From Takakia lepidozioides (taxonomy: Eukaryota; Plantae; Bryophyta), in the NCBI GenBank assembly GCA_030704615.1, contig CM060732.1, positions 24,056,001 through 24,120,000 on the forward strand: a stretch of 64,000 bases of DNA, read 5' to 3'. Position 1 is the first letter of the stretch, and every line of letters begins with the position of its first letter. Positions 1 to 64,000 of this stretch are shown piece after piece. The position numbers and the translations under genes were made by a program. Under the pieces are notes generated by a model. The model searched no databases, had not been told where the DNA came from, and saw nothing but the letters and a program-made list of their open reading frames with translations.

Positions 1-391
1 GGCTGTACACATCCCTGAGTATGTGTCAGGGCACCTATACAGATAGGGGCAGCCCAACTACTTGTTCAAGAGCGCAGCCATGGGTAGTGGATCACAACAA
101 TCTGCAAAGGCATCCGAACCGGGGCTTCCTGTTGCTAGAGTTCCAACAACTTTGCTTCCCGATGCAACAACAAAGCATAATCAAAGAAAGGTGAGAGCAA
201 AAGTTTCAATGCTTGGGCGTGTGAGTGGATTTTTATTGTTAATGCTACTTCACATTGTGTGTCATTCGTGCTATTCTAATTTTTTGATCATTGTGTCATT
301 CAATATACAGATGGTGAAACCAGTGAAGCGTTCAATGGGCAGGGAGAGTACAATCTGTGCTATCAATCAGACTACAACCACAGTGGATCTG

Positions 392-1094
392 TGTCGCGCA
401 CCTCACTTCGGTAAGCTCCCCTTCAAGTCATAGTTACTCGCTTGATGCGCGCGCCTAACTCCCAAACTGGCCGCCGGGCCAACTCGGAGCTTCGGTTGCT
501 CACCGGGGCATAACGGTCCCCCTTTACTCCTCCACTAGACCCTCTCCCAATTTGGGCCTAGTGGAAATTCCCTTTGGTCGATGGCAGTACGGAATAGCTC
601 CCCACACCTTGGTCGCTTTCCGGCTCGCACGCTTACTCACTAGTTTTTGGACACCAACGGGCTTGCACCGTTCTCGGGATTACTACTCCCTATATATACT
701 TCTGTGACTATCCGCAGGGGTTTCACAAACAACACCACCATTTTATGGCGAACCACCACGAAAACCCTCGATTCCCGGTGATGAGTCACGGTGAGTCTTG
801 GCCCACCCACCACGGTCCCCTTGGACCGTGATGAGTCCCAAGACTCCCCACGACTCCCACCACAAGGTCTCCGCCCCCACTAAGTCCCACTAAGCTACCA
901 CCACCCCTTGTGGAGCCACCCCCACCACAACGCGGTGTGCGGGGCTCCACCTAGTGAGTGCCTCCGCCTCCTCGAGTGCCTTGGGCACTCGAGGTTGCTT
1001 CAGCCCCCCGTACCTATTGCTGCCACCGCCCCCACCACAAAGGGCAGCCCCTCTGCGACCTGACCCCCTGCCCTCAAGGCAAAGGGCCGCGACA
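392..1094 (-). repeat. 3' LTR of element A
   Basis: Direct repeat of 24742-25418 with TG...CA ends; purine-rich GGTAGGGG tract on the minus strand just inside (about 1099-1106). Confidence 0.95.
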
Positions 1095-1999
1095 CACACC
1101 CCTACCAACAGGGAGTCGAAGTCCTCATCGACTTGTCCATTTTGTAGAAACAAACATCCAAGTTGTGGCGTCCCACATCAAGGAGTTTGTTTCCGCACCA
1201 TGGCGTCCCATGGCTAAGAACCAAACCCCCACTTGACTCTTCTCTCCACTAGCTAGTTCGGCCGACTTCCTCCAAGTCCCGGCCAAGGGTGGAGCCTCTC
1301 AAGCTCCTCCCAGTGCACTCTTCTTGACCCACTTCAGGATCAACGATCAATCCTCCCCGAGGATCGAATCGCCTTACTGCAACAACATTTGCTTGCGACC
1401 GCTCGTGATGTCGCTTTTGGCATCACCTTGAGCAAGGGTTCGCCTTGAACCCTTTTTGACTAGGAAGATAACCTTGAATCAACCGTGCGCCTCAATCACT
1501 ACAATTGGGTCCGCTTTGGAATGCTGGCCTAAGGTACGGGAACACGCCGAAGCCGCACTACGACTTCGTCTCGAGGCTACATGATTATAGTACGTGAACG
1601 GAAGCACGTAGCTTCCGCATTAGCCCGCACTACAAGGCAACCCCCTTGGTAGCGCAGTTATAGTACGCGCACGCGCTGGGTGCGCACTAGCATGTGAACT
1701 CCCAACGAAGGTGCAAGTTTCTTTGCCCCTTGGGTGGGAGTCATCCGATTTTGGCACTACACAAACACACGATTAATCCAATTTACCTCTCCCACTTTAT
1801 AAGCTTAGCATGCATTCTACACACTAGCCAACCATACCATGCATCACCATTCTAAACAAAATAGGACGCACAACATTTGGAAACCATTTCTTTTATAACA
1901 AAATTTGTACAATACAAGTTTTTGCAATTGGATTCCTGAGCTAGCTAAGCCGGGCTAAGCATGCATTTCCTCCCCCACGCTCTAAGGTTGATGTCCCCA

Positions 2000-3253
2000 T
2001 CAACGCTTCTTCCGCTTTTGAGGTCGCCCTTCGAAAGTTGCAACCGCCTCGGATGCGTTTCCCATTTCTGAGGCACGCACCCGAGATGCCTCCACATGAT
2101 GATAGCCCTTCCATTTCACGAGATACTCTGTTTCTTGATTCTTGAAGCTCCTCGACTTAAGCACTGCCTCCACCTTGTACTCAGGTTCATTTTCATGATC
2201 CAACAGCAAAGGTGGCGGACGCAACACTTGAGGCCGATTCGGACGTGCTTCATCTTTGAAGTAAGGCGTCAAAAGGGAGACGTGGAATACCGGATGCACC
2301 TTGCTATTTGCCGGCAGCTCCAATTCATACACATCCTCATTCATAACCTTCCGGATGCTAAAGGGTCCCGCATACGGGGGTTACGAACTTCGGACTCACT
2401 TCCGGAGGTAGTCGAATTTTTTTTGATGTTCAACCAGACCTCCGTGCCAGCCTCAAACTTAACCTCCCTCTGCTTCCGATTCGCCTGCCGTTCATACCGT
2501 TTCCTAGCTTTGGCAATGTTGTATTTCGCGAGCTTCAACAAACACTCCGGTTCTTTCAGCACTGCCACTGCTGCCGGTTCCTCAACGTCTTGGGCGGCCC
2601 AACTTGTCGGCACCAGAGGTGCTTTTCCATAGACCAATACGAAAGGGGAAACTCATGTTGCAGAATGTTTTGTATTATTATAACAGAACTCTGCCGCATC
2701 CAAGTGCTCTACCCAGTCCGATTGGTCTGCCGACACGTAATTCCGCAAGATCTGCTTCACCACAGAATTCACCCTTTCCGTTTGGCCGTCCGTCGTAGGT
2801 CGGAAGGCGGTGTTCATTTTGAGCCTCGTCCCCATTTTCTTCCAAAGTACCCTCCAAAATTTACTAGTAAATTTTGGATCGCGGTCCGAGACAATATCCT
2901 TCGGGAGTCCATGATGCTTGAAGACGTGGGCGAAGTAAAGTCGCCCCGTCTCCTGCGCCGTTGCCGTCTCCTTGGTGGGGATGAAATGACCCATTTTATT
3001 GAACCTATCCACCACCACCATGATTGCGTCGAATCCTTTTGACAGCGGCATAGCAGTCATGAAGTCCATTGAGACACTTTCCCAAGACCCCTCTGGAATC
3101 GGCAAGGGTTGTAACAGCCCCGCTTGTTTTTTGTACTCGCTCCGGTTTTGTTGGCATGTGGTGCATGTCTTGACATACTCCTCGGCCTCCTCTCTCAGTT
3201 TGGATCAGAAATACTCTTTCTTCAAGAGTGCCGCGGTGCGCTTGGCTCCGCCG
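2000..3253 (-). pseudogene. pol: Element A pol, 3' part (integrase core, degenerate GPY/F region, chromodomain)
   Basis: WESVSMDF, IVSDRDPKF, TDGQTERVN integrase; EYKVEAVL...EYLVKWKGY chromodomain; frameshifts. Continues from 21370 once element B is removed. Confidence 0.92.
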
Positions 3254-3978
3254 TGTCGCGCACCTCACTTCGGTTAGCTCCCCCCTCAAGTCATAGTTAC
3301 TCGCTTGATGCGCGCGCCTAACTCCCAACCTGGCCGCCACGCCAACTTGGAGCTCCGGCTGCTCACCGGGGCATAACGGTCCCCCTTTGATCTCCCAAAG
3401 AACCCTCCAACGATTTGGAACCCGCGGAATTCCCTTTGGTAGTTGGCAGTCTGGAACAGCTCCCACTCTTTGGTCGCTTTCCGGCTCGCTCGCTTACCCA
3501 CTAGTTTTTGGTCACCAACGGGCTTGCACCGTTCTCGGGGTTACTACTCCCTATATATACTTCTGAAGCTATCTGCGGGGGTTTCACAAACAACCATGCC
3601 ATTTTATGGCGAACCACCACGAACACCCTCGACTCCCGGTGATGAGTCGCGGTGAGTCTTGGCCCACTCACCACGGCCCTTATGGACTGTGATGAGTCCC
3701 AAGACTCCCCACGACTCCCACCACGAGGTCTCCGCCCCAGGGTGAGTCCTATGCCACCCCCACTAAGTCCCGCTAAGCTACCACCACCCCTTGTGGAGCC
3801 ACCCCCACCACAACCCGGTGTGTGGGGCTCCACCTAGTGAGCGCCTCCGCCTCCTTGAGTGCCTTGGGCACTCAAGGGTGCTTCAGCCCCCCATACCTAT
3901 CGTTGCCACTGCCCCCACCACAGGGGCAGCCCCTCTTGTGTCCCGACCCCCTGCCCCTCAAGGCAAAGGGCCGCGACA
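3254..3978 (-). repeat. 3' LTR of element B
   Basis: TG...CA ends; matches 8638-9265 plus 21274-21369. Confidence 0.95.
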
Positions 3979-4884
3979 CACACCCCTACCAACAGGGAGT
4001 CGATGTCCTCATCGGCTTGTCCATTTTGTAGAAACGAACATCCAAGTTGTGGCGTCCCACATCAAGGAGTTTGTTTCCGTACCATGGCGTCCCATGGCAA
4101 AGAACCAAACCCCACACTTGACTCTACTCTCCACTAGCTAGTTCGGCCGACTTCCTCCAAGTTTTGGCCAAGGGTGGAGCATCTCAAGCTCCTCCCAGTG
4201 CACTCTTCTTGGCCTACTTCAAGGCCAAGGAACGATCCTCCCCGAGGATCGAATCGCCTTACTGCAACAACATTGCTTGCGACCGCTCATGATGCCGCTT
4301 TTGGCATCACCTTGAGCAAGGGTTCACCTCGAACCCTCTTTGACTAGGAAGATAACCTTGAACCAACCGCGCGCCCCAATCACTACAATTGGGTCCGCCT
4401 TGGAATGCTGGTATGAGGTACGGGAACACGCCGAAGCCGCACTACGACTTCGTCCCGAGACTACACGATTATAGTACGTGAACGGAAGCACGTAGCTTCC
4501 GCGTTAGCCCGCACTACAAAGCAACCCCCTTGGTAGCACAGTTATAGTATGCGCACGCGCCAGGTGCGCACTAGCACGTGAACTCCTAAAGAAGGCGCAA
4601 GTTTCCTTGCCTCCTGGATGGGAGTCACCCGATTTCGGCACTGCGCAAACACACGATTAACCCAATTTACCTCTCCCACTTTTGTAAGCTAGCATGCATT
4701 CTACACACTAGCCAACCACACCATGCATCACCATTCCAAACAAAATAGGATGCACAACACTTGGAACCCATTTCCTTTATAACAAATTTTTATACAATAC
4801 AAGTTTTTGCAATCGGATTCCTAAGCTAGCTAAGCCAGGCTAAGCATGCATTTCCTCCCCCACGCTCCAAGGTTGATGTCCCCA

Positions 4885-7800
4885 TCAACGCTTCTTCTGC
4901 TTTTGAGGTCGCCCTTCGAAAACTGCAACCGCCTCGGATGCGTTTCCCATTTCTGAGGCACGCACCCAAGATGCCTCCACATGATGATGGCCCTTCTATT
5001 TCACGAGATACTCCGTTTCTCGGTTCTTGAACCTCCTCGACTTAAGTACTGCATCCACCTCATACTCAGGTTCATTTTCATGATCCAACAGCACAGGTGG
5101 CGGACGCAACACTTGATGCCGATTCGGACGCGCTTCATCTTTGAAGTAAGGCTTCAAAAAGGAGACGTGGAATACTGGATGCACCTTGCTGTTTGCCGGC
5201 AGCTCCAATTCATACACATCCTCATTCATAACCTTCCGGATGCGAAAGGGTCCTGCATATGGAGGTACGAACTTTGGACTCACTTCCGGAGGTAGTCGGA
5301 AATTCTTGATGTTCAACCAGACCTCCATGCCTGCCTCAAACTTCACTTCCCTCCGCTTCCGATTTGCCTGTCTTTCATACCGTTTCCTAGCTTTGGCAAT
5401 GTTGTACTTTGCGAGCTTCAACAAACGCTCGCGTTCTTCCAGCACCGCCGCTACTACCGGTTTCCTCAACGTCCTGGGCGGCCCAACTTGTCGGCACCAC
5501 ATGTGCTTTTCCATAGACCAATACGAAAGGGGAAACTCCCGTTGCGGAGTGTTTTGTGTTATTATAACAGAACTCTGCCGCGTCTAAGTGTTCCACCCAG
5601 TCTGTTTGGTCTACCGACACGTAAATCCGCAAGATCTGCTTCACTACGGAATTCACTCTTTCCGTTTGGCCGTCGGTCGTAGGTCAGAAGGCGGTGCTCA
5701 TCTTCAGCCTCGTCCCCATCTTCTTCCAAAGTGCCCTCCAAAATTTACTCGTAAACTTTGGATCGCGGTCCGAGACAATATCCTTCGGGAGTCCATGATG
5801 CTTTAAGACGTGGGCGAAGTAAAGTCGCCATGTTTCCTGCGCCGTTGCCGTCTCTTTGGTGGGGATGAAATGGCCCATTTTACTGAACCTATCCACCACC
5901 ACCATGATTGCATCAAATCCTTTTGACAACGGCATAGCAGTCATAAAATCCATCGAGACGCTTTCCCAAGTCCCCTCTGGAATCGGCAAGGGTTGTAATA
6001 GCCCCACTTGCTTTTTGTACTCGCTCCGGTTTTGTTGGCATGTGGTGCATGTCTTGACATACTCCTCTGCCTCTTCCCTCAGTTTGGGCCAGAAATACTC
6101 TTTCTTCAAGAGTGCCGCAGTGCGCTTCGCTCCGCCATGGCCCGCAAGCGGGCTATCATGGCATTCTCTCAAGAGGCTATCTCTGATCCCTCCCTTCGAC
6201 ACGTAGAGACGCTTTTGCTTATACCGAAGCAGTCCATTTTGCAAGTGGAACTGCGATTTAACCCCCATCCTCAAGTCCTGCATCACGGACTTTGCCAGCT
6301 CATCCTTCCGACAAGCCTTCCGGATCTTCCTTTGGAGCACCGTCTCGCCCCTGTACACCAACAAGAGCTGCTGCTTTCTACTTAAAGCATCGGCCACCAC
6401 GTTGTCCCGTCCCGGTTTGTACTGGATATCCACGTTGAACACCGCCAAAGTATCTTGCCACCTAAGTTGTTTTGGGGACAACTTGGGCTGCGTGGCAAAA
6501 TACTTCACCGTGACATTGTCCGTGAACACCTTCACTGGGTTGGAACCAACATAGTGGCGCCAAAGCTCAAGACAGTGCACCACCGCCTTCATCTCTTTCT
6601 CGTGCGTCGGCCACCGTCGCTCCACTTCATTCAGTTTCTTACTTTTGTAAGCCACTGGACGTCCATCTTGCATCAGTACACCCCCAATCGCGAAGTCCGA
6701 CGCATCTGTATGAATCTCGAACGGAAGATCGAACTCTGGGATTTTCAAGACTTGAGCTTCCGCCATCCGCTGCTTCAATTCAGCAAAAGCTTGGCCACAA
6801 AGGTGTTCCATGCCCAGACTTTGGATTTACACAGAAGGTCTGACAGCGGCCCCGCGATCTTGGCGAAATTTCTCACATACTTCCGGTAATAGGAGGCGAG
6901 TCCTAGGAAGGATCGCACTCCCGGGACCGAAGTCGGAGGCTCCCAGTCCAAGATTGCCCTCACCTTCCTGTCATCCATTCTGATCCCATCCTGTGTAATC
7001 ACATGCCCCAGGAACTCCACTTTTGTGACCCCGAATTTGCACTTTGAAGCTTTGGCATACAGCTTCCATTCCCGCAATTTCTGGAACACCCTTTTGAGGT
7101 GCTCCAGGTGCTCCTCCTTTGTTTTTGAATACACCAAGATGTCGTCGATGTACACGATCACAAAGTCATCCAACCACTTCTGGAAAAGGCTGTTCATCAG
7201 CGTGCTAAAGGTCGCGGGAGCGTTGGTGAGTCCAAAAGGCATCACCAAGAACTCATATGAACCATACCTTGTCCTGCATGCGGTCTTCTCCTCATCTCCT
7301 TCCGCCACTCGAATTTGATGATAGTCGGAGCGCAAATCGATCTGGCGGAAATACTTCGCTCCTGCCAACCGATCGAAAAGGTCGTCGATCCTTGGCAAAG
7401 GGTATCGGTTTTTGATAGTCACCTTATTCAAAGCCCTGTAATCGACACACATCCGCAGCGTCCCATCCTTCTTGTCTGCGAATAGCACCGGGGCTCTGTA
7501 AGGTGACTTATTTGGCCGGATGTACCCCTTTGACATTAGATCTTTGAGCTGAGTCTTCAGCTCGATCAACTCTCTGTGGCTCAACCGGTAGGGCGCCTTA
7601 GCAGGCGGTTCCGATGCCGGTATCACCTCAATCTTGTGGTCAACTCCTCTTCGCGGTGGCAAGCCGCTTGGTAAATCCTCCGGCATCACATCCTGGTATT
7701 TCTCCAAAATCCCCTTGATCCAATCTGGGCTCGGCTCCCCATCGCCTTCTCCCTTCACTTCTCTAATGTAGAGCAAAATCTGGGGCTCGTGTGCCTCCTC

Positions 7801-8582
7801 CACGGCCCACTCAATTGCCTCGTTCAAAGTCTTAGGTGGCTTCTCCTCCAACTTCTGCCTGGCCCATGGGGCCAGTCCCGCCACAAAGTTGAAGACCATT
7901 TCTGGTTTTTCCATGTCCGCGATTTCGAGCAACAGCACATTGAAAGCCTGGACATATCCCCGAATGTCATCTGTTTGCTTCAAATTCCTCATCTTGTCCC
8001 GGGCGAGCCAGGACGCGTTGAGAGGCACAAACTGCCTCTTCATCAATTCCTTGAACCCACTCCAGTTCAAGGTTTCCGGGCTTGGACCTCGGTCGTGAAG
8101 GCGTTTCTGCCACCATTGTTGAGCATAGCCCCTCAAATAGGTGGGAGCCACTTCCACCCGATCCTCGTCACTCAACTTGGCCGCCCGGAAGTACTGCTCT
8201 AGCTCCAAGAGCCAGGTGTTGAGTGCCTTCCGATTTCGGACGCCCTCGAAGGTGCCGGGTTCCTTAGGCTTCACCTTAAACTTTGCCTTAGTGGAAGTTG
8301 CATTAGCCGCCTTCAACACGTCTTTCAACGTCCCGCCAAATTGCGCCAACAACCCTTCCCAAAAGGCTGTCGGCATGGGAGGCATCTGTTGGTCGGTCGG
8401 AGCTCTCAGGGATTCCTCAGGCTCCGACTCCTCAGATTCCTCCCGCTCTTGAGCGGTCTTGTTTTCGGAAACATGCATCGCTTTCTCAAACGGCCGCCTC
8501 AATGACACGTCGCCCCCATCGGGCTCACCAGGATCATCATCTTTTGGGCCGTTCCGCTTCCGCTTTGGCTTGCCCGACCCAT
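4885..8582 (-). pseudogene. gag-pol: Element B gag-pol lacking zinc knuckle and protease
   Basis: ORFs 6775..8508, 5684..6811 and 4996..5514: gag fused directly to RT (EAIE|WAVEE), RNase H, integrase, chromodomain; several frameshifts. Confidence 0.92.
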
Positions 8583-8637
8583 GATGAGGCCAATCCCAAG
8601 GATGATCACGTACTGAACTCTAAGCTCTGATACCAAG

Positions 8638-9265
8638 TGTCGCGCACCTCACTTCGGTTAGCTCCCCCCTCAAGTCATAGTTACTCGCTTGATGTGCGCG
8701 CCTAACTCCCAACCTGGCCGCCGCGCCAACTTGGAGCTCCGGCTGCTCACCGGGGCATAACGGTCCCCCTTTGATCTCCCAAAGAACCCTCCAACGATTT
8801 GGAACCCGCGGAATTCCCTTTGGTAGTTGGCAGTCTGGAACAGCTCCCACTCTTTGGTCGCTTTCCGGCTCGCTCGCTTACCCACTAGTTTTTGGTCACC
8901 AACGGGCTTGCACCGTTCTCGGGGTTACTACTCCCTATATATACTTCTAAAGCTATCCGCGGGGGTTTCACAAACAACCATGCCATTTTATGGCGAACCA
9001 CCACGAACACCCTCGACTCCCGGTGATGAGTCGCGGTGAGTCTTGGCCCACTCACCACGGCCCCTATGGACCGTGATGAGTCCCAAGACTCCCCACGACT
9101 CCCACCACGAGGTCTCCGCCCCAGGGTGAGTCCTATGCCACCCCCACTAAGTCCCGCTAAGCTACCACCACCCCTTGTGGAGCCACCCCCACCACAACCC
9201 GGTGTGTGGGGCTCCACCTAGTGAGTGCCTCCGCCTCCTTGAGTGCCTTGGGCACTCAAGGGTGC
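8638..9265 (-). repeat. 5' LTR of element B, main segment (remainder at 21274-21369)
   Basis: The LTR sequence breaks at ...CAAGGGTGC and resumes as GTGCTTCAGCC at 21270. Confidence 0.93.
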
Positions 9266-9350
9266 TGTCGTGCGCATACATATCGCTACACAACTACATC
9301 GCTGTCCAAACCACCCCACACATATATGCACAATAAAGTAGTTTACCACA
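9266..9350 (-). repeat. Terminal repeat A of element C (85 bp, displaced part of the 5' LTR)
   Basis: Appears identical to 9702-9786 by eye. Confidence 0.92.
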
Positions 9351-9351
9351 A

Positions 9352-9786
9352 TGATAGAAATCCAATGAACACACTGTGACACAAAACATGAAAACCAAAC
9401 CATCACTCTTAGAAAATAGTAGTCAAGCCAGGGGCACCCCAAGCTATGGGGACTCCACCCCACAACAACGTGTACCCCTACATAAGCACACTCAAATCTA
9501 AACACATGCAGGAGCTCGGTCGCGCAGGCTCAACTCGAGAAAGATGAGCCGCGCGACTGCCGCTTTCGTGAAGATAAGACGGACCAGGTGTCAAACTAAA
9601 CTTGACACCTGATTTAACACTTGACCTAAATCCAAGTGTTAAATACAAATAACTAGTTTTATTCTAGCTGTTTTCACACTGTGCTTATTTAACTTGACAG
9701 CTGTCGTGCGCATACATATCGCTACACAACTACATCGCTGTCCAAACCACCCCACACATATATGCACAATAAAGTAGTTTACCACA
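9352..9786 (-). repeat. Intact 435-bp 3' LTR of element C (B + GC + A), lying internal to the element end
   Basis: Minus strand TGTGGTAAA...TTTCTATCA, preceded by AGGGGGGCG-AT (PPT plus 2 nt); contains the palindrome GACAGCTGTC at 9696-9705. Confidence 0.85.
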
Positions 9787-9788
9787 AT

Positions 9789-9797
9789 CGCCCCCCT
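9789..9797 (-). promoter_or_regulatory. Polypurine tract of element C
   Basis: AGGGGGGCG followed by AT and then TG of the 435-bp LTR. Confidence 0.65.
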
Positions 9798-10045
9798 AGC
9801 TGGTGGATAGGTCCCTCTACCTCCAGATAGCTACAAGACGTAATAGCCATAGCCGTACTAAGTCCTGTATCACTGTCCCTATCGCACTCAAACTCTATAG
9901 ACCAAGAGGCCGGGTACAAGAGTAGCCCCATCGTTAGTCGCCGTCTTGCAATCTGTGAACTTGAGCCAGGACTTCGTGTATTCAAGGTCTCCTGTAGCTG
10001 GGCCTTGCGTTGCTTGTTAGCCTCCCATGGTTGTATCCACTCCCA

Positions 10046-10264
10046 CTATCCAATGCATTGTGGACATAACCAATCCCCATCTGGAACCATCTCAAGAGGT
10101 GGAGTCAAGCACCCCATATGCCAACCTCTAGAGCATCGATCACACACCAGCATGGTGGCTGCCCCTTTAGCAGACCCACACAACATGCACCTCAAACCTG
10201 CAGATACCACTGCCAGGTTTGGGTCAATCCTGCCATCGACATTCGGAAGTGACATGGCGCACAA
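10046..10264 (-). CDS. PHD finger at the C-terminus of element C integrase (frameshifted from INT)
   Basis: CMLC...MLVCDRCSRGWHMGCLTPPLEMVPDGDWLCPQC is a C4HC3 PHD. Confidence 0.9.
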   Translation of the reverse strand: MCAMSLPNVDGRIDPNLAVVSAGLRCMLCGSAKGAATMLVCDRCSRGWHMGCLTPPLEMVPDGDWLCPQCIG

Positions 10265-11500
10265 TTACGCACATGGTCCTTCCAAGTTATGCCATCCCGA
10301 CCCTCCAAGACCAAGACGCCTGAGGGCAAGACCTCTCGTACCCTCAAAATAACACGTCCTGCAGTCACATCCAGGGTCGTAGGAGCAGTCTGCTGCAGAT
10401 AGACATAGTCACCAGGGTTGAATCTCCGAACCCCAGGACGATAGCCCCCACCACGTATGGTAGCATACCTCAACGTATCACGGTGTTGTGCAATGGCAAG
10501 GTTCTCGAAAGCCATGGGCATGACTCTCTTGAACAACTCTGCACGATGCTCACATGCACGTGCCCATACGTCCGGATCGTCAAGGTTAAGAACTGTAGCA
10601 GCTTCTCTGCGAATGGATGTAGGCAAATCCGGCTCTCGGCCAAAGAGAAGAAAGTATGGTGAGAAGGAGGCAAGTGATGCTTGCTTGCTGAACCTGTAGC
10701 CATGGCTAACCAGGGTAACTGAAGGTCCCAATCTCCTAGGTGTCCCTTCTGCAAGCCATACTTGCGCAAACCCCTCTTACTGTCTGAACAACTCTCTCTG
10801 CCAAGCCATCGGCCTCAGGATGATCCCGAGAAGTGGTGCGGTGGTCTATCAAGGCCTTGTCACACAAAGCCTGAAACTCCCCCAAGAACTCTCTCCCTTG
10901 GTCCGTGAGTACCTCAGCTGGAGCACCGAATCGGCTAAGCACACAATCCAAGAATGCATACGCAGCTCCCTCACTAGCCTTATCAGGCAATGGAACCAAT
11001 TCAATCCACTTGGAGAAGTGCTCCACCATCACCAACACGTACTTGTTGTGGCGCATGGTCAGTGGCAACGGCCCTGCGAAGTCAAGACTCCACCTGTAGC
11101 CCAATCCCATGATCGGAAGAGGGTGCAATTGTGGAGTAGGGGCGTTGAATGAAGCACGCACCCTGTCACACACCATGCACCTAGCCACAAATTGTTGCAC
11201 CTCTGTGTGCATACCACGCCACCAATACTGCCCCTGCAGTAGGCTATGGGTGCGTCGCACCCCAAAATGCCCCAACTCCTCGTGGGCATGCCGCACTAAC
11301 TGTGCCCGCTGTGTTGGGTGAGGCACAATCCTCACTCGACCATCCTCCCACACTCGGAGCAGGTGTGTCCCCTCCCACTTGAACCTCTTGGCTCGTTGTA
11401 GGATCCGATCCCTCTCCTTGGCAGTCACAGTGGCTGCGTGTCTCCAGTGCGAAGATAGTCCAACACAGCTGAATCCTCATGTATATCTTTGGCGCCACCT
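10265..11500 (-). pseudogene. pol: Element C DDE integrase
   Basis: HAHEELGH...CMVC zinc finger; WSLDFAGP, VLTDQGREF, ADGLAERVV catalytic D-D-E; frameshifts near 11430 and 10740. Confidence 0.92.
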
Positions 11501-11690
11501 TGCTCATTGCTGGCCTCAGGGTCCTCAGACACTTGATCCACAGTCATCCCTGTTGCAGGTCCAACCTGGCCTTCCGCTGCCAAGATACACAGAAATGCAG
11601 ATGCATGCCATCCGGGCACCATCTCCTCGTCCGTCTCACCATGCCACCGAGCTCCAGTGTCATCCTGCTGGCTCGTGCATGGATTGCGAC

Positions 11691-13120
11691 TCAACCCATC
11701 TGCATTGCGATTGACCAAACCGGTCGATGCACCACCTGAAAGTCATACTCTTGAAGGATGAGTGCCCACCGTGCAAGCTTCCCCGTAAGCTTGTCTGACT
11801 CCATCAACCACTTGAGTGGTTGATGATCCGTGACAAGGGTGAAGAGATTGCCGTATAAATAGCACCTGAAGTGTGCCACGGCCCACACTGCAGCTAAGCA
11901 TTCTCCCTCATATGAGCTATACTTAGACTCTGCAGCATTGTTCGAGCGGCTAGCATAAGCCACTACGAACTCTCTTCCCTCATCATCCACCTGTGTGAGC
12001 ACCGCTCCAAGCCCCAGCATGCTCCAATCTGTATGCAGCTGAAAAGGACGCCCCCTGATAGGTCGTCTCAAGATGGGCGCCGAGGTCAACCTCGCCTTGA
12101 GCTCTTGAAAAGCTTGTTCTTGCTCATCTTCCCACTGCCACTCCTGGTCCACCTTGGTCAGCTGGTTAGAGCCTTTGCAATGGCACTAAATCCCTTAACA
12201 AACCGTCTGTAATAGTTTGCTAACCCCATGAAAGCTCGAACTCGGCTCACATCCGTGGGGGGGAATGGAATGGACTCTACCTTAGTCTGCTGTACCCCCA
12301 ATCCTCCAGGATATATCATGTGACCCAGATACTCAATCTGGTTGTGGAAAAACTTGCACTTGCCCGGATGTAACTTCAATCCGTGCGTCCTCAAGCGCTC
12401 AAATACCCCCTGAAGGTGTCTCTCATGCTCCTCCACCGTAGCACTAAAGATGATGATGTCATCTATGTAGCACCGAGCAAACTCCACCCCTGCTAGAATC
12501 CTGTCCATGACTCTTTGAAACTCAGCGGGAGCGTTTTTAAGCCCAAATGGTAAGAACCGCCACTAGTATAGGCAATCCTTCCCGTGCTCGTTGATCCCCC
12601 AGAATGCCGTTTTTTGCTTATCCGCCTCCTTGATCGGCAACTGGTGATATCCGGATCGTAAATCCAACGTGCTAAAGACCTTGGAATGCCCAATGGCATC
12701 AAAGATCTCCTCTGGTGTTGGCATGGCATACCTATCGGACTTGGTCTGACGATTTACAGGCCGGTAATCACCGCACATACGTCTCTCCGTCCAATTGCCA
12801 TAGACATCCTTCTTAGCTGGCATCACTGTGGCTGAAGCATACTCTCCACCAGAGAGCTCCACCAAACCTGCCTCCCAGAGATCTTGAGTCCTCATCTGAA
12901 TCAAAGACCTCTCCATGTCACTGTATCTATAGGGTCTCCGAAAGATTGGCGTGTCAGTGGCCAACTCAATACGGATCTCTTGACCCTTCAGTGCTCCCAA
13001 GTCCTTCAAACTGAAGGCACAGCAATTCCTATAAGCCCTCAGGAACCGCCGTATACGTCGTCTCTCTCCTCCGGTGACAATGGGTCCAATGTCAGGCTCC
13101 CAATTGTCCTCCGTAACTGC
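11691..13120 (-). pseudogene. pol: Element C reverse transcriptase and RNase H
   Basis: RMCGDYRPVN, LDLRSGYHQ, LPFGLKNAP, CYIDDII; RNase H LHTDWS...YEGECLA...TDHQPL. In-frame TAG at 12563 and frameshifts. Confidence 0.92.
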
Positions 13121-13209
13121 AACCTTAAGTCCAGTGGGCTTAGAGGTAGAGGACGCGTCCCGTGGTTGCTATGCTGCAACCTCTTGAGCAGTACCCCCTT
13201 CCTGCTCAG

Positions 13210-14526
13210 TCAATGACAAGGCCTCATCCTGCCCCATCGTCTCATCATTGAGAACCTCCTCATCCCGAGAAGAATCCCCAACCCATCCATCACAGCTGCC
13301 TTCGCTGCCAACTCCCTCTGAACCTCGAGCACCTCCCACATGTGCCATGGATGTCTACACCTCGTGGTCCTCACCGGCTCGCCCCCACTCGCTGCCTGTA
13401 CCGTCTCGGTAGGCAGAGAGACCGTCAAGGGAAGTGCACTCCGCACTCTACGTTGCTCAGCCATAGCCAAGCTGACAATCCAGGTCAAGCAATTGAGATC
13501 CATTGCTTGCCCCAACACCTGACGACGTGATGCCTCAGAAAGAGAAGGCACCGCCGTGGTCCCAGTGTGAAAAAACCCCATAGCCCGCTCTCGCTCGTCG
13601 GCATTAGGCTCCACTAACTGCTGCAACTGAGCATCCCACAAGAGGCCAGGTCCACCATCCCGAAAAGCATGGGATCCTGGGAAGCTGAGCAGTGTAGGTA
13701 ATGCTGCTCGTGGTTGACCCACCCTGTTGACCACTGCCAAAGGCGAACGGTCATCGTGTCTCACACGTTGAGACTGCCTTCCTGTGTCCAAAATGCCATC
13801 CACGGTGAGGTGTGCTGGCCGCTGCACCCCATCAAATGCACGCTTGAGCAGTGCGGGTGGCATCAAGTTAGTCCACCATAGTCGTGGACGATGAGCCCGT
13901 GACCCCACTGCAGCTGCATCCAGCAACACTGCTGACCCAAGCCACGACCGGACTTGATGCACACTGGCCATCACCCTGGCCCGAGAATCACCCATCAGTG
14001 GTACATTCTCCAAGATGTATGCTGGAGATACAGCTTGATGAAGCTGCAAGCAGCGCAAAATCCGCACCATCTCCCAAAACAGACCCGTCCTCGAGTCTCG
14101 CAATCCATTGCCATGCCCGGCTGATGAATGCCCTTGGCAGGGCCAACCTGCCACTATCAGATCAATGGAGCCAACCTGCTCCAAATCTTGCGCCCCCAAC
14201 AAGGAAATGTCTGCTGGCAAGGCTTGTTGGTATCCACGAACTGCAGACACAGGCAACAAGTCAGGGTACTGCTGTACCAACTGAGCCACATGGCGCAGTG
14301 AGACACGTCGTGCAGTCTCATCCCTCTCCACATACAGGTAACGCCTTACCCGCACACCTGCCTGTAGCACAGCAGCCAATCCGGTGCTGATCCCGCCAAA
14401 CAAGTCCAGAAGGCAAATGCCTTCATCCGGCCGCTGCCACATAAGAGGTGTGGTGTCCAATGACGACAACTGAGGTGGCCCTGGTGCGATCACCGCACTC
14501 TCCTCCTCTCTTGACGGTACAAAAGC
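13210..14526 (-). CDS. DNMT3-like C5-cytosine DNA methyltransferase domain within the element C polyprotein
   Basis: Motif I LDLFGGISTG, IV IDLIVAGWPCQ, VI YILENV, VIII LLDAAAVGSRAHRPRLWWTNL, IX ERERAMGF, X RRQVLGQAMD. In frame with gag-PR after a single TAA. Confidence 0.92.
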   Translation of the reverse strand, partial: AFVPSREEESAVIAPGPPQLSSLDTTPLMWQRPDEGICLLDLFGGISTGLAAVLQAGVRVRRYLYVERDETARRVSLRHVAQLVQQYPDLLPVSAVRGYQQALPADISLLGAQDLEQVGSIDLIVAGWPCQGHSSAGHGNGLRDSRTGLFWEMVRILRCLQLHQAVSPAYILENVPLMGDSRARVMASVHQVRSWLGSAVLLDAAAVGSRAHRPRLWWTNLMPPALLKRAFDGVQRPAHLTVDGILDTGRQSQRVRHDDRSPLAVVNRVGQPRAALPTLLSFPGSHAFRDGGPGLLWDAQLQQLVEPNADERERAMGFFHTGTTAVPSLSEASRRQVLGQAMDLNCLTWIVSLAMAEQRRVRSALPLTVSLPTETVQAASGGEPVRTTRCRHPWHMWEVLEVQRELAAKAAVMDGLGILLGMRRFSMMRRWGRMRPCH

Positions 14527-17373
14527 TTATTCCCAAGCTTGTTGCACCCGTCCATCAGCAGCTTGCTGCAAATCCTTGCTCGTACCCCACAACGGAGTGT
14601 GAGCAACCATGGCAGGCAACTCCGCCGTACCATGCATGTCATCCTGCTCTGCTGGAGGTGGCACATCCTCTGCATGGGCATTGCCTTCCAGCAACTCTCC
14701 AGGCCAACTAACGGCAGCTGTGAAGGCGGCTAGTGTTGGCATCTTGCCCCGCTGGGCAGCTGCAATACCCCCAATGAATGTCACAGGGAGCTGTGCACGG
14801 CAACCATCCCCCGACTGCCATCCAGGCCTGTAGGATGCTGACTCCTCCCAGAAATCCAGGGTGAAGCCCATGGGGTATAACACTGCCCCACCAACGAGGA
14901 CATCGTAAGAGACCGCGTCTGTCACAATGGCCTTGGCTCGCATCACTGAGCCATCTACAGGATGATCCAGCTGCAGTCTAATAGCCAACTGATGTCGTGT
15001 CATGCCGCGAGCCTGCTCTGATCCTCCCAGAGATGTCTGTATCTGGAAAGGACAAGGCTCCATATCCGCCTCCATGAGGCCCAAACCTGCAATAGCAGCT
15101 CTGCCCAACATCAGTGGCTGAGCTCCTGAGTCCAACAAGACTCGTAGTGGCCGGTACTTCTTGCCTGCCGGTCCACTCAAAGTGAAAATGCCTCCCTGGT
15201 TGTCTAACAAGACAACTCCAGGTGTCACCATGGCGCGCTCAATGGCTGGCCTAGCTGGCAGCTCCGTCAACCTGGCAGCTGCAACTTGCCATGGCGCAGC
15301 CGTGGCAGTCTTGACCCTCAAATCCGAGGATCCCTCTGCCACTACACCTTCCACTAACTCCGCAGAAGATGAAGTGACCTCCCCACTCTCACAGAGTGTT
15401 GCTGCTAGTCTGAACACTGCAGCTGGTCTCACCCCCGGCGTCGCAATCATTGTTGCCAAGAACAGTGGGGCCTGACACACAGAGGTGGCTGCCCCCAATA
15501 ACACACCGGCCGCACTAGCCTTGGCAGCAGGAGTCAATGCTGCACGTGTAGCTCTCCCCAATGGCATAGTAACCTCCGCCTCAGTAACAGTCGGGCGAGA
15601 ACTAGGTGCCATGGATGGCGTCGACATAGTCTCCGCCAATGTGAATGACTGAGGAAGCCTTGCCTGACGGCTTGTCTCCCCACGCTGTGGATCCAATTCC
15701 ACCTCTGCACCTCGTGGCTCAGGAACTCGTGCTGCTCCTCGAGTCACGGCTGCAGCAGACTCCACCTGCTCTAGTGGTAGTGCTGCTCCGCACATAAATC
15801 CCATGCCTCCCATATCTCCTCCCTCAGGAGCAGGAGGTGGACCATCCCGCCTGGGAGCCGGTACCGCCTGAGCTATAGCCATGGCAGCGAGCCTCTGCTC
15901 TAGCTGCTGAAGCCGGTTGGCCATGCCTTGATCAACGCCCTGACCACCGCGTCCTTGGCCATGTTGAGCTTGCCCTTGGCCTGCACCTCGTGCCCGACCA
16001 CCTCGTCCTCTCTGGGCTGGTCCACCTCGCCCCCGGCCACCATTGTTCCCTTGGAACTGGCCTGGGCGCAACTCAGGATGCAAGTCATAACACTGGGCAT
16101 CTCCATGCCCATACTTGCCACAATGCACACACTGCAACTGTGCAGGCTGTGCTTGTGCTGGCCTTCTGCCACTCTCTGGGCAATCTCTCTTGACATGGGG
16201 TCCTCCACATGTCCAACATATCACCCCTGGTTGCTGTTGGCCTGCAAAAGATGCCACGGGCCTCTGCACTTGAGGTCCCCTGTAAGCTCCATGGAACTTG
16301 GGCTGGGCAACCTTGCCCCCCTGACCACGCTGTTGGGCAGTCCCTTGTGTCTGTGGGCTGACAGTTGTGCCCCGTACAGGCATGTCCTTGCCAAATCCAA
16401 TTGTAACAACTCGCTCCTCCACCATGTTGAGCTCAATCCGCTCAGCCAGTAGAAACACATCTGTTAATGTGGGTTGGGCTGCTTGTAACAGGGTTGCATC
16501 TCGCACCCTTCTCTTGAGCTCCTTGTCCAGAATTCCATACCAAAACTGGATTGCCTGAGCTTCAGTAACCCCTTGGGTCACACTTATCAAGCGCCTCATA
16601 CGAGTGTACGCCTCTCGCAGGCTCTCACTGGGTTTGCGCTGGAAGTCTTGCAAACTTCGCAGCTTCTCTGTCCGTACACCTTGGTAGTTCCTCCGCAAAT
16701 CCTGGAAGAACTCCACCACCGGGTTGAATCTAGGCACATGTGTTGTAGTCGTGGCAGGAGGAGTAGTAGCACCTTTTGAACTGGTACCACCTGCAGAAGT
16801 ACCAGCACTACTTGCTCCACTACTAGTGCTGGCAGTGGGAGCTATTGGTACTGATGTAGCTACTGGTCGCGTCGTGCCTCGAGTAATGGAGACGTAGTCA
16901 GGTGACCAATACATCCTCCACTCCTCAATCTCTGCTTCATGTCCTCGCCTGAACTCGTGGTAATCGTCCATAGGCGGGCCTTCCAAATGCTGGAACAGTC
17001 CCTTCCACGCCATGAATGGGGTGAATAGCTGTGGATTGCGCATCTGCTGCAAATCACACCAGCTGTCAAACTCCTGGATAAAGTCATCCAACTCAATTGT
17101 GCCCACAGCTCCAGAGTACCTACGAGGCCCCTTGGTAGCTCCATACATCTCCTCCATGTCGTCCCACAACAATGGCGAATGAAAGTGCACACTTGTTGAT
17201 GAAGCCTCCGAGTCTGTGTCTGACTCTACAGTAATTGAAGGTGGCGGTGAAGGTGGTCTGAACCGAATACCTCGTCTTGTGAACCCACTCTCACTGTTAC
17301 TGCCTGTAGCCGTACTCCCCTCAAAACCCTTGGGTAACTCCGTAATGACACTCATAATGTGCACCTCCTCCAC
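14527..17373 (-). CDS. gag: Element C gag-protease (two CCHC-type zinc knuckles, RGG-rich region, aspartic protease)
   Basis: 948-aa open frame; FQRKPSESLREAYTR capsid-like motif; CWTCGGPHVKRDC and CVHCGKYGHGDAQC; VLLDSGAQP...YDVLVG protease. Confidence 0.88.
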   Translation of the reverse strand: MEEVHIMSVITELPKGFEGSTATGSNSESGFTRRGIRFRPPSPPPSITVESDTDSEASSTSVHFHSPLLWDDMEEMYGATKGPRRYSGAVGTIELDDFIQEFDSWCDLQQMRNPQLFTPFMAWKGLFQHLEGPPMDDYHEFRRGHEAEIEEWRMYWSPDYVSITRGTTRPVATSVPIAPTASTSSGASSAGTSAGGTSSKGATTPPATTTTHVPRFNPVVEFFQDLRRNYQGVRTEKLRSLQDFQRKPSESLREAYTRMRRLISVTQGVTEAQAIQFWYGILDKELKRRVRDATLLQAAQPTLTDVFLLAERIELNMVEERVVTIGFGKDMPVRGTTVSPQTQGTAQQRGQGGKVAQPKFHGAYRGPQVQRPVASFAGQQQPGVICWTCGGPHVKRDCPESGRRPAQAQPAQLQCVHCGKYGHGDAQCYDLHPELRPGQFQGNNGGRGRGGPAQRGRGGRARGAGQGQAQHGQGRGGQGVDQGMANRLQQLEQRLAAMAIAQAVPAPRRDGPPPAPEGGDMGGMGFMCGAALPLEQVESAAAVTRGAARVPEPRGAEVELDPQRGETSRQARLPQSFTLAETMSTPSMAPSSRPTVTEAEVTMPLGRATRAALTPAAKASAAGVLLGAATSVCQAPLFLATMIATPGVRPAAVFRLAATLCESGEVTSSSAELVEGVVAEGSSDLRVKTATAAPWQVAAARLTELPARPAIERAMVTPGVVLLDNQGGIFTLSGPAGKKYRPLRVLLDSGAQPLMLGRAAIAGLGLMEADMEPCPFQIQTSLGGSEQARGMTRHQLAIRLQLDHPVDGSVMRAKAIVTDAVSYDVLVGGAVLYPMGFTLDFWEESASYRPGWQSGDGCRAQLPVTFIGGIAAAQRGKMPTLAAFTAAVSWPGELLEGNAHAEDVPPPAEQDDMHGTAELPAMVAHTPLWGTSKDLQQAADGRVQQAWE

Positions 17374-17892
17374 GTGACACTATAAGGCTCTAGTACTAAT
17401 CTAATAGTGACACGGGTGGGCACCTGTTGCAGTTTAAGGGTCGTATCACAATGGCTCAGGGCACCTGCACCTGCATCCACCGCAAGAACTCCTATGGTTG
17501 GCTGGTCATCAACCCAGCCTCACCATAGAAGAAACACTGGTGGTCTTGCTGGTCATCACTCCAGCCTCACCACCGACAGCATACTCTAGGATTGACCGGT
17601 GATCAAATCCGGCCTAATCCCTATGAAAGCAAGCGCCCACACAAAACCAACATGGCGCACAGTCAAGCATGCAGGTGTTGGGGGGGATCCAAACACAAGA
17701 AATCAAAACATCAACACCCCCACACCAAAATCCAGCTGCAATGCTGATCCTGCAGAATATCCCAGCCCAAAACCCCGGACTGACTGGCCTCCACCAAGAG
17801 AGGCTTTGGCAACTACGAGTACAAGATAATGAAAATAGTACAGAGATGGAGGGGAAGAATAGAAGTTCGCCCAAGCAAGATCTAATCCTGAT

Positions 17893-18642
17893 CTATGCTA
17901 TCAACTTCCAGACTTCTCTCAAAGTGCCTCGCTCTGCGTGATGGTAAGGTGTAGGAGGTATATCTATGTCCAGAAACCTGCCACTAACCTTGTCCCAAGC
18001 TACAGTAGCTCGCTCTAACCAACCCTCCTCCTCTTTCTGCCAGGTAGAGACAAAGCAATACTCCCCTATCTCCCGCTCACTGAACACTAAAGAAAACAAA
18101 GGTAGGGTCTGATAGTCTCTCAACTCGAAAGCTTTGAGACGGTTGCGGGTGTCTTCATTGCGAATGACTGCATCGCCTTCAAACAGAACAAACTTGTCCT
18201 CGCTAATGAACCCCCGCTCGTGGTTGCCTTGTGCAGAGCGTGTCCGACTGCAACACTGTCTAATTGCACAAACTTGTGTAGCTCCTGCTCCTCTGCTCCA
18301 GTACACCACGGCCTTGTGACTGAACACCTTGGTCCCCGGGGCTGTCTTTGGCTGTGTTCCAAGCCTAGCTTTCACCCACTTTGGTATTTCACCTACAGCT
18401 GCAGAACTGCTGGCTCCAACAGAGTTCTGACTGTCCAAGGCGATATTGAGGCCCTCAATGCCAACTACAGCAGTCTGTTGTCTACTGCTAATGCCTGACT
18501 CCCAGTATGCAATCAACTCGTCCAACTGTTCTCCACTCAAATCAGTCTGAGTTCCTTGGGAAACATAAATCTTGTCCCCTTTGGTGCACAGGCTAAGAGA
18601 AGAGACCTGCCCTTCAACGACGTCCTCATTTCCCCCAGCCAT
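17893..18642 (-). CDS. Unknown 249-aa ORF upstream of gag in element C
   Basis: ATG-initiated open frame co-oriented with gag; no recognisable motif. Confidence 0.5.
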   Translation of the reverse strand: MAGGNEDVVEGQVSSLSLCTKGDKIYVSQGTQTDLSGEQLDELIAYWESGISSRQQTAVVGIEGLNIALDSQNSVGASSSAAVGEIPKWVKARLGTQPKTAPGTKVFSHKAVVYWSRGAGATQVCAIRQCCSRTRSAQGNHERGFISEDKFVLFEGDAVIRNEDTRNRLKAFELRDYQTLPLFSLVFSEREIGEYCFVSTWQKEEEGWLERATVAWDKVSGRFLDIDIPPTPYHHAERGTLREVWKLIA

Positions 18643-19469
18643 ACAAGGAGTACATCCACAGATTTGTCTCTAATATAGACCAGCACAGGTTCTAGAGACA
18701 GGATTGTGGATCTTTCATGGCACACTCACACTCTAAAAATTCCATAGATTTTTAGCAGAGTCCCAAAAACAGAAACCAGGTCTAGATAGGTAGATTTCCC
18801 CTTTCTGCAGCTATCCCCTCAAAAACTGAGTCAAACGGAGCTCATTTGACAAAGATATGACCAACCAGGCTCTTTAAACATTTAAATTAGATCAAAAAGG
18901 CTTTGTTTTTTTTTTTTTTTTTTTAACACCAAAACGCTTTTGCCATTACAACTTGTTCCCAGGTTATCTACGAGTTCCCGAGGTCGTTCCCCTCCAGGAT
19001 TCTCCAGGCACCAAGAGCTCGTTAATTCCAACACTCGACCTCAGTTGGGTGGGGTATCACGATTTGCTTTTCTCTGCGCGTGGGCCTGCCTCCTCGAGAC
19101 CTAGAGACTACAAACCAGGAATTGGGGCGATTTCAAGAGCAGATGCACTGCGCAGCACCTTCATGGCTTATGGACAGGCGGCCTGCTGTGATGTGGCCGT
19201 CTTGGCATGGAATCCAAAGCCAAGACCAGCTTGAAGTTCCATCAACTTGGTCTAATTCGCATCTCTCATGTTTTCCTGCAACGGGCATTGACGCCCACAA
19301 TTTCCAGGGCTTGCACTGAAGCATTTCTAAGCTGTTCTTAGGCCACTAACACACCCTGTGTAGCTGCAGAAATTGTTCCCACGGGACCCTATAGATTCAC
19401 CTGTAAGGCTGCTCAACGCCTGAGCTTAGAGTATGGTTGGATCACTTGCTCATTAAAGGCCCACAGAAT

Positions 19470-20057
19470 ATCTACAAAAGGACCCCAGCCTGACCACCAC
19501 CTGCTTGTGCCAGCTTGTTCAAAGATTTGCCCAGGTACTTTCCTTGTCTCTCAGCAACACTCTTTGTTTGCGGTAGGGCTTCCATTAGTAACTGGATCAA
19601 CTGCCAAGCTTCCACCAGGGCACTTCTTCACAGGTAAGGAGTGGACAAAGGAAGAAGATCCAACACCCATTGATCAAACCAGCAGCCCGTATGGCACCTC
19701 CGTCCCATCCGTAAGCACTAATTTGTCTGGCAGAACATCCTTGACTACATCTTGCATCAGCTTTACCCCAGTCTGAAAACAGTTATGCATTTAAGATCCT
19801 CCAGCTTATCCCTCCAAACCCTTGATCAGGTGTCTGGTCGCGTACTCCCGGAGTCGAACATCGAAAGATGAAAAAAAATCTCCTTTGCCTCAATAAGTGT
19901 GACATGGATAAAATCTTTCACATGGCCGAACTAGCCGTACTAGCCGTAGACGTCTCTCCTGATGAGTCACTGAGCTCACCACTAAGTTCCACCCCTGTAG
20001 GACCACCACCTACAACAACACAGTGTAGCAGTCTTGCCTTCTCATCTGCTGATATCC
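19470..20057 (-). pseudogene. NDA: Captured fragment of a type II (alternative) NADH dehydrogenase NDA gene
   Basis: [73 protein letters not shown]. Confidence 0.85.
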
Positions 20058-20152
20058 CTGCAATCCATTTTGAAAAAAAAAAAAAACTGTCCAGGTACTG
20101 CATGCTGGATTGCCTTGTCGGTTGTTGGCTAGTCCCACCACTGCTGTATTTA

Positions 20153-20206
20153 GCCTTCTATCACATGAATCAAGTCGTCCACAGTGGTGTCTTCCCTAAA
20201 CAGCAC
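20153..20206 (-). pseudogene. DRG: Captured fragment of a DRG-family GTPase gene
   Basis: [18 protein letters not shown] versus the conserved DRG motif VLFREDATVDDLIDVIEG. Confidence 0.65.
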
Positions 20207-20709
20207 TTGCCACTACTGTCCTTGTCAATGGTGATTCAGTTAGAGTCACCCCTGAATCACGATAACTTGCAGCCCCAAGTGGCAACGTTCAGATGTGGAC
20301 CCACTTTTGAGACCCACCAAATGTCATTTATGCCCAGTCCTCTGCCAAGTCACAGATACACACAACTAGTTGGATCAGAGCCTTCTTCCGAGCAAGGCAT
20401 TCTTTTCCGCGCTGCAGTGTCATCTGCTGCCAAAAATTTGGAAGACAAGCTTCCACCCACTGTTCCACATCATCATCATCGTTCGTTGTGACTTCAAGCT
20501 TCTGATTCTGCAAAGCCTGGACAGTCAAGCGGTTGTTCATTTGAAAGAGGATCAGTGGTATGCAATGAAGCCTTCAGACATGACACACAAGACCAGAAGA
20601 GCTCCTCTATAAGCTTACTGGTGAAACGATCATCCAGCTTCAAGGATCATGCATAGGTGCCAACTAGCATTTGCTGCTGCATTTTTAAGTATCTCCTTGT
20701 GTACCCCAA

Positions 20710-20829
20710 AGCCTCTAGTGACTTGGTAGCTTCAGCGACTGCAATAACAATGGCGGCTCTGGCATCGTCATCCTCCAGGCGTTTCAGGGCACGCTGAATC
20801 TTGTGGTCACATTCAATGATATGCTTCTC
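20710..20829 (-). pseudogene. LUC7: Captured fragment of a LUC7-like splicing-factor gene
   Basis: IIECDHKIQRALKRLEDDDARAAIVIAVAE resembles plant LUC7-like IVECDRKI.RALKRLE.EDAKAAIAISVSE. Confidence 0.7.
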
Positions 20830-20905
20830 AAACTAATCACTACTTATACGCAGGTAATCTTGCAAGTGCTAACCCTCAACTCCTACCTTGCACTCACAGG
20901 TAAGA

Positions 20906-20921
20906 GCTCATCTTTCTCGAG
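20906..20921 (-). promoter_or_regulatory. Self-priming primer-binding site of element C
   Basis: CTCGAGAAAGATGAGC directly after the LTR-terminal CA is the exact complement of GCTCATCTTTCTCGAG inside the LTR (21119 to 21104). There is no TGG tRNA PBS. Confidence 0.8.
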
Positions 20922-21269
20922 TGATAGAAATCCAACGAACACACTGTGACACAAAACATGAAAACCAAACCATCACTCTTAGAAAATAGTAGTCAAGCCA
21001 GGGGCACCCCAAGCTATGGGGACTCCACCCCACAACAACCTGTACCCCTACATAAGCACACTCAAATCTAAACACATGCAGGAGCTCGGTCGCGCAGGCT
21101 CAACTCGAGAAAGATGAGCCGCGCGACTGCCGCTCTCGTGAAGATAAGACGGACCAGGTGTCAAACTAAACTTGACACCTGATTTAACACTTGACCTAAA
21201 TCCAAGTGTTAAATACAAATAACTAGTTCTATTCTAGCTGTTTTCACACTGTGCTTATTTAACTTGACA
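20922..21269 (-). repeat. Terminal repeat B of element C (348 bp, remaining part of the 5' LTR)
   Basis: Matches 9352-9699 with 4 substitutions counted by eye. Confidence 0.92.
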
Positions 21270-21369
21270 GTGCTTCAGCCCCCCATACCTATCGTTGCCA
21301 TTGCCCCCACCACAGGGGCAACCCCTATTGTGTCCCGACCCCCTGCCCTCAAGGCAAAGGGCCGCGACA

Positions 21370-24300
21370 CGCCTTGGCCCGCAAGCGGGCCATCATGGCA
21401 TTCTCTCAAGAGACTATCTCTGATCCCTCTCATTGGCACATAGAGACGTTTTTGCTTATACCGGAGCAGTCCATTTTGCAAGTGGAACTGCAATTTAACC
21501 CCCATCTTCAAGTCCCTCGTCATGGACTTCGCCATCTCATCCTTTCGGTAAGCCTTCCGAAACTTCCTTTGGAGCGCCGTCTCGCCCCTGTACACCATCA
21601 TGAGCTGCTGCTTTCTACTTAAAGCATCGGCCACCACATTGTCCCGTCCCGGTTTGTACTGGATATCCACGTCGAACAGTGCCAAAGTGTCTTGCCACCT
21701 AATTTGTTTTGGGGACAACTTAGGCTGCGTGACAAAATACTTCACCGTGACATTGTCCGTGAACACCTTCACCGGGTTGGAGCCAATATAGTGGCGCCAA
21801 AGCTCAAGGCAATGCACCACCGCCTTCATTTCTTTATCTTGCGTTGGCCACCGCCGCTCCACTTCATTTAGTTTCTTACTTTCGTAAGCCACTGGACGTC
21901 CCTCCTGCATGAGTACACCTCCAATCGTAAAGTCCGATGCATCCGTATGAATCTCAAATGGGCGGTCGAACTCAGGGATTTTCAGGGCTGGAGCTTCCGC
22001 CATCCGCTGCTTCAACTCGGCAAAAGCTTGGCCACAAAAGGTGTTCCATACCCAGACTTTGGATTTACACAGAAGGTCTGACAGCGGCCCCGCGATCTTG
22101 GCGAAATTTCTCACATACTTTCGGTAATAGGAGGCGAGTCCTAAGAAGGATCGCACTCCTGGGATCGAAGTCGGAGGCTCCCAATCCAAGATTGCTCTCA
22201 CCTTTCTGTCATCCATTTTGATCCCATCTTGTGTAATCACATGCCCCAAGAACTCCACTTTTGTGATCCCGAATTCGCACTTTGAAGCTTTGGCATACAG
22301 CTTCCCTTCCCATAATTTCTGGAACACCCTTTTGAGGTGCTCCAGGTGCTCTTCCTTTGTTTTCGAGTACACCAAGATGTCGTCGATGTACATGATCACA
22401 AAGTCGTCCAACCACTTCTGGAAAAGGCTGTTCATTAGCGTGCTAAAGGTTGCGGGTGCGTTGGTGAGCCCAAAGGGCATCACCAAGAACTCATAGGAAC
22501 CATACCTTGTCCTGCACGCGGTCTTTTCCTCATCTCCTTCCGCCACTCGAATTTGATGATATCCGGAGCGCAAATTGATCCGGCTGAAATACTTCGCTCC
22601 TGCCAACCGATCGAAGAGGTCATTGATATTTGGCAAAGGGTATCGGTTTTTTATAGTCACCTTATTCAGAGCCCTGTAATCGACACACATCCGCAGCGTC
22701 CCATCCTTCTTGTCTGCGAATAGATTCGGGGCTCCGTAAGGTGACTTACTCGGCTGGATGTACCCCTTTGACATTAGATCCTTGAGCTGAGTCTTCAGCT
22801 CGACCAACTCTATGTGGCTCAACCGGTAGGGTGCCTTGGCAGGCGGCTCCGATCCCGGTATCACCTCAATTTTGTGGTCAACTCCTCTTCGCGGTGGCAA
22901 GCCGCTTGGTAAATCCTCCGGCATCACATCCTGATATTTCTCCAAAATCCCCTTGATCCAATCTGGGCTCGGCTCCCCATCGCCTTTTTCCTTCACTTGT
23001 CTTACTTAAAGCAAAAACTGGGGCTCGTGTGGCTCCTCCACGGCCCACTCCCTTGCTGACAGAAGGTTTATTCGCCCTCCCACGGGGTTGGGCGTTTCCA
23101 ACACTCGTAAAACTTCGCCACCATTCCCACACGGTAGCGTGACTACTCTTTTGCGGCCATCTATGACCGCTCCGGATCTCCACAAAAAGGTCATCCCCAA
23201 AATGAGATCCACTCCATCAATCTCGCAAAATGGTGAAGTTCTCGCGTCCCTCCCAACTCCCGAACTGAAGAGGAACATCGAACGCCAACCTCGTCGCCAA
23301 TTGTGGTTCTCCTTTAGCAGAACGCACCTCAATCGAGGCCCCCACACCACTTGTCGGGAGTCCCAGCTTCCGTGCCGTTGCCGGTGTCATGAAGGAGTGC
23401 GACGCTCCTGTGTCCACCAACAACGATACGTTAGTTCCGGAGATTATCCCACTCACAAACATTAACTGACTCCCTTTACGCAAGGCGCCAGTTTTCTGAT
23501 ACAACTCACAAGAGTAGTTGCCTACCTTGCAAGTCTTGGCGACCACTGCCTCCACCAAGCGGCTGATGGAGGCTTCGGATAACTCCGTGGTTGCCCGAGT
23601 CATGTTCAATTGTCGGGGATTCGTACACTTCTTGGCCATGTGCCCGGGCTCCCCGTAATTAAAGCACACTCCATCGAAGGTCGCCTTCTGTCCGCCATAA
23701 GCCGCCGCACCTGGTTTTCCTTTCGGGGCACCGGGTGTCGTCTTGACGTGTGAGGGCCCTCCCTTCGATTTCCATGTGCTATTGTCGCCGCGTGGCCTAT
23801 CCCACTTCTTTTCCGGTTGGAAGGAGTCACCTTCCCGCCGGACCTTCTTGTGGTTCAGCTCCGTACGGCCTTGTCTTTCGTCCCTAGGGACATCCGAGAA
23901 ACATTCAGCCCTTTCAATTGCCTCATTCAAAGTCTTAGGTGGCTTCTCCTCCAACTTCCGTTTGGCCCATGGGGCCAGTCCCGCCACAAAGTTGAAGACC
24001 ATTTCTGGTTTTGCCATGTCCGCGACTTCAAGTAACAGCACATTGAAAGCCTGAACATATCCCCGAATGTCATCCGTTTGCTTCAAATTCCTCATTTTGT
24101 CCCAGGCGAGCCAGGACGCGTTGAGGGGCACAAACTGTCTCTTAATGAGTTCCTTGAACCCACTCCAGTTCAAGGTCTCCGGGTTTGGACCTCGGTCGTG
24201 AAGGCGTTTCTGCCACCATTGTTGAGCATAGCCCCTCAAATAGGTGGGAGCCACTTCCACCCGATCCTCGTCATCCAACTTGGCCGCCCGGAAGTACTGC

Positions 24301-24686
24301 TCTAGCTCCAAGAGCCAGGTGTTGAGTGCCTTCCGATTTCGGACGCCCTCGAAGGTGCCGGGTTCTTTAGGCTTTACCTTAACCTTTGCCTTAGTGGAAG
24401 TGGCATTAGTCGCCTTCAACACGTCTTTCAACGTCCCACCAAACTGCGCCAACAACCCTTCCCAAAAGGCTGCTGGCATGGGAGGCATCTGTTGGTCTAT
24501 CGGAGCTCTCAGGGATTCCTCGGGCTCCGACTCCTCAGATTCCTCCCGTCCTTGAGCGGCCTCGCTTCCAAAGGCATGCATCGCTTCCTCAAGTGGCCGC
24601 TTCGGTGACACGTCGCCCCCATCGGGCTCACTAGGATCATCATCTTTCGGGCCGTTCCGGTTTCGCTTTGGCTTGCCCGACCCCAT
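21370..24686 (-). pseudogene. gag-pol: Element A gag-pol, 5' part (gag, degenerate zinc knuckle, protease, RT, RNase H, start of integrase)
   Basis: [10 protein letters not shown] gag; LLVDTGASHSF protease; MCVDYRALN and YIDD RT; HTDASD RNase H. Frameshift near 23225 and a stop near 23006. Confidence 0.92.
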
Positions 24687-24726
24687 GATGAGGCCGATCC
24701 CAAGGACGATCGCGTACTGAACTCTA

Positions 24727-24739
24727 GGCTCTGATACCA
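24727..24739 (-). promoter_or_regulatory. Primer-binding site (tRNA-iMet) of element A
   Basis: TGGTATCAGAGCC next to the 5' LTR. Confidence 0.9.
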
Positions 24740-24741
24740 AG

Positions 24742-25418
24742 TGTCGCGCACCTCACTTCGGTAAGCTCCCCTTCAAGTCATAGTTACTCGCTTGATGCGC
24801 ACGCCTAACTCCCAAACTGGCCGCCGGGCCAACTCGGAGCTTCAGTTGCTCACCGGGGCATAACGGTCCCCCTTTACTCCTCCACTAGACCCTCTCCCAG
24901 TTTGGGCCTAGTGGAAATTCCCTTTGGTCGATGGCAGTCTGGAATAGCTCCCCACACCTTGGTCGCTTTCCGGCTCGCACGCTTACTCACTAGTTTTTGG
25001 ACACCAACGGGCTTGCACTGTTCTCGGGGTTACTACTCCCTATATATACTTCTGTGACTGTCCGCGGGGGTTTCACAAACAACACCACCATTTTATGGCG
25101 ATCCACCACGAAAACCCTCGATTCCCGATGAGTCGCGGTGAGTCTTGGCCCACCCACCACGGTCCCCTTGGACCGTGATGAGTCCCAAGACTCCCCACGA
25201 CTCCCACCACAAGGTCTCCGCCCCCATGGTGAGTCCTATGCCACCCCCACCGCAACCCAGTGTGCAGGGCTCCACCTACTGAGTGCCTCCGCCTCCTCGA
25301 GTGCCTTGGGCACTCGAGGTTGCTTCAGCCCCCCATACCTATTGCTGCCACCGCCCCCACCACAAGGGCAGCCCCTCTGCGACCCGACCCCCTGCCCTCA
25401 AGGCAAAGGGCCGCGACA
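24742..25418 (-). repeat. 5' LTR of element A
   Basis: Direct repeat of 392-1094, followed on the minus strand by the PBS. Confidence 0.95.
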
Positions 25419-25820
25419 ATCTGACTGACCCACAGGGTGACCAACAAAATCCGCACAGTGTAAGTACTTCCCTTGTGTAATTTTTTTTCCTTGTCTGATG
25501 TTGGATCAATACACCCCCTATGTATCGCCACATAGCTGTAGGCCCAGCAACCTACAAACGTAGTTTTGTGACATCGTCCTATCGCATCCATGCTGACCAT
25601 GCATAACCTGCTATCAACTAGGTATGGCACCGTTGCAACATTTGATCATGTCAGCTTAGAGTATAGAGACAAGCAAATGCAATTCAGAATTGGAAGTACT
25701 GCAATAGGTAGGGTTGGGGTGTTTGCTGGAAGAACTTCAATGCCATTTTGCAGGAGTGCCAAGCTGTCAGTCTCTGTTCTCCAGGGTTCGATTGATATGG
25801 GAATCTAGTTTTTGTTGCAG

Positions 25821-26072
25821 TTTCAGATCGGCGACAAAGTGTTATTGTTTGATCCTTGTGCACCAAAAAGAAGGGCAGGTGTGGGATATATTGCTGGCTT
25901 TCCGAAAGCAAATGTGTCGGACAATTATTACTGTATCCATGTGAAATTGGTCATGATTTCAGAGGTTGTGTTGCCGTACCCGGACTACTCTGTCACCCCT
26001 AATCATACCACATTGGGTGACACGCAGGGAAGTTCTACCTTATGGTTTGAAAAGTTTCTTAAATACGCGTGA
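25821..26072 (+). pseudogene. Terminal exon of a CACTA TnpA/Tnp1-like (Transposase_23-type) gene; an upstream exon is split by element A
   Basis: ...CIHVKLVMISEVVLPYPD...TLGDTQGSSTLW resembles the V..V....LP.P...TLGDA.G..IAW C-terminal motif of En/Spm TnpA. It follows a ttgcag acceptor. The frame TTVDL|TDPQ continues across the 392/25418 insertion. Confidence 0.5.
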
Positions 26073-26493
26073 TATTGAAGGTGCTACAAGTTTAGTTTAG
26101 TTTTCTTTATGGATTGAGGGTTGCTGAGACAAATGAACAAAACAGCTCTTCTCATGTGAACCGTATTTTTTTGAATTGATGCTCTTACTATTCTCATGTA
26201 TGATCACAAGATCCCCTTGTTCAAGGGCAAGTTCATTTTCCCACATCAAGCCAAATTTTCCTTGTGATAGACATGAATGTGGTATTTTGCTGGTTGTTTG
26301 CTATATTTAATATTAATAACATTACTACTGGTCAATGTGGTTAATAATACAAATATTATCCCATGTTTTAGATAACCTTTTGTTTAAATGAAACAAAACA
26401 AATAAAAATTATAAAATAAATTATATATTAAATATTAAATCAAGCAACCAATGGCTTTTGGGGTGCTATCCCATTTATTATAAGAATATCTAT

Positions 26494-26527
<34 letters not shown>
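26494..26527 (+). repeat. (CAA)n microsatellite
   Basis: About 11 CAA units. Confidence 0.9.
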
Positions 26528-26528
<1 letters not shown>

Positions 26529-27094
26529 AATATGACTATTTATTTTAGCATTTGTCAATAAATAATAATTGTTTACTTTTCGTCCAATAGGAACAGAACA
26601 GTGGATGTAACAGTATTCACACTAGTGTCATTGCGTTCACACCACGATTTGAACCTGGTGTTAAATCTGTGTGAGAGAAGCCATAAGAAGAGCCCTTAAT
26701 ATCATTATTTATTTAATAATTCTGATGGACTCTATTATGTGGCATTCCCTTTTACATACATGTGGCAGACATGGTGGCAACGAGGTGTAATAAGTACCGT
26801 AGAAAGACCATTAAGATTACTTATTCAAAATATTAGTTGAACTGACCAGTCAAAATGGCCGTCAAAATATCCGTCAAAAGAGCCACCTAAACCTACTGCC
26901 ACATCAGGTGCGAGTTTGGTGTGAGATGGTTTTTTTCACAGGACCAAGAAAGTTCACATGTGGTGCAAAGGACTGGGTTAACCTAACATAGGGGGGGGGG
27001 GGGTGTGAACTCGGGCTCTTTTCACACCAAAATGTGTGAGAAGAGCCGTTAAAAAAACCAGTTTCTCTAGTAGTGATTAGAAAGAGGAGACTAC

Positions 27095-27718
27095 CAGTGT
27101 TGGACTGGTATACCGATAGGAAATTGGTATCAATATTGGTATGTATACTGGTATGAAGTACTACACTAGTCTGGTATCGCCTCATGCCACTACCTAGCAT
27201 ATACCCGTATTGGCCTGGTATGTACTTCCTAATATTGTGGACGATACCCTACCAGTCTGGTAGGTGGTTGAAAATCTGGTACTTGATACCAGTACCACGT
27301 CCATTTTTGTCAAGAAAACCTAGGTATCAATATTGACGGCGTAGTATGCACTATTCACGATATGGATGCAGCTTTCAATAAGCAAAATAAAAATCAGGCC
27401 GGAAGATGAAATATGTAAAGCTGGATATTTCGAGGAATAATATCAATGAGAAGCATGCTTGTACACATTTATTTGAGAAGTGGGAGTTTTTTTTATACCA
27501 CACCAGTATTGATATTACCCTGGTATCGATTTCTAAAAACTCTTGCTATTGATACCCGTAAAACACCACACTAATCATGTATTATTGATACCACCATGCT
27601 ATCAAAATCTTAGATTTTTGCCAATACCAGTACCTCCCTGGTATCACAATTGGCCGGAGGCCTATATACCAGTACCACCAGTCTGGTGTGTTCAAAATAT
27701 GATACCAGTCCAACACTG
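27095..27718. mobile_element. hAT-superfamily MITE
   Basis: 17-bp TIR CAGTGTTGGACTGGTAT, 8-bp TSD GAGACTAC (27087-27094, 27719-27726), internal ATACCAG/TGGTAT repeats. Confidence 0.9.
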
Positions 27719-30647
27719 GAGACTACGCATGACTGTCAAAAATCGCTAAGCCCCAGGTGTCACCTCCTCTCCTTTGTTGAAAACTACTTCATGAAGTGCC
27801 TCTAGTTAACATCTCTCTCAATTATAAATGGATGATTTTATAAGTTTATTATGGATGAAAGTAGATTTTGCTATTCACAAAAAAGAGCCATACGCGACTA
27901 CCCGCAAGTTGTTTCGATTACTCAAGAATTATGTTTCAAAATTTAATTATCTATTTTACAAGGTAAGTAAAATTCATCTAAAAATATCATAGATAGCTAC
28001 ATTCATCCAGCAGTGGAACCACAGGGAACCTGTGCCCAGTTGGACCACCCAAGATATGAGGTCTTAAAGTCATTCCATGCAACCCAACCTAAAGTATATA
28101 TGGACTAGGTAGCAGGCCGGACATAGTTGTCAAGGAAGGGCCGCAAGTTGGCCGCGAGCCGTGGATTCTTGAAAAGTCAATCTTGACCAGCCTACTATGC
28201 ATTAGGAACTCTCTCATTATACTACCTGACATATTGATTGTTGGATGGTCAAGCGTCAAACTTTATTAATAAAGTATAGAAAGTTTGAAATGTGGGTAAG
28301 TTTGAAATGAGAACCCACAGTCAACCTACTGCAGGTTGTTATACAAGAAGCCACTAGTCACTAAAATGCATGGTGAGTGTCACTAAATCTGTGAACAAGT
28401 GGAATAAAGGGGACCGATAGTAACACTTGCCGAGTCTATGAATTTCTCTGCACCCTCCGCCGCCTTGTCTTTCCCTCTTGCAGCCACTTTGATCCTACCT
28501 GCCATACCTAGCCTGACCCCCAACATAGCAAACAACTACTCACGCTAAAATAAAATAAAATAAATTGTATTGTCATTCCAAAATCCATTTACCCAACATA
28601 CATGAAATATTTACATTTCATGTTTTGTCTCACTAGCCATGACCCATAGCTTTGCATCAGCCTTGTCATGAATCCCAAATGCTAATTACTGACCATCGGG
28701 TTAAATAGTTCATAATTAAGGAAGGGGATACATGTTTGAAACTCACATAGGCCTTCCTACATGAGGGAGTCACATTGGGGTCACTCAAACCCTTGAGCAT
28801 TGCCTATAGAGGCCACTAGGGTTATTCAATTTTGTGTTTTGTTCATTTGTTCTCATGCTTAAGGGCATGATCAATAGTGGCTCACTAAACTGCCACTCTA
28901 TCATTTTAGTGATGCATATAGTGAGGCACGCAAGGTAGATAGTACATGGGCTGGCATGAGCCCCAGCAGTAACCCACCGTATCCGTAGTAGAGTAATGGG
29001 GCGAGGCTGAGATGCAGATCGGTGACCATGGCCCCGCCACCCATCCGTACATGTGAGGCTAATCTTGTGGTAGTGCGGGACAATGATGCACTCCAAGAGC
29101 GATGTAGATAGTGTGGGAGCGGGACGAAATTTGGTGGTGGGCACTATTTTGAAGTGCAAATGTGTTGCTAGGACGCGCAACCTCTTCCGAAATTTGCGGC
29201 CACGCTATATTGAAGATAGAGTGCCAAAAAACCCTACTACTGGTCACGCTCTAACATGTTATTGTTATGCGGTATCTAACATGTCCATGCACATTGCCCA
29301 TTGGAGAAACATCATTTTTTGGTATTTAAAAAAATAAATTGAGTGATGGGATCAACTTGGATTGAGGCGAGATTAATAAGGCTTCATCCTTTTGGGATCC
29401 CTCATCCAACAAGCAAAAAATAATCCAATTTGGCCAACAGATATAGTAGTGCTGCCACTTGGTAAAACCCCCAACAATAACCCCCTCACACACGTGTGAA
29501 GAAATCTTAGCATGAAAAAGAGTCATCAAAACTTTGCTTTAACTCAAAATTAGGACAATCAATTGCCCTGTGCAAGGAGTGCACAAGGGCTATTGTATGG
29601 TTCTAATTTCATAAAAATTGAAGCAGATCTGAAAAAGCAATTTACATTTATATAGGCCATGAAGCCTGTTTTGAAAGCCCCTTTTTGGGCTGGTGGGCAT
29701 TTAAGGGTTACCGAAGACACATTGGGAGTGAGCCTTGGCGACAAGTCGAAATTACGAAGTAAGAGAAGCGGACCACGTCCTTAAACGTTGAGTTTCTAGC
29801 TCCCATACATGCCAACATGGTGCTCTTGGGCGACATCCAAGGGCTGGGTGGGCCCACTGGCTACAATCTTTGATCACATTAGGGTTTTAGGATGTCCATG
29901 ACAGCCCACTAGATCTTGTGGATGGGATCTGGCTAAAAACTCACTTTATCATCCTATTTTTCCCATAGACTTTTTCGCCACCAAAATTGGGTGGTGCAAT
30001 CTGGCGAATTTTCACCAAATATGGAAGTGACTGCATGTTTGCCTGTCTCGACTACTGCAACATTCCATAGAGCTTTTCAAGAGAGAGAAGACTCTGGTTA
30101 GAGTAACTAAGAGCCACAAGAGCTTTTCAAATGACTATTGGTCCTATCAATGATATAGAAGCTAAAATCCGAACTGCTCATAACAACACATGAGAACTCC
30201 TTCGATTTCATATCATCAACTACAGCACCTCAAGCAGATTTGGTTGACTCAAAACATGTAAGTTTGTGGACATTGCATGATGTGACCATTACAAACCAAC
30301 ATTGTTTCCAACTGTGATAGCTTTACATTTGTTAAACAGAAGCACATAGCTTCATCACTGGAATAGTATGCATCTCATGTACACAGATGACAAATGGTCC
30401 CCCTTCCTCCCAACCAAGCTGGAAGCTACATTTCCTCTATATTCCACTAAAACCCATATCTTTTTTTCACAATACCTCGGACTGTGATTCACAAGCTTGT
30501 CTTCTTCCCTGCAACTGTCAAAACTTGTTCTCCAGCTATTTGATCTATAATAAGGGTGTAAATTTTCCCAAACTCTGAATGTGAGCGCAATACCATTCCA
30601 GTGCCCCATTTGCCATTGGTGAGCCACAGCTCTCTTCATTGCCATCA

Positions 30648-31091
<444 letters not shown>

Positions 31092-32233
31092 CTACATTCA
31101 TCCATACACATACAAAGAACCGTGCCCAGCTGGGAGCCACTCAAGTTTTGACGTCCAATGTGCAACCGAATCCACAGCAATTAAACTCGTACATATCTCC
31201 ATCGACGGAACACATAAGTAAAGGAACTTGTGCCCTGCTGGGACCCGCTCAAGATAAGGGCCCTGCCCAACAAGCTTTAGCTTTAACTTCTCTGATTATG
31301 AATGTCTACTTTAGCGAGCTTCAAGCACCTACTTAAACTCCACAAGTGGGTCCCCTAGAGCAAGCAAGCCATTTGGAGTGGGAGAGGAGCCTACATTTCA
31401 GTACCACATTGATTCATTGCCTTTGTAGTTCCTCTGGTCCCAACGGCTCCTTGTTGGAGTCGATCTACCTACCCACTTGGAAGCTTCCCCCAGTGCACAA
31501 CCTAATTGGAGCACAGCTCCGAAGATAAAGTGTGTTTAAAGTGGGAAAGAGGGAAAACAAAAACAGCGCAAATCATTCGCATTACGGCGTGTGCATTTAC
31601 AACGCATTTACAACCTCCACTACTTCCAACTTGCTGATCGCATCTCTTGTACTGAAACGACAGAATTACACCAACCGAGGGCAATATTCACGCTTCCATA
31701 ACATATCGGTGGGAGCAGAGATAGAGCAAGTTGTCCTTGTGAAGTACAGTACCGTCGGACCCTCTTCTGAGCGCAGATTGAGCTTCTAATTTGGTTACAC
31801 TGATCTTCTCTCAATCCTTTCATTGCTCCCAAAGCAAATGGAAGAGAGCAGCAACACTGACTTGACGAAAGAACAAGTTATGTGCACAGTGTACAGCAAA
31901 TTGTGTGCGCGAAACCCAAGGGAGCCTTCATTGCTCACAGACATGCGTGTTCCGTTTGGACTGTGAGCGTGCATGCTCACCCACTTTCATAGATAAGATT
32001 CCATGGAATGAAGCATGGCCCTTGTGATGTGTGGGGCACAAGGGGTAATTCAGTCTAGTAATTCTGAGGTGAGTCATGGATATATAACTGAGGATATAAC
32101 ACAAAACAAAAAAACAAAAAAAAAACAAACACAACACATCCTTTGAATTTCAGCCAAAATGGAAATCCCATCATATGAAATGAAGCCTTTTTTTTTTTTC
32201 GCTTTTTTTCTTTTGGTGGGGTTTGTTTCTAGT

Positions 32234-32457
32234 GTAGAGTTTGCACATCGGCTGGTAGCTCAGCTGGTAAGTGCACGGTGTGTCGCCCTGGTGGTTCGGG
32301 GTTCAAACCCGCTTCCCTGCCCCGTGTGGGATTGTTCGTGACGGTATGTCTGGGCGTTGATCGTCCTGTAGGCCTCATGGCCCATAAATGAAAGGGGGTT
32401 ATTTTTCCCCCTCCTCAAGGGCCTGCTGTCGCTCCCAGGTTTCCCTTAAAAAAAAAC
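32234..32457 (+). mobile_element. tRNA-derived SINE
   Basis: A box TAGCTCAGCTGG, B box GGTTCAAACCC, non-tRNA body, A9 tail, candidate TSD TTTCTAGT (32226-32233, 32458-32465). Confidence 0.7.
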
Positions 32458-33644
32458 TTTCTAGTTTCTACCTGCCATTCTTACTTTTAGACAAAGAAAA
32501 GCTGCTAAGAAATATGGTCACAATTGTCAGACAATGATTTATTTCCCCAAAATAAGTCTCTGACATTCCTGACTAGTCTCAAGACTTCTAATTTGGCCGG
32601 CTAACGAGCTGACAGTTATCGGACTTCATTTAACTGTTATGTACCGTTGCAACATGAACTTACTTAATGTACCCCCAGACTCGGCTCCAAATCAAACCAT
32701 CAGCAAATCCAACCCCATTCTCTACCGCTGGATGTCCTCACCGATCCCCGCTCCACTTCCGTCGATATCCTAAAATCTAGCGGTAAAATTGAAGCGATAG
32801 AGGCTGCGACGCGGGCTCGAACCGCGCTGTCGTTGAATAATTGCAAGAGACGAGCGGCAGCGAGTGACGACAGAAAGAAGCGTGGCCGCACGCGACCAAC
32901 ATTCTATTGGGCTATTTTTGGGGACTTTATTGCCCGTTGTGGGGTCCCGTCTCCTCAAATCACGAGGCCATGAATGAATGCATCCAACGAGTAGTCGTTA
33001 AATGAATGAATGTATCTTCCATTTTCCCGAACATATTTTTCATAAATAGTTAGATATAGTGTGTGGTTGTAGGAGTGAGTTAGTTAGGCGGTGATTAGTT
33101 AGTGAGTCGTGTTAAGTGAGGATTAGTGAGCGAGGGAGGCAGACGAGCAGGCGGGCCTCGTGGGGAGCTTCCATGGCTGCAGCGTCCACTCACCCTTCTG
33201 CGAGTTCTGCGAGAGAGTGTCGGTCGCAGGGATTGTTGTGAGGGTGCGGGAGGAATGCACGTCGTTCTCGAATTGGGGATTTTGTGTTTCCCTCGTGTAC
33301 AATTCGCTTCATCGTCGACCGGAGCCCTTTCCTCTTCCCATTGGGTATCTGCGGATCTTTCTTCTTCCTGTTGCTCGTCGGATGTTTTCCTTCTTTCTTT
33401 CTTTCGGTAGAGTAGGCATTGGCTGTGATGGAATAGGGCGGGCGGTGGAGCAGCGTTTCCCCGGAGGGTAAGTTGGATTGGAGGTTCGCTCATGCAGCAG
33501 TTAGGGTGCAAAGAAACATATGCGAGGTCAGAATTGTGGCTGAGCTGCAGACGCGAAGAAGAATTTCGAATTTTTGTTGCTGTAAGGGATAGACGGCCGG
33601 AAACGTCAAAAGGGTGATCTTTGATGGAGCACTAGTGTCCAGCA

Positions 33645-35198
33645 ATGGCAGAGTGCCAGTGGCACCCAAATAGGCGCGCGGTAGGTGTGTGCGCGCTGTG
33701 CTTAAGGGAGTCTCTACAAAGACTGGCAGCATTCCAGGCAGAAGAGAAAAGCTCGCCCGATCGGTATGGAGACTACTCTGCTTCCTGGAAAGATTCCAAA
33801 GTTCCAGGCGCTGGGAAAAGTACTCGCACCATACTTATGGAGCGCCGAGGTGTGGGCAAGCACGAGGCTGTTGCATGTCAACGGAATGATGCGCTGCCTT
33901 TGGATAGGGAGCCATCATTCTTCTCTCTGGACGGGATAGAATTGATGCAGGGCTCGGAGGAAACAGTGGACAGACAAGAAGAGGCAAGCACGTCCGGTGG
34001 GAGTGGTGAAGCGCAGAATTGTGATGGTGAGACGCGGACTGGGCTCGCTAAGCCCTCCCATGTTGATTCTGAACATAGAAATGAAGTTCGTTCCTCTAGT
34101 TCATCCGGTAGCAAGCGAAGCACTTGGAGCGTAGGAATGTTTCGGATGGGGAGTTTGCGGAGCACATGGGGTATGCTGTGGAAGTCAGGGAAGAGGGCGG
34201 ATGAAACAGCTGCTTCCCAGCTGAAACCGATTGAACGTGGAAATGAGAGTAATGGAAATCCTGCAGCCTCCGAAGCTGAACAACAGCCCACCCCCGGCCG
34301 ACATTCCATGGCTTCTTTGATGGATATGGAATCCAGGGATTCGAAGCGATATTCCACTAGCAGCAGGGGAAGCCCTTGGAGCGGGACATCCTTTTCTTTC
34401 TCAAATGCTAACAACAAGTCAATCAATGAGGACGATTTTAGCTCCAACTGGCGGTCAAGCAGAAGCATTTGGGAGGCTAAAGTAAGCGCGAATGCACCAA
34501 GAAAGGGCGGCTTGGAAGGAGCTGCACATCCTCCAGAGAATGGAGGAACTCCACATTTCCCCTTTCACCTGGATAGTGCGGCGGTTCCAAATGTAGACAA
34601 TGCAAATCATAATTGTTGCTATGAGGATCAACAGAATGCTCGCGGTCTGCAGACTCTTTCAGCTCTCATGGCCCAGGAGCTGAAAGAGGTTAGGCAGGTG
34701 TCCAAGTCTAGCAGCAAGGGGAAGCTTCGGAGGCTTTTTTCTCTCTCTAGCACCACAAGGAAAATTCCTCGCAAGGAGGTGAGAAGCGAGGCGCCAAGCA
34801 AGCCTGACAAGGGTACGTGTGTTTCTGGAGGTCATGTAGTAGAGGACCCTTTGAAGCCTTTTCAGACAGGACAGTCAATGTCGGCTCTTCCTCGTACAAA
34901 CTCAAAAAAATCAAAGGAACGACCCTCTCGCAGTAATAGCATGAGAAGTCCGTGGTCTGGGACATTTTCTCGTTCCAGGACCAAGCCAAGCCCTGTGACC
35001 TTCTCCCTGAAGGCAGAGAACAGAGAGGAGATTGTTATGTCTGGAGATGCGGGCTTTCCAGATGATAACCTTCCCCGGCTATCAACGTCCAGCCCGTTCG
35101 TGGGATACTTCGTGGATTCTAGGCATCTCTCTCGCTCCAGCAGCAATGACAGCTCCTGCTTCGCCACTCCGCACTGGACTTACAGGCAGAGGCCATAG
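33645..35198 (+). CDS. DUF740 (OCTOPUS-like) family protein, intronless
   Basis: N-terminal CQWHP....GVCALCLRESLQRL motif followed by a long Ser-rich disordered region; 517-aa ORF. Confidence 0.8.
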   Translation: MAECQWHPNRRAVGVCALCLRESLQRLAAFQAEEKSSPDRYGDYSASWKDSKVPGAGKSTRTILMERRGVGKHEAVACQRNDALPLDREPSFFSLDGIELMQGSEETVDRQEEASTSGGSGEAQNCDGETRTGLAKPSHVDSEHRNEVRSSSSSGSKRSTWSVGMFRMGSLRSTWGMLWKSGKRADETAASQLKPIERGNESNGNPAASEAEQQPTPGRHSMASLMDMESRDSKRYSTSSRGSPWSGTSFSFSNANNKSINEDDFSSNWRSSRSIWEAKVSANAPRKGGLEGAAHPPENGGTPHFPFHLDSAAVPNVDNANHNCCYEDQQNARGLQTLSALMAQELKEVRQVSKSSSKGKLRRLFSLSSTTRKIPRKEVRSEAPSKPDKGTCVSGGHVVEDPLKPFQTGQSMSALPRTNSKKSKERPSRSNSMRSPWSGTFSRSRTKPSPVTFSLKAENREEIVMSGDAGFPDDNLPRLSTSSPFVGYFVDSRHLSRSSSNDSSCFATPHWTYRQRP

Positions 35199-36535
35199 TC
35201 TGGGAGCAGATTACATGAGATGTCAAAGGAACAGGAAGAGCCGGCCAGAACTACCAACTGAACTGTGCAATGTTCGACTTGGTGAACTCGATCCCCCTTG
35301 ATGCAAGCTAATCAACTTTGCCTCTTGTAGAATTGAGCAGGCTGAGGAATCATAGATTAGGATATGAGCATCTGAAATCTTACAGTTCAAGAATCATTTA
35401 TCTTATGCCAAGGTTGTATGTCAATCATGTGAAAAGAATCGCCAGTAATTACCTAACACTTTCAAGCCAGAGTCAGGAAGTAATAAACTCTACTCACTGA
35501 AGTTGTCACTTGTCTTCGATGTCAAACATGGAATGTTCATCGTGGTTTTCTTCCCAGGCAATTACTTCTGATTGGAGTCAAGGATTACTGAGCAAGGTTG
35601 CTTTGTAGAGAGCTTAGACATCATATATAGACATGCCCCATTGCAGAGGATTGATTTTCATGGTAGGTTTAGGTGCTTCAGAGACATGCTTTAGGAGCTA
35701 CATGTTCTCTGAAGCACCTAAATACTAATCCTTTGCAATGAGGCTCACCAGAACTTCTTATCCTCAACCTCAAATTTGAAAATTATAGAAAGACTTGAGA
35801 ACCTCTAAGAGTTAGTAGTCTCCCGAGTTTAGAACGTGAGTACCATAGGAATGTCTTTTAGGAGAAGAATCCTTGTCACCAATACACTGACTAAAACTCG
35901 GCTGAGCTCTGCTGAGCTCTGCTGAACATGGTCGTTCTCCTTAAGCACAGATTTCTAAGCACATAATGCATCATCGCCTGTGTTGTGGTGACCTTCAAGA
36001 CCAATACCTTGTGCATTCTGTACTTAAGCACAGGAAGCCATGCCATGGCAGCAAATCATCATTTGTCTGTTGACTGACCGGGGCAATGTGTCATCTCCAT
36101 CTAGTAGAATACTGTCATATATGGCCAGTTCTTTAAATGGTGAAAACTTCATAATGCTGTATCACAGATGATGATGATGGAGGAGCCTTCCAGCCAGGAC
36201 CCATCTAGGAGTGGACACTAGTCTAGAGTAGGCCAAACAGGGACCCACAAAAGGACGTTTGCAGCCCCTCTCTCACAGGTACGTGCACAAAGATGTTGGG
36301 GAGATCCGCAGTTGATAGTGGAATCATACAGCTTTTCAGGGATGGTCTGACATTTGTGCGTCCTTGGAAGGTTAAAATCTTTTTAGCACTATCCATTCAG
36401 TGGCATCCTCTCTACTGGCCGGCTGCCACAACAGAGCAATCAACCCTTGCAATCAAGTGGAAAGTAGGACCTCATGGTATTGCTCCTAAAAGCGTTTGAT
36501 GAGAAACTCCTGCAGAATGTACATATATACATTGC

Positions 36536-37801
36536 CTAGATTGATGGCATTCTCTCCTCGTTTTGGGGGTCATTGCATGTGTCAAAGTTTTCATACCTTC
36601 GTTGTGACGCGCTTACTAAAAACATGCGGAAGGAGGACATGTCAGGGGGGATTGCAGCTGATACCAAATCTTGACTCAACTCATCAGTCAAGTGTGATAC
36701 AATCTCCATCTCCTCATCACATGTCTCCATCTTTTCATCACCTAGGGAAGGACCGGATGCTGAGGACACAGGTTGAGGCTGCCGAAACTTTTGAAAGTGT
36801 GCTGTCTTTGGGCTGGGAAAGCTCTGAAGCCATGAAATGACTTTGTTCTTTGAAGCCTCCCTGCGTACTGTTGTGATGCCTTCTGCAAATCCTTCGACTA
36901 AACCCTTTGGATACAACTCGGAGTTTGCAGCACAAGACCCCTGCAAGTTATTCATTCCAGGAATGTGCCTGCCTTCCTCTCGAGCATCAATCTCAATCTC
37001 ATTCGCCATAAAGGGCTCGCCTGTTCGCTCCCTGGAGTCCTCGGGAATGGTGGTGATGCGAGAGTGTGCGCCTGCCTTACACATGAGATCTTCCCTCGAT
37101 TTACTTGGGCATACCTTATTGCTAGGCATCAAAGGACTCACTACAATAGTTACCAATTTCGAGCTCGCCTTTCGATTCCTAGTGCATACCGGCCACACTG
37201 AATTCAAACACAACACCCTTCTTGAATTTGTGGAACTTGTGGGATCTCTATCCTCCACCACCTCCCTACGAGCCTTTTGCTCTGAATTCGTGCGGACGAA
37301 TGTCAGCGGATCGGGCCCTCCAACCTTCACTCGTGAACAGTTCTCCACACTAGACTCAAATTCATGCGGAATTTCATGTTTTCCATCCAGCGAAGAAGAC
37401 ACGCTAGGCCTGATCAACTCTTGGAACCTACAAGCAACCCATTCTTTCACACTGGATTTGATTTCACGCGAGATTGGTTCTCCTGTTTCTGGCAGCGATC
37501 CAAAACCCACATGCAAACAAGGGACATATCCACAAGGAAGGGAACTTTGCTTATTTATTCTACGGGAAGCGGGTCCACCCTCCTTCACCTCAATTTTCTT
37601 ACTATCATCTTCCCCCTCATCTTCTGTAATGAAACCATCGTAGTCATCATCATTTTCCCCATGATAATCGATATCCCAGTCAGAATTTTTGGGCACGTGA
37701 TCCTCCCCGCGCCACAAACGATTCAATCTTTCCTGTAAGCATCCTGAGCACACTCCTCCCTCGGATTGGTATCCACGGTGCATCTGACAGAATTCCCACA
37801 T
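36536..37801 (-). CDS. DUF740-like family protein, intronless
   Basis: N-terminal CQMH....GGVCSGCLQERLNRL motif; 421-aa ORF. Confidence 0.75.
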   Translation of the reverse strand: MWEFCQMHRGYQSEGGVCSGCLQERLNRLWRGEDHVPKNSDWDIDYHGENDDDYDGFITEDEGEDDSKKIEVKEGGPASRRINKQSSLPCGYVPCLHVGFGSLPETGEPISREIKSSVKEWVACRFQELIRPSVSSSLDGKHEIPHEFESSVENCSRVKVGGPDPLTFVRTNSEQKARREVVEDRDPTSSTNSRRVLCLNSVWPVCTRNRKASSKLVTIVVSPLMPSNKVCPSKSREDLMCKAGAHSRITTIPEDSRERTGEPFMANEIEIDAREEGRHIPGMNNLQGSCAANSELYPKGLVEGFAEGITTVRREASKNKVISWLQSFPSPKTAHFQKFRQPQPVSSASGPSLGDEKMETCDEEMEIVSHLTDELSQDLVSAAIPPDMSSFRMFLVSASQRRYENFDTCNDPQNEERMPSI

Positions 37802-39507
37802 CGCTAATCACCTCAATGGACGTTGATCTCAGCACCCTGCAAATACCCAAATCTCAAGCACGCATTGCAGGCACCATCACCTCTCTCCTCTTCGGCTTCC
37901 AAACATCTCACCTTGACCTCCACCAATTCCTCACTCTCCTCCCTTCTCTAACTTGCTGTTCAGCGAAAGTATCGCATATCCTCTCCCCCTCTTCTTCCCG
38001 TGCAATCTCAGCAACCTCTAAAGTGATTGGCAAAAGAGGAAAGGGCGCCTCCACAGTGAGAGACAAACGAGACAAAGGTTGTGTAGACACGCAGTCAACA
38101 CGACCTGTCTATCCCTTTTTTCTCTCTCTTCCATCAGTGCAGTGCTACCCACTCTTTTTCATATTTCTTTGATTTTTCACTTCTCATCTTCATTTGTTTT
38201 AAGCAATTTCAAAGCACACACAATATTAAATCCGAGTCGTCATTCTTCGTGCGCGACTTGGGCCAACTGGAACCCACGCCATTTTCCGGAAAACATGCTA
38301 CCTACAATTGGCTCATGTTCTCTTTTGCCTAAATGTGAAGAATCTTCACAGAGGTAATTAATTAACATAACAGACATGCAGCTCAAAGTATCCGATCATG
38401 GGGAGGAAGGCCCGCCATATGAAAAAGACTGGTTCAGAAGGTTGATTCAAATGGTAAGTTCAACGGCATCAAAGTTGACCTCCAAAACAAAATGATATTC
38501 AAGTCTGCCAGGTACCAATTATGGAGTAAGAATCCATGCAGTATGGCTTTATTCATATCTAGTGTGACCCTCCACATTCAAGCTCCACATTCAAGCTGGT
38601 CCCACCGCACGGATAGCATTGCCCATGGCAATGCATATCTAATTAGCTCTACATAGAGAGAAGGATATATAAGCTGCATATATGTGATCAGATGTTTCAG
38701 CACATCTATTGAAATGAAATAGATGATATTGAATGTTCAGGAGGCGAGCTGGAAATCACATCAAGTTGAAATGGGTGTGGTGAGTCGAATGCGTGCAAGA
38801 AGGGACGTGGTCAGCCATGATGCGAGCAGGGGCATGTTTGCCCATCTTCCCAGCAGTCAAAGAGTACATGGCCAGTCTGAGAAATGTCAAAGAGGGGGGC
38901 GTAGATAAGACGCTAAGTTATGTGCGACAATTCCAAAAATGGAGATTCAGGGTGCAAGGGTCCCACCTCAGATTGTGATCACTCTTGAAAGTGTTGGTGG
39001 GTCCAAAGGAAATGCCCAGTCAAGTGGTTCGCAATTTTCGTTTCTTCCCTGGGCCCAGACCATTGAATTTGAACCTACAAGACCCTTACCTGTAGGCACA
39101 ATATACTACCATGCTCGCTATTCAGTGAAGTCCTGCAACCCTTCACCATTTCCAACACCTAGAAGCAATTGCCATGTCTGTCACTTCTCATCTAGATCTC
39201 AAAGACTGGTTCGCAGACAACACTTCCAGCACACTGCAGACAACACTTCCACTGGAGTGTTCCCTCCATAAGCGTTCCCTCAATATCTCTTAACTCTTAA
39301 CCCTCTTTATCTGTTATCATTTTTTACTCCAAAGATTTTGCAAAGCATGTGTTAAGTGTTAGGTGTTATGATGTTTTCTGACTCCCTCCTTTACTAAACA
39401 ACCCTTAATAAGTGGTAATTTTCTTCAACTGCATATATGTATCTTAGGTCATGACGTCATGACATCTGTCGATTAAACATGTTAGCTCTGGATCATTCAA
39501 ACTCTTT

Positions 39508-39630
39508 TTTTCCTTTTTCTTTTTTTTAATTTTTTTTTACAGAACAGGGGGATTGGAGCCCTGGAATATTTATCAAGGTAAGGAAAAAATAACCTTACAG
39601 AAGCCATAAGGCAGATGATAGAGGTACCAC
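39508..39630 (-). mobile_element. 5'-truncated non-LTR retroposon insertion
   Basis: T-rich tail at 39505-39538, 11-bp TSD TCAAACTCTTT (39497-39507, 39631-39641); the GCCCTGGAA end motif is shared with 39770-39800 and 58250-58280. Confidence 0.7.
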
Positions 39631-39759
39631 TCAAACTCTTTAAGTGTTAGATTCTGGTTTTCCAGCTCTGTGAGTGTGATTTTTGAATCTTCTTTCTCTA
39701 CATCTGTTATGATGTTAAATATCTATATGTCTCCCTTTCTCGACCTTTTTTAAAAAAAC

Positions 39760-40230
39760 ATTTATTTTAAAGAACAGTGGCTCTTGCCCTGGAAATTTTA
39801 TTATAATAATTATTTGTGGGGAAAAAAAATAAAATCCCTTGGAACGCCATAGAGGCACACACACCGTAATCAATGAAGGTAATCAATGAAGGTTGAACTG
39901 ACCTCCTAAAAAAAGGAGTATATCACCGTGAGGACTACTAGCATCATCCTTGATGGATGAACAGACTCCGTTGGGTGGTAAAAGAAACTAGACCGATATC
40001 CATCCATGCGTGGATGAGAACCATCCTCTCTGTTTTGGCTTACATGCCGAGAGAAGAAGTGGTTCTTGGAACCCTAAGATATGGCGACTTAGGGGGTCGG
40101 ACTGAACAAGCGAGAGCTCTGTAACCTGCAGACTCCTACATAGTATTGCTGAGTCAACAACTCTTGCTCATTGAAGCATTCCCCCAGTTTGGCAAAACTA
40201 ACCTGCAGAGTAAGTGGAATATCTAGGGAG
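39760..40230 (-). mobile_element. Degraded LINE-like 3' fragment
   Basis: Same 3' end motif as 39540 and 58250; boundaries approximate. Confidence 0.45.
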
Positions 40231-42099
40231 TAAAAAATAATATGGTGCAGATGGAGGCCAACAATTAATCTAGTTGGCTAGTTGATGTATTTTGGGCTAC
40301 TCATTGGTTGAACAGGAAAGTACAAAAGGTGCAGAGAGTGTAACGGTTTGTAATGGTAGCGAACTTTTTCCTATGTGTAGTTGTTGATAAGAGCTTCATG
40401 TTAGTGTTTGTGCTCACAGAGATGGCAACGTCTTTGTTCACTTCTGTTGCTCAGAGTTTGAGAGAAAACAAAAAATAAAGTGGAATTTGAAGCAAGTGTA
40501 ACGACAGAAGCTGTCATGACGTGATTCTGGAGGCCGGCTCGAGGCCGGCTACATCTGCCATCCGATGGTAAAAACCTTTACGACATCAAACAAACTTATG
40601 TGGTTCTAAACCCACAACCACTAACTAGTGAAATGGTAGTATGTTATGCACTAAAACCACTGGTCTATCTGTTGGATGTCCCAGACAGATACATTTGCAA
40701 GGAGAGTTCTTGGTGTAATTTCAAATCGGTATTTTGAGCCAGAGCTGGACATACCATCCGATTATTGAGTGAGTAAATTTTTGATGGTAATGCTACACAA
40801 GATCACAAGAGGCAGCGAGGGTTGTGACCCCAGCAGAGGCAAGAGAGCAAGATCGTAAAATAAGACAAGCATTGTAGGACCGTGCATGGGCTGTGTTAAA
40901 AATCTTATAGAACCTCGAGCACGCTGCAAAGTTCTCCAAGAAGTTGCTCATGTCTGTTTCAAATGCTTCTCCTGCCTCTTTGAGCTGCTTTTCCTTGCTG
41001 CTTTTCAGCGCTGTTTGCACCTTGTCTCTAGTTTTCCTTGGCTCTTGGTTACGGGGCAGTCTCCCCACTGTAAGCCTTCACGGTGGTTATTTTTGGGCTC
41101 CGTCCCTTTGGCGAAAAAAAAACATAAAGAAAGGTAGACACGTTTAGTAGTGAAACGTTGAAATGTTAGTATTCCAGCAATTACTACACTGATGATCAAC
41201 AAAAGTTCCCATTAAGTAGCAACATGGAACGGGGTAAGTACGTTGCTCTACTCTAAACTCGCTATCTCCTCCATCCTCTCAAATCTGAAGTTTGAACTAG
41301 TCTCTCTCCTCCTTTGAATGTCTCAGCGTAACTTAGTGGAGGAGACTGTGATCCTGAACCGCATCATCATCTACCTAAGTTCAGTTTTTCAGCCACATCC
41401 ATCCTGTTGATGCCTTGTATCCTGGCGTTCATTATGATTTCAACCCATTTCTTCTCCATCCACTGATCATCCCTAAGACTGCCCTTAGGTTTCCATCCAC
41501 TCCTAGATTTATGCGATCCCAGACATGTATGGGATTAAGATGTGGAGAGGCTTGACGTTAGCGAACGTTGCTAAGGATAACGCCAATACGACAGCGCCAC
41601 ACAGCGCTGGCGCTTCTTGTGATGGTGGTGTCCAGCAGCGCAGGCATGCTCACCTGCATCGTCGTCTGCATGTTTACCCGCACATTGCACGTGGCGGATT
41701 CAACAATGGAGTAGGATCCTCTGTATGGACATGACTGGGCTTGTGAGCTCTGGAATCGTTGCTGCTGCCTATTTCCTGCGGCATCGATCCTTGCCGGACA
41801 TATAGAAGCTCGTTTGCAAGTTTGTCTGTGTGGGTTCTCCGCAAGTGAACTGGATAAGGTCTGTATGTACACTATTGGACTATTGGACACCTCAAGTGCC
41901 AGTTTCTCTGTTGATTTGGAAGTCGCATGCATGCCAGACGTCTAGATAGGCGAGATTCATATCAAGTAGAAGTTTTAGAGGCGCTTACCTGATCTAGGTT
42001 TGTCTAGAGCTGACATGTATCTCTCTCTGATCTGCAAGGTCCCACCGATCAATGATCACTTCCACAAACTGACAAGCCCCGGCTGTGGAGCGCAACAAG

Positions 42100-45067
42100 A
42101 TGGAGGTCACTACGAAGTTGATTGTGTTGGGTCTGCTGTTCTCATATGTGGGTAGTGCGATGATGCTACCGTCGGAGGCGAAGGAAGGTAAGGGCGCTCC
42201 TCTGATTAATGCTGCGAAGGAAGCTGCCCGTGAGATGACTAGGACTGCCGCAGAATATGCACGAGAATCGGGAGAAGGTATACGGCAGGCCGCTGATGCA
42301 GCTTACCAGGCATCCGCTGAAGCCGCAAGAAAGACAGAACAAGTGGTGGATTTTACTAAAGCAAAGACGGCCCAAGCTGCCCAAGCCGTGAGGGGATCAG
42401 ACAAGGAGGAGTCTTCCTCCATGCCAACTGTCGAATCACTTAAGGCCAAGGCTGGAGCTGCCTCCCATGTAACCGGTAAATTCTTTCAGAGTTTTCATTA
42501 AAAGTACTTGATCAATCGTACCATCAAGTTCCCAGTTGATCGGCTCAAGCGCCGAGGAACAAATTAGGAACTTGTAGAGGATTGAATTCAAGTACCTATA
42601 TAAACTGTAAGTTTTCAGCTGCTACGTGCTCAAAGGTCTGACTTCCTCTTTGATTGCAGACATAGCATGTACAGTATTGCATGTTGAAAGGTAAGGTACG
42701 AGCACACTTAGCGAACTGTGAGCTATGCCAATTATTCGCTCTGATCACAGTTCTAAGCGACAGTGTTTGCGTTAATGCGTAACTTTCTAAGAATTTCAAA
42801 CAATCTACGTCACCATGCTGTCTGACCGTTCATTACATGCATACATTCAAATGTTAGCTCTATGCCTTGCTTCAGGTTGTCCCCCATCTGCTTCCTCGAA
42901 ACCTCTCTTGGTTACTTACTGATCGTGAGTACATGATTACCAATTTGCCTGTCCTGATAAGACTCAAACGTAATACATAAAACTTGAAGATCATAAACTT
43001 AGCAGCTCAGATTATAGGCTATTACAAGTTATACATGTATATTGCTGTTCATTTGATCGATCTGCTGTTTCCTGGACGCTGGCACCTGTAGGGAAATATG
43101 CTGAAGACACACTGTCGTCTGTTAAGGGAAAGACAGCACAAGCCGCACAGGCTGTGAGTGATACTGGACAGCAAGCCGGACAGTGGATGCAGGTCCAAAT
43201 TCGTCACGCTGGAGACCCCTCTGTAAAAATAAATTGGGCAGTACTTGGTAAAATTAATATACGTGCACGAATGTACTGCAGGCTGTTACGCAGCTACTAG
43301 AGATGTATGTACCTACAAGTACTTCATTGAGCTGAAAGATGCTATCTAGAGGGTACCGCAACCACTCTTAGAAACATTGTGGCAACTCATTACCAAAGGT
43401 CCGAAATTCACTAGTATAATCTTATACTTTTGGATGACACAGACAAAGAAAGATGATCAGCAATCACTGCTGTACACGCCTAATTTCAGATTGAGAATTC
43501 ACATCTTGTTGAACTGTTCATGGGGGATGATAGGCTGGCCGCAGGTCGCAAGGCGACTACTTCAAGATGTGTAAGGATAAGCTTGGGAACGTTCTTGAGA
43601 GTTTGGGATGGCGCCTGAACAAGAACTCGCCAAATGATCCTCAGGGAGCGGGAGAAAAGCTGGGATATACTTCAGATTCTTCTGATGGAAATTACGACTG
43701 GGCAAAGGAGAAGCTTGGGAGCATTGTTGAGACGCTCGGATGGCAACCGCAGTCTCTGGGTAAGAACGTTGATCCGAGCAAGCTATCGACTTTTGATATC
43801 GTTGTTGGGAATGTGAAGTATGTCTGGGAAGGAAAACCCAGAGAAGGATGTTACGTAAACAAAGCTGCCGACAGTGTAAAAGGGGCTGCGCAAGGGGTGG
43901 GAGAAAAGCTGGGATTTGGTGGAGACTCTGGCGGTGCATATCAGGAGTGGGCAAAAGATAGGCTTGGAAGCACACTTGAAATATTGGGATGGCAACGCGA
44001 TCCCTTAGACAATGTTGACTTGAGAAAGCTATCGCCTCTTGACATTGTTGTTGGAAAGGTGAGGTATGTGTGGCAAGGGAATTCCTCGGGCTGGCCAGTG
44101 GAGCGTTCGAGGCAATTCGGACGAATGAAAGGTGGAAAACTCCTGCCCTACTGCATGAGAATTCCAGATAGGATCATCTCTTTTCCGCACAGTATGGACA
44201 GTAGGTTGTACTCCAAAGGAGCAGTAGGCAGCAGGTAGCGCCATTGGAAGATCGCCCTCCTCATAAGCAGGAATTTTCAAACTTCTGTAGGGTAGAATGC
44301 GCTTGCAAGCACCGAATTGCACATAGATTCTCACAAAGGGCCTGTGAGATGGGTTTGACAGGTAAAGGTCGGTTGATGCGTGGGTTTGACGCTGTTGTCC
44401 GCCTGCTGCACCTCCTCACGTTCGCCATTGTCTACGGTTCCTCGGTTTGGATGACGTTTATCTCTGGATTTCTGCTTCAAAAGAGTATTCCACGGCAACA
44501 ATTTGGCTATGTGCAGAGTCGCATGTTCCCCACGTATCTCAAGATTGAGGCCGTGGGAGAGGGCTTGCTCGTTATCCTCTACTCCATCATGCAACCGTGG
44601 TCCACGACAGGCAAATCTGAGCGCTGGCAGTTGCTCAACTTGATGTTGACAATTGTTTTCACAGTCGTCAACGCCTACGTCTTGGAACCGCAGACAACAA
44701 AGGTAACAAGAAAGCCTTGTTTGCATTGTTACACCTCGGGAGTCGCAGAAAGCAATCTCTTTATAACCCTCCATTGATATTGATGCGGCAGCTTTGAACA
44801 TTGTCCAAATCTTAGTTAATTTTTAACATATCTTCTTTCGGGCAGGTAATGTTTGAAAGGCTGAAAGTGGAGAAAGAAGAAGGAAGAGGGCAAGATACAG
44901 AAACCGACGAGCCACAGGTCGAACTAGACGATGAAACCGAATCGAAGCTGGCAATTATGAAGGAGAGGTTTAGAATGCTCCATGGCTATTCGACGATTGT
45001 GAATCTGGTTAGTTTGGCAGGTCTGACCTTGCATGCCTGGCACTTGGCACGCCGGCTTGCTATATAA
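42100..45067 (+). CDS. Multi-exon LEA-like / DUF4149 (TMEM205-like) protein; exons about 42100-42475, 43091-43191, 43550-44702 (internal junction uncertain), 44846-45067
   Basis: Signal-peptide-like N-terminus, Ala/Lys/Glu LEA-type repeats, then LLHLLTFAIVYGSSVWMTF...PRQQFGYVQSRMFP...LEPQTTK|VMFER...LHGYSTIVNL; GT-AG junctions. Confidence 0.8.
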
Positions 45068-47274
45068 AAACCAAAGCTCGATGTTTCGTTTCGACTTCAC
45101 ATGGATTTAAAGCGGTTGTAGACCAGATCTTGGCTAAAGGGATGAGGAGTCTGTCTGTAAGCTTCGCAAATTACTAACCAGAACAAATGTCAGTGGGAAG
45201 ATGTTGCCACAAGGTGTTATGCAGTAGACATAATCAGGATGTTTGATACTGATGAAGGATCATTAGCATGTTAGCACACAGAGTTTGCTTCCGTGTAGCA
45301 CTTGAATTGTTGTCGGACGTCTGGATAGGAAATTTCAGTTGATGGGTCATGCGGGAGGGTGAAGGAGCTGCACTGCACAGTTGTGTTATTCTGCCCACCA
45401 CAAGGGGTACTTGTATAGATGTTCAAAGTTTCTGAACAGCACTGTTGCAAAACTTTTTTGTCATGCATTCCGAAAATTTGTGGATATATAAAATAATGTT
45501 AATGTTTTTTCTCATTTCACAGTTCATCTACAGATGCTGCCAAGGAGAAATCATTCTCCTTCCATGGCAGAGTATGTACAAGTATTTGCAATTCCCTAGT
45601 GTCTCTGATTACACTGCATATATACTGAAGGTGCACATGCCATTCCACTGAGAAGGTGCACAGGCAGGCAAAATGTCATTCAACAACTGCAGGAGAGCAG
45701 AGAGGACGTCTCAGAAGCTGGCTGCTATGAATTTGCCGATTACACTTCATGATTTGCACTGGGCACTTCTTCAGCTGCAGCTAAACAAAGTTCTGGTCCA
45801 TGCCCCGAGCTCTGCTGTGTGCGATTTCGTTCCTTGAAAATTTATCGGAGCACTCATCATGTGGGGCTGTTTTATTTCAATAGAAACCCACCGGATGTCA
45901 TGCAAGCACGCCTTCCTCCCCGAGGCGAGCAAATCGAGTGGGAATGACCTCCCCGAAAAACATGAATGAATTCAAACTCTCAACTAAACAATTGCGGGAA
46001 CTTTTAGGCCTTTTTCTTTCCTCAGTTTACATCCCCTTCCGGATGACGGAACTCTTCTTGACGCGCGCCACCATCCTATTAAAATTACCAACTATAGTGA
46101 AACCCGAAACGGGTTCCATAGGCAGTTAAGGGTTCAGCCAAAACATTCATGATATATAATCCTCCTGTTACAGAAAGTGTTCTTAAACTCCTATATTATA
46201 GTGTACAATAGAGATGGCGTGTGGTTGCAGTCCTACTTGTGAATAGAGATGAAGGTTTCGTAGAAGTTGAGACGTTGAGACCATCAAACTGCGGTGCAAT
46301 CTTCAATGGCGCACTTGTTCACACCGGCTGCGGCTCTTGCTTCTCAGGGTGGTCTGATGACCGTGGCTTAGCACGTTCTTGAACTGGACTTGAAGAATAC
46401 TGGACTTTATCCCGGGAAGGGCCGTTGGGTCTGAAACTATTTGCGAGTACCGAGAGAAACTTCAAACTAGTCATTTCACTGTTCAGGATTGTATGTGTAA
46501 TACGATGATCGCAATGACTGTCAAGCCGCATGCTATAAGCCAGAGTCTTACTGGATTTGTCGCCATTGCATGCGCTCAATCTATGAGGCCAAACAGACAG
46601 CCGTTGTGTGCACACACATCTTTGCGATCATAAATTCACGAATACACTTGTGATTTTAGGGTTTACGTGTGAGAGAGACACACTAATGTTAGTACATGTA
46701 TATCCTCAGAAAACGAATCGTACTTCTTCTACAATTTGGATTGAAAAAATCAATTATCCTCCAATTATCGAGATACAAAATATACGTTTTCTGTTGTGGC
46801 GAGGTTGTGGCTGGTCTGGTCTAGGCTAGTCTGCGCTCTGTGAGAGCTGTGAGCATATCATCAGGTTCACAATCCGAGTGCCAATAGGTGTAGCTACGCT
46901 AACCTTGAACAAATCCCAATCTTAGAAAGGGGCCCGGAATTGATCGGTTTGGGAGCTATGTCCTAGTGGAAACCTCTTGGATAGTAACTAGTTTTCCTAC
47001 CTAGGTGTACAATTAGAATGGGGCTGCGTTGTGGGATGAGGCAGACCTGGCCGAGGGCGGTCGACTTTTACCCAAACCCATTCAGCACGTTGAGCTCCGT
47101 TAAATCCTGCCTGAGACCCAATTTGAAGTGGAGTTATTCCTTGATTTGCTGTCGCCTGCCGTGTAGTATTAAAAGCTGCAGGATCTTGCGGCAGTGTTGT
47201 TGCAGGATGAGGGAAGGACTGCACTCGTTGTGTCCATCGATTGTAATCAGGGGTAAATCCTGGCCCGTAACCTT

Positions 47275-50200
47275 TGTTGGAATAAGCAGCTCCATATTCA
47301 ACGAATCTACAACTTGACTAACAAGCAAAGTTAGACACATTAAAAGTAACTCTATGTTTGGAGATGCTTTTAAAGGAAAAAGTAAGTCCATTTATGGGAC
47401 TACTTTGTGGATAGAAAAAGTAGGCTTAAAAAGGCAGGTCCTTATAGACTGCTTTTAGCCTAGCTACAACTATATAAGAAGCCGGGGGTGAACCACAGAG
47501 TAGTTGTTTTATGACATACTTGTGGTGGTTCTAAGGTTGGGTGGTGAGCTTCTATAAACAAAGCATTGTTTCAGGTCCCAGGCTTGTTTTTCAACATGGT
47601 ATCAGAGCTTTTGGTTTGGCTTTGTGAGGTGTTCTTGTAGGACATCGGTTTGGCTGTGTATTGGTGTTCTTGCATGGAACATCCATTGGGTTGTGTACGT
47701 GGTGTTCTTGCAAGGAACATCCATTTTGGTTGTGTACGTGGTGTTCTTGCAGGGAACATCTATTGGGCTGTGTAATGGTGTTCTTGCGGGGAACATCCAT
47801 TCGGCTGTGTACATGGTGTTCTTGCAGGGAACATATGGTTGTCTTGTAGTGTGTGTATGTTTTTTGTGTGTAAGATCTTGTGCAGGACTATACAGATCTG
47901 CATCAAGGTCTCCAACACGAGAAACACAAACAACACTTGAGATGAGTTATAGTGGTTGTTTGATATTGTGTACAAAACAATTTTTCATCGTTCTATGTGC
48001 TTTGAGTTTACAGTCAGGGCATACAAAGAGATATGATTCTTTCTATGAGTTCTCAATCTATCGAGAAGCTGACAGGTTTGGAAAACTATTAGACATGGAT
48101 GAGGGTTGTTCTTAACGAGAAAAAAAAAACTTGTGGGATATCGTATCTAGAAGTGAGAAACGACCATCGCGGTAGCGGTCAAAGGACGTACATGAAATAG
48201 AGGGAGCGTTATTTATGTTCAAGAAGGAAGACTATCTATATTTTCTGGAAATGTACGGTCGCCTTTTAAAGTTTATGTAACAGAATCCAATTGGAGCAAA
48301 GCTGATCTATGGCATCAATGGCTTGGTCATATTGGAGTGCAAAATTTGCAGCTGATGGCCAATTCTAAATTTATGAACAATTTGGATATCACACGAGATG
48401 TTAGTTGACGTTTTATGAAGGACGTGTTCACGGAAAACACCATCGCCAACATTTTCCAACTACATGAGGTAATCGTGCCACTGCCTTGCTTGAGTTGGTT
48501 CATTCTGATATATGTGGATCCATGCCAACACCTTCCGTTGGAGGAGGCAAATACTTCGGTACTTTTATTGATGATTTCTCAAGAAAGACTTTTACCTATA
48601 TTTTGAAAAAGAAATCAGACATCTTTGAGAAGTTCAAGTTATTCAAAGCTTTTTCAGAGTTACCAAACTGATAAACTATTAAAGACCTTGAGAAGTGATA
48701 ATGGGGGAGAATATATATCATTAATCTTGTACCTACAAAGGCTGTAAAAGGTATGACTCCAGAAGAGGCTTGGAGTGGAAAGAAACCTTATGTTGGACAT
48801 TATCGCATATTTGGTTGTGAAGCTTATCCTCATATACCTAGGGAGTTACGATCAAAACTTAATGCAAAGGCAAGGAAATGCATTTTTTGTGGGATATAGT
48901 GAAGTGACTAAAGATTATCGACTTATGATTTCATCAAACGATATGTTTTCAATAGTCGAGATATAATCTTCAATGAAACTCAATGAACTCTTGAAGATGA
49001 ATCAGATTCAGGTACTGATGTGCGTACTGATGAGCTTGAGGCTGAACCAATCAATTTGGGAGGAGGAACATCTAATGTTCCAGTTAAGGTATTTGAAGGT
49101 AAGTTATCACATCTCAATGGTCAAGATGATGAGATTTGGGATGATAGATTGTAAACATGTTTGAACATCTATGGTACAGAACAGAAGACTCTCCAAAGCT
49201 ATGAGCCCACACACTCTTGAGGGTTGGGAAAAGATGAGAGATCTATTCCGTATCATAGTGTTGTGGGGTGCCTCATGTACGCAATGGTTGGTACACGGCT
49301 TGAAAGTGCCGTTGCTATTGGAGCAGTATGCCAGTTCATGGCCAATCCTGGTGTAGAGCACTGGATTGAGGTGAAACGGATATTCCGTTACCTGAAGGGA
49401 ACCCTTGATCACGGTCTCCGCTTCAGAGGGAGTTAGAGTTTGGGGTTGTATAACCTAACTCGGTCTCAGAAAGATCGAGAGGATCTAACTTTGGTTGGTT
49501 TCAGCGATGTTGACTATGCAGGATGTATTGATACACACCAGTCTATAACCGGGTATACATTCATTTTGGCCAATGGTTCCATTAGTTGGAACAGTAACAA
49601 ACAACCAACTATTGCATTATCAACAATTGAGGCTGAGTATATGGCTGCAACACAAGCAACGAAAGAGGCAATTTTGGCTTCGGAAGTTATTGAAGGAGAT
49701 TGGCTATCCACATGAAGGTCCAACAACTCTTCAAGAGGACAATCAGAGTTGTATTTCACTTGTGAAAAATCCAACTTATCATACGCGCGTACAAAACATA
49801 TTGATGTGAGGCATCATTTTATTCGTGTGATAAGGTTGAGGATGGCGAAATCAAGTTAATATTTTGCAGTAGTGAAAATATGGTAGCCGATGTGCTCACC
49901 AAGGGACTTCCTCGCACTTCAAAACTATGATGGGATTAGTTAAGGTTGAGATTGCTTGCTTATCTCGCTGAGAGGGAGTGTTGGAATAAGCAGCTCCATA
50001 TTCAACGAATCTACAACTTGACTAACAAGCAAAGTTAGACACATTAAAACTAACTCTATGTTTGGAGATGCTTTTAAAGGAAAAAATAATCCCATTTATG
50101 GGACTACTTTGTAGATAGAAAAAGTAGGCTTAAAAAGGCAGGTCCTTATAGACTGCTTTTAGCCTAGCTAGAACTATATAAGAAGCTGGGGGGTGAACCA

Positions 50201-50307
50201 CATACTAGTTGTTTTATGACACACTCTTGCTTGTGGTGGTTCTAAGGTTGGGTGGTGAGCTTCTATAAACAAAGCATTGTTTCACGTCCCAGGCTTGTTT
50301 TTCAACA
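47275..50307 (+). mobile_element. Internally deleted Ty1/Copia LTR retrotransposon
   Basis: LTRs 47275-47596 and 49979-50307 (TG...CA), TSD ACCTT, PBS TGGTATCAGAGC at 47597, PPT GAGAGGGAG. Remnants: LELVHSDICG (INT), PYHSVVGCLMY (RT), SDVDYAG...STIEAEY (RNase H). Confidence 0.95.
47628..47835 (+). repeat. About 38-bp tandem repeat (5-6 units) in the Copia leader
   Basis: GGTGTTCTTGCAGGGAACATCCATT.GG.TGTGTA units. Confidence 0.85.
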
Positions 50308-51959
50308 ACCTTGTGGGTGTTCTTGCAATCTTGCTGCAGGACGAGGAAGTGGGAGCACCCGCTCATGGATCATTGAGCGACGTGCAGCATGATCACGAGA
50401 CAGCTGAAATCCCGAGGAACCCCGTGGGTGGGCAGGTTCGGTATCTGCTGCTTGATCAGTAGCAGGATCAGTGCTAAGTCCTTGCTGCCAAGCTGGCTCC
50501 CATGGAACCAGGTGAATAACTGGAAGCGGGTGCATTGGCTGCATCACTTGGTCACCCACGTAATGTTGATTGCATAACCCCGAGCCTGTTCCAAAACCAT
50601 AGAACGCACTGGATTAATCTCAGCTTGAGGCACATGAGCTCGTAAGGACACAAATGCCAAATTGAAGATTTCGGGCACAGAGATCTAGACTGACATCTGG
50701 GATGTGGGAACAAAGATAGAATAAATCATGGGAGAAAACCTTCGGGAACAGACATTACCTTCTGATCCTGGTGGAAATCGCGCCGGGGTAGCTCTCTGCC
50801 AGTCCTTGAACGTCACCATCTGCATTTGCTGACTCTTTTGGAAAATCAAAGCGTTCGTAGTGAAACAAAGAACAGTCGATGTGGCCGGGCTGACGCTTAG
50901 TCCCCTGTGCTGCAGGCTGCTCCTCCATGAGACAGACCGATCGAGAGAAGGATGGAGAGAGGCAAGCAGATCGATGAGGCGAGGGCCGTGTGTGGAGCCT
51001 GCAAACGAGTGCGGTTATATAGCAAGTACGTAGCGCAGCCTCCACGCTCTGCCTCAGCCGTCGCACTGCCTCACTTTTTCTTTTTTTTTTGGTTTAACTT
51101 TTTAGAGGAACAGGGAAGGCCCTGGTTTCTTTTCTTTTCTTTTTTAAGAAAAAGAAAGGGGATGGAGGCCATTTTAATCAAATTAATAAAGAAAGAGATA
51201 CAAAAAGGTGGAAAAAATAACCTCGCTTTATTGCCTCACTTTATTCTGACCGCACATCACTCAGATGAGATGAACTTACAAATAAAAAGAGATTTTCTCA
51301 AGAGAAAATGAAAACAGTTAATTAGCAAATGCCTCGGTAGCATTTCTCGACATGTACTGAGAGTATCGAGAGTCGAGACTCTTGCTCCCATATTTATAAT
51401 TGACCATCAAATTGATCCTATAGCCTTCCACATTTCCTCCAGAAATTCCTCTCTAACATCCCACTACAATCAATCCCAGAGTTAGAGAGCCCTGCAATTC
51501 TCGTTCAGATTTCATCCCCATCCGACGACATTGCTTCGAAGGATATATTCTGCCACCTGGGGCGGACGGAGAGGTTTAAATATAATTCTTGCTGATATAT
51601 GTTTGTTGGCCCCTGCCTTCTCAATCAAAGCAAGAATATGGAAAGGGTTCCGTTTTTTTTATTGGCGAATTTTCGCCAGATTTCGACCTCAAAAACTAAA
51701 ATGGAATATTCTGTCACAAATTCCCTGTTTTTTCATGGATGAAATCCATAATTCGCCAAATATGGATGATATAAATGGATTACAGTAGAGATCTGGATGA
51801 ATGTCAGTGGATGAACAGAATGTACGGCTATGTTTTGCAAAACTCTGTAGCGACTCGTGCTGTTTTCCAAATTTTCTTAAAACAAAAGCTAGGTTTCTGA
51901 ATTGTGGTTTTTCTTTTTCTTTTTTCCCCTTTAACGAGGATTTTGATAATGTTTCTCAT

Positions 51960-52490
51960 TGGTGCTCTTACCAAAACAGCTGTGTCTGGTTCATTCCTAC
52001 TTGCAAACCCTCCTGTTCTCGGCTTCCAGCAAAAGTCATCATCAATGGAGCTCTATCCACTGCTTTCCCTCTGTTCCGCTCTGTGAGACAGGGTTGTCCC
52101 CTTCCTCTTTTTCTGTTTCTCGCGGCAGCAGATGCCCTCGAACATCTTCTGCAATCTAAGGAAGGTATCAAAGGCCTAAAAACGCCTAGATCCATGCCTG
52201 CTACCGAAAGCATTAAGGCCTCCCTTTATGATACCATGTTACCAGCTCTCTACAGAACGTATCGCCTACCCTCAAATCCCTCCAGACCGTCTCTACTGCT
52301 TCAGGTCTGCAGGTCTGCAGGTCAATTGGTCTAAAACTATGGCTATCCTCTCCAAACCGAACTCTGTTTCACTTCATTGCGCACCGTGGGGAGATGAACT
52401 GGGTATCAAGTGGCTGGAGGATGGTCACGCTCACACCCTTTTGGTCACCTTATAATCGGGCATACCATCAATTGAGATCTGCGGCAGTTA
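51960..52490 (+). pseudogene. L1-type LINE reverse transcriptase fragment
   Basis: VIINGALS..FPLFRSVRQGCPLP.FLF; AGLQVNWSKT. Confidence 0.8.
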
Positions 52491-52639
52491 CCTATCATGA
52501 AGCTTAAAAACAGGCTGACAAAAAATAAATTAAAGTAAATGTGAAAACAGTAAAAAGAGGGTTAGAAGGGGAAATATAATAAAGGAAAAAAAAAAAAAAA
52601 AAGAGTGCCATCGGGACACCCCCAAGGAGTGCCATCGGG

Positions 52640-52795
52640 ACAAGGGGGAGTGCGAGGGAGAGAGGAGAGAGGGAGAGGCGCTGGAGGGACTGGGAGAGGG
52701 AGAGGGATAGGGACAGGGAGGGGAGGGAGAGGGGGAGGGAGAGGGAGAGGGACCGGGACATGGAGTGGGAGTGGGAGTAGAGGGGAAGAGGGAGC
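52640..52795 (+). repeat. GA-rich polypurine tract (GGGAGA-like units)
   Basis: Low-complexity G/A run. Confidence 0.7.
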
Positions 52796-54589
52796 GGTGC
52801 CAGGACACCACAAGGGGACTAGATGAGGGAGTGCGAGGGACGGGGAGGGAGTTCCAGCGACAGGGAGGGACTCCCAACTCGCCCCGGGACTCCCAATGGA
52901 GTTCCGATATCGGAATACTGCCCCTACGGCTGAACTGGCTAGGCCTCCTTATGACCTGGCCGGGGGAATCCCAGTTTTTGCACTCCCAGTTCAGTTTTGA
53001 GGTTGATGAAAAACAAATAATAAAATAATAAAATTAAATAAAATTAAAAATTAAAAATTAAAAACATCATACAAAACACAACAGAATATGGGGGGGAAAT
53101 GAAACATGATAGGTATGTTGAACAAGATGACATATGGATGCTTAAGAGTGAGTTAGTCAATGTACCAGCCGAATAGTTAGTGCATGTGAGAAGATGATTA
53201 GCATGCTTCATTATGAGAGGAGGGGGAATGACAGAATGAGAGTAGTTTAGCGTAGAGCAGGAATAGGGTGCCATAGTGCCACGTCATTGTCACCACGTCA
53301 TCGTCGTCATTTTTGTTTTAAGCAGCCCCTATTGTGCCCCAAAGAGAAAACCACAAAAATTAGAAACTTCTTGAACGGGCGTACCTGCCGGCGTGTGTGT
53401 TTCTGTTGTACAGGAACCGCGCTCACTCGACAGCATGAGCCGATCAATCCGTAGAGTTTCCAATTCAACCAACATCGTGATTTTGCGGTTGTTGTCAACT
53501 CAGCTCTAATTTTCTGCCAGTGATGGAGATGTGTAGCTGAATACTACAGCGCATGGGGAAGTCATTGTCAGTGACTGCATCCTCTCACTTCCTCAGTTTC
53601 ACACCAATTCTTTGTGTGACAGTCAGCGCGTAGAAGTTACTTCAGTCTGGGGAAGGAAGAATTAGACCAAGCGGTGCGATGAGTGGGGTCTTTCGTCAGA
53701 TGCTTTCCTCCACTATAAAAATGCAGATCGAATTTTCGCTGAAGGCATTTCCTCGACAGGACATGTGGAATCCAGCAGGTAATTTTCGATCCTAGGCCTG
53801 GCTCTCTTCTCTCTTGCTCGTCAATTAGTGGGCATAATAGAAGGACAGCGACGTTGATGGAATGCAGTGGGCATTCTAACTCAATTAACCTAAAACTGAG
53901 GAACTTTCTAGGATTGGAAGAGGACCTTACTCTCCCTGTGTTTAAGCTGTAGGGTGCAATTGGCACCAACTTGTTGCTATAATAAGGAGCTTTCTGGACG
54001 AATCTGGAAAATCTCAATCAAAAGTCGTTCTTCAAAAGCATAGGCGGCAATTAGCTTGCTTATATTGAAGATTGATTCTGCAACGAATTAAAATTCTAGG
54101 GTACATGCTGACATGAAGTTGTGAAAGATTATGCAGAGAAAAGCTGGGAGGGCTCAACCAGGTCCCATTCTTGACATAGTAGTGGTGGCCCCTGTTAACC
54201 TCCCCCAATACGTACCCCCATACCCCCTCTCCACTCCCTCTCCTCCCTCCCCTCCCCTTTCTTCCCCCATCTGTTGTGCCTAAGCTGTGTCGATGCCTTC
54301 AAGTAACATAAAGTTCATTATCATTTCTCTTCTGCTCGTCAAATCGGGCATGTTGTGTATCTAAGCATCATCATCATTTCTTTTTGTTGGGCCATATAAC
54401 CTACCAATAACCAGAGAGATTTGAGCCTCCGTTGACAACTGGATCTTCTTGCGGAAACCTGTCTGTATCTTGTTTCCAGGCCTGACTGGTCCAGACATCA
54501 AATTACCTGAGGACTTTGACTGCAATGCTTGTCTCAGGATGTAGACATTTCCAGGAGACAAAGAAGGAGCAGACTCTGTTTGCATACTG

Positions 54590-56026
54590 ATACAGCCCCT
54601 GTGGTCTCTGAAAGCTGGCATTAATGTGCCAAATATCATTCTGGACTCTGCCCTCATCAATATGTATGCTAAATGCGGGAGCCTTGAGGATGCAAAAAGA
54701 GTGTTTGACAAGATAGTTGAACGTGATGTGGTCTCCTGGAGTGCGATGATTGCAGGATATGCCCAGCATGGGTGTGGGTTGGAGGCTTTGGAGACCTATG
54801 TGCAAATGATGCAAGAGGGGTTGAAGCCCGACCGGGTCACTTTCATTTGTGTTCTCAAGGCATGTGCCAGCCTGGCAGCCCTGGGAAAGGGCAGAGAGGT
54901 CCATGCTGCCATTGAAAACTGGAATCGTGCCAACTACCATCCTGGACACTACTCTGGTGGACATGTATGCAAAGAGGTCCATGCTGACATCCTGAAAGCT
55001 TGAATTGTATCAAATATCATTCTGGACAATGCCCTGGTGGACATGTATGCCAAATGCAGGAGCATCAATGATGCAGAGGAAGTGTTCGAGAGTATGGCTG
55101 AACGAAATGTAGTGTCATGGAGTGCAATGGTCGTAGGATATGCCCAGCATGGTTGTCGTAGAGAGGCCTTGCAACTGTTCAAAGGTATGCAAAAGAAGGC
55201 TTGAAAACAGTATCACCTAAGTTGTGTTCTTTCCGCTTGTAGCCACGCGGGCATAGTGGATGAAGGCACACTACTTTGACTCCCTGAAGCAAGATCATGG
55301 TGTCACTCCTACAATGGAGCACTTTGGCTGCATGGTGGACCTTCTTGGGCGTGCGGGGTGATTGGATGAGGCAGAGGACTTCATTAACAGGATGCCAATC
55401 AAACCGGATGCTGGTGTGGAAAGCCTTTGCTTGGTGCCTGCAGAATTCATAGCAATGTGGAGGTGATAGAACATGCGGCAAAATCTATCCTCAGGTGGGA
55501 TCAACAGGACGCTGCAACTTATGTTTTTCTATCAAACATCTATGCCACCGTGGGCAGGTGCGACGTCGATGCTGCAAAAGTGAGAATAATGATGAAGCTC
55601 CAAGGTGTCAGAAAAGAGCCAGGTCGTTCCTGCATTGAGGTCGGCAACCGGGTGCACACATTTGTGGTAAATGACAAATTGCATCCACAAATTGAGGAAA
55701 CCCATGCTGAGCTAAGAAGATTGTCTTGGCAGATGAAGGAGGCAGGTTACGCACCTGACACCCGCTTTGTATTGCATGATGTGGAGGAGGAGCAAAAGGA
55801 ATTTTCTCTTTGCCACCATAGTGAGAAGCTGGCAATTGCTTTTGGGCTGGTCAGCACTGCTCCTGGGACACCACTCCGTGTTGTCAAGAACCTTCGGGTG
55901 TGTGGTGACTGCCACACGGCCACCAAGTTCATCTCAAAGATTGTTGGGCGAGCAATCGTTGTACGGGATGCTAACCGCTTTCATCACTTCGAAGATGGGA
56001 TTTGTTCTTGTTGAGAGTACTGGTGA
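54590..56026 (+). pseudogene. PLS-class PPR-E-DYW RNA-editing factor pseudogene
   Basis: SALINMYAKCGSLEDA..VFD..RDVVSWSAMI PPR motifs; E domain; HSEKLA...CGDCH...RFHHF..GICSC*EYW; several frameshifts and stops. Confidence 0.9.
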
Positions 56027-58215
56027 AATGATGTTTTTCTGTAAGGTGTGATTGTCTTGCCTCCTCCACTGAATTTATGTAGCTTGTTGGTTCTTTCACC
56101 ATTCCCTGAGAATGTTGGCGATGACGTACTGTTGACAGCATTCCCGCTGTGACATATCAGCTCTTCAAGAGCCAATTGTGGGGTCTACCCACCAGGAGGT
56201 GGAAACTCTGAAACTGTGATATGCTCCAGCAGAGAGAGTTCTCTTATATAGCGCGAGCGTTCTGCGCAGGGGTTGCTCTTTGTATATCTGATGAACTGGC
56301 AAGACAGGTATGTATGGATGTTTGCTATCCAACGATTTGTTACCCAATCCTTATGTCATCTGTAGCCATATTTCTCTACCCATCCAATTTCGGACATGTC
56401 TACTACTTACGCTCATATTGGTCTTTCTCTTTTGTTTTCTCATACAATTGCCTGTCCCCCATGCTACTTGTCCTAAATTTTTGTCTCTTCTCTCAATGGC
56501 GGAAGAAAGAAGGCACAAGAAAACCACGGTGCATATTCATAAGACTAGGTTTCAGTTGATTGATGCTGCAGATGAACCATGGACTAGGGTTGTAGACATT
56601 TAGTAAGGTTTGTTTATCATCTGGGCACCTATAGGAAGCCCCCGGTAATGCATCTCTTCATTATGCCTTTTTGTGTGTGACACTGCAGCGAGGTTGTGTT
56701 AGGCCATACATACATTAAATTTGAAGGGCTGAGATAGTGAAGATTTTAAAAAGAGATGCAGCTGCATACGTAGTCCACCAGTTATGATATTTTCTGGTTC
56801 GAAATGTGATGCCTGATTGGGACAGAGCAGGAGAAGGGAGTGTGTGAAGGGAGATTGCTTGCTTGTTTCTTGCTTTTCTTTTGTCCCATAAGCTCTTTGA
56901 GCTGTCTGCGGCCGTTTTAAGTTCCATTTCATTTAATTATCTTTCATTTTCTGCAACGAGAATACTGCCTATGCCCAGCTTGCACCAGGCGCAACCAGGA
57001 AAATGAAACTGAAGAACACTTCTTCTTTTAGTGGCCTTTGTATTATGAGATCTGTGGGAGAATCCACTGTCTATTCCGTGGAACTCAATCTCTCACTGAA
57101 GTCTCCATTATGATGATCATACCTGCAGGAGGCCTTGACCCTTTGGCAATCCCTTGAGCAGTAGTTGCTTTTGAGCTGCTTTTTGGCTCTAGTTTTGTCT
57201 TATAAAGTACCATTTCATTTCATTTCATTTCTTTGTTATGCGGTCTTCTTCAATAAGCTCTTGAGATTACCAGGGATTTCATAAATTCCTTCCTCTTCAG
57301 GGATATTGGAAATCCTTTTTCTAAGCTCTTCGAGGTTCCTATGGACGTGATGAAATTTTTTTCCTTCCTCCATGGAATGCTTGGGGCTAGAGGTACAACA
57401 CCATCACAGCTTCTATGTGTGTAAATTGCGTGCATACCGCTTTAACTGAAGACATCTTCCAGCTTTAAATCTTTAATACAAGGCTGGCTGACAGCCCAGG
57501 CCCTCAAACATCTATCAGACTCAAACCCACTGGTCTCAAGCCCTTTTAGTATGCTCGGGTCTCCAACAATTTTAAGCACAATGGACTCTCCGTTGCTTTC
57601 TTATTGCCACAAATATGGAGGGCCTGGAAATTGCATCCAAACCGGATTGCAATAGATGCATCAGAAGAGAACTTAGGACCTTCATGGGCTCCAATGTCAG
57701 AAAGAGGCCAACCATGATGATCAAATCAGGAAAAACGAAAGGAACTGTTTTCAGAAAATGAACAAGGAGAGCTTATAGAACAAACTACCTTCAACTTTGA
57801 AGTGAAATATCAATATCAATATCAGTATTTTTTTATCAAGACAAAGATTTTGTTCGAAAAAATATTTTTTGTCAAGCTAATTATGTTTATGTAGACAACT
57901 ATGTTTTTTTCAAGAATGTATATTCGGGTATATGGTCGTTATCAATTACATCAAAATGCTAATGTCAACCGTAAACAAAAGGGCATGTGTATAACTTCAA
58001 ATAATATGGAAAAATAAAATATTAATGCGGAGAGACAGATAAAATATGTTTTAAATAAAGACAAACTAAATGGTGGATGTCGGAAGAAATATGCATTAAA
58101 TGAAAAACAACCAAGCTTTTTCATGGAATCGTGACATTAAATCAAAATCCAAATGATTTGAAATCTAAACCAATTGAAAATAAATATGAAAAAATATCAT
58201 GTAAACAACATTCAA

Positions 58216-58780
58216 AATTTATTTCATTTTATTTTATTTTGTGTTAGATAACAGGGGACAGAGGCCCTGGAAATTCTATGAAAAATTATTGGAGGGGAAA
58301 ACAGTTAAAACCCCTGAGAACACCATGGAGGGAGGCACACGTAGACAGTGAATACGTAGACAGTGAATGGATGAACGATCCTCCTAGGGAAGAAGATAAA
58401 AAATTAGGGCAGAAATGCCCTAACCCGGAACAGTCATCCGGGGCATAGAACCTAGGCATCAGTGCTTACGGCATGCAGGAGTCTATGAACGAGTCTATGG
58501 AGCAACAGCGAAGGTAAAGAGTCTTAGCATGAGATCGTGATGATGAGTTCTAAGCAACTGATCCTGATCAAATACTGAAGTTCAAGGGAACTTGAGCCTA
58601 GCTGCGGATTTGATGTGACGCCAATTAATATCTCTGTCAAATTCGGGGGACCATGGAGGGGCGCACGAAGGCCTCTCCAGACAATCGGTGGGAGGGTGGT
58701 CCAAATGCAGTCTGTCGGGGAAGAGCCGGTGCAAAATTGATCATTTCGTGCCCATGTTAATAAATCTACTTGTTGTATCA
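58216..58780 (-). mobile_element. Degraded LINE 3' fragment
   Basis: T-rich tail, shared GCCCTGGAA end motif, TWARNDQF-like L1 C-terminal motif; boundaries approximate. Confidence 0.5.
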
Positions 58781-59339
58781 AAATGAGCCAAAGTCATTAC
58801 ACCAGTCAAAATTAATATAAAATGAAACAACCCTCAAATTGCAATGGGATCTCTTGCTTTGGCAAAACAGCACACCACAACAATTAGAGGCTTGACATGA
58901 TGTAAGGTCCTTTGACCACATTTTCTCCATTGATTTTAGCATGATGCGTAGTCTCTCTCTACAAGACAGCCAATAAATGTTCATCTGGATATAGCCTATC
59001 TATTTGGACGGTGTTCTCAGAAGTCGTCGCTAGTTAGTACGGAGCAACGCGAAGCCCTAGTTGAACTCCAAGGGCAGTTGTGATCAGGGCTTTTTTTTTC
59101 ATTTTGGCTTAGAAGCGTAGATGGCTACAAAATTTGAAGGGTAAGTGCAAAGGTGTCGATGACATAGATGCTTAGCTAAAATTCAACTGACTACAGACTA
59201 TTTCATTTGCATGCAATATGGCGATTTGAGTATTTTGTGTATGCATAGGATAGGCAATACAAATAAAAATTGAGGCATAAAGTAGTGGCTACAAGAGGCC
59301 ACATATTGTTGCAATGTGGCTACAATGTCATAGTCGAAG

Positions 59340-59920
59340 TGCATTTGCTAGCACCATAGCCTAATCTGAAGTAACAAAGTGGCACCATTGCCTAATGTCA
59401 AGAAGCAATGTAGGCATAACAGTCTATTTAAAATCTGAAATCTGAAATTTATTGATCAAGTCTTAAACTGGGCCAGCAAGCATCATGGCCTCAATATCAA
59501 ATAACAAAGTGACACCATAGTCCAATTTGAAGGAGCAAACTCGGCATGGCAGCCCACTCACAATCTGAAATCTAAAATAATTAATCAAAGAAGTCCAAAG
59601 ATGGCTAGCAAAAACTATAGCCTCAATTTCAAATAGCAAGGTGGCACCACTGAGGATGGTGAAGGAACAAATTGATACCAAATGAGGCAGGACAGCCCAC
59701 TCACAATCTGAAATCCGAAACTAATTAAGCAAAGAAGTCCTACAATGGGCCAGCAAACATCACGGCCTCAATTTCAAATAGCAAGGTAGCACCATAGCCC
59801 AATGTGAAAGAGCAATATTGTTCTAATGTAGGCATGACAGCCCACACAAAATCTGAAATCTGAAATCTAATAGTAATTAATTATAAAGTCCTAGAATGGG
59901 GCAGCAAACACCATAATCTC
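59340..59920. repeat. Imperfect tandem repeats of roughly 120 bp downstream of the hAT transposase
   Basis: Recurring CCAGCAA..GCCTCAATTTCAAATAGCAAG..GCACCA..CAGCCCAC..AATCTGAAATC blocks. Confidence 0.7.
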
Positions 59921-60017
59921 AAGAGCTTCACAAGTCCAAAGTCATCATCTAAAATGCAAGAAAATCACTATACTTGCAGAAATGATGGAAACAAAGGGAG
60001 AGCATTGTTGATATGGC

Positions 60018-63000
60018 TTACACTACAACATAGAATAGTCCAATTCTATGCGCTAACTCCATAACGTCCATGTGGCGCAGCATTGCTCCACTTGTCAAAA
60101 GTGAAGTATAGGGAAAATCCTCGAAATCGAAGAACTTCTGATAATACATTCCCACAACCAGTGGCAAATGTGGATCGATAGATGACCGTAGCTTGCTTTT
60201 CAGAAATGACAAATATGAGAAGCACCGCTTGTCCGCAACGCTGCCCAACACATGCACCATAGCAATCTCTGCAAGCTTGACATACTCGGGGAAGGAATGA
60301 GTTAGTACTCTTGATGCATCTATGGTTCTCCAAATCTTCGTGAGAGGGTTCATATCAAAGGGGGGCTCCATGGCAGCCCTGGCATTGTTTTTCATACACA
60401 ACTTAAATATACCTTGCTGGGATTCAAGATCCCAGTGATTCAATAAGGGCAGAACTCTCTTCTTCTCTACTCCCATGCCAATCGTGCATACCTCACCATA
60501 CCAGTTCTTCAAGACATCAAGATGCTTGGGAAAAGTCTCATCACAACCTGCTTGTAACCAGTATTGAGGGTATACTGTGCCCATGGTATCAAGCACGGAG
60601 TGTTGGGGAATCTAAGGTTCAGATCTGCCACAAGTTGGGAAGCTGCCACTGCACACCACCATGAATTTGTATTATTATAGAGAATCTGAAATAAATCACA
60701 GCAGCAAGCCCGTGAAGTCTGATTCCGACGCTATGGGTTTGTTCCCCTTCCTCTACCGGACTTGACCTTATCTGGGGAATGTAGTCGGTAGAAGGGCCTG
60801 GCAGAGAAGACGGAATCTTACTAAGAGGACGCCACAGACTCGGACCTCCAAACACTTTCATCCAACCACTCAAGCACACCGTTACGCCCAACGTACGCTC
60901 GCGTAAGACCCAAAAAGCCACCACCCTCACTGCCACGGCAGTGAGGCTTAAATAGTATTAGGTCATAATCTAATCCTAGTGCCGTGTGGCACTTACACAT
61001 AGGTCCACCAGATGTCCTTCCAACACAGCCATAAAAGCCAGATCACCCAGTCCCATCTAATTTGATCCTAAACTAGCTGTTAGAATAAGACAGCCCCTAA
61101 TAAAGCCATCAGCTGTTGCCAGCTCATCCTCATGCGTAAGGTCTAAGTCCATCCAGCCTTCATCCTGGCTTCGTCCATCCCTTAAATCATCTGGAGCGCA
61201 TCCCTCCTCCATTCATCCATGTTGAAAAGTAAGGTGAGAATGAATCCCAGCTCCACAAGCCCCTACCAAAAATACCATAAATCAATTACATAAGAGAATA
61301 GAAATGACACCACAAAGTATAATTGAAGAGGCTGGTTTTTAGTACCTGAGCATTCGTTCTTCACTTGGGATACTAGGATGTTCCATGCATCCTTGTTCAC
61401 ATAATTCTTGGGAACATGTGGGGCTGCCTCCTTAGCCACATTGGATGCATGTGCCACTACATTGCCACTAGCCATTGCAACCCCCACATTGGCATTGGGC
61501 AAGTTGAGGCGCACAATGGCTGTTGCGCCAATTACATGGTCAGCCCAAATTTGCTCACCATTCACAATGAAAGCCAATTGGTGTGAGTTATCATTGAGGT
61601 CAGCCACCCACTTGAGATGAATCTGTTCATGGACAATCCAACAAGCTTTTGAAAGACCAAAATTTATCGCCTGAATATGCAGTGGCCCTGTCGATGTACA
61701 AAGAATACAACTGGCCTTGACAAATTTTAATTGTTGCCACCATGTCAGAAATGAATACATTCCTGGATTGTGCAACCTGCCTAAGTGAGTCAATGCTCTC
61801 AAAGAGCGGGAGGATACAACACATGCCTAGCAATGTGTATGGATCACACAACAAATCCAGCAAAGCCTACCACAACAATAAACCACATTAGAATCTGAAA
61901 TCTGAATACATAAAAAATAGCCTATAAAAACAAAACAATAAACAATAAAAGACAAAAAAAAAAACATGATTATTCACCTTGGCTGGTTTGTTGTCATGTT
62001 GATCAATGTTCATTTTGGCCAAAAGGGTCCTGTACTCAACCAAAATCCTCTTCATTGGCTCAATGATAGACACCCACCATGTTTTCACATTCTTCAACAT
62101 TTTCAGACCCTTGGTTTCCAACATATCAGCAAGTTTAGTGAATTCAAGGTGTCTTTTGGGGCTGTGAGCAAAGTAGACATGGCTGGTCTGAAGCAAACCT
62201 TCAATGCTAGTAACAATTCCCAACTGATACAAGGTCTTGAAGGCCAGATTAGCCCAATGAGCCATGCAATGGACCCCATAGAAAAGGGAGCATGCTTAGA
62301 AGAAATCTGTTTTGTAACCCCATTCCTCTTGGAAGGTACTCACCCCATCAGCCCCAAAGCACAACATTCCTCAATGCATCCATGATAACAGTAGTCAAGT
62401 TATCAGCCCCTGACCCATCCAAAATTCTTTGAAGGGAGATCATCATGGGGACTCTCACCTAATTTTGCATGACATATGCATGTATGCTGATACAGGAGCC
62501 ATTGTCCACAGAAGTCAGCTCATCACAAGTCAGTGCTACATATCTTACAGCCTTCACACATGTCAACATAACATCCTTGATCTCATTGTATAGGAACTCA
62601 GCCATAATCCAGCCTGATGAGTCACTCCAATGCATCTTTGGGTTGTTGGGGACCTCAAGAAACATAAACAGACTTTGCATCCTCTCATACTCAGTCATTG
62701 GACGGCCACCAGAGAGGAGATGGAGTAGGGCAGCAAATTGAACCCTCTTTCTATCCCTCTCAACTTTGTTTGGCATTACTACCTGCTCCAGTATAGTTGA
62801 AGGACCACGAGCATGGTACAAAGAGGCATTTCTCTTGTGTTTGCAATCAGGGTTAAAGTACCACTCCCATTTCTTTACCTTGAACTTAGGCATGTCTTTG
62901 TCAGCTCTTCTCCTCCCCTCATGCTTCATGAGGGTATCCCACTTAGGAGCCATGAGTTTGGGTGACTGGTTGAAGTAGAGCACACCTTGCACCTCATCAA

Positions 63001-63422
63001 GTGAAGGGTTCCATCTGCTGCAAGCTCCCCCTCAGCCCATGGAAGCTTTGATGCCCACTCCACTTGAAATTTCCTGGTCAAATCATAGTTAGGCTTCACC
63101 TTCTTCAAAGGCACACTATATCTTGCAAATCTGGTGCCTCTTCCTCACTATCATGAGTATCAAAAGACACAAGTACAGTGTCATGAGAGCCCTGAGAGGA
63201 ATCTGAAACTAACACCACTGATGGTGGCATGGAAAGAACTGGTGAAGACCCTGAACTTCTTGAACTACCAGATTCAACATCAGAAGGGAATGGCATTGAA
63301 TCACAAACAAATCTAAGAGGCCAGGCATTCCCCACATTCCTTGAACTCGTAAAGTACTTGTCAAGGAAAGATGGTAATGGCTTCTGTTTTGCAACAGAAT
63401 TTGACATGGTTTTGGGGCTCAT
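60018..63422 (-). pseudogene. Decayed multi-exon hAT transposase (ZNF862/DUF4371-like)
   Basis: RKFQVEWASKLPW...CKVC zinc finger; LTCDELT; HCMAH; FAHSPKR; C-terminal GSVADKRCFS.LSFLKSKLR dimerisation motif; frameshifts. Confidence 0.85.
60711..61257 (-). mobile_element. Probable solo LTR in an intron of the hAT transposase
   Basis: Minus-strand ends TGTGGAG...CTTCACG (near TG...CA), flanking duplication AGCC (60707-60710, 61258-61261), TATTTAA box. Confidence 0.6.
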
Positions 63423-64000
63423 TGCAATAGATTCTACACACTAAAGCATAGAGAATGGTCTCTCTCTCACCCAGACTACAACATTCTACAAATACACCTT
63501 GCAACTCATATATAGTGAACACTAGTATGAGGACCTTATGTGCTGTAATTTCCTTCCTATAGTGTCCAGCAACATCCCATCCCTTTACATATTCCAAGCA
63601 TGCTGATGCATTCATATTGCACAATAAAGCAAAAGGAGGCGGAGGTGAATGTTGTACCTTCATGTAGGTGTTGGGGATCTTCAATTGCTCCATTCCACGC
63701 CGCCCAAATCCTCTAGTCGTCAAGCATTCACCACTCCTTGAGCTGGCCACCCTAAAAAAAACTACAGTATACAGATCTTAGGCGAAACTTTGAAAGCAAG
63801 CTGCGATGACAGATGGCGATGGTGAAGCTCTGTAGGGTTGCGCGCAGTGGCGACGGCCAAAACCCTGGAAATCCAACGGTCCAGGTCGTGCTGCATGGCA
63901 AGATCTCTACCGTTGATCGCACGATGGGGCTACAACCGTTAGATGTAGGGCTATGGGGAATGTGTATTTCTGGCGCAACTTGCATGTTCCCCTGGAGCTT

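Follow-up and report, generated by a model that had tools for sequence, protein, structure and literature searches.

KnitGypsy-Dnmt3 of the alga Klebsormidium nitens (de Mendoza et al. 2018, PMC5890265) combines Gypsy domains with a DNMT3-like methyltransferase. The legend to Fig. 4c ascribes a DIRS-like arrangement to its repeats, without giving a mechanism; that is, the split-repeat layout itself is already known from Klebsormidium. The term "target site" is absent from the main text of that paper, and the parts covered here do not give termini, a palindrome, priming or an integration mechanism. A broader literature search, in which subscription journals and Repbase Reports were thinly covered, likewise turned up no account of the palindrome, the termini or the mechanism.

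The 2-LTR circle is usually regarded as a dead end. Whether it is a dead end or an integration substrate is an old question in retrovirology, for which the evidence is mostly from drug-block and in vitro work (PMC1180852, PMC4372172). In foamy virus, the LTR-LTR junction is a palindrome that integrase cleaves behind the CA of each strand (PMC1180852), and the 2-LTR circles of HIV can be used for integration (PMC4372172).

The element described here is a 12,004-bp Gypsy-type retrotransposon on the minus strand, from 21269 to 9266, of the window, i.e., the 64,000-nucleotide stretch of Takakia lepidozioides DNA that was analysed. In its own orientation it reads B-ORFs-PPT-A-GC-B-t-A, and the outer ends are TGTC and GACA. 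The left terminal repeat, B1 (20922–21269), lacks A and starts with the att half-site TGTCAAG. At the other side, the polypurine tract AGGGGGGCG (9797–9789) is followed by AT and then by TGTGG, the start of U3. This tract motif recurs in relatives. The first 85 bp of U3 behind the PPT are A1 (9702–9786); the remaining U3, R and U5 are B2 (9352–9699). The palindrome GACA-GC-TGTC, the putative integrase att site, spans the border at 9696–9705. At 9351, U5 and U3 are joined end to end as TATCA-t-TGTGG, with one A common to both cDNA ends. The element closes with A2 (9266–9350), a terminal copy of A1 ending in CACGACA, the other half-site. All these repeats are on the minus strand. The 85-bp A copies have no differences, and the 348-bp B copies have four. 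The repeat coordinates thus confirm the permuted layout and TGTC..GACA ends described in the first-pass annotation of this DNA.

GTGC flanks the element at 9262–9265 (right end in element orientation) and 21270–21273 (left end). The host LTR has a sister copy that, around 3870–3890 of the window, shows the empty site with a single GTGC, and therefore the exact 4-bp duplication is real. The first-pass annotation had cautioned that GC might be retained with a 2-bp duplication. This caveat falls away, since GC opens just 2 of the 42 independent right flanks in relatives; a 5-bp reading was likewise rejected on relatives' flanks. With 4 differences in 433 repeat bases the window copy is recent, yet it is broken in several places. 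It was therefore likely mobilised by the proteins of another copy.

The coding region, also on the minus strand, has the domain order gag-PR-DNMT-RT-RH-IN-PHD, as follows. Gag, with CCHC-like motifs, and an aspartic protease extend over 14527–17379. Next comes a DNMT3-like C5 cytosine methyltransferase (13210–14526; PF00145, E 2.6e-13 in a Pfam scan), whose activity is predicted from its catalytic motifs only, FGG, PCQ and ENV being visible. An in-frame TAG (13169–13171), with CAA next, separates it from the reverse transcriptase; this TAG-CAR arrangement is kept in relatives (the stop is present in 19/32 loci) and the TAG is likely read through. Reverse transcriptase and RNase H (11724–13108) are interrupted by a stop codon (near 12563) and by two frameshifts (near 12162 and near 11722). 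The integrase (10246–11476) has an HHCC zinc finger, a D-D-35-E core with the triad intact and a C-terminal region, with frameshifts near 10775 and 10243. A frameshifted PHD finger (10049–10264; PF00628, E 2.6e-12) lies at its C-terminus. The gag-PR-RT-RH-IN order with a DDE integrase is that of Ty3/Gypsy elements, and the best solved relative is Ty3 (E 6.7e-100), a ranking by similarity only and not by a reference RT tree. No tyrosine recombinase was hit by Pfam in 81 frames (14 + 67), among them all 13 frames of at least 110 aa in the near-intact relative L081. The DDE integrase is, as previously annotated, the sole recognisable integration enzyme.

As in Ty3/Gypsy elements, a primer-binding site follows the 5′ repeat and a PPT precedes the 3′ repeat. 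The primer-binding site (20906–20921, minus strand) was correctly placed after the 5′ B by the first reading; it is not a tRNA site. Instead, a 17-nt stretch at the end of B is the complement of positions 151–167 of B (21103–21119, inside B1), a self-priming pairing also present in 8 of 10 relatives tested. In its leader the element has captured the mRNA of a type II NADH dehydrogenase as a retrocopy, now decayed (18906–20160, minus strand, left boundary approximate), with a 19-nt poly(A) at its end. This retrocopy, the methyltransferase ORF and the PHD finger had been overlooked earlier. A 258-aa leader ORF (17896–18669) was rejected as a conserved gene, since neither Pfam nor the fetched loci yielded a match.

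Comparison with the known systems places the element as follows. It shares with the KnitGypsy-Dnmt3 clade a DNMT3-like domain within the Gypsy coding region and DIRS-like split repeats, and its methyltransferase is 45% identical to K. nitens KFL_009030040 (E 7e-59). Judging from its domains, P0206 is probably the KnitGypsy-Dnmt3 element of PMC5890265. In that clade methyltransferase and RT lie in the same ORF, whereas the land-plant copies keep the stop between them; because this TAG is likely read through, the window element is filed as a KnitGypsy-Dnmt3 variant. With canonical Ty3/Gypsy elements, including the self-priming Tf1 and Tcn1 (PMC6317226), it has in common PR-RT-RH-IN, a PPT, self-priming, a 4-bp duplication and TG..CA ends. 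Unlike them, its insertion ends are not its cDNA ends, it has no paired full LTRs, and it bears a PHD finger where they have a chromodomain. PAT, TOC, Ngaro, VIPER and SymbioDIRS-Dnmt3 also have split direct repeats and an internal junction reproducing the joined element ends; in contrast, the window element has a DDE integrase, a 4-bp duplication, a PPT, a self-priming site and no recombinase. The likeness of layout to tyrosine-recombinase retrotransposons is convergent. Troyka and the Kuafuorterviruses, considered as kin, appear unrelated from the parts of their descriptions covered.

Relatives of the element occur in Marchantia, Sphagnum and Calypogeia; none was found in a viral contig collection. 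We sampled 80 related metagenome loci, 18 of them without a usable 3′ end, and counted independent ends after ungapped flank de-duplication. Independent insertions with an A-B-A end number 19 and those with a PPT-A end 23, so that the shorter B-ORFs-PPT-A form makes up more than half of copies. At these 42 right ends the half-site is GACA in 36 and a transition variant of it in the others (AACA in 5, GATA in 1), and the flanks are varied. All 13 independent left ends begin directly with the B half-site, and none is preceded by A; that is, conventional left ends, with A ahead of B, number 0/13. No complete B2 runs directly into host DNA in the 80 loci, nor do these loci show paired complete LTRs at the termini with cDNA ends inserted, the Ty3/Gypsy arrangement. 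The permuted layout is thus the regular state of the family, as had been suggested, although conventional copies may occur in the window's own species. The 4-bp duplications, within the 4–6 bp usual for Ty3/Gypsy, are seen in the window element and in 8/8 relatives with both ends visible, 5 of them exact; over these eight, 29/32 duplicated bases match, a score reached by 4 of 100,000 shuffled pairings. The tabulation proposed at the outset accordingly gives TGTC and (G/A)ACA-type ends and 4-bp duplications of varied sequence. In a public run, at least 35 contigs continue beyond position 9266, where the A end lies, into flanks that differ from one another (agreement 0.36).

Two kinds of locus depart from this picture. 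The insertion L015/L017 folds back where the priming site lies and then terminates at a B half-site in inverted orientation; therefore, the half-site works internally without a normal joint. In L018 and the circular contig L081, the 3′ repeat runs straight into the priming site; we rejected these as evidence of circles and treated them as assembly collapse of a multi-copy element.

Taken alone, a perfect palindrome of 10 bp could be chance, as the window element has nine that long. Chance does not explain, however, that it sits at both termini and is conserved in relatives. The GACAGCTGTC core is kept in relatives just 43–47% identical, where the repeats around the core have diverged, and the palindrome is retained in 25 loci of two families and in a third family (L081/L082). 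Two distant relatives, L083 and L084, whose termini are not visible, have perfect palindromes of 16 and 20 bp; in a tree they cluster with Volvox/Pleodorina proteins, subject to a long-branch warning. The first-pass annotation had taken the palindrome for a second att site besides the LTR ends. However, other families lack the TG with which U3 begins here, and therefore the palindrome is likely the only att site of the element.

The B–A joint varies across relatives and resembles an end-joining scar. The 15 joints of family 2 comprise 6 with microhomology, 4 blunt fusions, 3 small insertions or losses and 2 deletions. Within copies of this family (n = 13) the A1/A2 distance is 0.074, versus 0.107 between copies, a difference reached in 0 of 20,000 permutations, and no A1/A2 differences are fixed. 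In family 1 (n = 5) the same test gave p = 0.06, not significant. Since A1 and A2 are closer within a copy than between copies, the far-end A is remade from the U3 copy every cycle.

The window element is a decayed member of a Gypsy lineage widespread in green plants, whose inserted copies always start with the TGTC and end with the GACA of one palindrome. We propose, with a probability of roughly two in three, that its DDE integrase cuts the palindrome inside U3, probably once the two cDNA ends have been joined to form a circle. The RNA would start near B position 151 and prime on itself, giving a linear A-GC-B...A-GC-B cDNA. Its U5 and U3 ends would be joined with 0–4 nt of slack, as the variable joints suggest. 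The geometry of the ends suggests that integrase would nick each strand of GACA^GC^TGTC just behind its CA, leaving CA-3′OH ends and a 2-nt overhang; insertion 4 bp apart would lose the GC. Loss of a 2-nt overhang after palindrome cutting likewise characterises cleavage of the 2-LTR junction in foamy virus and HIV-1 (PMC1180852, PMC4372172). If the joined molecule were cut at its left palindrome, the product would be B-ORFs-PPT-A-GC-B-joint-A, which could still yield an R-U5...U3-R RNA. The short form would arise if the B half-site on the left were used together with the A half-site on the right, or else from a 1-LTR circle; it may also derive from later A1/A2 recombination or assembly collapse. 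Without a 3′ R it would be a dead end, and complete copies would need end-joined cDNA. Two equal palindromes also predict a mirror form, B-joint-A-GC-B-ORFs-PPT-A, which is absent from all 13 left ends and from the 5 A-only copies whose left end can be seen. The rough chance of this is 1.6e-4 if both forms are equally frequent. Therefore, some asymmetry is needed, and a symmetric 2-LTR circle does not by itself account for the missing mirror form. From that scheme, the internal att site is consistent with the sequences; the circle itself is not singled out, as linear integration followed by repair gives the same product.

In this last scheme, the left palindrome of linear cDNA is cut and both half-sites are inserted together. 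This leaves a chromosome break, with the U5 end on one side and the U3 start of the freed A piece on the other, which host end joining closes; the att site is the same and there is no circle. It would result in the same layout, duplication and variable joint, and L015/L017 exemplifies half-site use without a normal joint. We consider it unlikely, as each full-length insertion would entail a chromosome break, though 13/15 family-2 joints lie within 4 nt of precise, and it likewise leaves the missing mirror form unaccounted for. Rather less probable is a joint made by RT, which would finish U5, jump to the other cDNA end through 1–2 common bases and copy A without host ligase, before integrase cuts the palindrome. 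RT clamping on 2-nt overlaps has been reported (PMC3035444), A or AT is often common to both ends, and one joint has an extra A. That clamping, however, is reported to need a C or G (PMC3035444), and the 4/15 blunt fusions and 2 deletions fit end joining equally.

Integration at the internal A–B junction by a tyrosine recombinase, the element's own or borrowed, would explain the A1-B1-A2-B2 geometry shared with PAT and Ngaro (PMC4157794). It is very improbable: the 14 + 67 frames hold no recombinase family, insertion is non-conservative (4 bp duplicated and 2 bp lost), targets are varied and the DDE triad is intact. We give even less credence to a one-off capture of a broken circle, a nested insertion or an assembly error in the window. 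Among the matches listed in the public run, no read or contig spans the whole structure. Against this stand the 42 independent relatives stopping at the same half-site, the 4-bp duplications in 8/8 and the same layout published for Klebsormidium (PMC5890265); for the family, the one-off reading is refuted.

Under the preferred reading, internal cleavage by integrase, the lineage is a genomic fossil record pointing to internal att cleavage as a normal route. Somewhat short of even odds, we would venture that this ancient lineage, from chlorophyte algae to bryophytes, uncoupled its att site from the cDNA ends and is a natural obligate circle-integrating DDE retroelement, able to produce replication-competent copies solely by way of a 2-LTR circle, with the methyltransferase possibly picking which of the two palindromes is to be cut. 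A defined 10-bp site and native hosts in Marchantia, Sphagnum and Calypogeia offer a way to test internal att cleavage. The PAT/Ngaro layout was here reached convergently with a different enzyme, and LTR finders that require paired TG..CA LTRs (as in PMC6317226) would overlook this abundant family of seed-free plants. The host can be placed only loosely, among seed-free land plants: a search with a host gene matched just two unnamed proteins, and the window also carries a DYW-type PPR and a cox1 fragment that seemingly needs editing.

The element occupies positions 21269 to 9266 on the minus strand. In element direction the order is host GCAC, B1, priming site, leader, coding region, PPT, AT, A1, GC, B2, T, A2, host GCAC, where A is the first 85 bp of U3, and B is the rest of U3 plus R and U5. 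B1 (348 bp) begins TGTCAAG, and A1 (85 bp) reads TGTGG...CACGACA. The 16-nt priming site and the 3.5 kb leader follow B1. The two A copies are identical, and the two B copies carry 4 differences over 348 sites. The sister copy of the host LTR, i.e., the LTR of the conventional Gypsy into which the element is inserted, has an empty site with a single GTGC near 3870–3890. The repeat copies and empty site thus confirm the permuted split-repeat layout and GTGC duplication proposed in the first-pass annotation. The host LTR termini are also TGTC..GACA; therefore, TGTC..GACA is an ordinary Gypsy att sequence. The insertions form a three-level nest (391–25418): the host Gypsy, tRNA-primed (3253–21370), is itself inserted into a related Gypsy (391–25418) at its integrase region, with a 5-bp duplication, ATCTG.

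The sequence after B1 has 17 nt of complementarity to B positions 151–167, a self-priming arrangement as known from Tf1/Tcn1-type elements (PMC6317226). This pairing places the A|B palindrome, GACA-GC-TGTC, in U3. Hairpins are found inside B (9612–9644, the 9586–9611 region and 21103–21125), one overlapping the self-priming sequence; comparable hairpins occur at the priming site of L081, L018 and family 1, all related metagenome loci. The element's leader contains, at 18906–20160, a processed and now decayed type II NADH dehydrogenase mRNA copy, poly(A) included, which was not found in the leaders of relatives.

Pfam detects a C5 DNA methyltransferase (E 2.6e-13) in the window element, together with RT, RNase H and the HHCC and rve integrase domains; gag and protease matches are weak, and a PHD finger is also present. 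The integrase DDE triad is intact; stops and frameshifts interrupt the element's reading frame at several points. Among solved structures, Ty3 is the closest relative of L081 Pol. The methyltransferase has 124 relatives and the integrase C-terminus 134, the named sources being Marchantia, Calypogeia, Riccia, Sphagnum, Klebsormidium, Pleodorina and Volvox. In 19 of 32 loci, a stop codon (TAG in 16, TAA in 3) lies between gag-PR-methyltransferase and RT-RH-IN. The TAG is followed by CAA or CAG in the window (13169–13171), L002, L081, L018 and others; UAG-CAR is a leaky-stop context. Read-through, if it occurs, would put methyltransferase synthesis at Gag-like levels and place the enzyme in particles.

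Of 413 confirmed matches in a scan of metagenome contigs, the best 80 were kept as relatives and sorted by 3′ end. A-B-A plus flank is found at 25 loci, with one further locus cut inside A2, and PPT-A plus flank at 25. Of the remainder, 2 end in inverted B, 2 show B-A after an internal deletion, 5 break off or are truncated within A or B, 2 are degenerate and 18 are uninformative. Complete B2 directly abutting host DNA was not seen among these 80. Removal of shared flanks leaves 19 A-B-A and 23 PPT-A independent insertions, with diverse flanks and the last four bases GACA (36), AACA (5) or GATA (1). All 13 independent left ends start at the B half of the palindrome, none having A upstream of B. 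In public runs containing the window's own family, at least 35 contigs of run X4, which may have a common source with the window, run from the A end (9266) into flanks unlike one another. Duplications of 4 bp are present in 8 of 8 copies having both ends (3 full form, as in the window; 5 short form, B-ORFs-PPT-A). Five duplications are exact and three have one mismatch; the agreement, 29 of 32 bases, was equalled in 4 of 100,000 shuffles.

At the A|B junction, 25 loci retain the palindrome core, with changes almost all transitions. The core recurs in a third family (L081, L082, L018), whose member L082 terminates A-B-A at CACGACA and has two A copies of identical sequence. In L083 and L084 (integrase region 47% and 43% identical), perfect 16- and 20-bp palindromes surround this core about 60 bp past a PPT; these palindromes are known from internal sequence only. 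Both cluster with Volvox and Pleodorina proteins, subject to a long-branch warning. TG at the U3 start occurs in the window element and in family 1 and is absent in family 2 and L081–L084. The conserved att-like signal is therefore the internal palindrome rather than the cDNA end. L081–L084 are plant or algal retroelement contigs placed in bacterial and archaeal genome bins, likely as contamination.

We infer the enzymatic steps as follows. Integrase would nick GACA^GC^TGTC after CA in each strand, giving two CA-3′OH ends with a 2-nt overhang; foamy virus integrase is reported to act on its circle junction with the same geometry (PMC1180852). Exactly the window's layout would follow if end-joined cDNA were cut at its left palindrome, and the short form if the B half-site on the left were used together with the A half-site on the right. 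The copy represented by L015 and L017 runs, about 830–1010 bases past the integrase match, through A-GC-B and the priming site into B in inverted orientation (180 to 1), and it stops at the inverted half-site. This looks like a plus-strand fold-back product and shows a half-site used in a third context. The mirror permutation (B-joint-A-GC-B-ORFs-PPT-A), seen at 0 of 13 left ends and in none of the 5 short-ended copies whose left end is visible, is the main gap in the mechanism. We speculate that the element's methyltransferase modifies the CG adjoining the palindrome in a strand-specific way and so renders the two sites unequal.

At the joint, the B2|A2 junction of cDNA ends, an A2 inherited as an internal segment would drift from A1. 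There are no fixed A1/A2 differences, and in family 2 the A1–A2 distance is smaller within than between copies (0 of 20,000 permutations; not significant in family 1); thus, A2 is not such a segment. Both family-2 cDNA ends carry AT, and of 15 joints, 6 overlap by AT, 4 are blunt, 3 are off by 1–2 nt and 2 have deletions. This spectrum fits non-homologous end joining, of which two-LTR circles are described as products (PMC7197481). Integration first with repair afterwards is an unlikely source of the arrangement, and a template jump by RT is decidedly improbable. Integration by a recombinase is very hard to credit: the earlier claim of a DDE integrase and no tyrosine recombinase is borne out by Pfam in 14 + 67 frames of the window and six relatives, near-intact L081 included (the relatives' part covering 46 of 99 listed frames). 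An artefact is scarcely conceivable.

The first-pass interpretation was thus largely right and now has family-level backing; its circle stays a proposal, and its layout was already known. The Fig. 4c legend of De Mendoza et al. 2018 (PMC5890265) describes a Klebsormidium element that, like the window's, combines DIRS-like repeats with Gypsy domains. The text seen of a 2026 preprint (10.64898/2026.05.21.726589) names Gypsy-DNMT3, nothing more. The literature searched yielded no account of the termini, palindrome or integration route of the Gypsy-DNMT3 element, and the route appears undescribed so far.

Elsewhere in the window, a nuclear fragment at 30645–31091, which we take to resemble mitochondrial cox1, has codons that seem to require C-to-U editing. 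Two divergent genes sharing similar N-terminal Cys motifs (presumably OCTOPUS/DUF740-like), a DYW-type PPR gene and hAT-like transposase fragments lie at 33636–37807, 54545–56014 and 60018–63031.

What the first reader, a model, noticed from the sequence alone, without database searches (positions are those of the whole stretch)
13210..14526. DNMT3-like cytosine methyltransferase embedded between protease and RT
Seen: an uninterrupted reading frame with C5-MTase motifs I, IV (catalytic PC), VI (ENV), VIII, IX and X in non-permuted order. The wording is close to DNMT3 (for example DAAAVGSRAHRPRLWWTNL versus DAKEVSAAHRARYFWGNL) and unlike the permuted DRM enzymes. Established: DNMT-carrying retrotransposons were reported in dinoflagellates and the charophyte Klebsormidium (de Mendoza et al. 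2018). Inference: this lineage was recently mobile in a land plant (4 differences in 348 bp between the B copies). The enzyme would be packaged with Pol and could methylate the element's own cDNA or circle, or its insertion site.
Basis: partly seen in the sequence, partly recalled or inferred. Interest (0 to 1): 0.85.

Follow-up and report, generated by a model that had tools for sequence, protein, structure and literature searches.

The report
Land-plant retrotransposon carrying its own DNMT3
A broken copy of a land-plant jumping gene encodes its own DNA-methylating enzyme, conserved in liverwort and moss relatives and placed just before a conserved, likely leaky stop codon, so the enzyme is likely made in bulk with the capsid protein and likely methylates the element's new DNA copies.

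Summary
Observation confirmed. The frame encodes a complete, non-permuted DNMT3-type C5 methyltransferase (PF00145; fold Z 29 to DNMT3A/B) inside a dead 12-kb Ty3/Gypsy element (9266-21269, minus strand) of the kind described in Klebsormidium (KnitGypsy-Dnmt3). Relatives occur in Marchantia, Calypogeia and Sphagnum; the domain is under purifying selection between families (dN/dS 0.08-0.21, 8 measurable pairs). The scan noted such moss elements before on other DNA. Three features I did not find in print: (1) the enzyme is not in the RT frame's product by default: Gag-protease-DNMT ends at a conserved in-frame stop with a TMV-type leaky context (31 of 34 DNMT-RT loci within one mismatch of CAR-YYA); (2) a Tf1-like self-priming site that covaries between families; (3) split repeats A-coding-B-A-B or A-coding-B with 4-bp target duplications (5 of 5 two-ended copies) and a conserved CGACA-GC-TGTCA junction, as if the DDE integrase opens a circle. 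Readthrough, circle integration and enzyme activity are inferred, not shown; the Klebsormidium enzyme gave no methylation in yeast; CpG depletion does not separate self- from host methylation. No host DNMT3 could be put in the tree. New variant of a known kind; testable in Marchantia.

The parts
9266..21269 (-). Whole element, 12,004 bp, termini TGTCA...CGACA, inserted in the LTR of a DNMT-less chromodomain Gypsy
   Evidence: empty site at 3851-3906; contigs that join across the insertion
21270..21273 (.). 4-bp target site duplication (GTGC), right copy
   Evidence: 4-bp duplications also in L017, L022, L029, L044
9262..9265 (.). 4-bp target site duplication (GTGC), left copy
20922..21269 (-). 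Repeat A, 5' copy (348 bp, TG...CA)
21104..21119 (-). 16-nt site inside A that is the exact complement of the primer-binding site (predicted self-primer; second copy 9534-9549)
20906..20921 (-). Primer-binding site next to A; no TGG tRNA-type start; predicted Tf1-like self-priming
   Evidence: z -4.0
17896..18642 (-). Extra upstream ORF of unknown function, one homologue (P0342, 40% identity)
14530..17355 (-). Gag and aspartic protease (DSG at about 15132), first part of ORF1
14527..14529 (-). Stop codon private to this copy, between protease and DNMT
   Evidence: relatives are continuous here
13486..14421 (-). DNMT3-type C5 cytosine methyltransferase domain, motifs I-X in canonical order
13163..13171 (-). 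Conserved stop with leaky context, TAG CAA CCA, in frame with RT, 37 codons before the RT match
11691..13168 (-). Reverse transcriptase and RNase H (broken in this copy)
10246..11476 (-). DDE integrase (H2C2 zinc finger, rve core; broken in this copy)
10055..10189 (-). PHD finger at the end of pol
   Evidence: PF00628 E 2.6e-12
9789..9798 (-). Polypurine tract directly before the first B repeat
   Evidence: same motif in L009, L012, L015, L017, L019, L020, L029, L044
9702..9788 (-). Repeat B, inner copy (87 bp)
9695..9706 (.). B/A junction CGACA-GC-TGTCA: the two termini joined by 2 bases
   Evidence: conserved in L009, L027, L029, one base changed in L020
9352..9699 (-). Repeat A, 3' copy (4 differences from the 5' copy)
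9266..9352 (-). Repeat B, terminal copy, identical to the inner copy

Best explanation
This is a dead copy of a land-plant Ty3/Gypsy retrotransposon of the Gypsy-Dnmt3 kind, whose conserved DNMT3-type enzyme is likely made in bulk as part of a Gag-protease-DNMT polyprotein and likely methylates the element's own new DNA. Steps: (1, shown) ORF1 is Gag-PR-DNMT and ends at an in-frame stop conserved across families 50-70% apart; (2, inferred) RT-RH-IN-PHD is made by occasional readthrough of UAG-CAR-YYA, so DNMT would outnumber RT roughly as Gag does; (3, inferred) the protease would free the DNMT inside the particle; (4, predicted from covarying complementarity) reverse transcription self-primes as in Tf1; (5, inferred from end structure) the cDNA would circularise and the DDE integrase would cut the B/A junction after CA on both strands, giving A-coding-B-A-B from a two-repeat circle or A-coding-B from a one-repeat circle, with 4-bp duplications; (6, inferred) the packaged DNMT would methylate that DNA, most likely at CG, before or at insertion, so that the new copy arrives looking like host chromatin.
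For: Identity: PF00145; profile ranks DNMT3A E 1.7e-29, DRM 3e-16, HhaI 1.3e-10; model pLDDT 96.5, collinear match to DNMT3A/B Z 29, rmsd 2.5 over 273 residues. Conservation: catalytic Cys in 44 of 45 loci and 270 of 279 proteins that cover it, motif VI Glu in 278 of 288; dN/dS 0.08-0.21 in the 8 between-family pairs that are not saturated; RT and DNMT trees both group the same stop-bearing families (SH-aLRT 93 and 98). Stop: 31 of 34 loci with DNMT then RT have a stop 31-38 codons before RT within one mismatch of CAR-YYA, 8 exact, against 2.9% and 0.17% of all stop triplets in these loci; 50 of 59 collected PR-DNMT proteins with a whole DNMT end after it; CAR-YYA alone directs readthrough in TMV (PMC2194720, passages). 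Self-priming: 16 of 16 nt in the window, a different 16-17 nt pair in L028/L029. Ends: 4-bp duplications in 5 of 5 copies with both ends. Precedent: two SymbioDIRS Dnmt3 domains methylate CG in yeast (PMC5890265); foamy-virus integrase cleaves palindromic circle junctions (PMC1180852, abstract). CpG is lower than in the older DNMT-less Gypsy it sits in (C3 before G 24/367 vs 23/124, p 3e-4).
Against: No activity, readthrough, particle or circle was observed. The Klebsormidium Gypsy enzyme gave no methylation in yeast (authors call it inconclusive; PMC5890265). CpG depletion equals that of host genes in the window (G3 in NCN boxes 0.14 vs 0.12), six moss-like elements are no more depleted than their flanks (0.50-0.59 vs 0.30-0.53), and L025 and L045 are barely depleted (0.85, 0.90). 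The largest family has CAA-CCC, not CAR-YYA, and 8 of its copies read TAA. The 34 loci are not independent: about seven families, several pairs are the same insertion. A-coding-B can also arise by recombination between the two B copies after insertion. Tca2 shows that an in-frame gag-pol stop need not be read through by local context (PMC2194720). Within-family dN/dS is 0.40-0.72 (12 pairs), as expected for decaying copies but not itself evidence of selection; 7 pairs were saturated. No host DNMT3 was in the tree.
Confidence: 0.6

Rival explanations
1. The enzyme is active but acts on host DNA (the insertion site, or chromatin read by the integrase PHD finger) rather than on the element's own DNA.
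For: A PHD finger ends pol; bulk synthesis from ORF1 would leave free enzyme in the cell; CpG data do not show a self-specific signature.
Against: The stop separates DNMT from integrase-PHD in most product, so it is not tethered to the integration complex except in the readthrough form; a Gag fusion is the usual route into particles (general knowledge).
Confidence: 0.15
2. The domain is kept for a non-catalytic or non-DNA role (binding and protecting the cDNA or circle, or modifying RNA).
For: The Klebsormidium enzyme was inactive in yeast (PMC5890265); DNMT is less constrained than RT between L020 and L027 (dN/dS 0.11 vs 0.04).
Against: Catalytic Cys, ENV and both motif VIII arginines are kept in 92-97% of proteins that cover them; fold is a whole DNMT3 catalytic domain.
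Confidence: 0.1
3. The conserved stop is real but pol is made another way (splicing, reinitiation or a separate RNA), as in Ogre-like elements or Tca2.
For: Tca2 precedent (PMC2194720); a Met follows the stop by three codons in the moss-like family; five NCBI gene models join DNMT to downstream pol domains, presumably by predicted introns.
Against: One stop only, both sides open and in one frame; CAR-YY is kept at the nucleotide level in families whose flanking amino acids differ (QP, QL, QS); the downstream Met is absent in the window, L003 and L027.
Confidence: 0.1
4. The split repeats come from an unusual linear cDNA (extra strand transfer), not from integration of a circle; A-coding-B copies are later deletions.
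For: Circles were not observed; B copies lie only 340-350 bp apart and could recombine.
Against: The internal junction is exactly the two termini plus 2 bases, conserved in families about 50% apart; the polypurine tract precedes B, so a standard linear product would begin with B, yet no two-ended copy does (0 of 5).
Confidence: 0.25
5. A recent, neutral capture of the host DNMT3 gene.
For: None found; not excluded by a tree because no host DNMT3 sequence was on hand.
Against: Same domain in liverwort, moss, charophyte and chlorophyte elements; purifying selection; no DUF3444, which plant host DNMT3s carry (PMC6453930, passages); no named host DNMT3 among the listed hits.
Confidence: 0.02

Closest known systems
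KnitGypsy-Dnmt3 of Klebsormidium nitens (de Mendoza et al. 2018, PMC5890265; parts 1-4 of 7 read)
   Same: Intronless non-permuted Dnmt3-like domain in a Gypsy element; PR-DNMT-RT-RH-IN order in KFL_009030040; DIRS-like repeat arrangement; purifying selection; 45% identity over 261 aa.
   Different: Land-plant host; DNMT ends a Gag-PR-DNMT ORF before a conserved stop instead of lying in the Pol ORF as the paper states; separate clade in both trees. The text read says nothing on target duplications, priming or a PHD finger; its supplementary figures were not visible.
SymbioDIRS-Dnmt3 of Symbiodinium (same paper)
   Same: Dnmt3 domain, A-coding-B-A-B repeats; shown there to methylate CG in yeast.
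   Different: Tyrosine recombinase there; DDE integrase and 4-bp target duplications here.
Tf1/Sushi and plant Tcn1 chromoviruses (PMC6317226, passages)
   Same: Predicted self-priming without a tRNA site.
   Different: They carry a chromodomain; this element has a PHD finger and split repeats. No reference RTs were available for a placement.
PHD-bearing Gypsy elements of Chlamydomonas, Gypsy-7a_cRei and REM1 (PMC9940879, passages; REM1 paper not held)
   Same: Gypsy Gag-Pol with a PHD finger, long element, repeats with sub-parts.
   Different: No DNMT among the domains listed for Gypsy-7a; end structure not compared here.
TMV-type stop readthrough (UAG-CAR-YYA); in-frame stops of MuLV, SIRE1, Tca2 (PMC2194720, passages)
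   Same: Single in-frame stop followed by CAR-YYA or one mismatch from it.
   Different: Here the stop lies after protease and DNMT and before RT, not between gag and pol or pol and env.
Host plant DNMT3 (PpDNMT3b; PMC6453930, passages) and animal DNMT3A/B
   Same: Catalytic fold and motif order.
   Different: No DUF3444, PWWP or ADD found; about 22-25% structural identity to DNMT3A/B; about 40 residues longer.

Membership tests
C5 cytosine methyltransferases (PF00145) | Motifs I, IV (PC), VI (ENV), VIII (RxR), IX, X and the C5-MTase fold | tested here: met
C5 cytosine methyltransferases (PF00145) | SAM-dependent 5mC formation on DNA | not testable with these tools
   needs an assay
DNMT3 family | Closest by profile and fold to DNMT3A/B, non-permuted | tested here: met
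   E 1.7e-29 vs DRM 3e-16 and HhaI 1.3e-10; Z 29 vs 25.2 and below for bacterial enzymes
DNMT3 family | Monophyly with animal and plant DNMT3 in a tree | not tested
   no stored host DNMT3 sequence; tree has only element enzymes and six distant outgroup rows
Plant host DNMT3 genes | C-terminal DUF3444 | tested here: not met
   Pfam scan of the frame shows PF00145 only; PF11926 not listed for any hit
DRM methyltransferases | Circularly permuted motif order | tested here: not met
Gypsy-Dnmt3 (KnitGypsy-Dnmt3 kind) | Gypsy domain order with intronless Dnmt3-like domain between PR and RT | tested here: met
Gypsy-Dnmt3 (KnitGypsy-Dnmt3 kind) | DIRS-like A-coding-B-A-B repeats | tested here: met
   L029
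Gypsy-Dnmt3 (KnitGypsy-Dnmt3 kind) | Purifying selection on the DNMT (Ka/Ks under 0.2) | tested here: met
   0.08-0.21, 7 of 8 measurable between-family pairs under 0.2
Gypsy-Dnmt3 (KnitGypsy-Dnmt3 kind) | DNMT in one open frame with RT (Pol ORF) | tested here: not met
   conserved stop between DNMT and RT: a variant, not the same architecture
DIRS/PAT tyrosine-recombinase retrotransposons | Tyrosine recombinase instead of DDE integrase and protease | tested here: not met
   rve and H2C2 integrase, protease, 4-bp duplications
Tcn1/Tf1-Sushi chromoviruses | Self-priming site | tested here: met
   complementarity and covariation; a prediction, not an assay
Tcn1/Tf1-Sushi chromoviruses | Chromodomain after integrase | tested here: not met
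   PHD finger found instead
Tcn1/Tf1-Sushi chromoviruses | RT phylogeny with reference clades | not tested
   no reference set on hand
TMV-type programmed readthrough | In-frame stop followed by CAR-YYA, open frame on both sides | tested here: met
   window and 7 loci exact; 23 more with one mismatch
TMV-type programmed readthrough | Measured readthrough | not testable with these tools
   needs reporter, proteomics or ribosome profiling

The most novel reading that the evidence does not exclude
A green-plant-wide lineage of LTR-type retrotransposons that integrates from DNA circles by a DDE integrase cutting an internal CA-GC-TG junction, self-primes, and in land plants uses a leaky stop to load each particle with many copies of its own DNMT3, so that new copies are methylated before they insert.
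Probability: 0.3. Interest if true: 0.85.

Novelty: new variant of a known kind. Interest (0 to 1): 0.63.

Why it matters
Why retrotransposons keep the very enzyme that silences them has been open since 2018, partly because the known hosts are hard to work with. Uninterrupted Gag-PR-DNMT ORFs of 1278-1281 aa stand in the Marchantia polymorpha annotation as hypothetical proteins (Mp4g09160, Mp5g06330, Mp5g06860, MpVg00370, MpVg00540), which puts the question in a model plant with methylation mutants. The position of the stop says the enzyme is wanted in quantity. The end structure points to integration from circles by a retrovirus-type integrase, a route argued over for retroviruses. LTR finders that expect two full LTRs and a tRNA site would miss these elements, and their ORF1 can inflate counts of host methyltransferase genes.

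Tried and rejected
No whole genome is held, so copies in the host could not be counted; contig depth is no copy number. No RNA holder listed. CpG depletion as proof of self-methylation: rejected as non-discriminating. A 3' RNA structure after the stop: z -0.1 in the window, -1.3 to -3.7 in four loci against mononucleotide shuffles, no common fold; not claimed. Self-priming in the distant families L003, L020, L027: 5' ends not in the contigs, no test possible; in L013 and L017 no match was found, in L009, L022, L044 only 10-11 nt exact. In one search four of seven queries (Gag, PR, RH, PHD) were out of frame; only DNMT, RT and IN rows were relied on, and in-frame queries were used. One search took the farthest stop and so missed L033 and L034, whose stop is read; L031 is frame-broken; L050 and L051 have no stop and an altered motif IV. 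The careful tree did not finish; one search is the quick tree, 75 rows chosen by hand from 324 proteins and 70 loci. A 5-bp duplication reading in the window was rejected because four other copies show 4 bp. Weak loci L054-L070 are stand-alone methyltransferases, not elements (15 weak or divergent loci inspected). The upstream ORF has no Pfam family and one homologue. The Atlas added nothing beyond PF00145. Two papers were not held (REM1, SIRE1 readthrough). Searches for CARYYA or readthrough with retrotransposon terms gave 0 papers; 'Gypsy-Dnmt3' and related terms gave 2 papers; Marchantia or bryophyte with DNMT3 and LTR terms gave none on these elements by title and abstract.

Full report
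Observation. The frame 13210-14526 on the minus strand is real and holds a whole C5 methyltransferase at about 14421-13486: PF00145 E 2.6e-13, motifs I, IV, VI, VIII, IX, X in canonical order. Single-sequence and profile searches of the PDB rank DNMT3A first (E 2.9e-9 and 1.7e-29), then DNMT3B/C, DRM (3e-16) and HhaI (1.3e-10). The predicted structure (pLDDT 96.5, 71-row alignment) matches DNMT3A/B collinearly at Z 29, rmsd 2.5 over 273 residues; the best bacterial enzyme scores 25.2.

The element. It spans 9266-21269 and reads on the minus strand: repeat A, a 3.5-kb leader with an extra ORF, Gag, protease, DNMT, RT, RNase H, DDE integrase, PHD finger, polypurine tract, then B-A-B. It sits in the LTR of a DNMT-less, tRNA-Met-primed chromodomain Gypsy, itself nested in an older relative; the empty site is at 3851-3906 and gives a 4-bp duplication. 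A copies differ at 4 of 348 sites, B copies at none; the host element's LTRs differ at 7 of 630. The host is a land plant (PPR-E-DYW gene); its lineage was not resolved. This copy is dead. The stop between protease and DNMT is private: the site differs in nearly all depth of run X2 (48 contigs) and in all of X5, X6 and X9. Contigs of four runs cover the whole DNMT; one 5,009-nt contig of a second organism bridges PHD to DNMT. Of 33 classed differences in and around the DNMT (from 40 rows shown of 142), 19 are synonymous.

Distribution. Close relatives (up to 74% identity) are annotated as hypothetical proteins in Marchantia polymorpha, Calypogeia fissa and Sphagnum species; Klebsormidium KFL_009030040 is 45% identical; a Scenedesmus pol carries the domain too. 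The representative library holds 265 clusters at E up to 1e-30. Among the best 150, 75 place the DNMT after RNase H or before integrase, 13 place it after protease or before RT, 1 is RT-DNMT and 61 show the DNMT only. So there are at least two architectures, and the kind is not confined to streptophytes. In the quick DNMT tree (75 rows) the window lies in a 24-row clade (SH-aLRT 98) with the liverwort and moss elements; Klebsormidium lies in a separate group; the RH-DNMT-IN forms in a third. The RT tree (40 rows, 152 columns) recovers the first clade at 93. No host DNMT3 was available for either tree.

Selection. Of 27 pairs, 8 between-family pairs give DNMT dN/dS 0.08-0.21, 7 are saturated at synonymous sites with pN 0.18-0.34, and 12 pairs of decayed sister copies give 0.40-0.72, like their RT (0.14-0.94). 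The catalytic Cys is kept in 44 of 45 loci and 270 of 279 proteins.

The stop. Most collected proteins end 70-190 residues after motif X: 50 of 59 PR-DNMT proteins with a whole DNMT; of the 9 that continue, 6 are NCBI gene models and 3 belong to a separate continuous clade. The DNA shows why. In 31 of 34 loci with DNMT then RT, one stop stands 31-38 codons before RT, in the RT frame, followed by a hexamer within one mismatch of CAR-YYA: exact in the window, L003, L036, L037, L020, L021, L027, L046; CAA-CCC or CAA-CCT in the moss-like family; TAG-CCA in L025. Background rates are 2.9% and 0.17% of 40,286 stop triplets. These loci are about seven families, not 34 independent events. CAR-YYA is the TMV readthrough signal (PMC2194720, passages). 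I infer that RT-RH-IN-PHD is made by readthrough and DNMT at Gag level. Readthrough was not measured, and Tca2 warns that such stops can be bypassed otherwise.

Priming and ends. The 16 nt after the 5' A are the exact complement of a site inside A (21104-21119); L028 and L029 have a different sequence with the same 16-17 nt pairing; three more copies keep 10-11 nt and two show none; the RNA folds at z -4.0. This resembles Tf1-type self-priming, predicted for plant Tcn1 elements (PMC6317226, passages). All 5 copies with both ends start TGTCA, end ACA and have 4-bp duplications: window and L029 (A-coding-B-A-B), L017 and L044 (A-coding-B), L022 (rearranged). L012 and L015 also end at the first B. 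The inner junction CGACA-GC-TGTCA is the two termini plus two bases and is kept in L009, L027, L029, with one change in L020. Since the polypurine tract precedes B, ordinary synthesis would give BA-coding-BA; opening a two-repeat or one-repeat circle of that at B/A gives exactly the two forms seen. Integrase cleavage of circle junctions has a precedent in foamy virus (PMC1180852, abstract). This step is inferred; B-B recombination also explains A-coding-B.

What the enzyme does. Self-methylation of new DNA at CG is the best guess: a Gag fusion would be packaged, related Symbiodinium enzymes methylate CG in yeast, and the 2018 paper proposes the same (PMC5890265). CpG o/e is 0.41-0.57 in this element's internal parts against 0.84-0.90 in the older DNMT-less neighbours, also at fourfold sites (p 1e-6 and 3e-4). 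But host genes are as depleted, six moss-like elements are not more depleted than their flanks, and two lineages are hardly depleted, so this does not discriminate. The Klebsormidium enzyme was inactive in yeast.

What is known. Gypsy-Dnmt3 with DIRS-like repeats is known from K. nitens (PMC5890265: parts 1-4 of 7, find passages, three supplementary files searched; supplementary figures not seen and may bear on end structure). Later papers mention it for 'streptophytes' (bioRxiv 10.64898/2026.05.21.726589 and PMC12344493, passages; one supplement of the latter searched, no hit; bioRxiv supplements closed). Ten literature searches showed no paper on land-plant members, the stop, the priming or the junction; the library lacks most subscription papers, Repbase and theses. 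The scan has two earlier notes on moss members and none under words for the stop or the repeats. Also seen as passages: PMC9940879, PMC2774666, PMC6453930.

Verdict. Real, conserved and well placed: a new variant of a known kind. Identity about 0.95; the chain readthrough, packaging and self-methylation about 0.6 taken loosely; with circle integration added about 0.3. Interest 0.63.

Noticed in passing
window 391-25418: Three nested retrotransposons: an older chromodomain Gypsy (LTRs 391-1094 and 24741-25418, 5-bp duplication), a younger relative inside it (LTRs 3253-3978 and 8637-9265 plus 21270-21369), and the DNMT element inside that LTR; the two outer ones have a tRNA-Met type primer site.
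   Followed up: partly
window 17896-18642 (-): Extra ORF upstream of gag, no Pfam family, one metagenome homologue at 40%; not seen in the fetched loci by tblastx.
   Followed up: partly
window about 18970-20900: Part of the leader that far fewer contigs of the host's runs cover than the rest of the element; short degraded frames, one with a [11 protein letters not shown] stretch that recalls an NAD(P)H dehydrogenase (from memory); possibly captured host sequence.
   Followed up: no
L045:3791-12478 and proteins P0043, P0146 and others: Second architecture with the DNMT between RNase H and integrase, 75 of the best 150 representatives, including a Scenedesmus pol.
   Followed up: partly
L050 and L051: Divergent element, DNMT continuous with RT, motif IV reads GGTSCQ; L050 has a 133-bp terminal overlap that may mean a circular or collapsed contig.
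   Followed up: no
window 10248-13283: Seven places at which contigs of other runs carry one more base than the window; some may be assembly errors of the window rather than mutations.
   Followed up: no
window 30648-31091 (-): Fragment of mitochondrial cox1 in nuclear-looking DNA (PF00115 E 9.9e-16).
   Followed up: no
window 33636-35198 (+) and 36536-37807 (-): Two long ORFs with a cysteine-rich start that recalls OCTOPUS-like plant proteins (from memory); no Pfam hit.
   Followed up: no
window 54545-56011 (+): PPR-E-E+-DYW gene, the marker used for a land-plant host.
   Followed up: partly
P0065 (HEY9806811.1): An element ORF1 fragment annotated as a DNA cytosine methyltransferase of a cyanobacteria-related MAG; its cluster holds a 1359-aa PR-DNMT protein, so it is probably eukaryotic DNA in the bin.
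   Followed up: no
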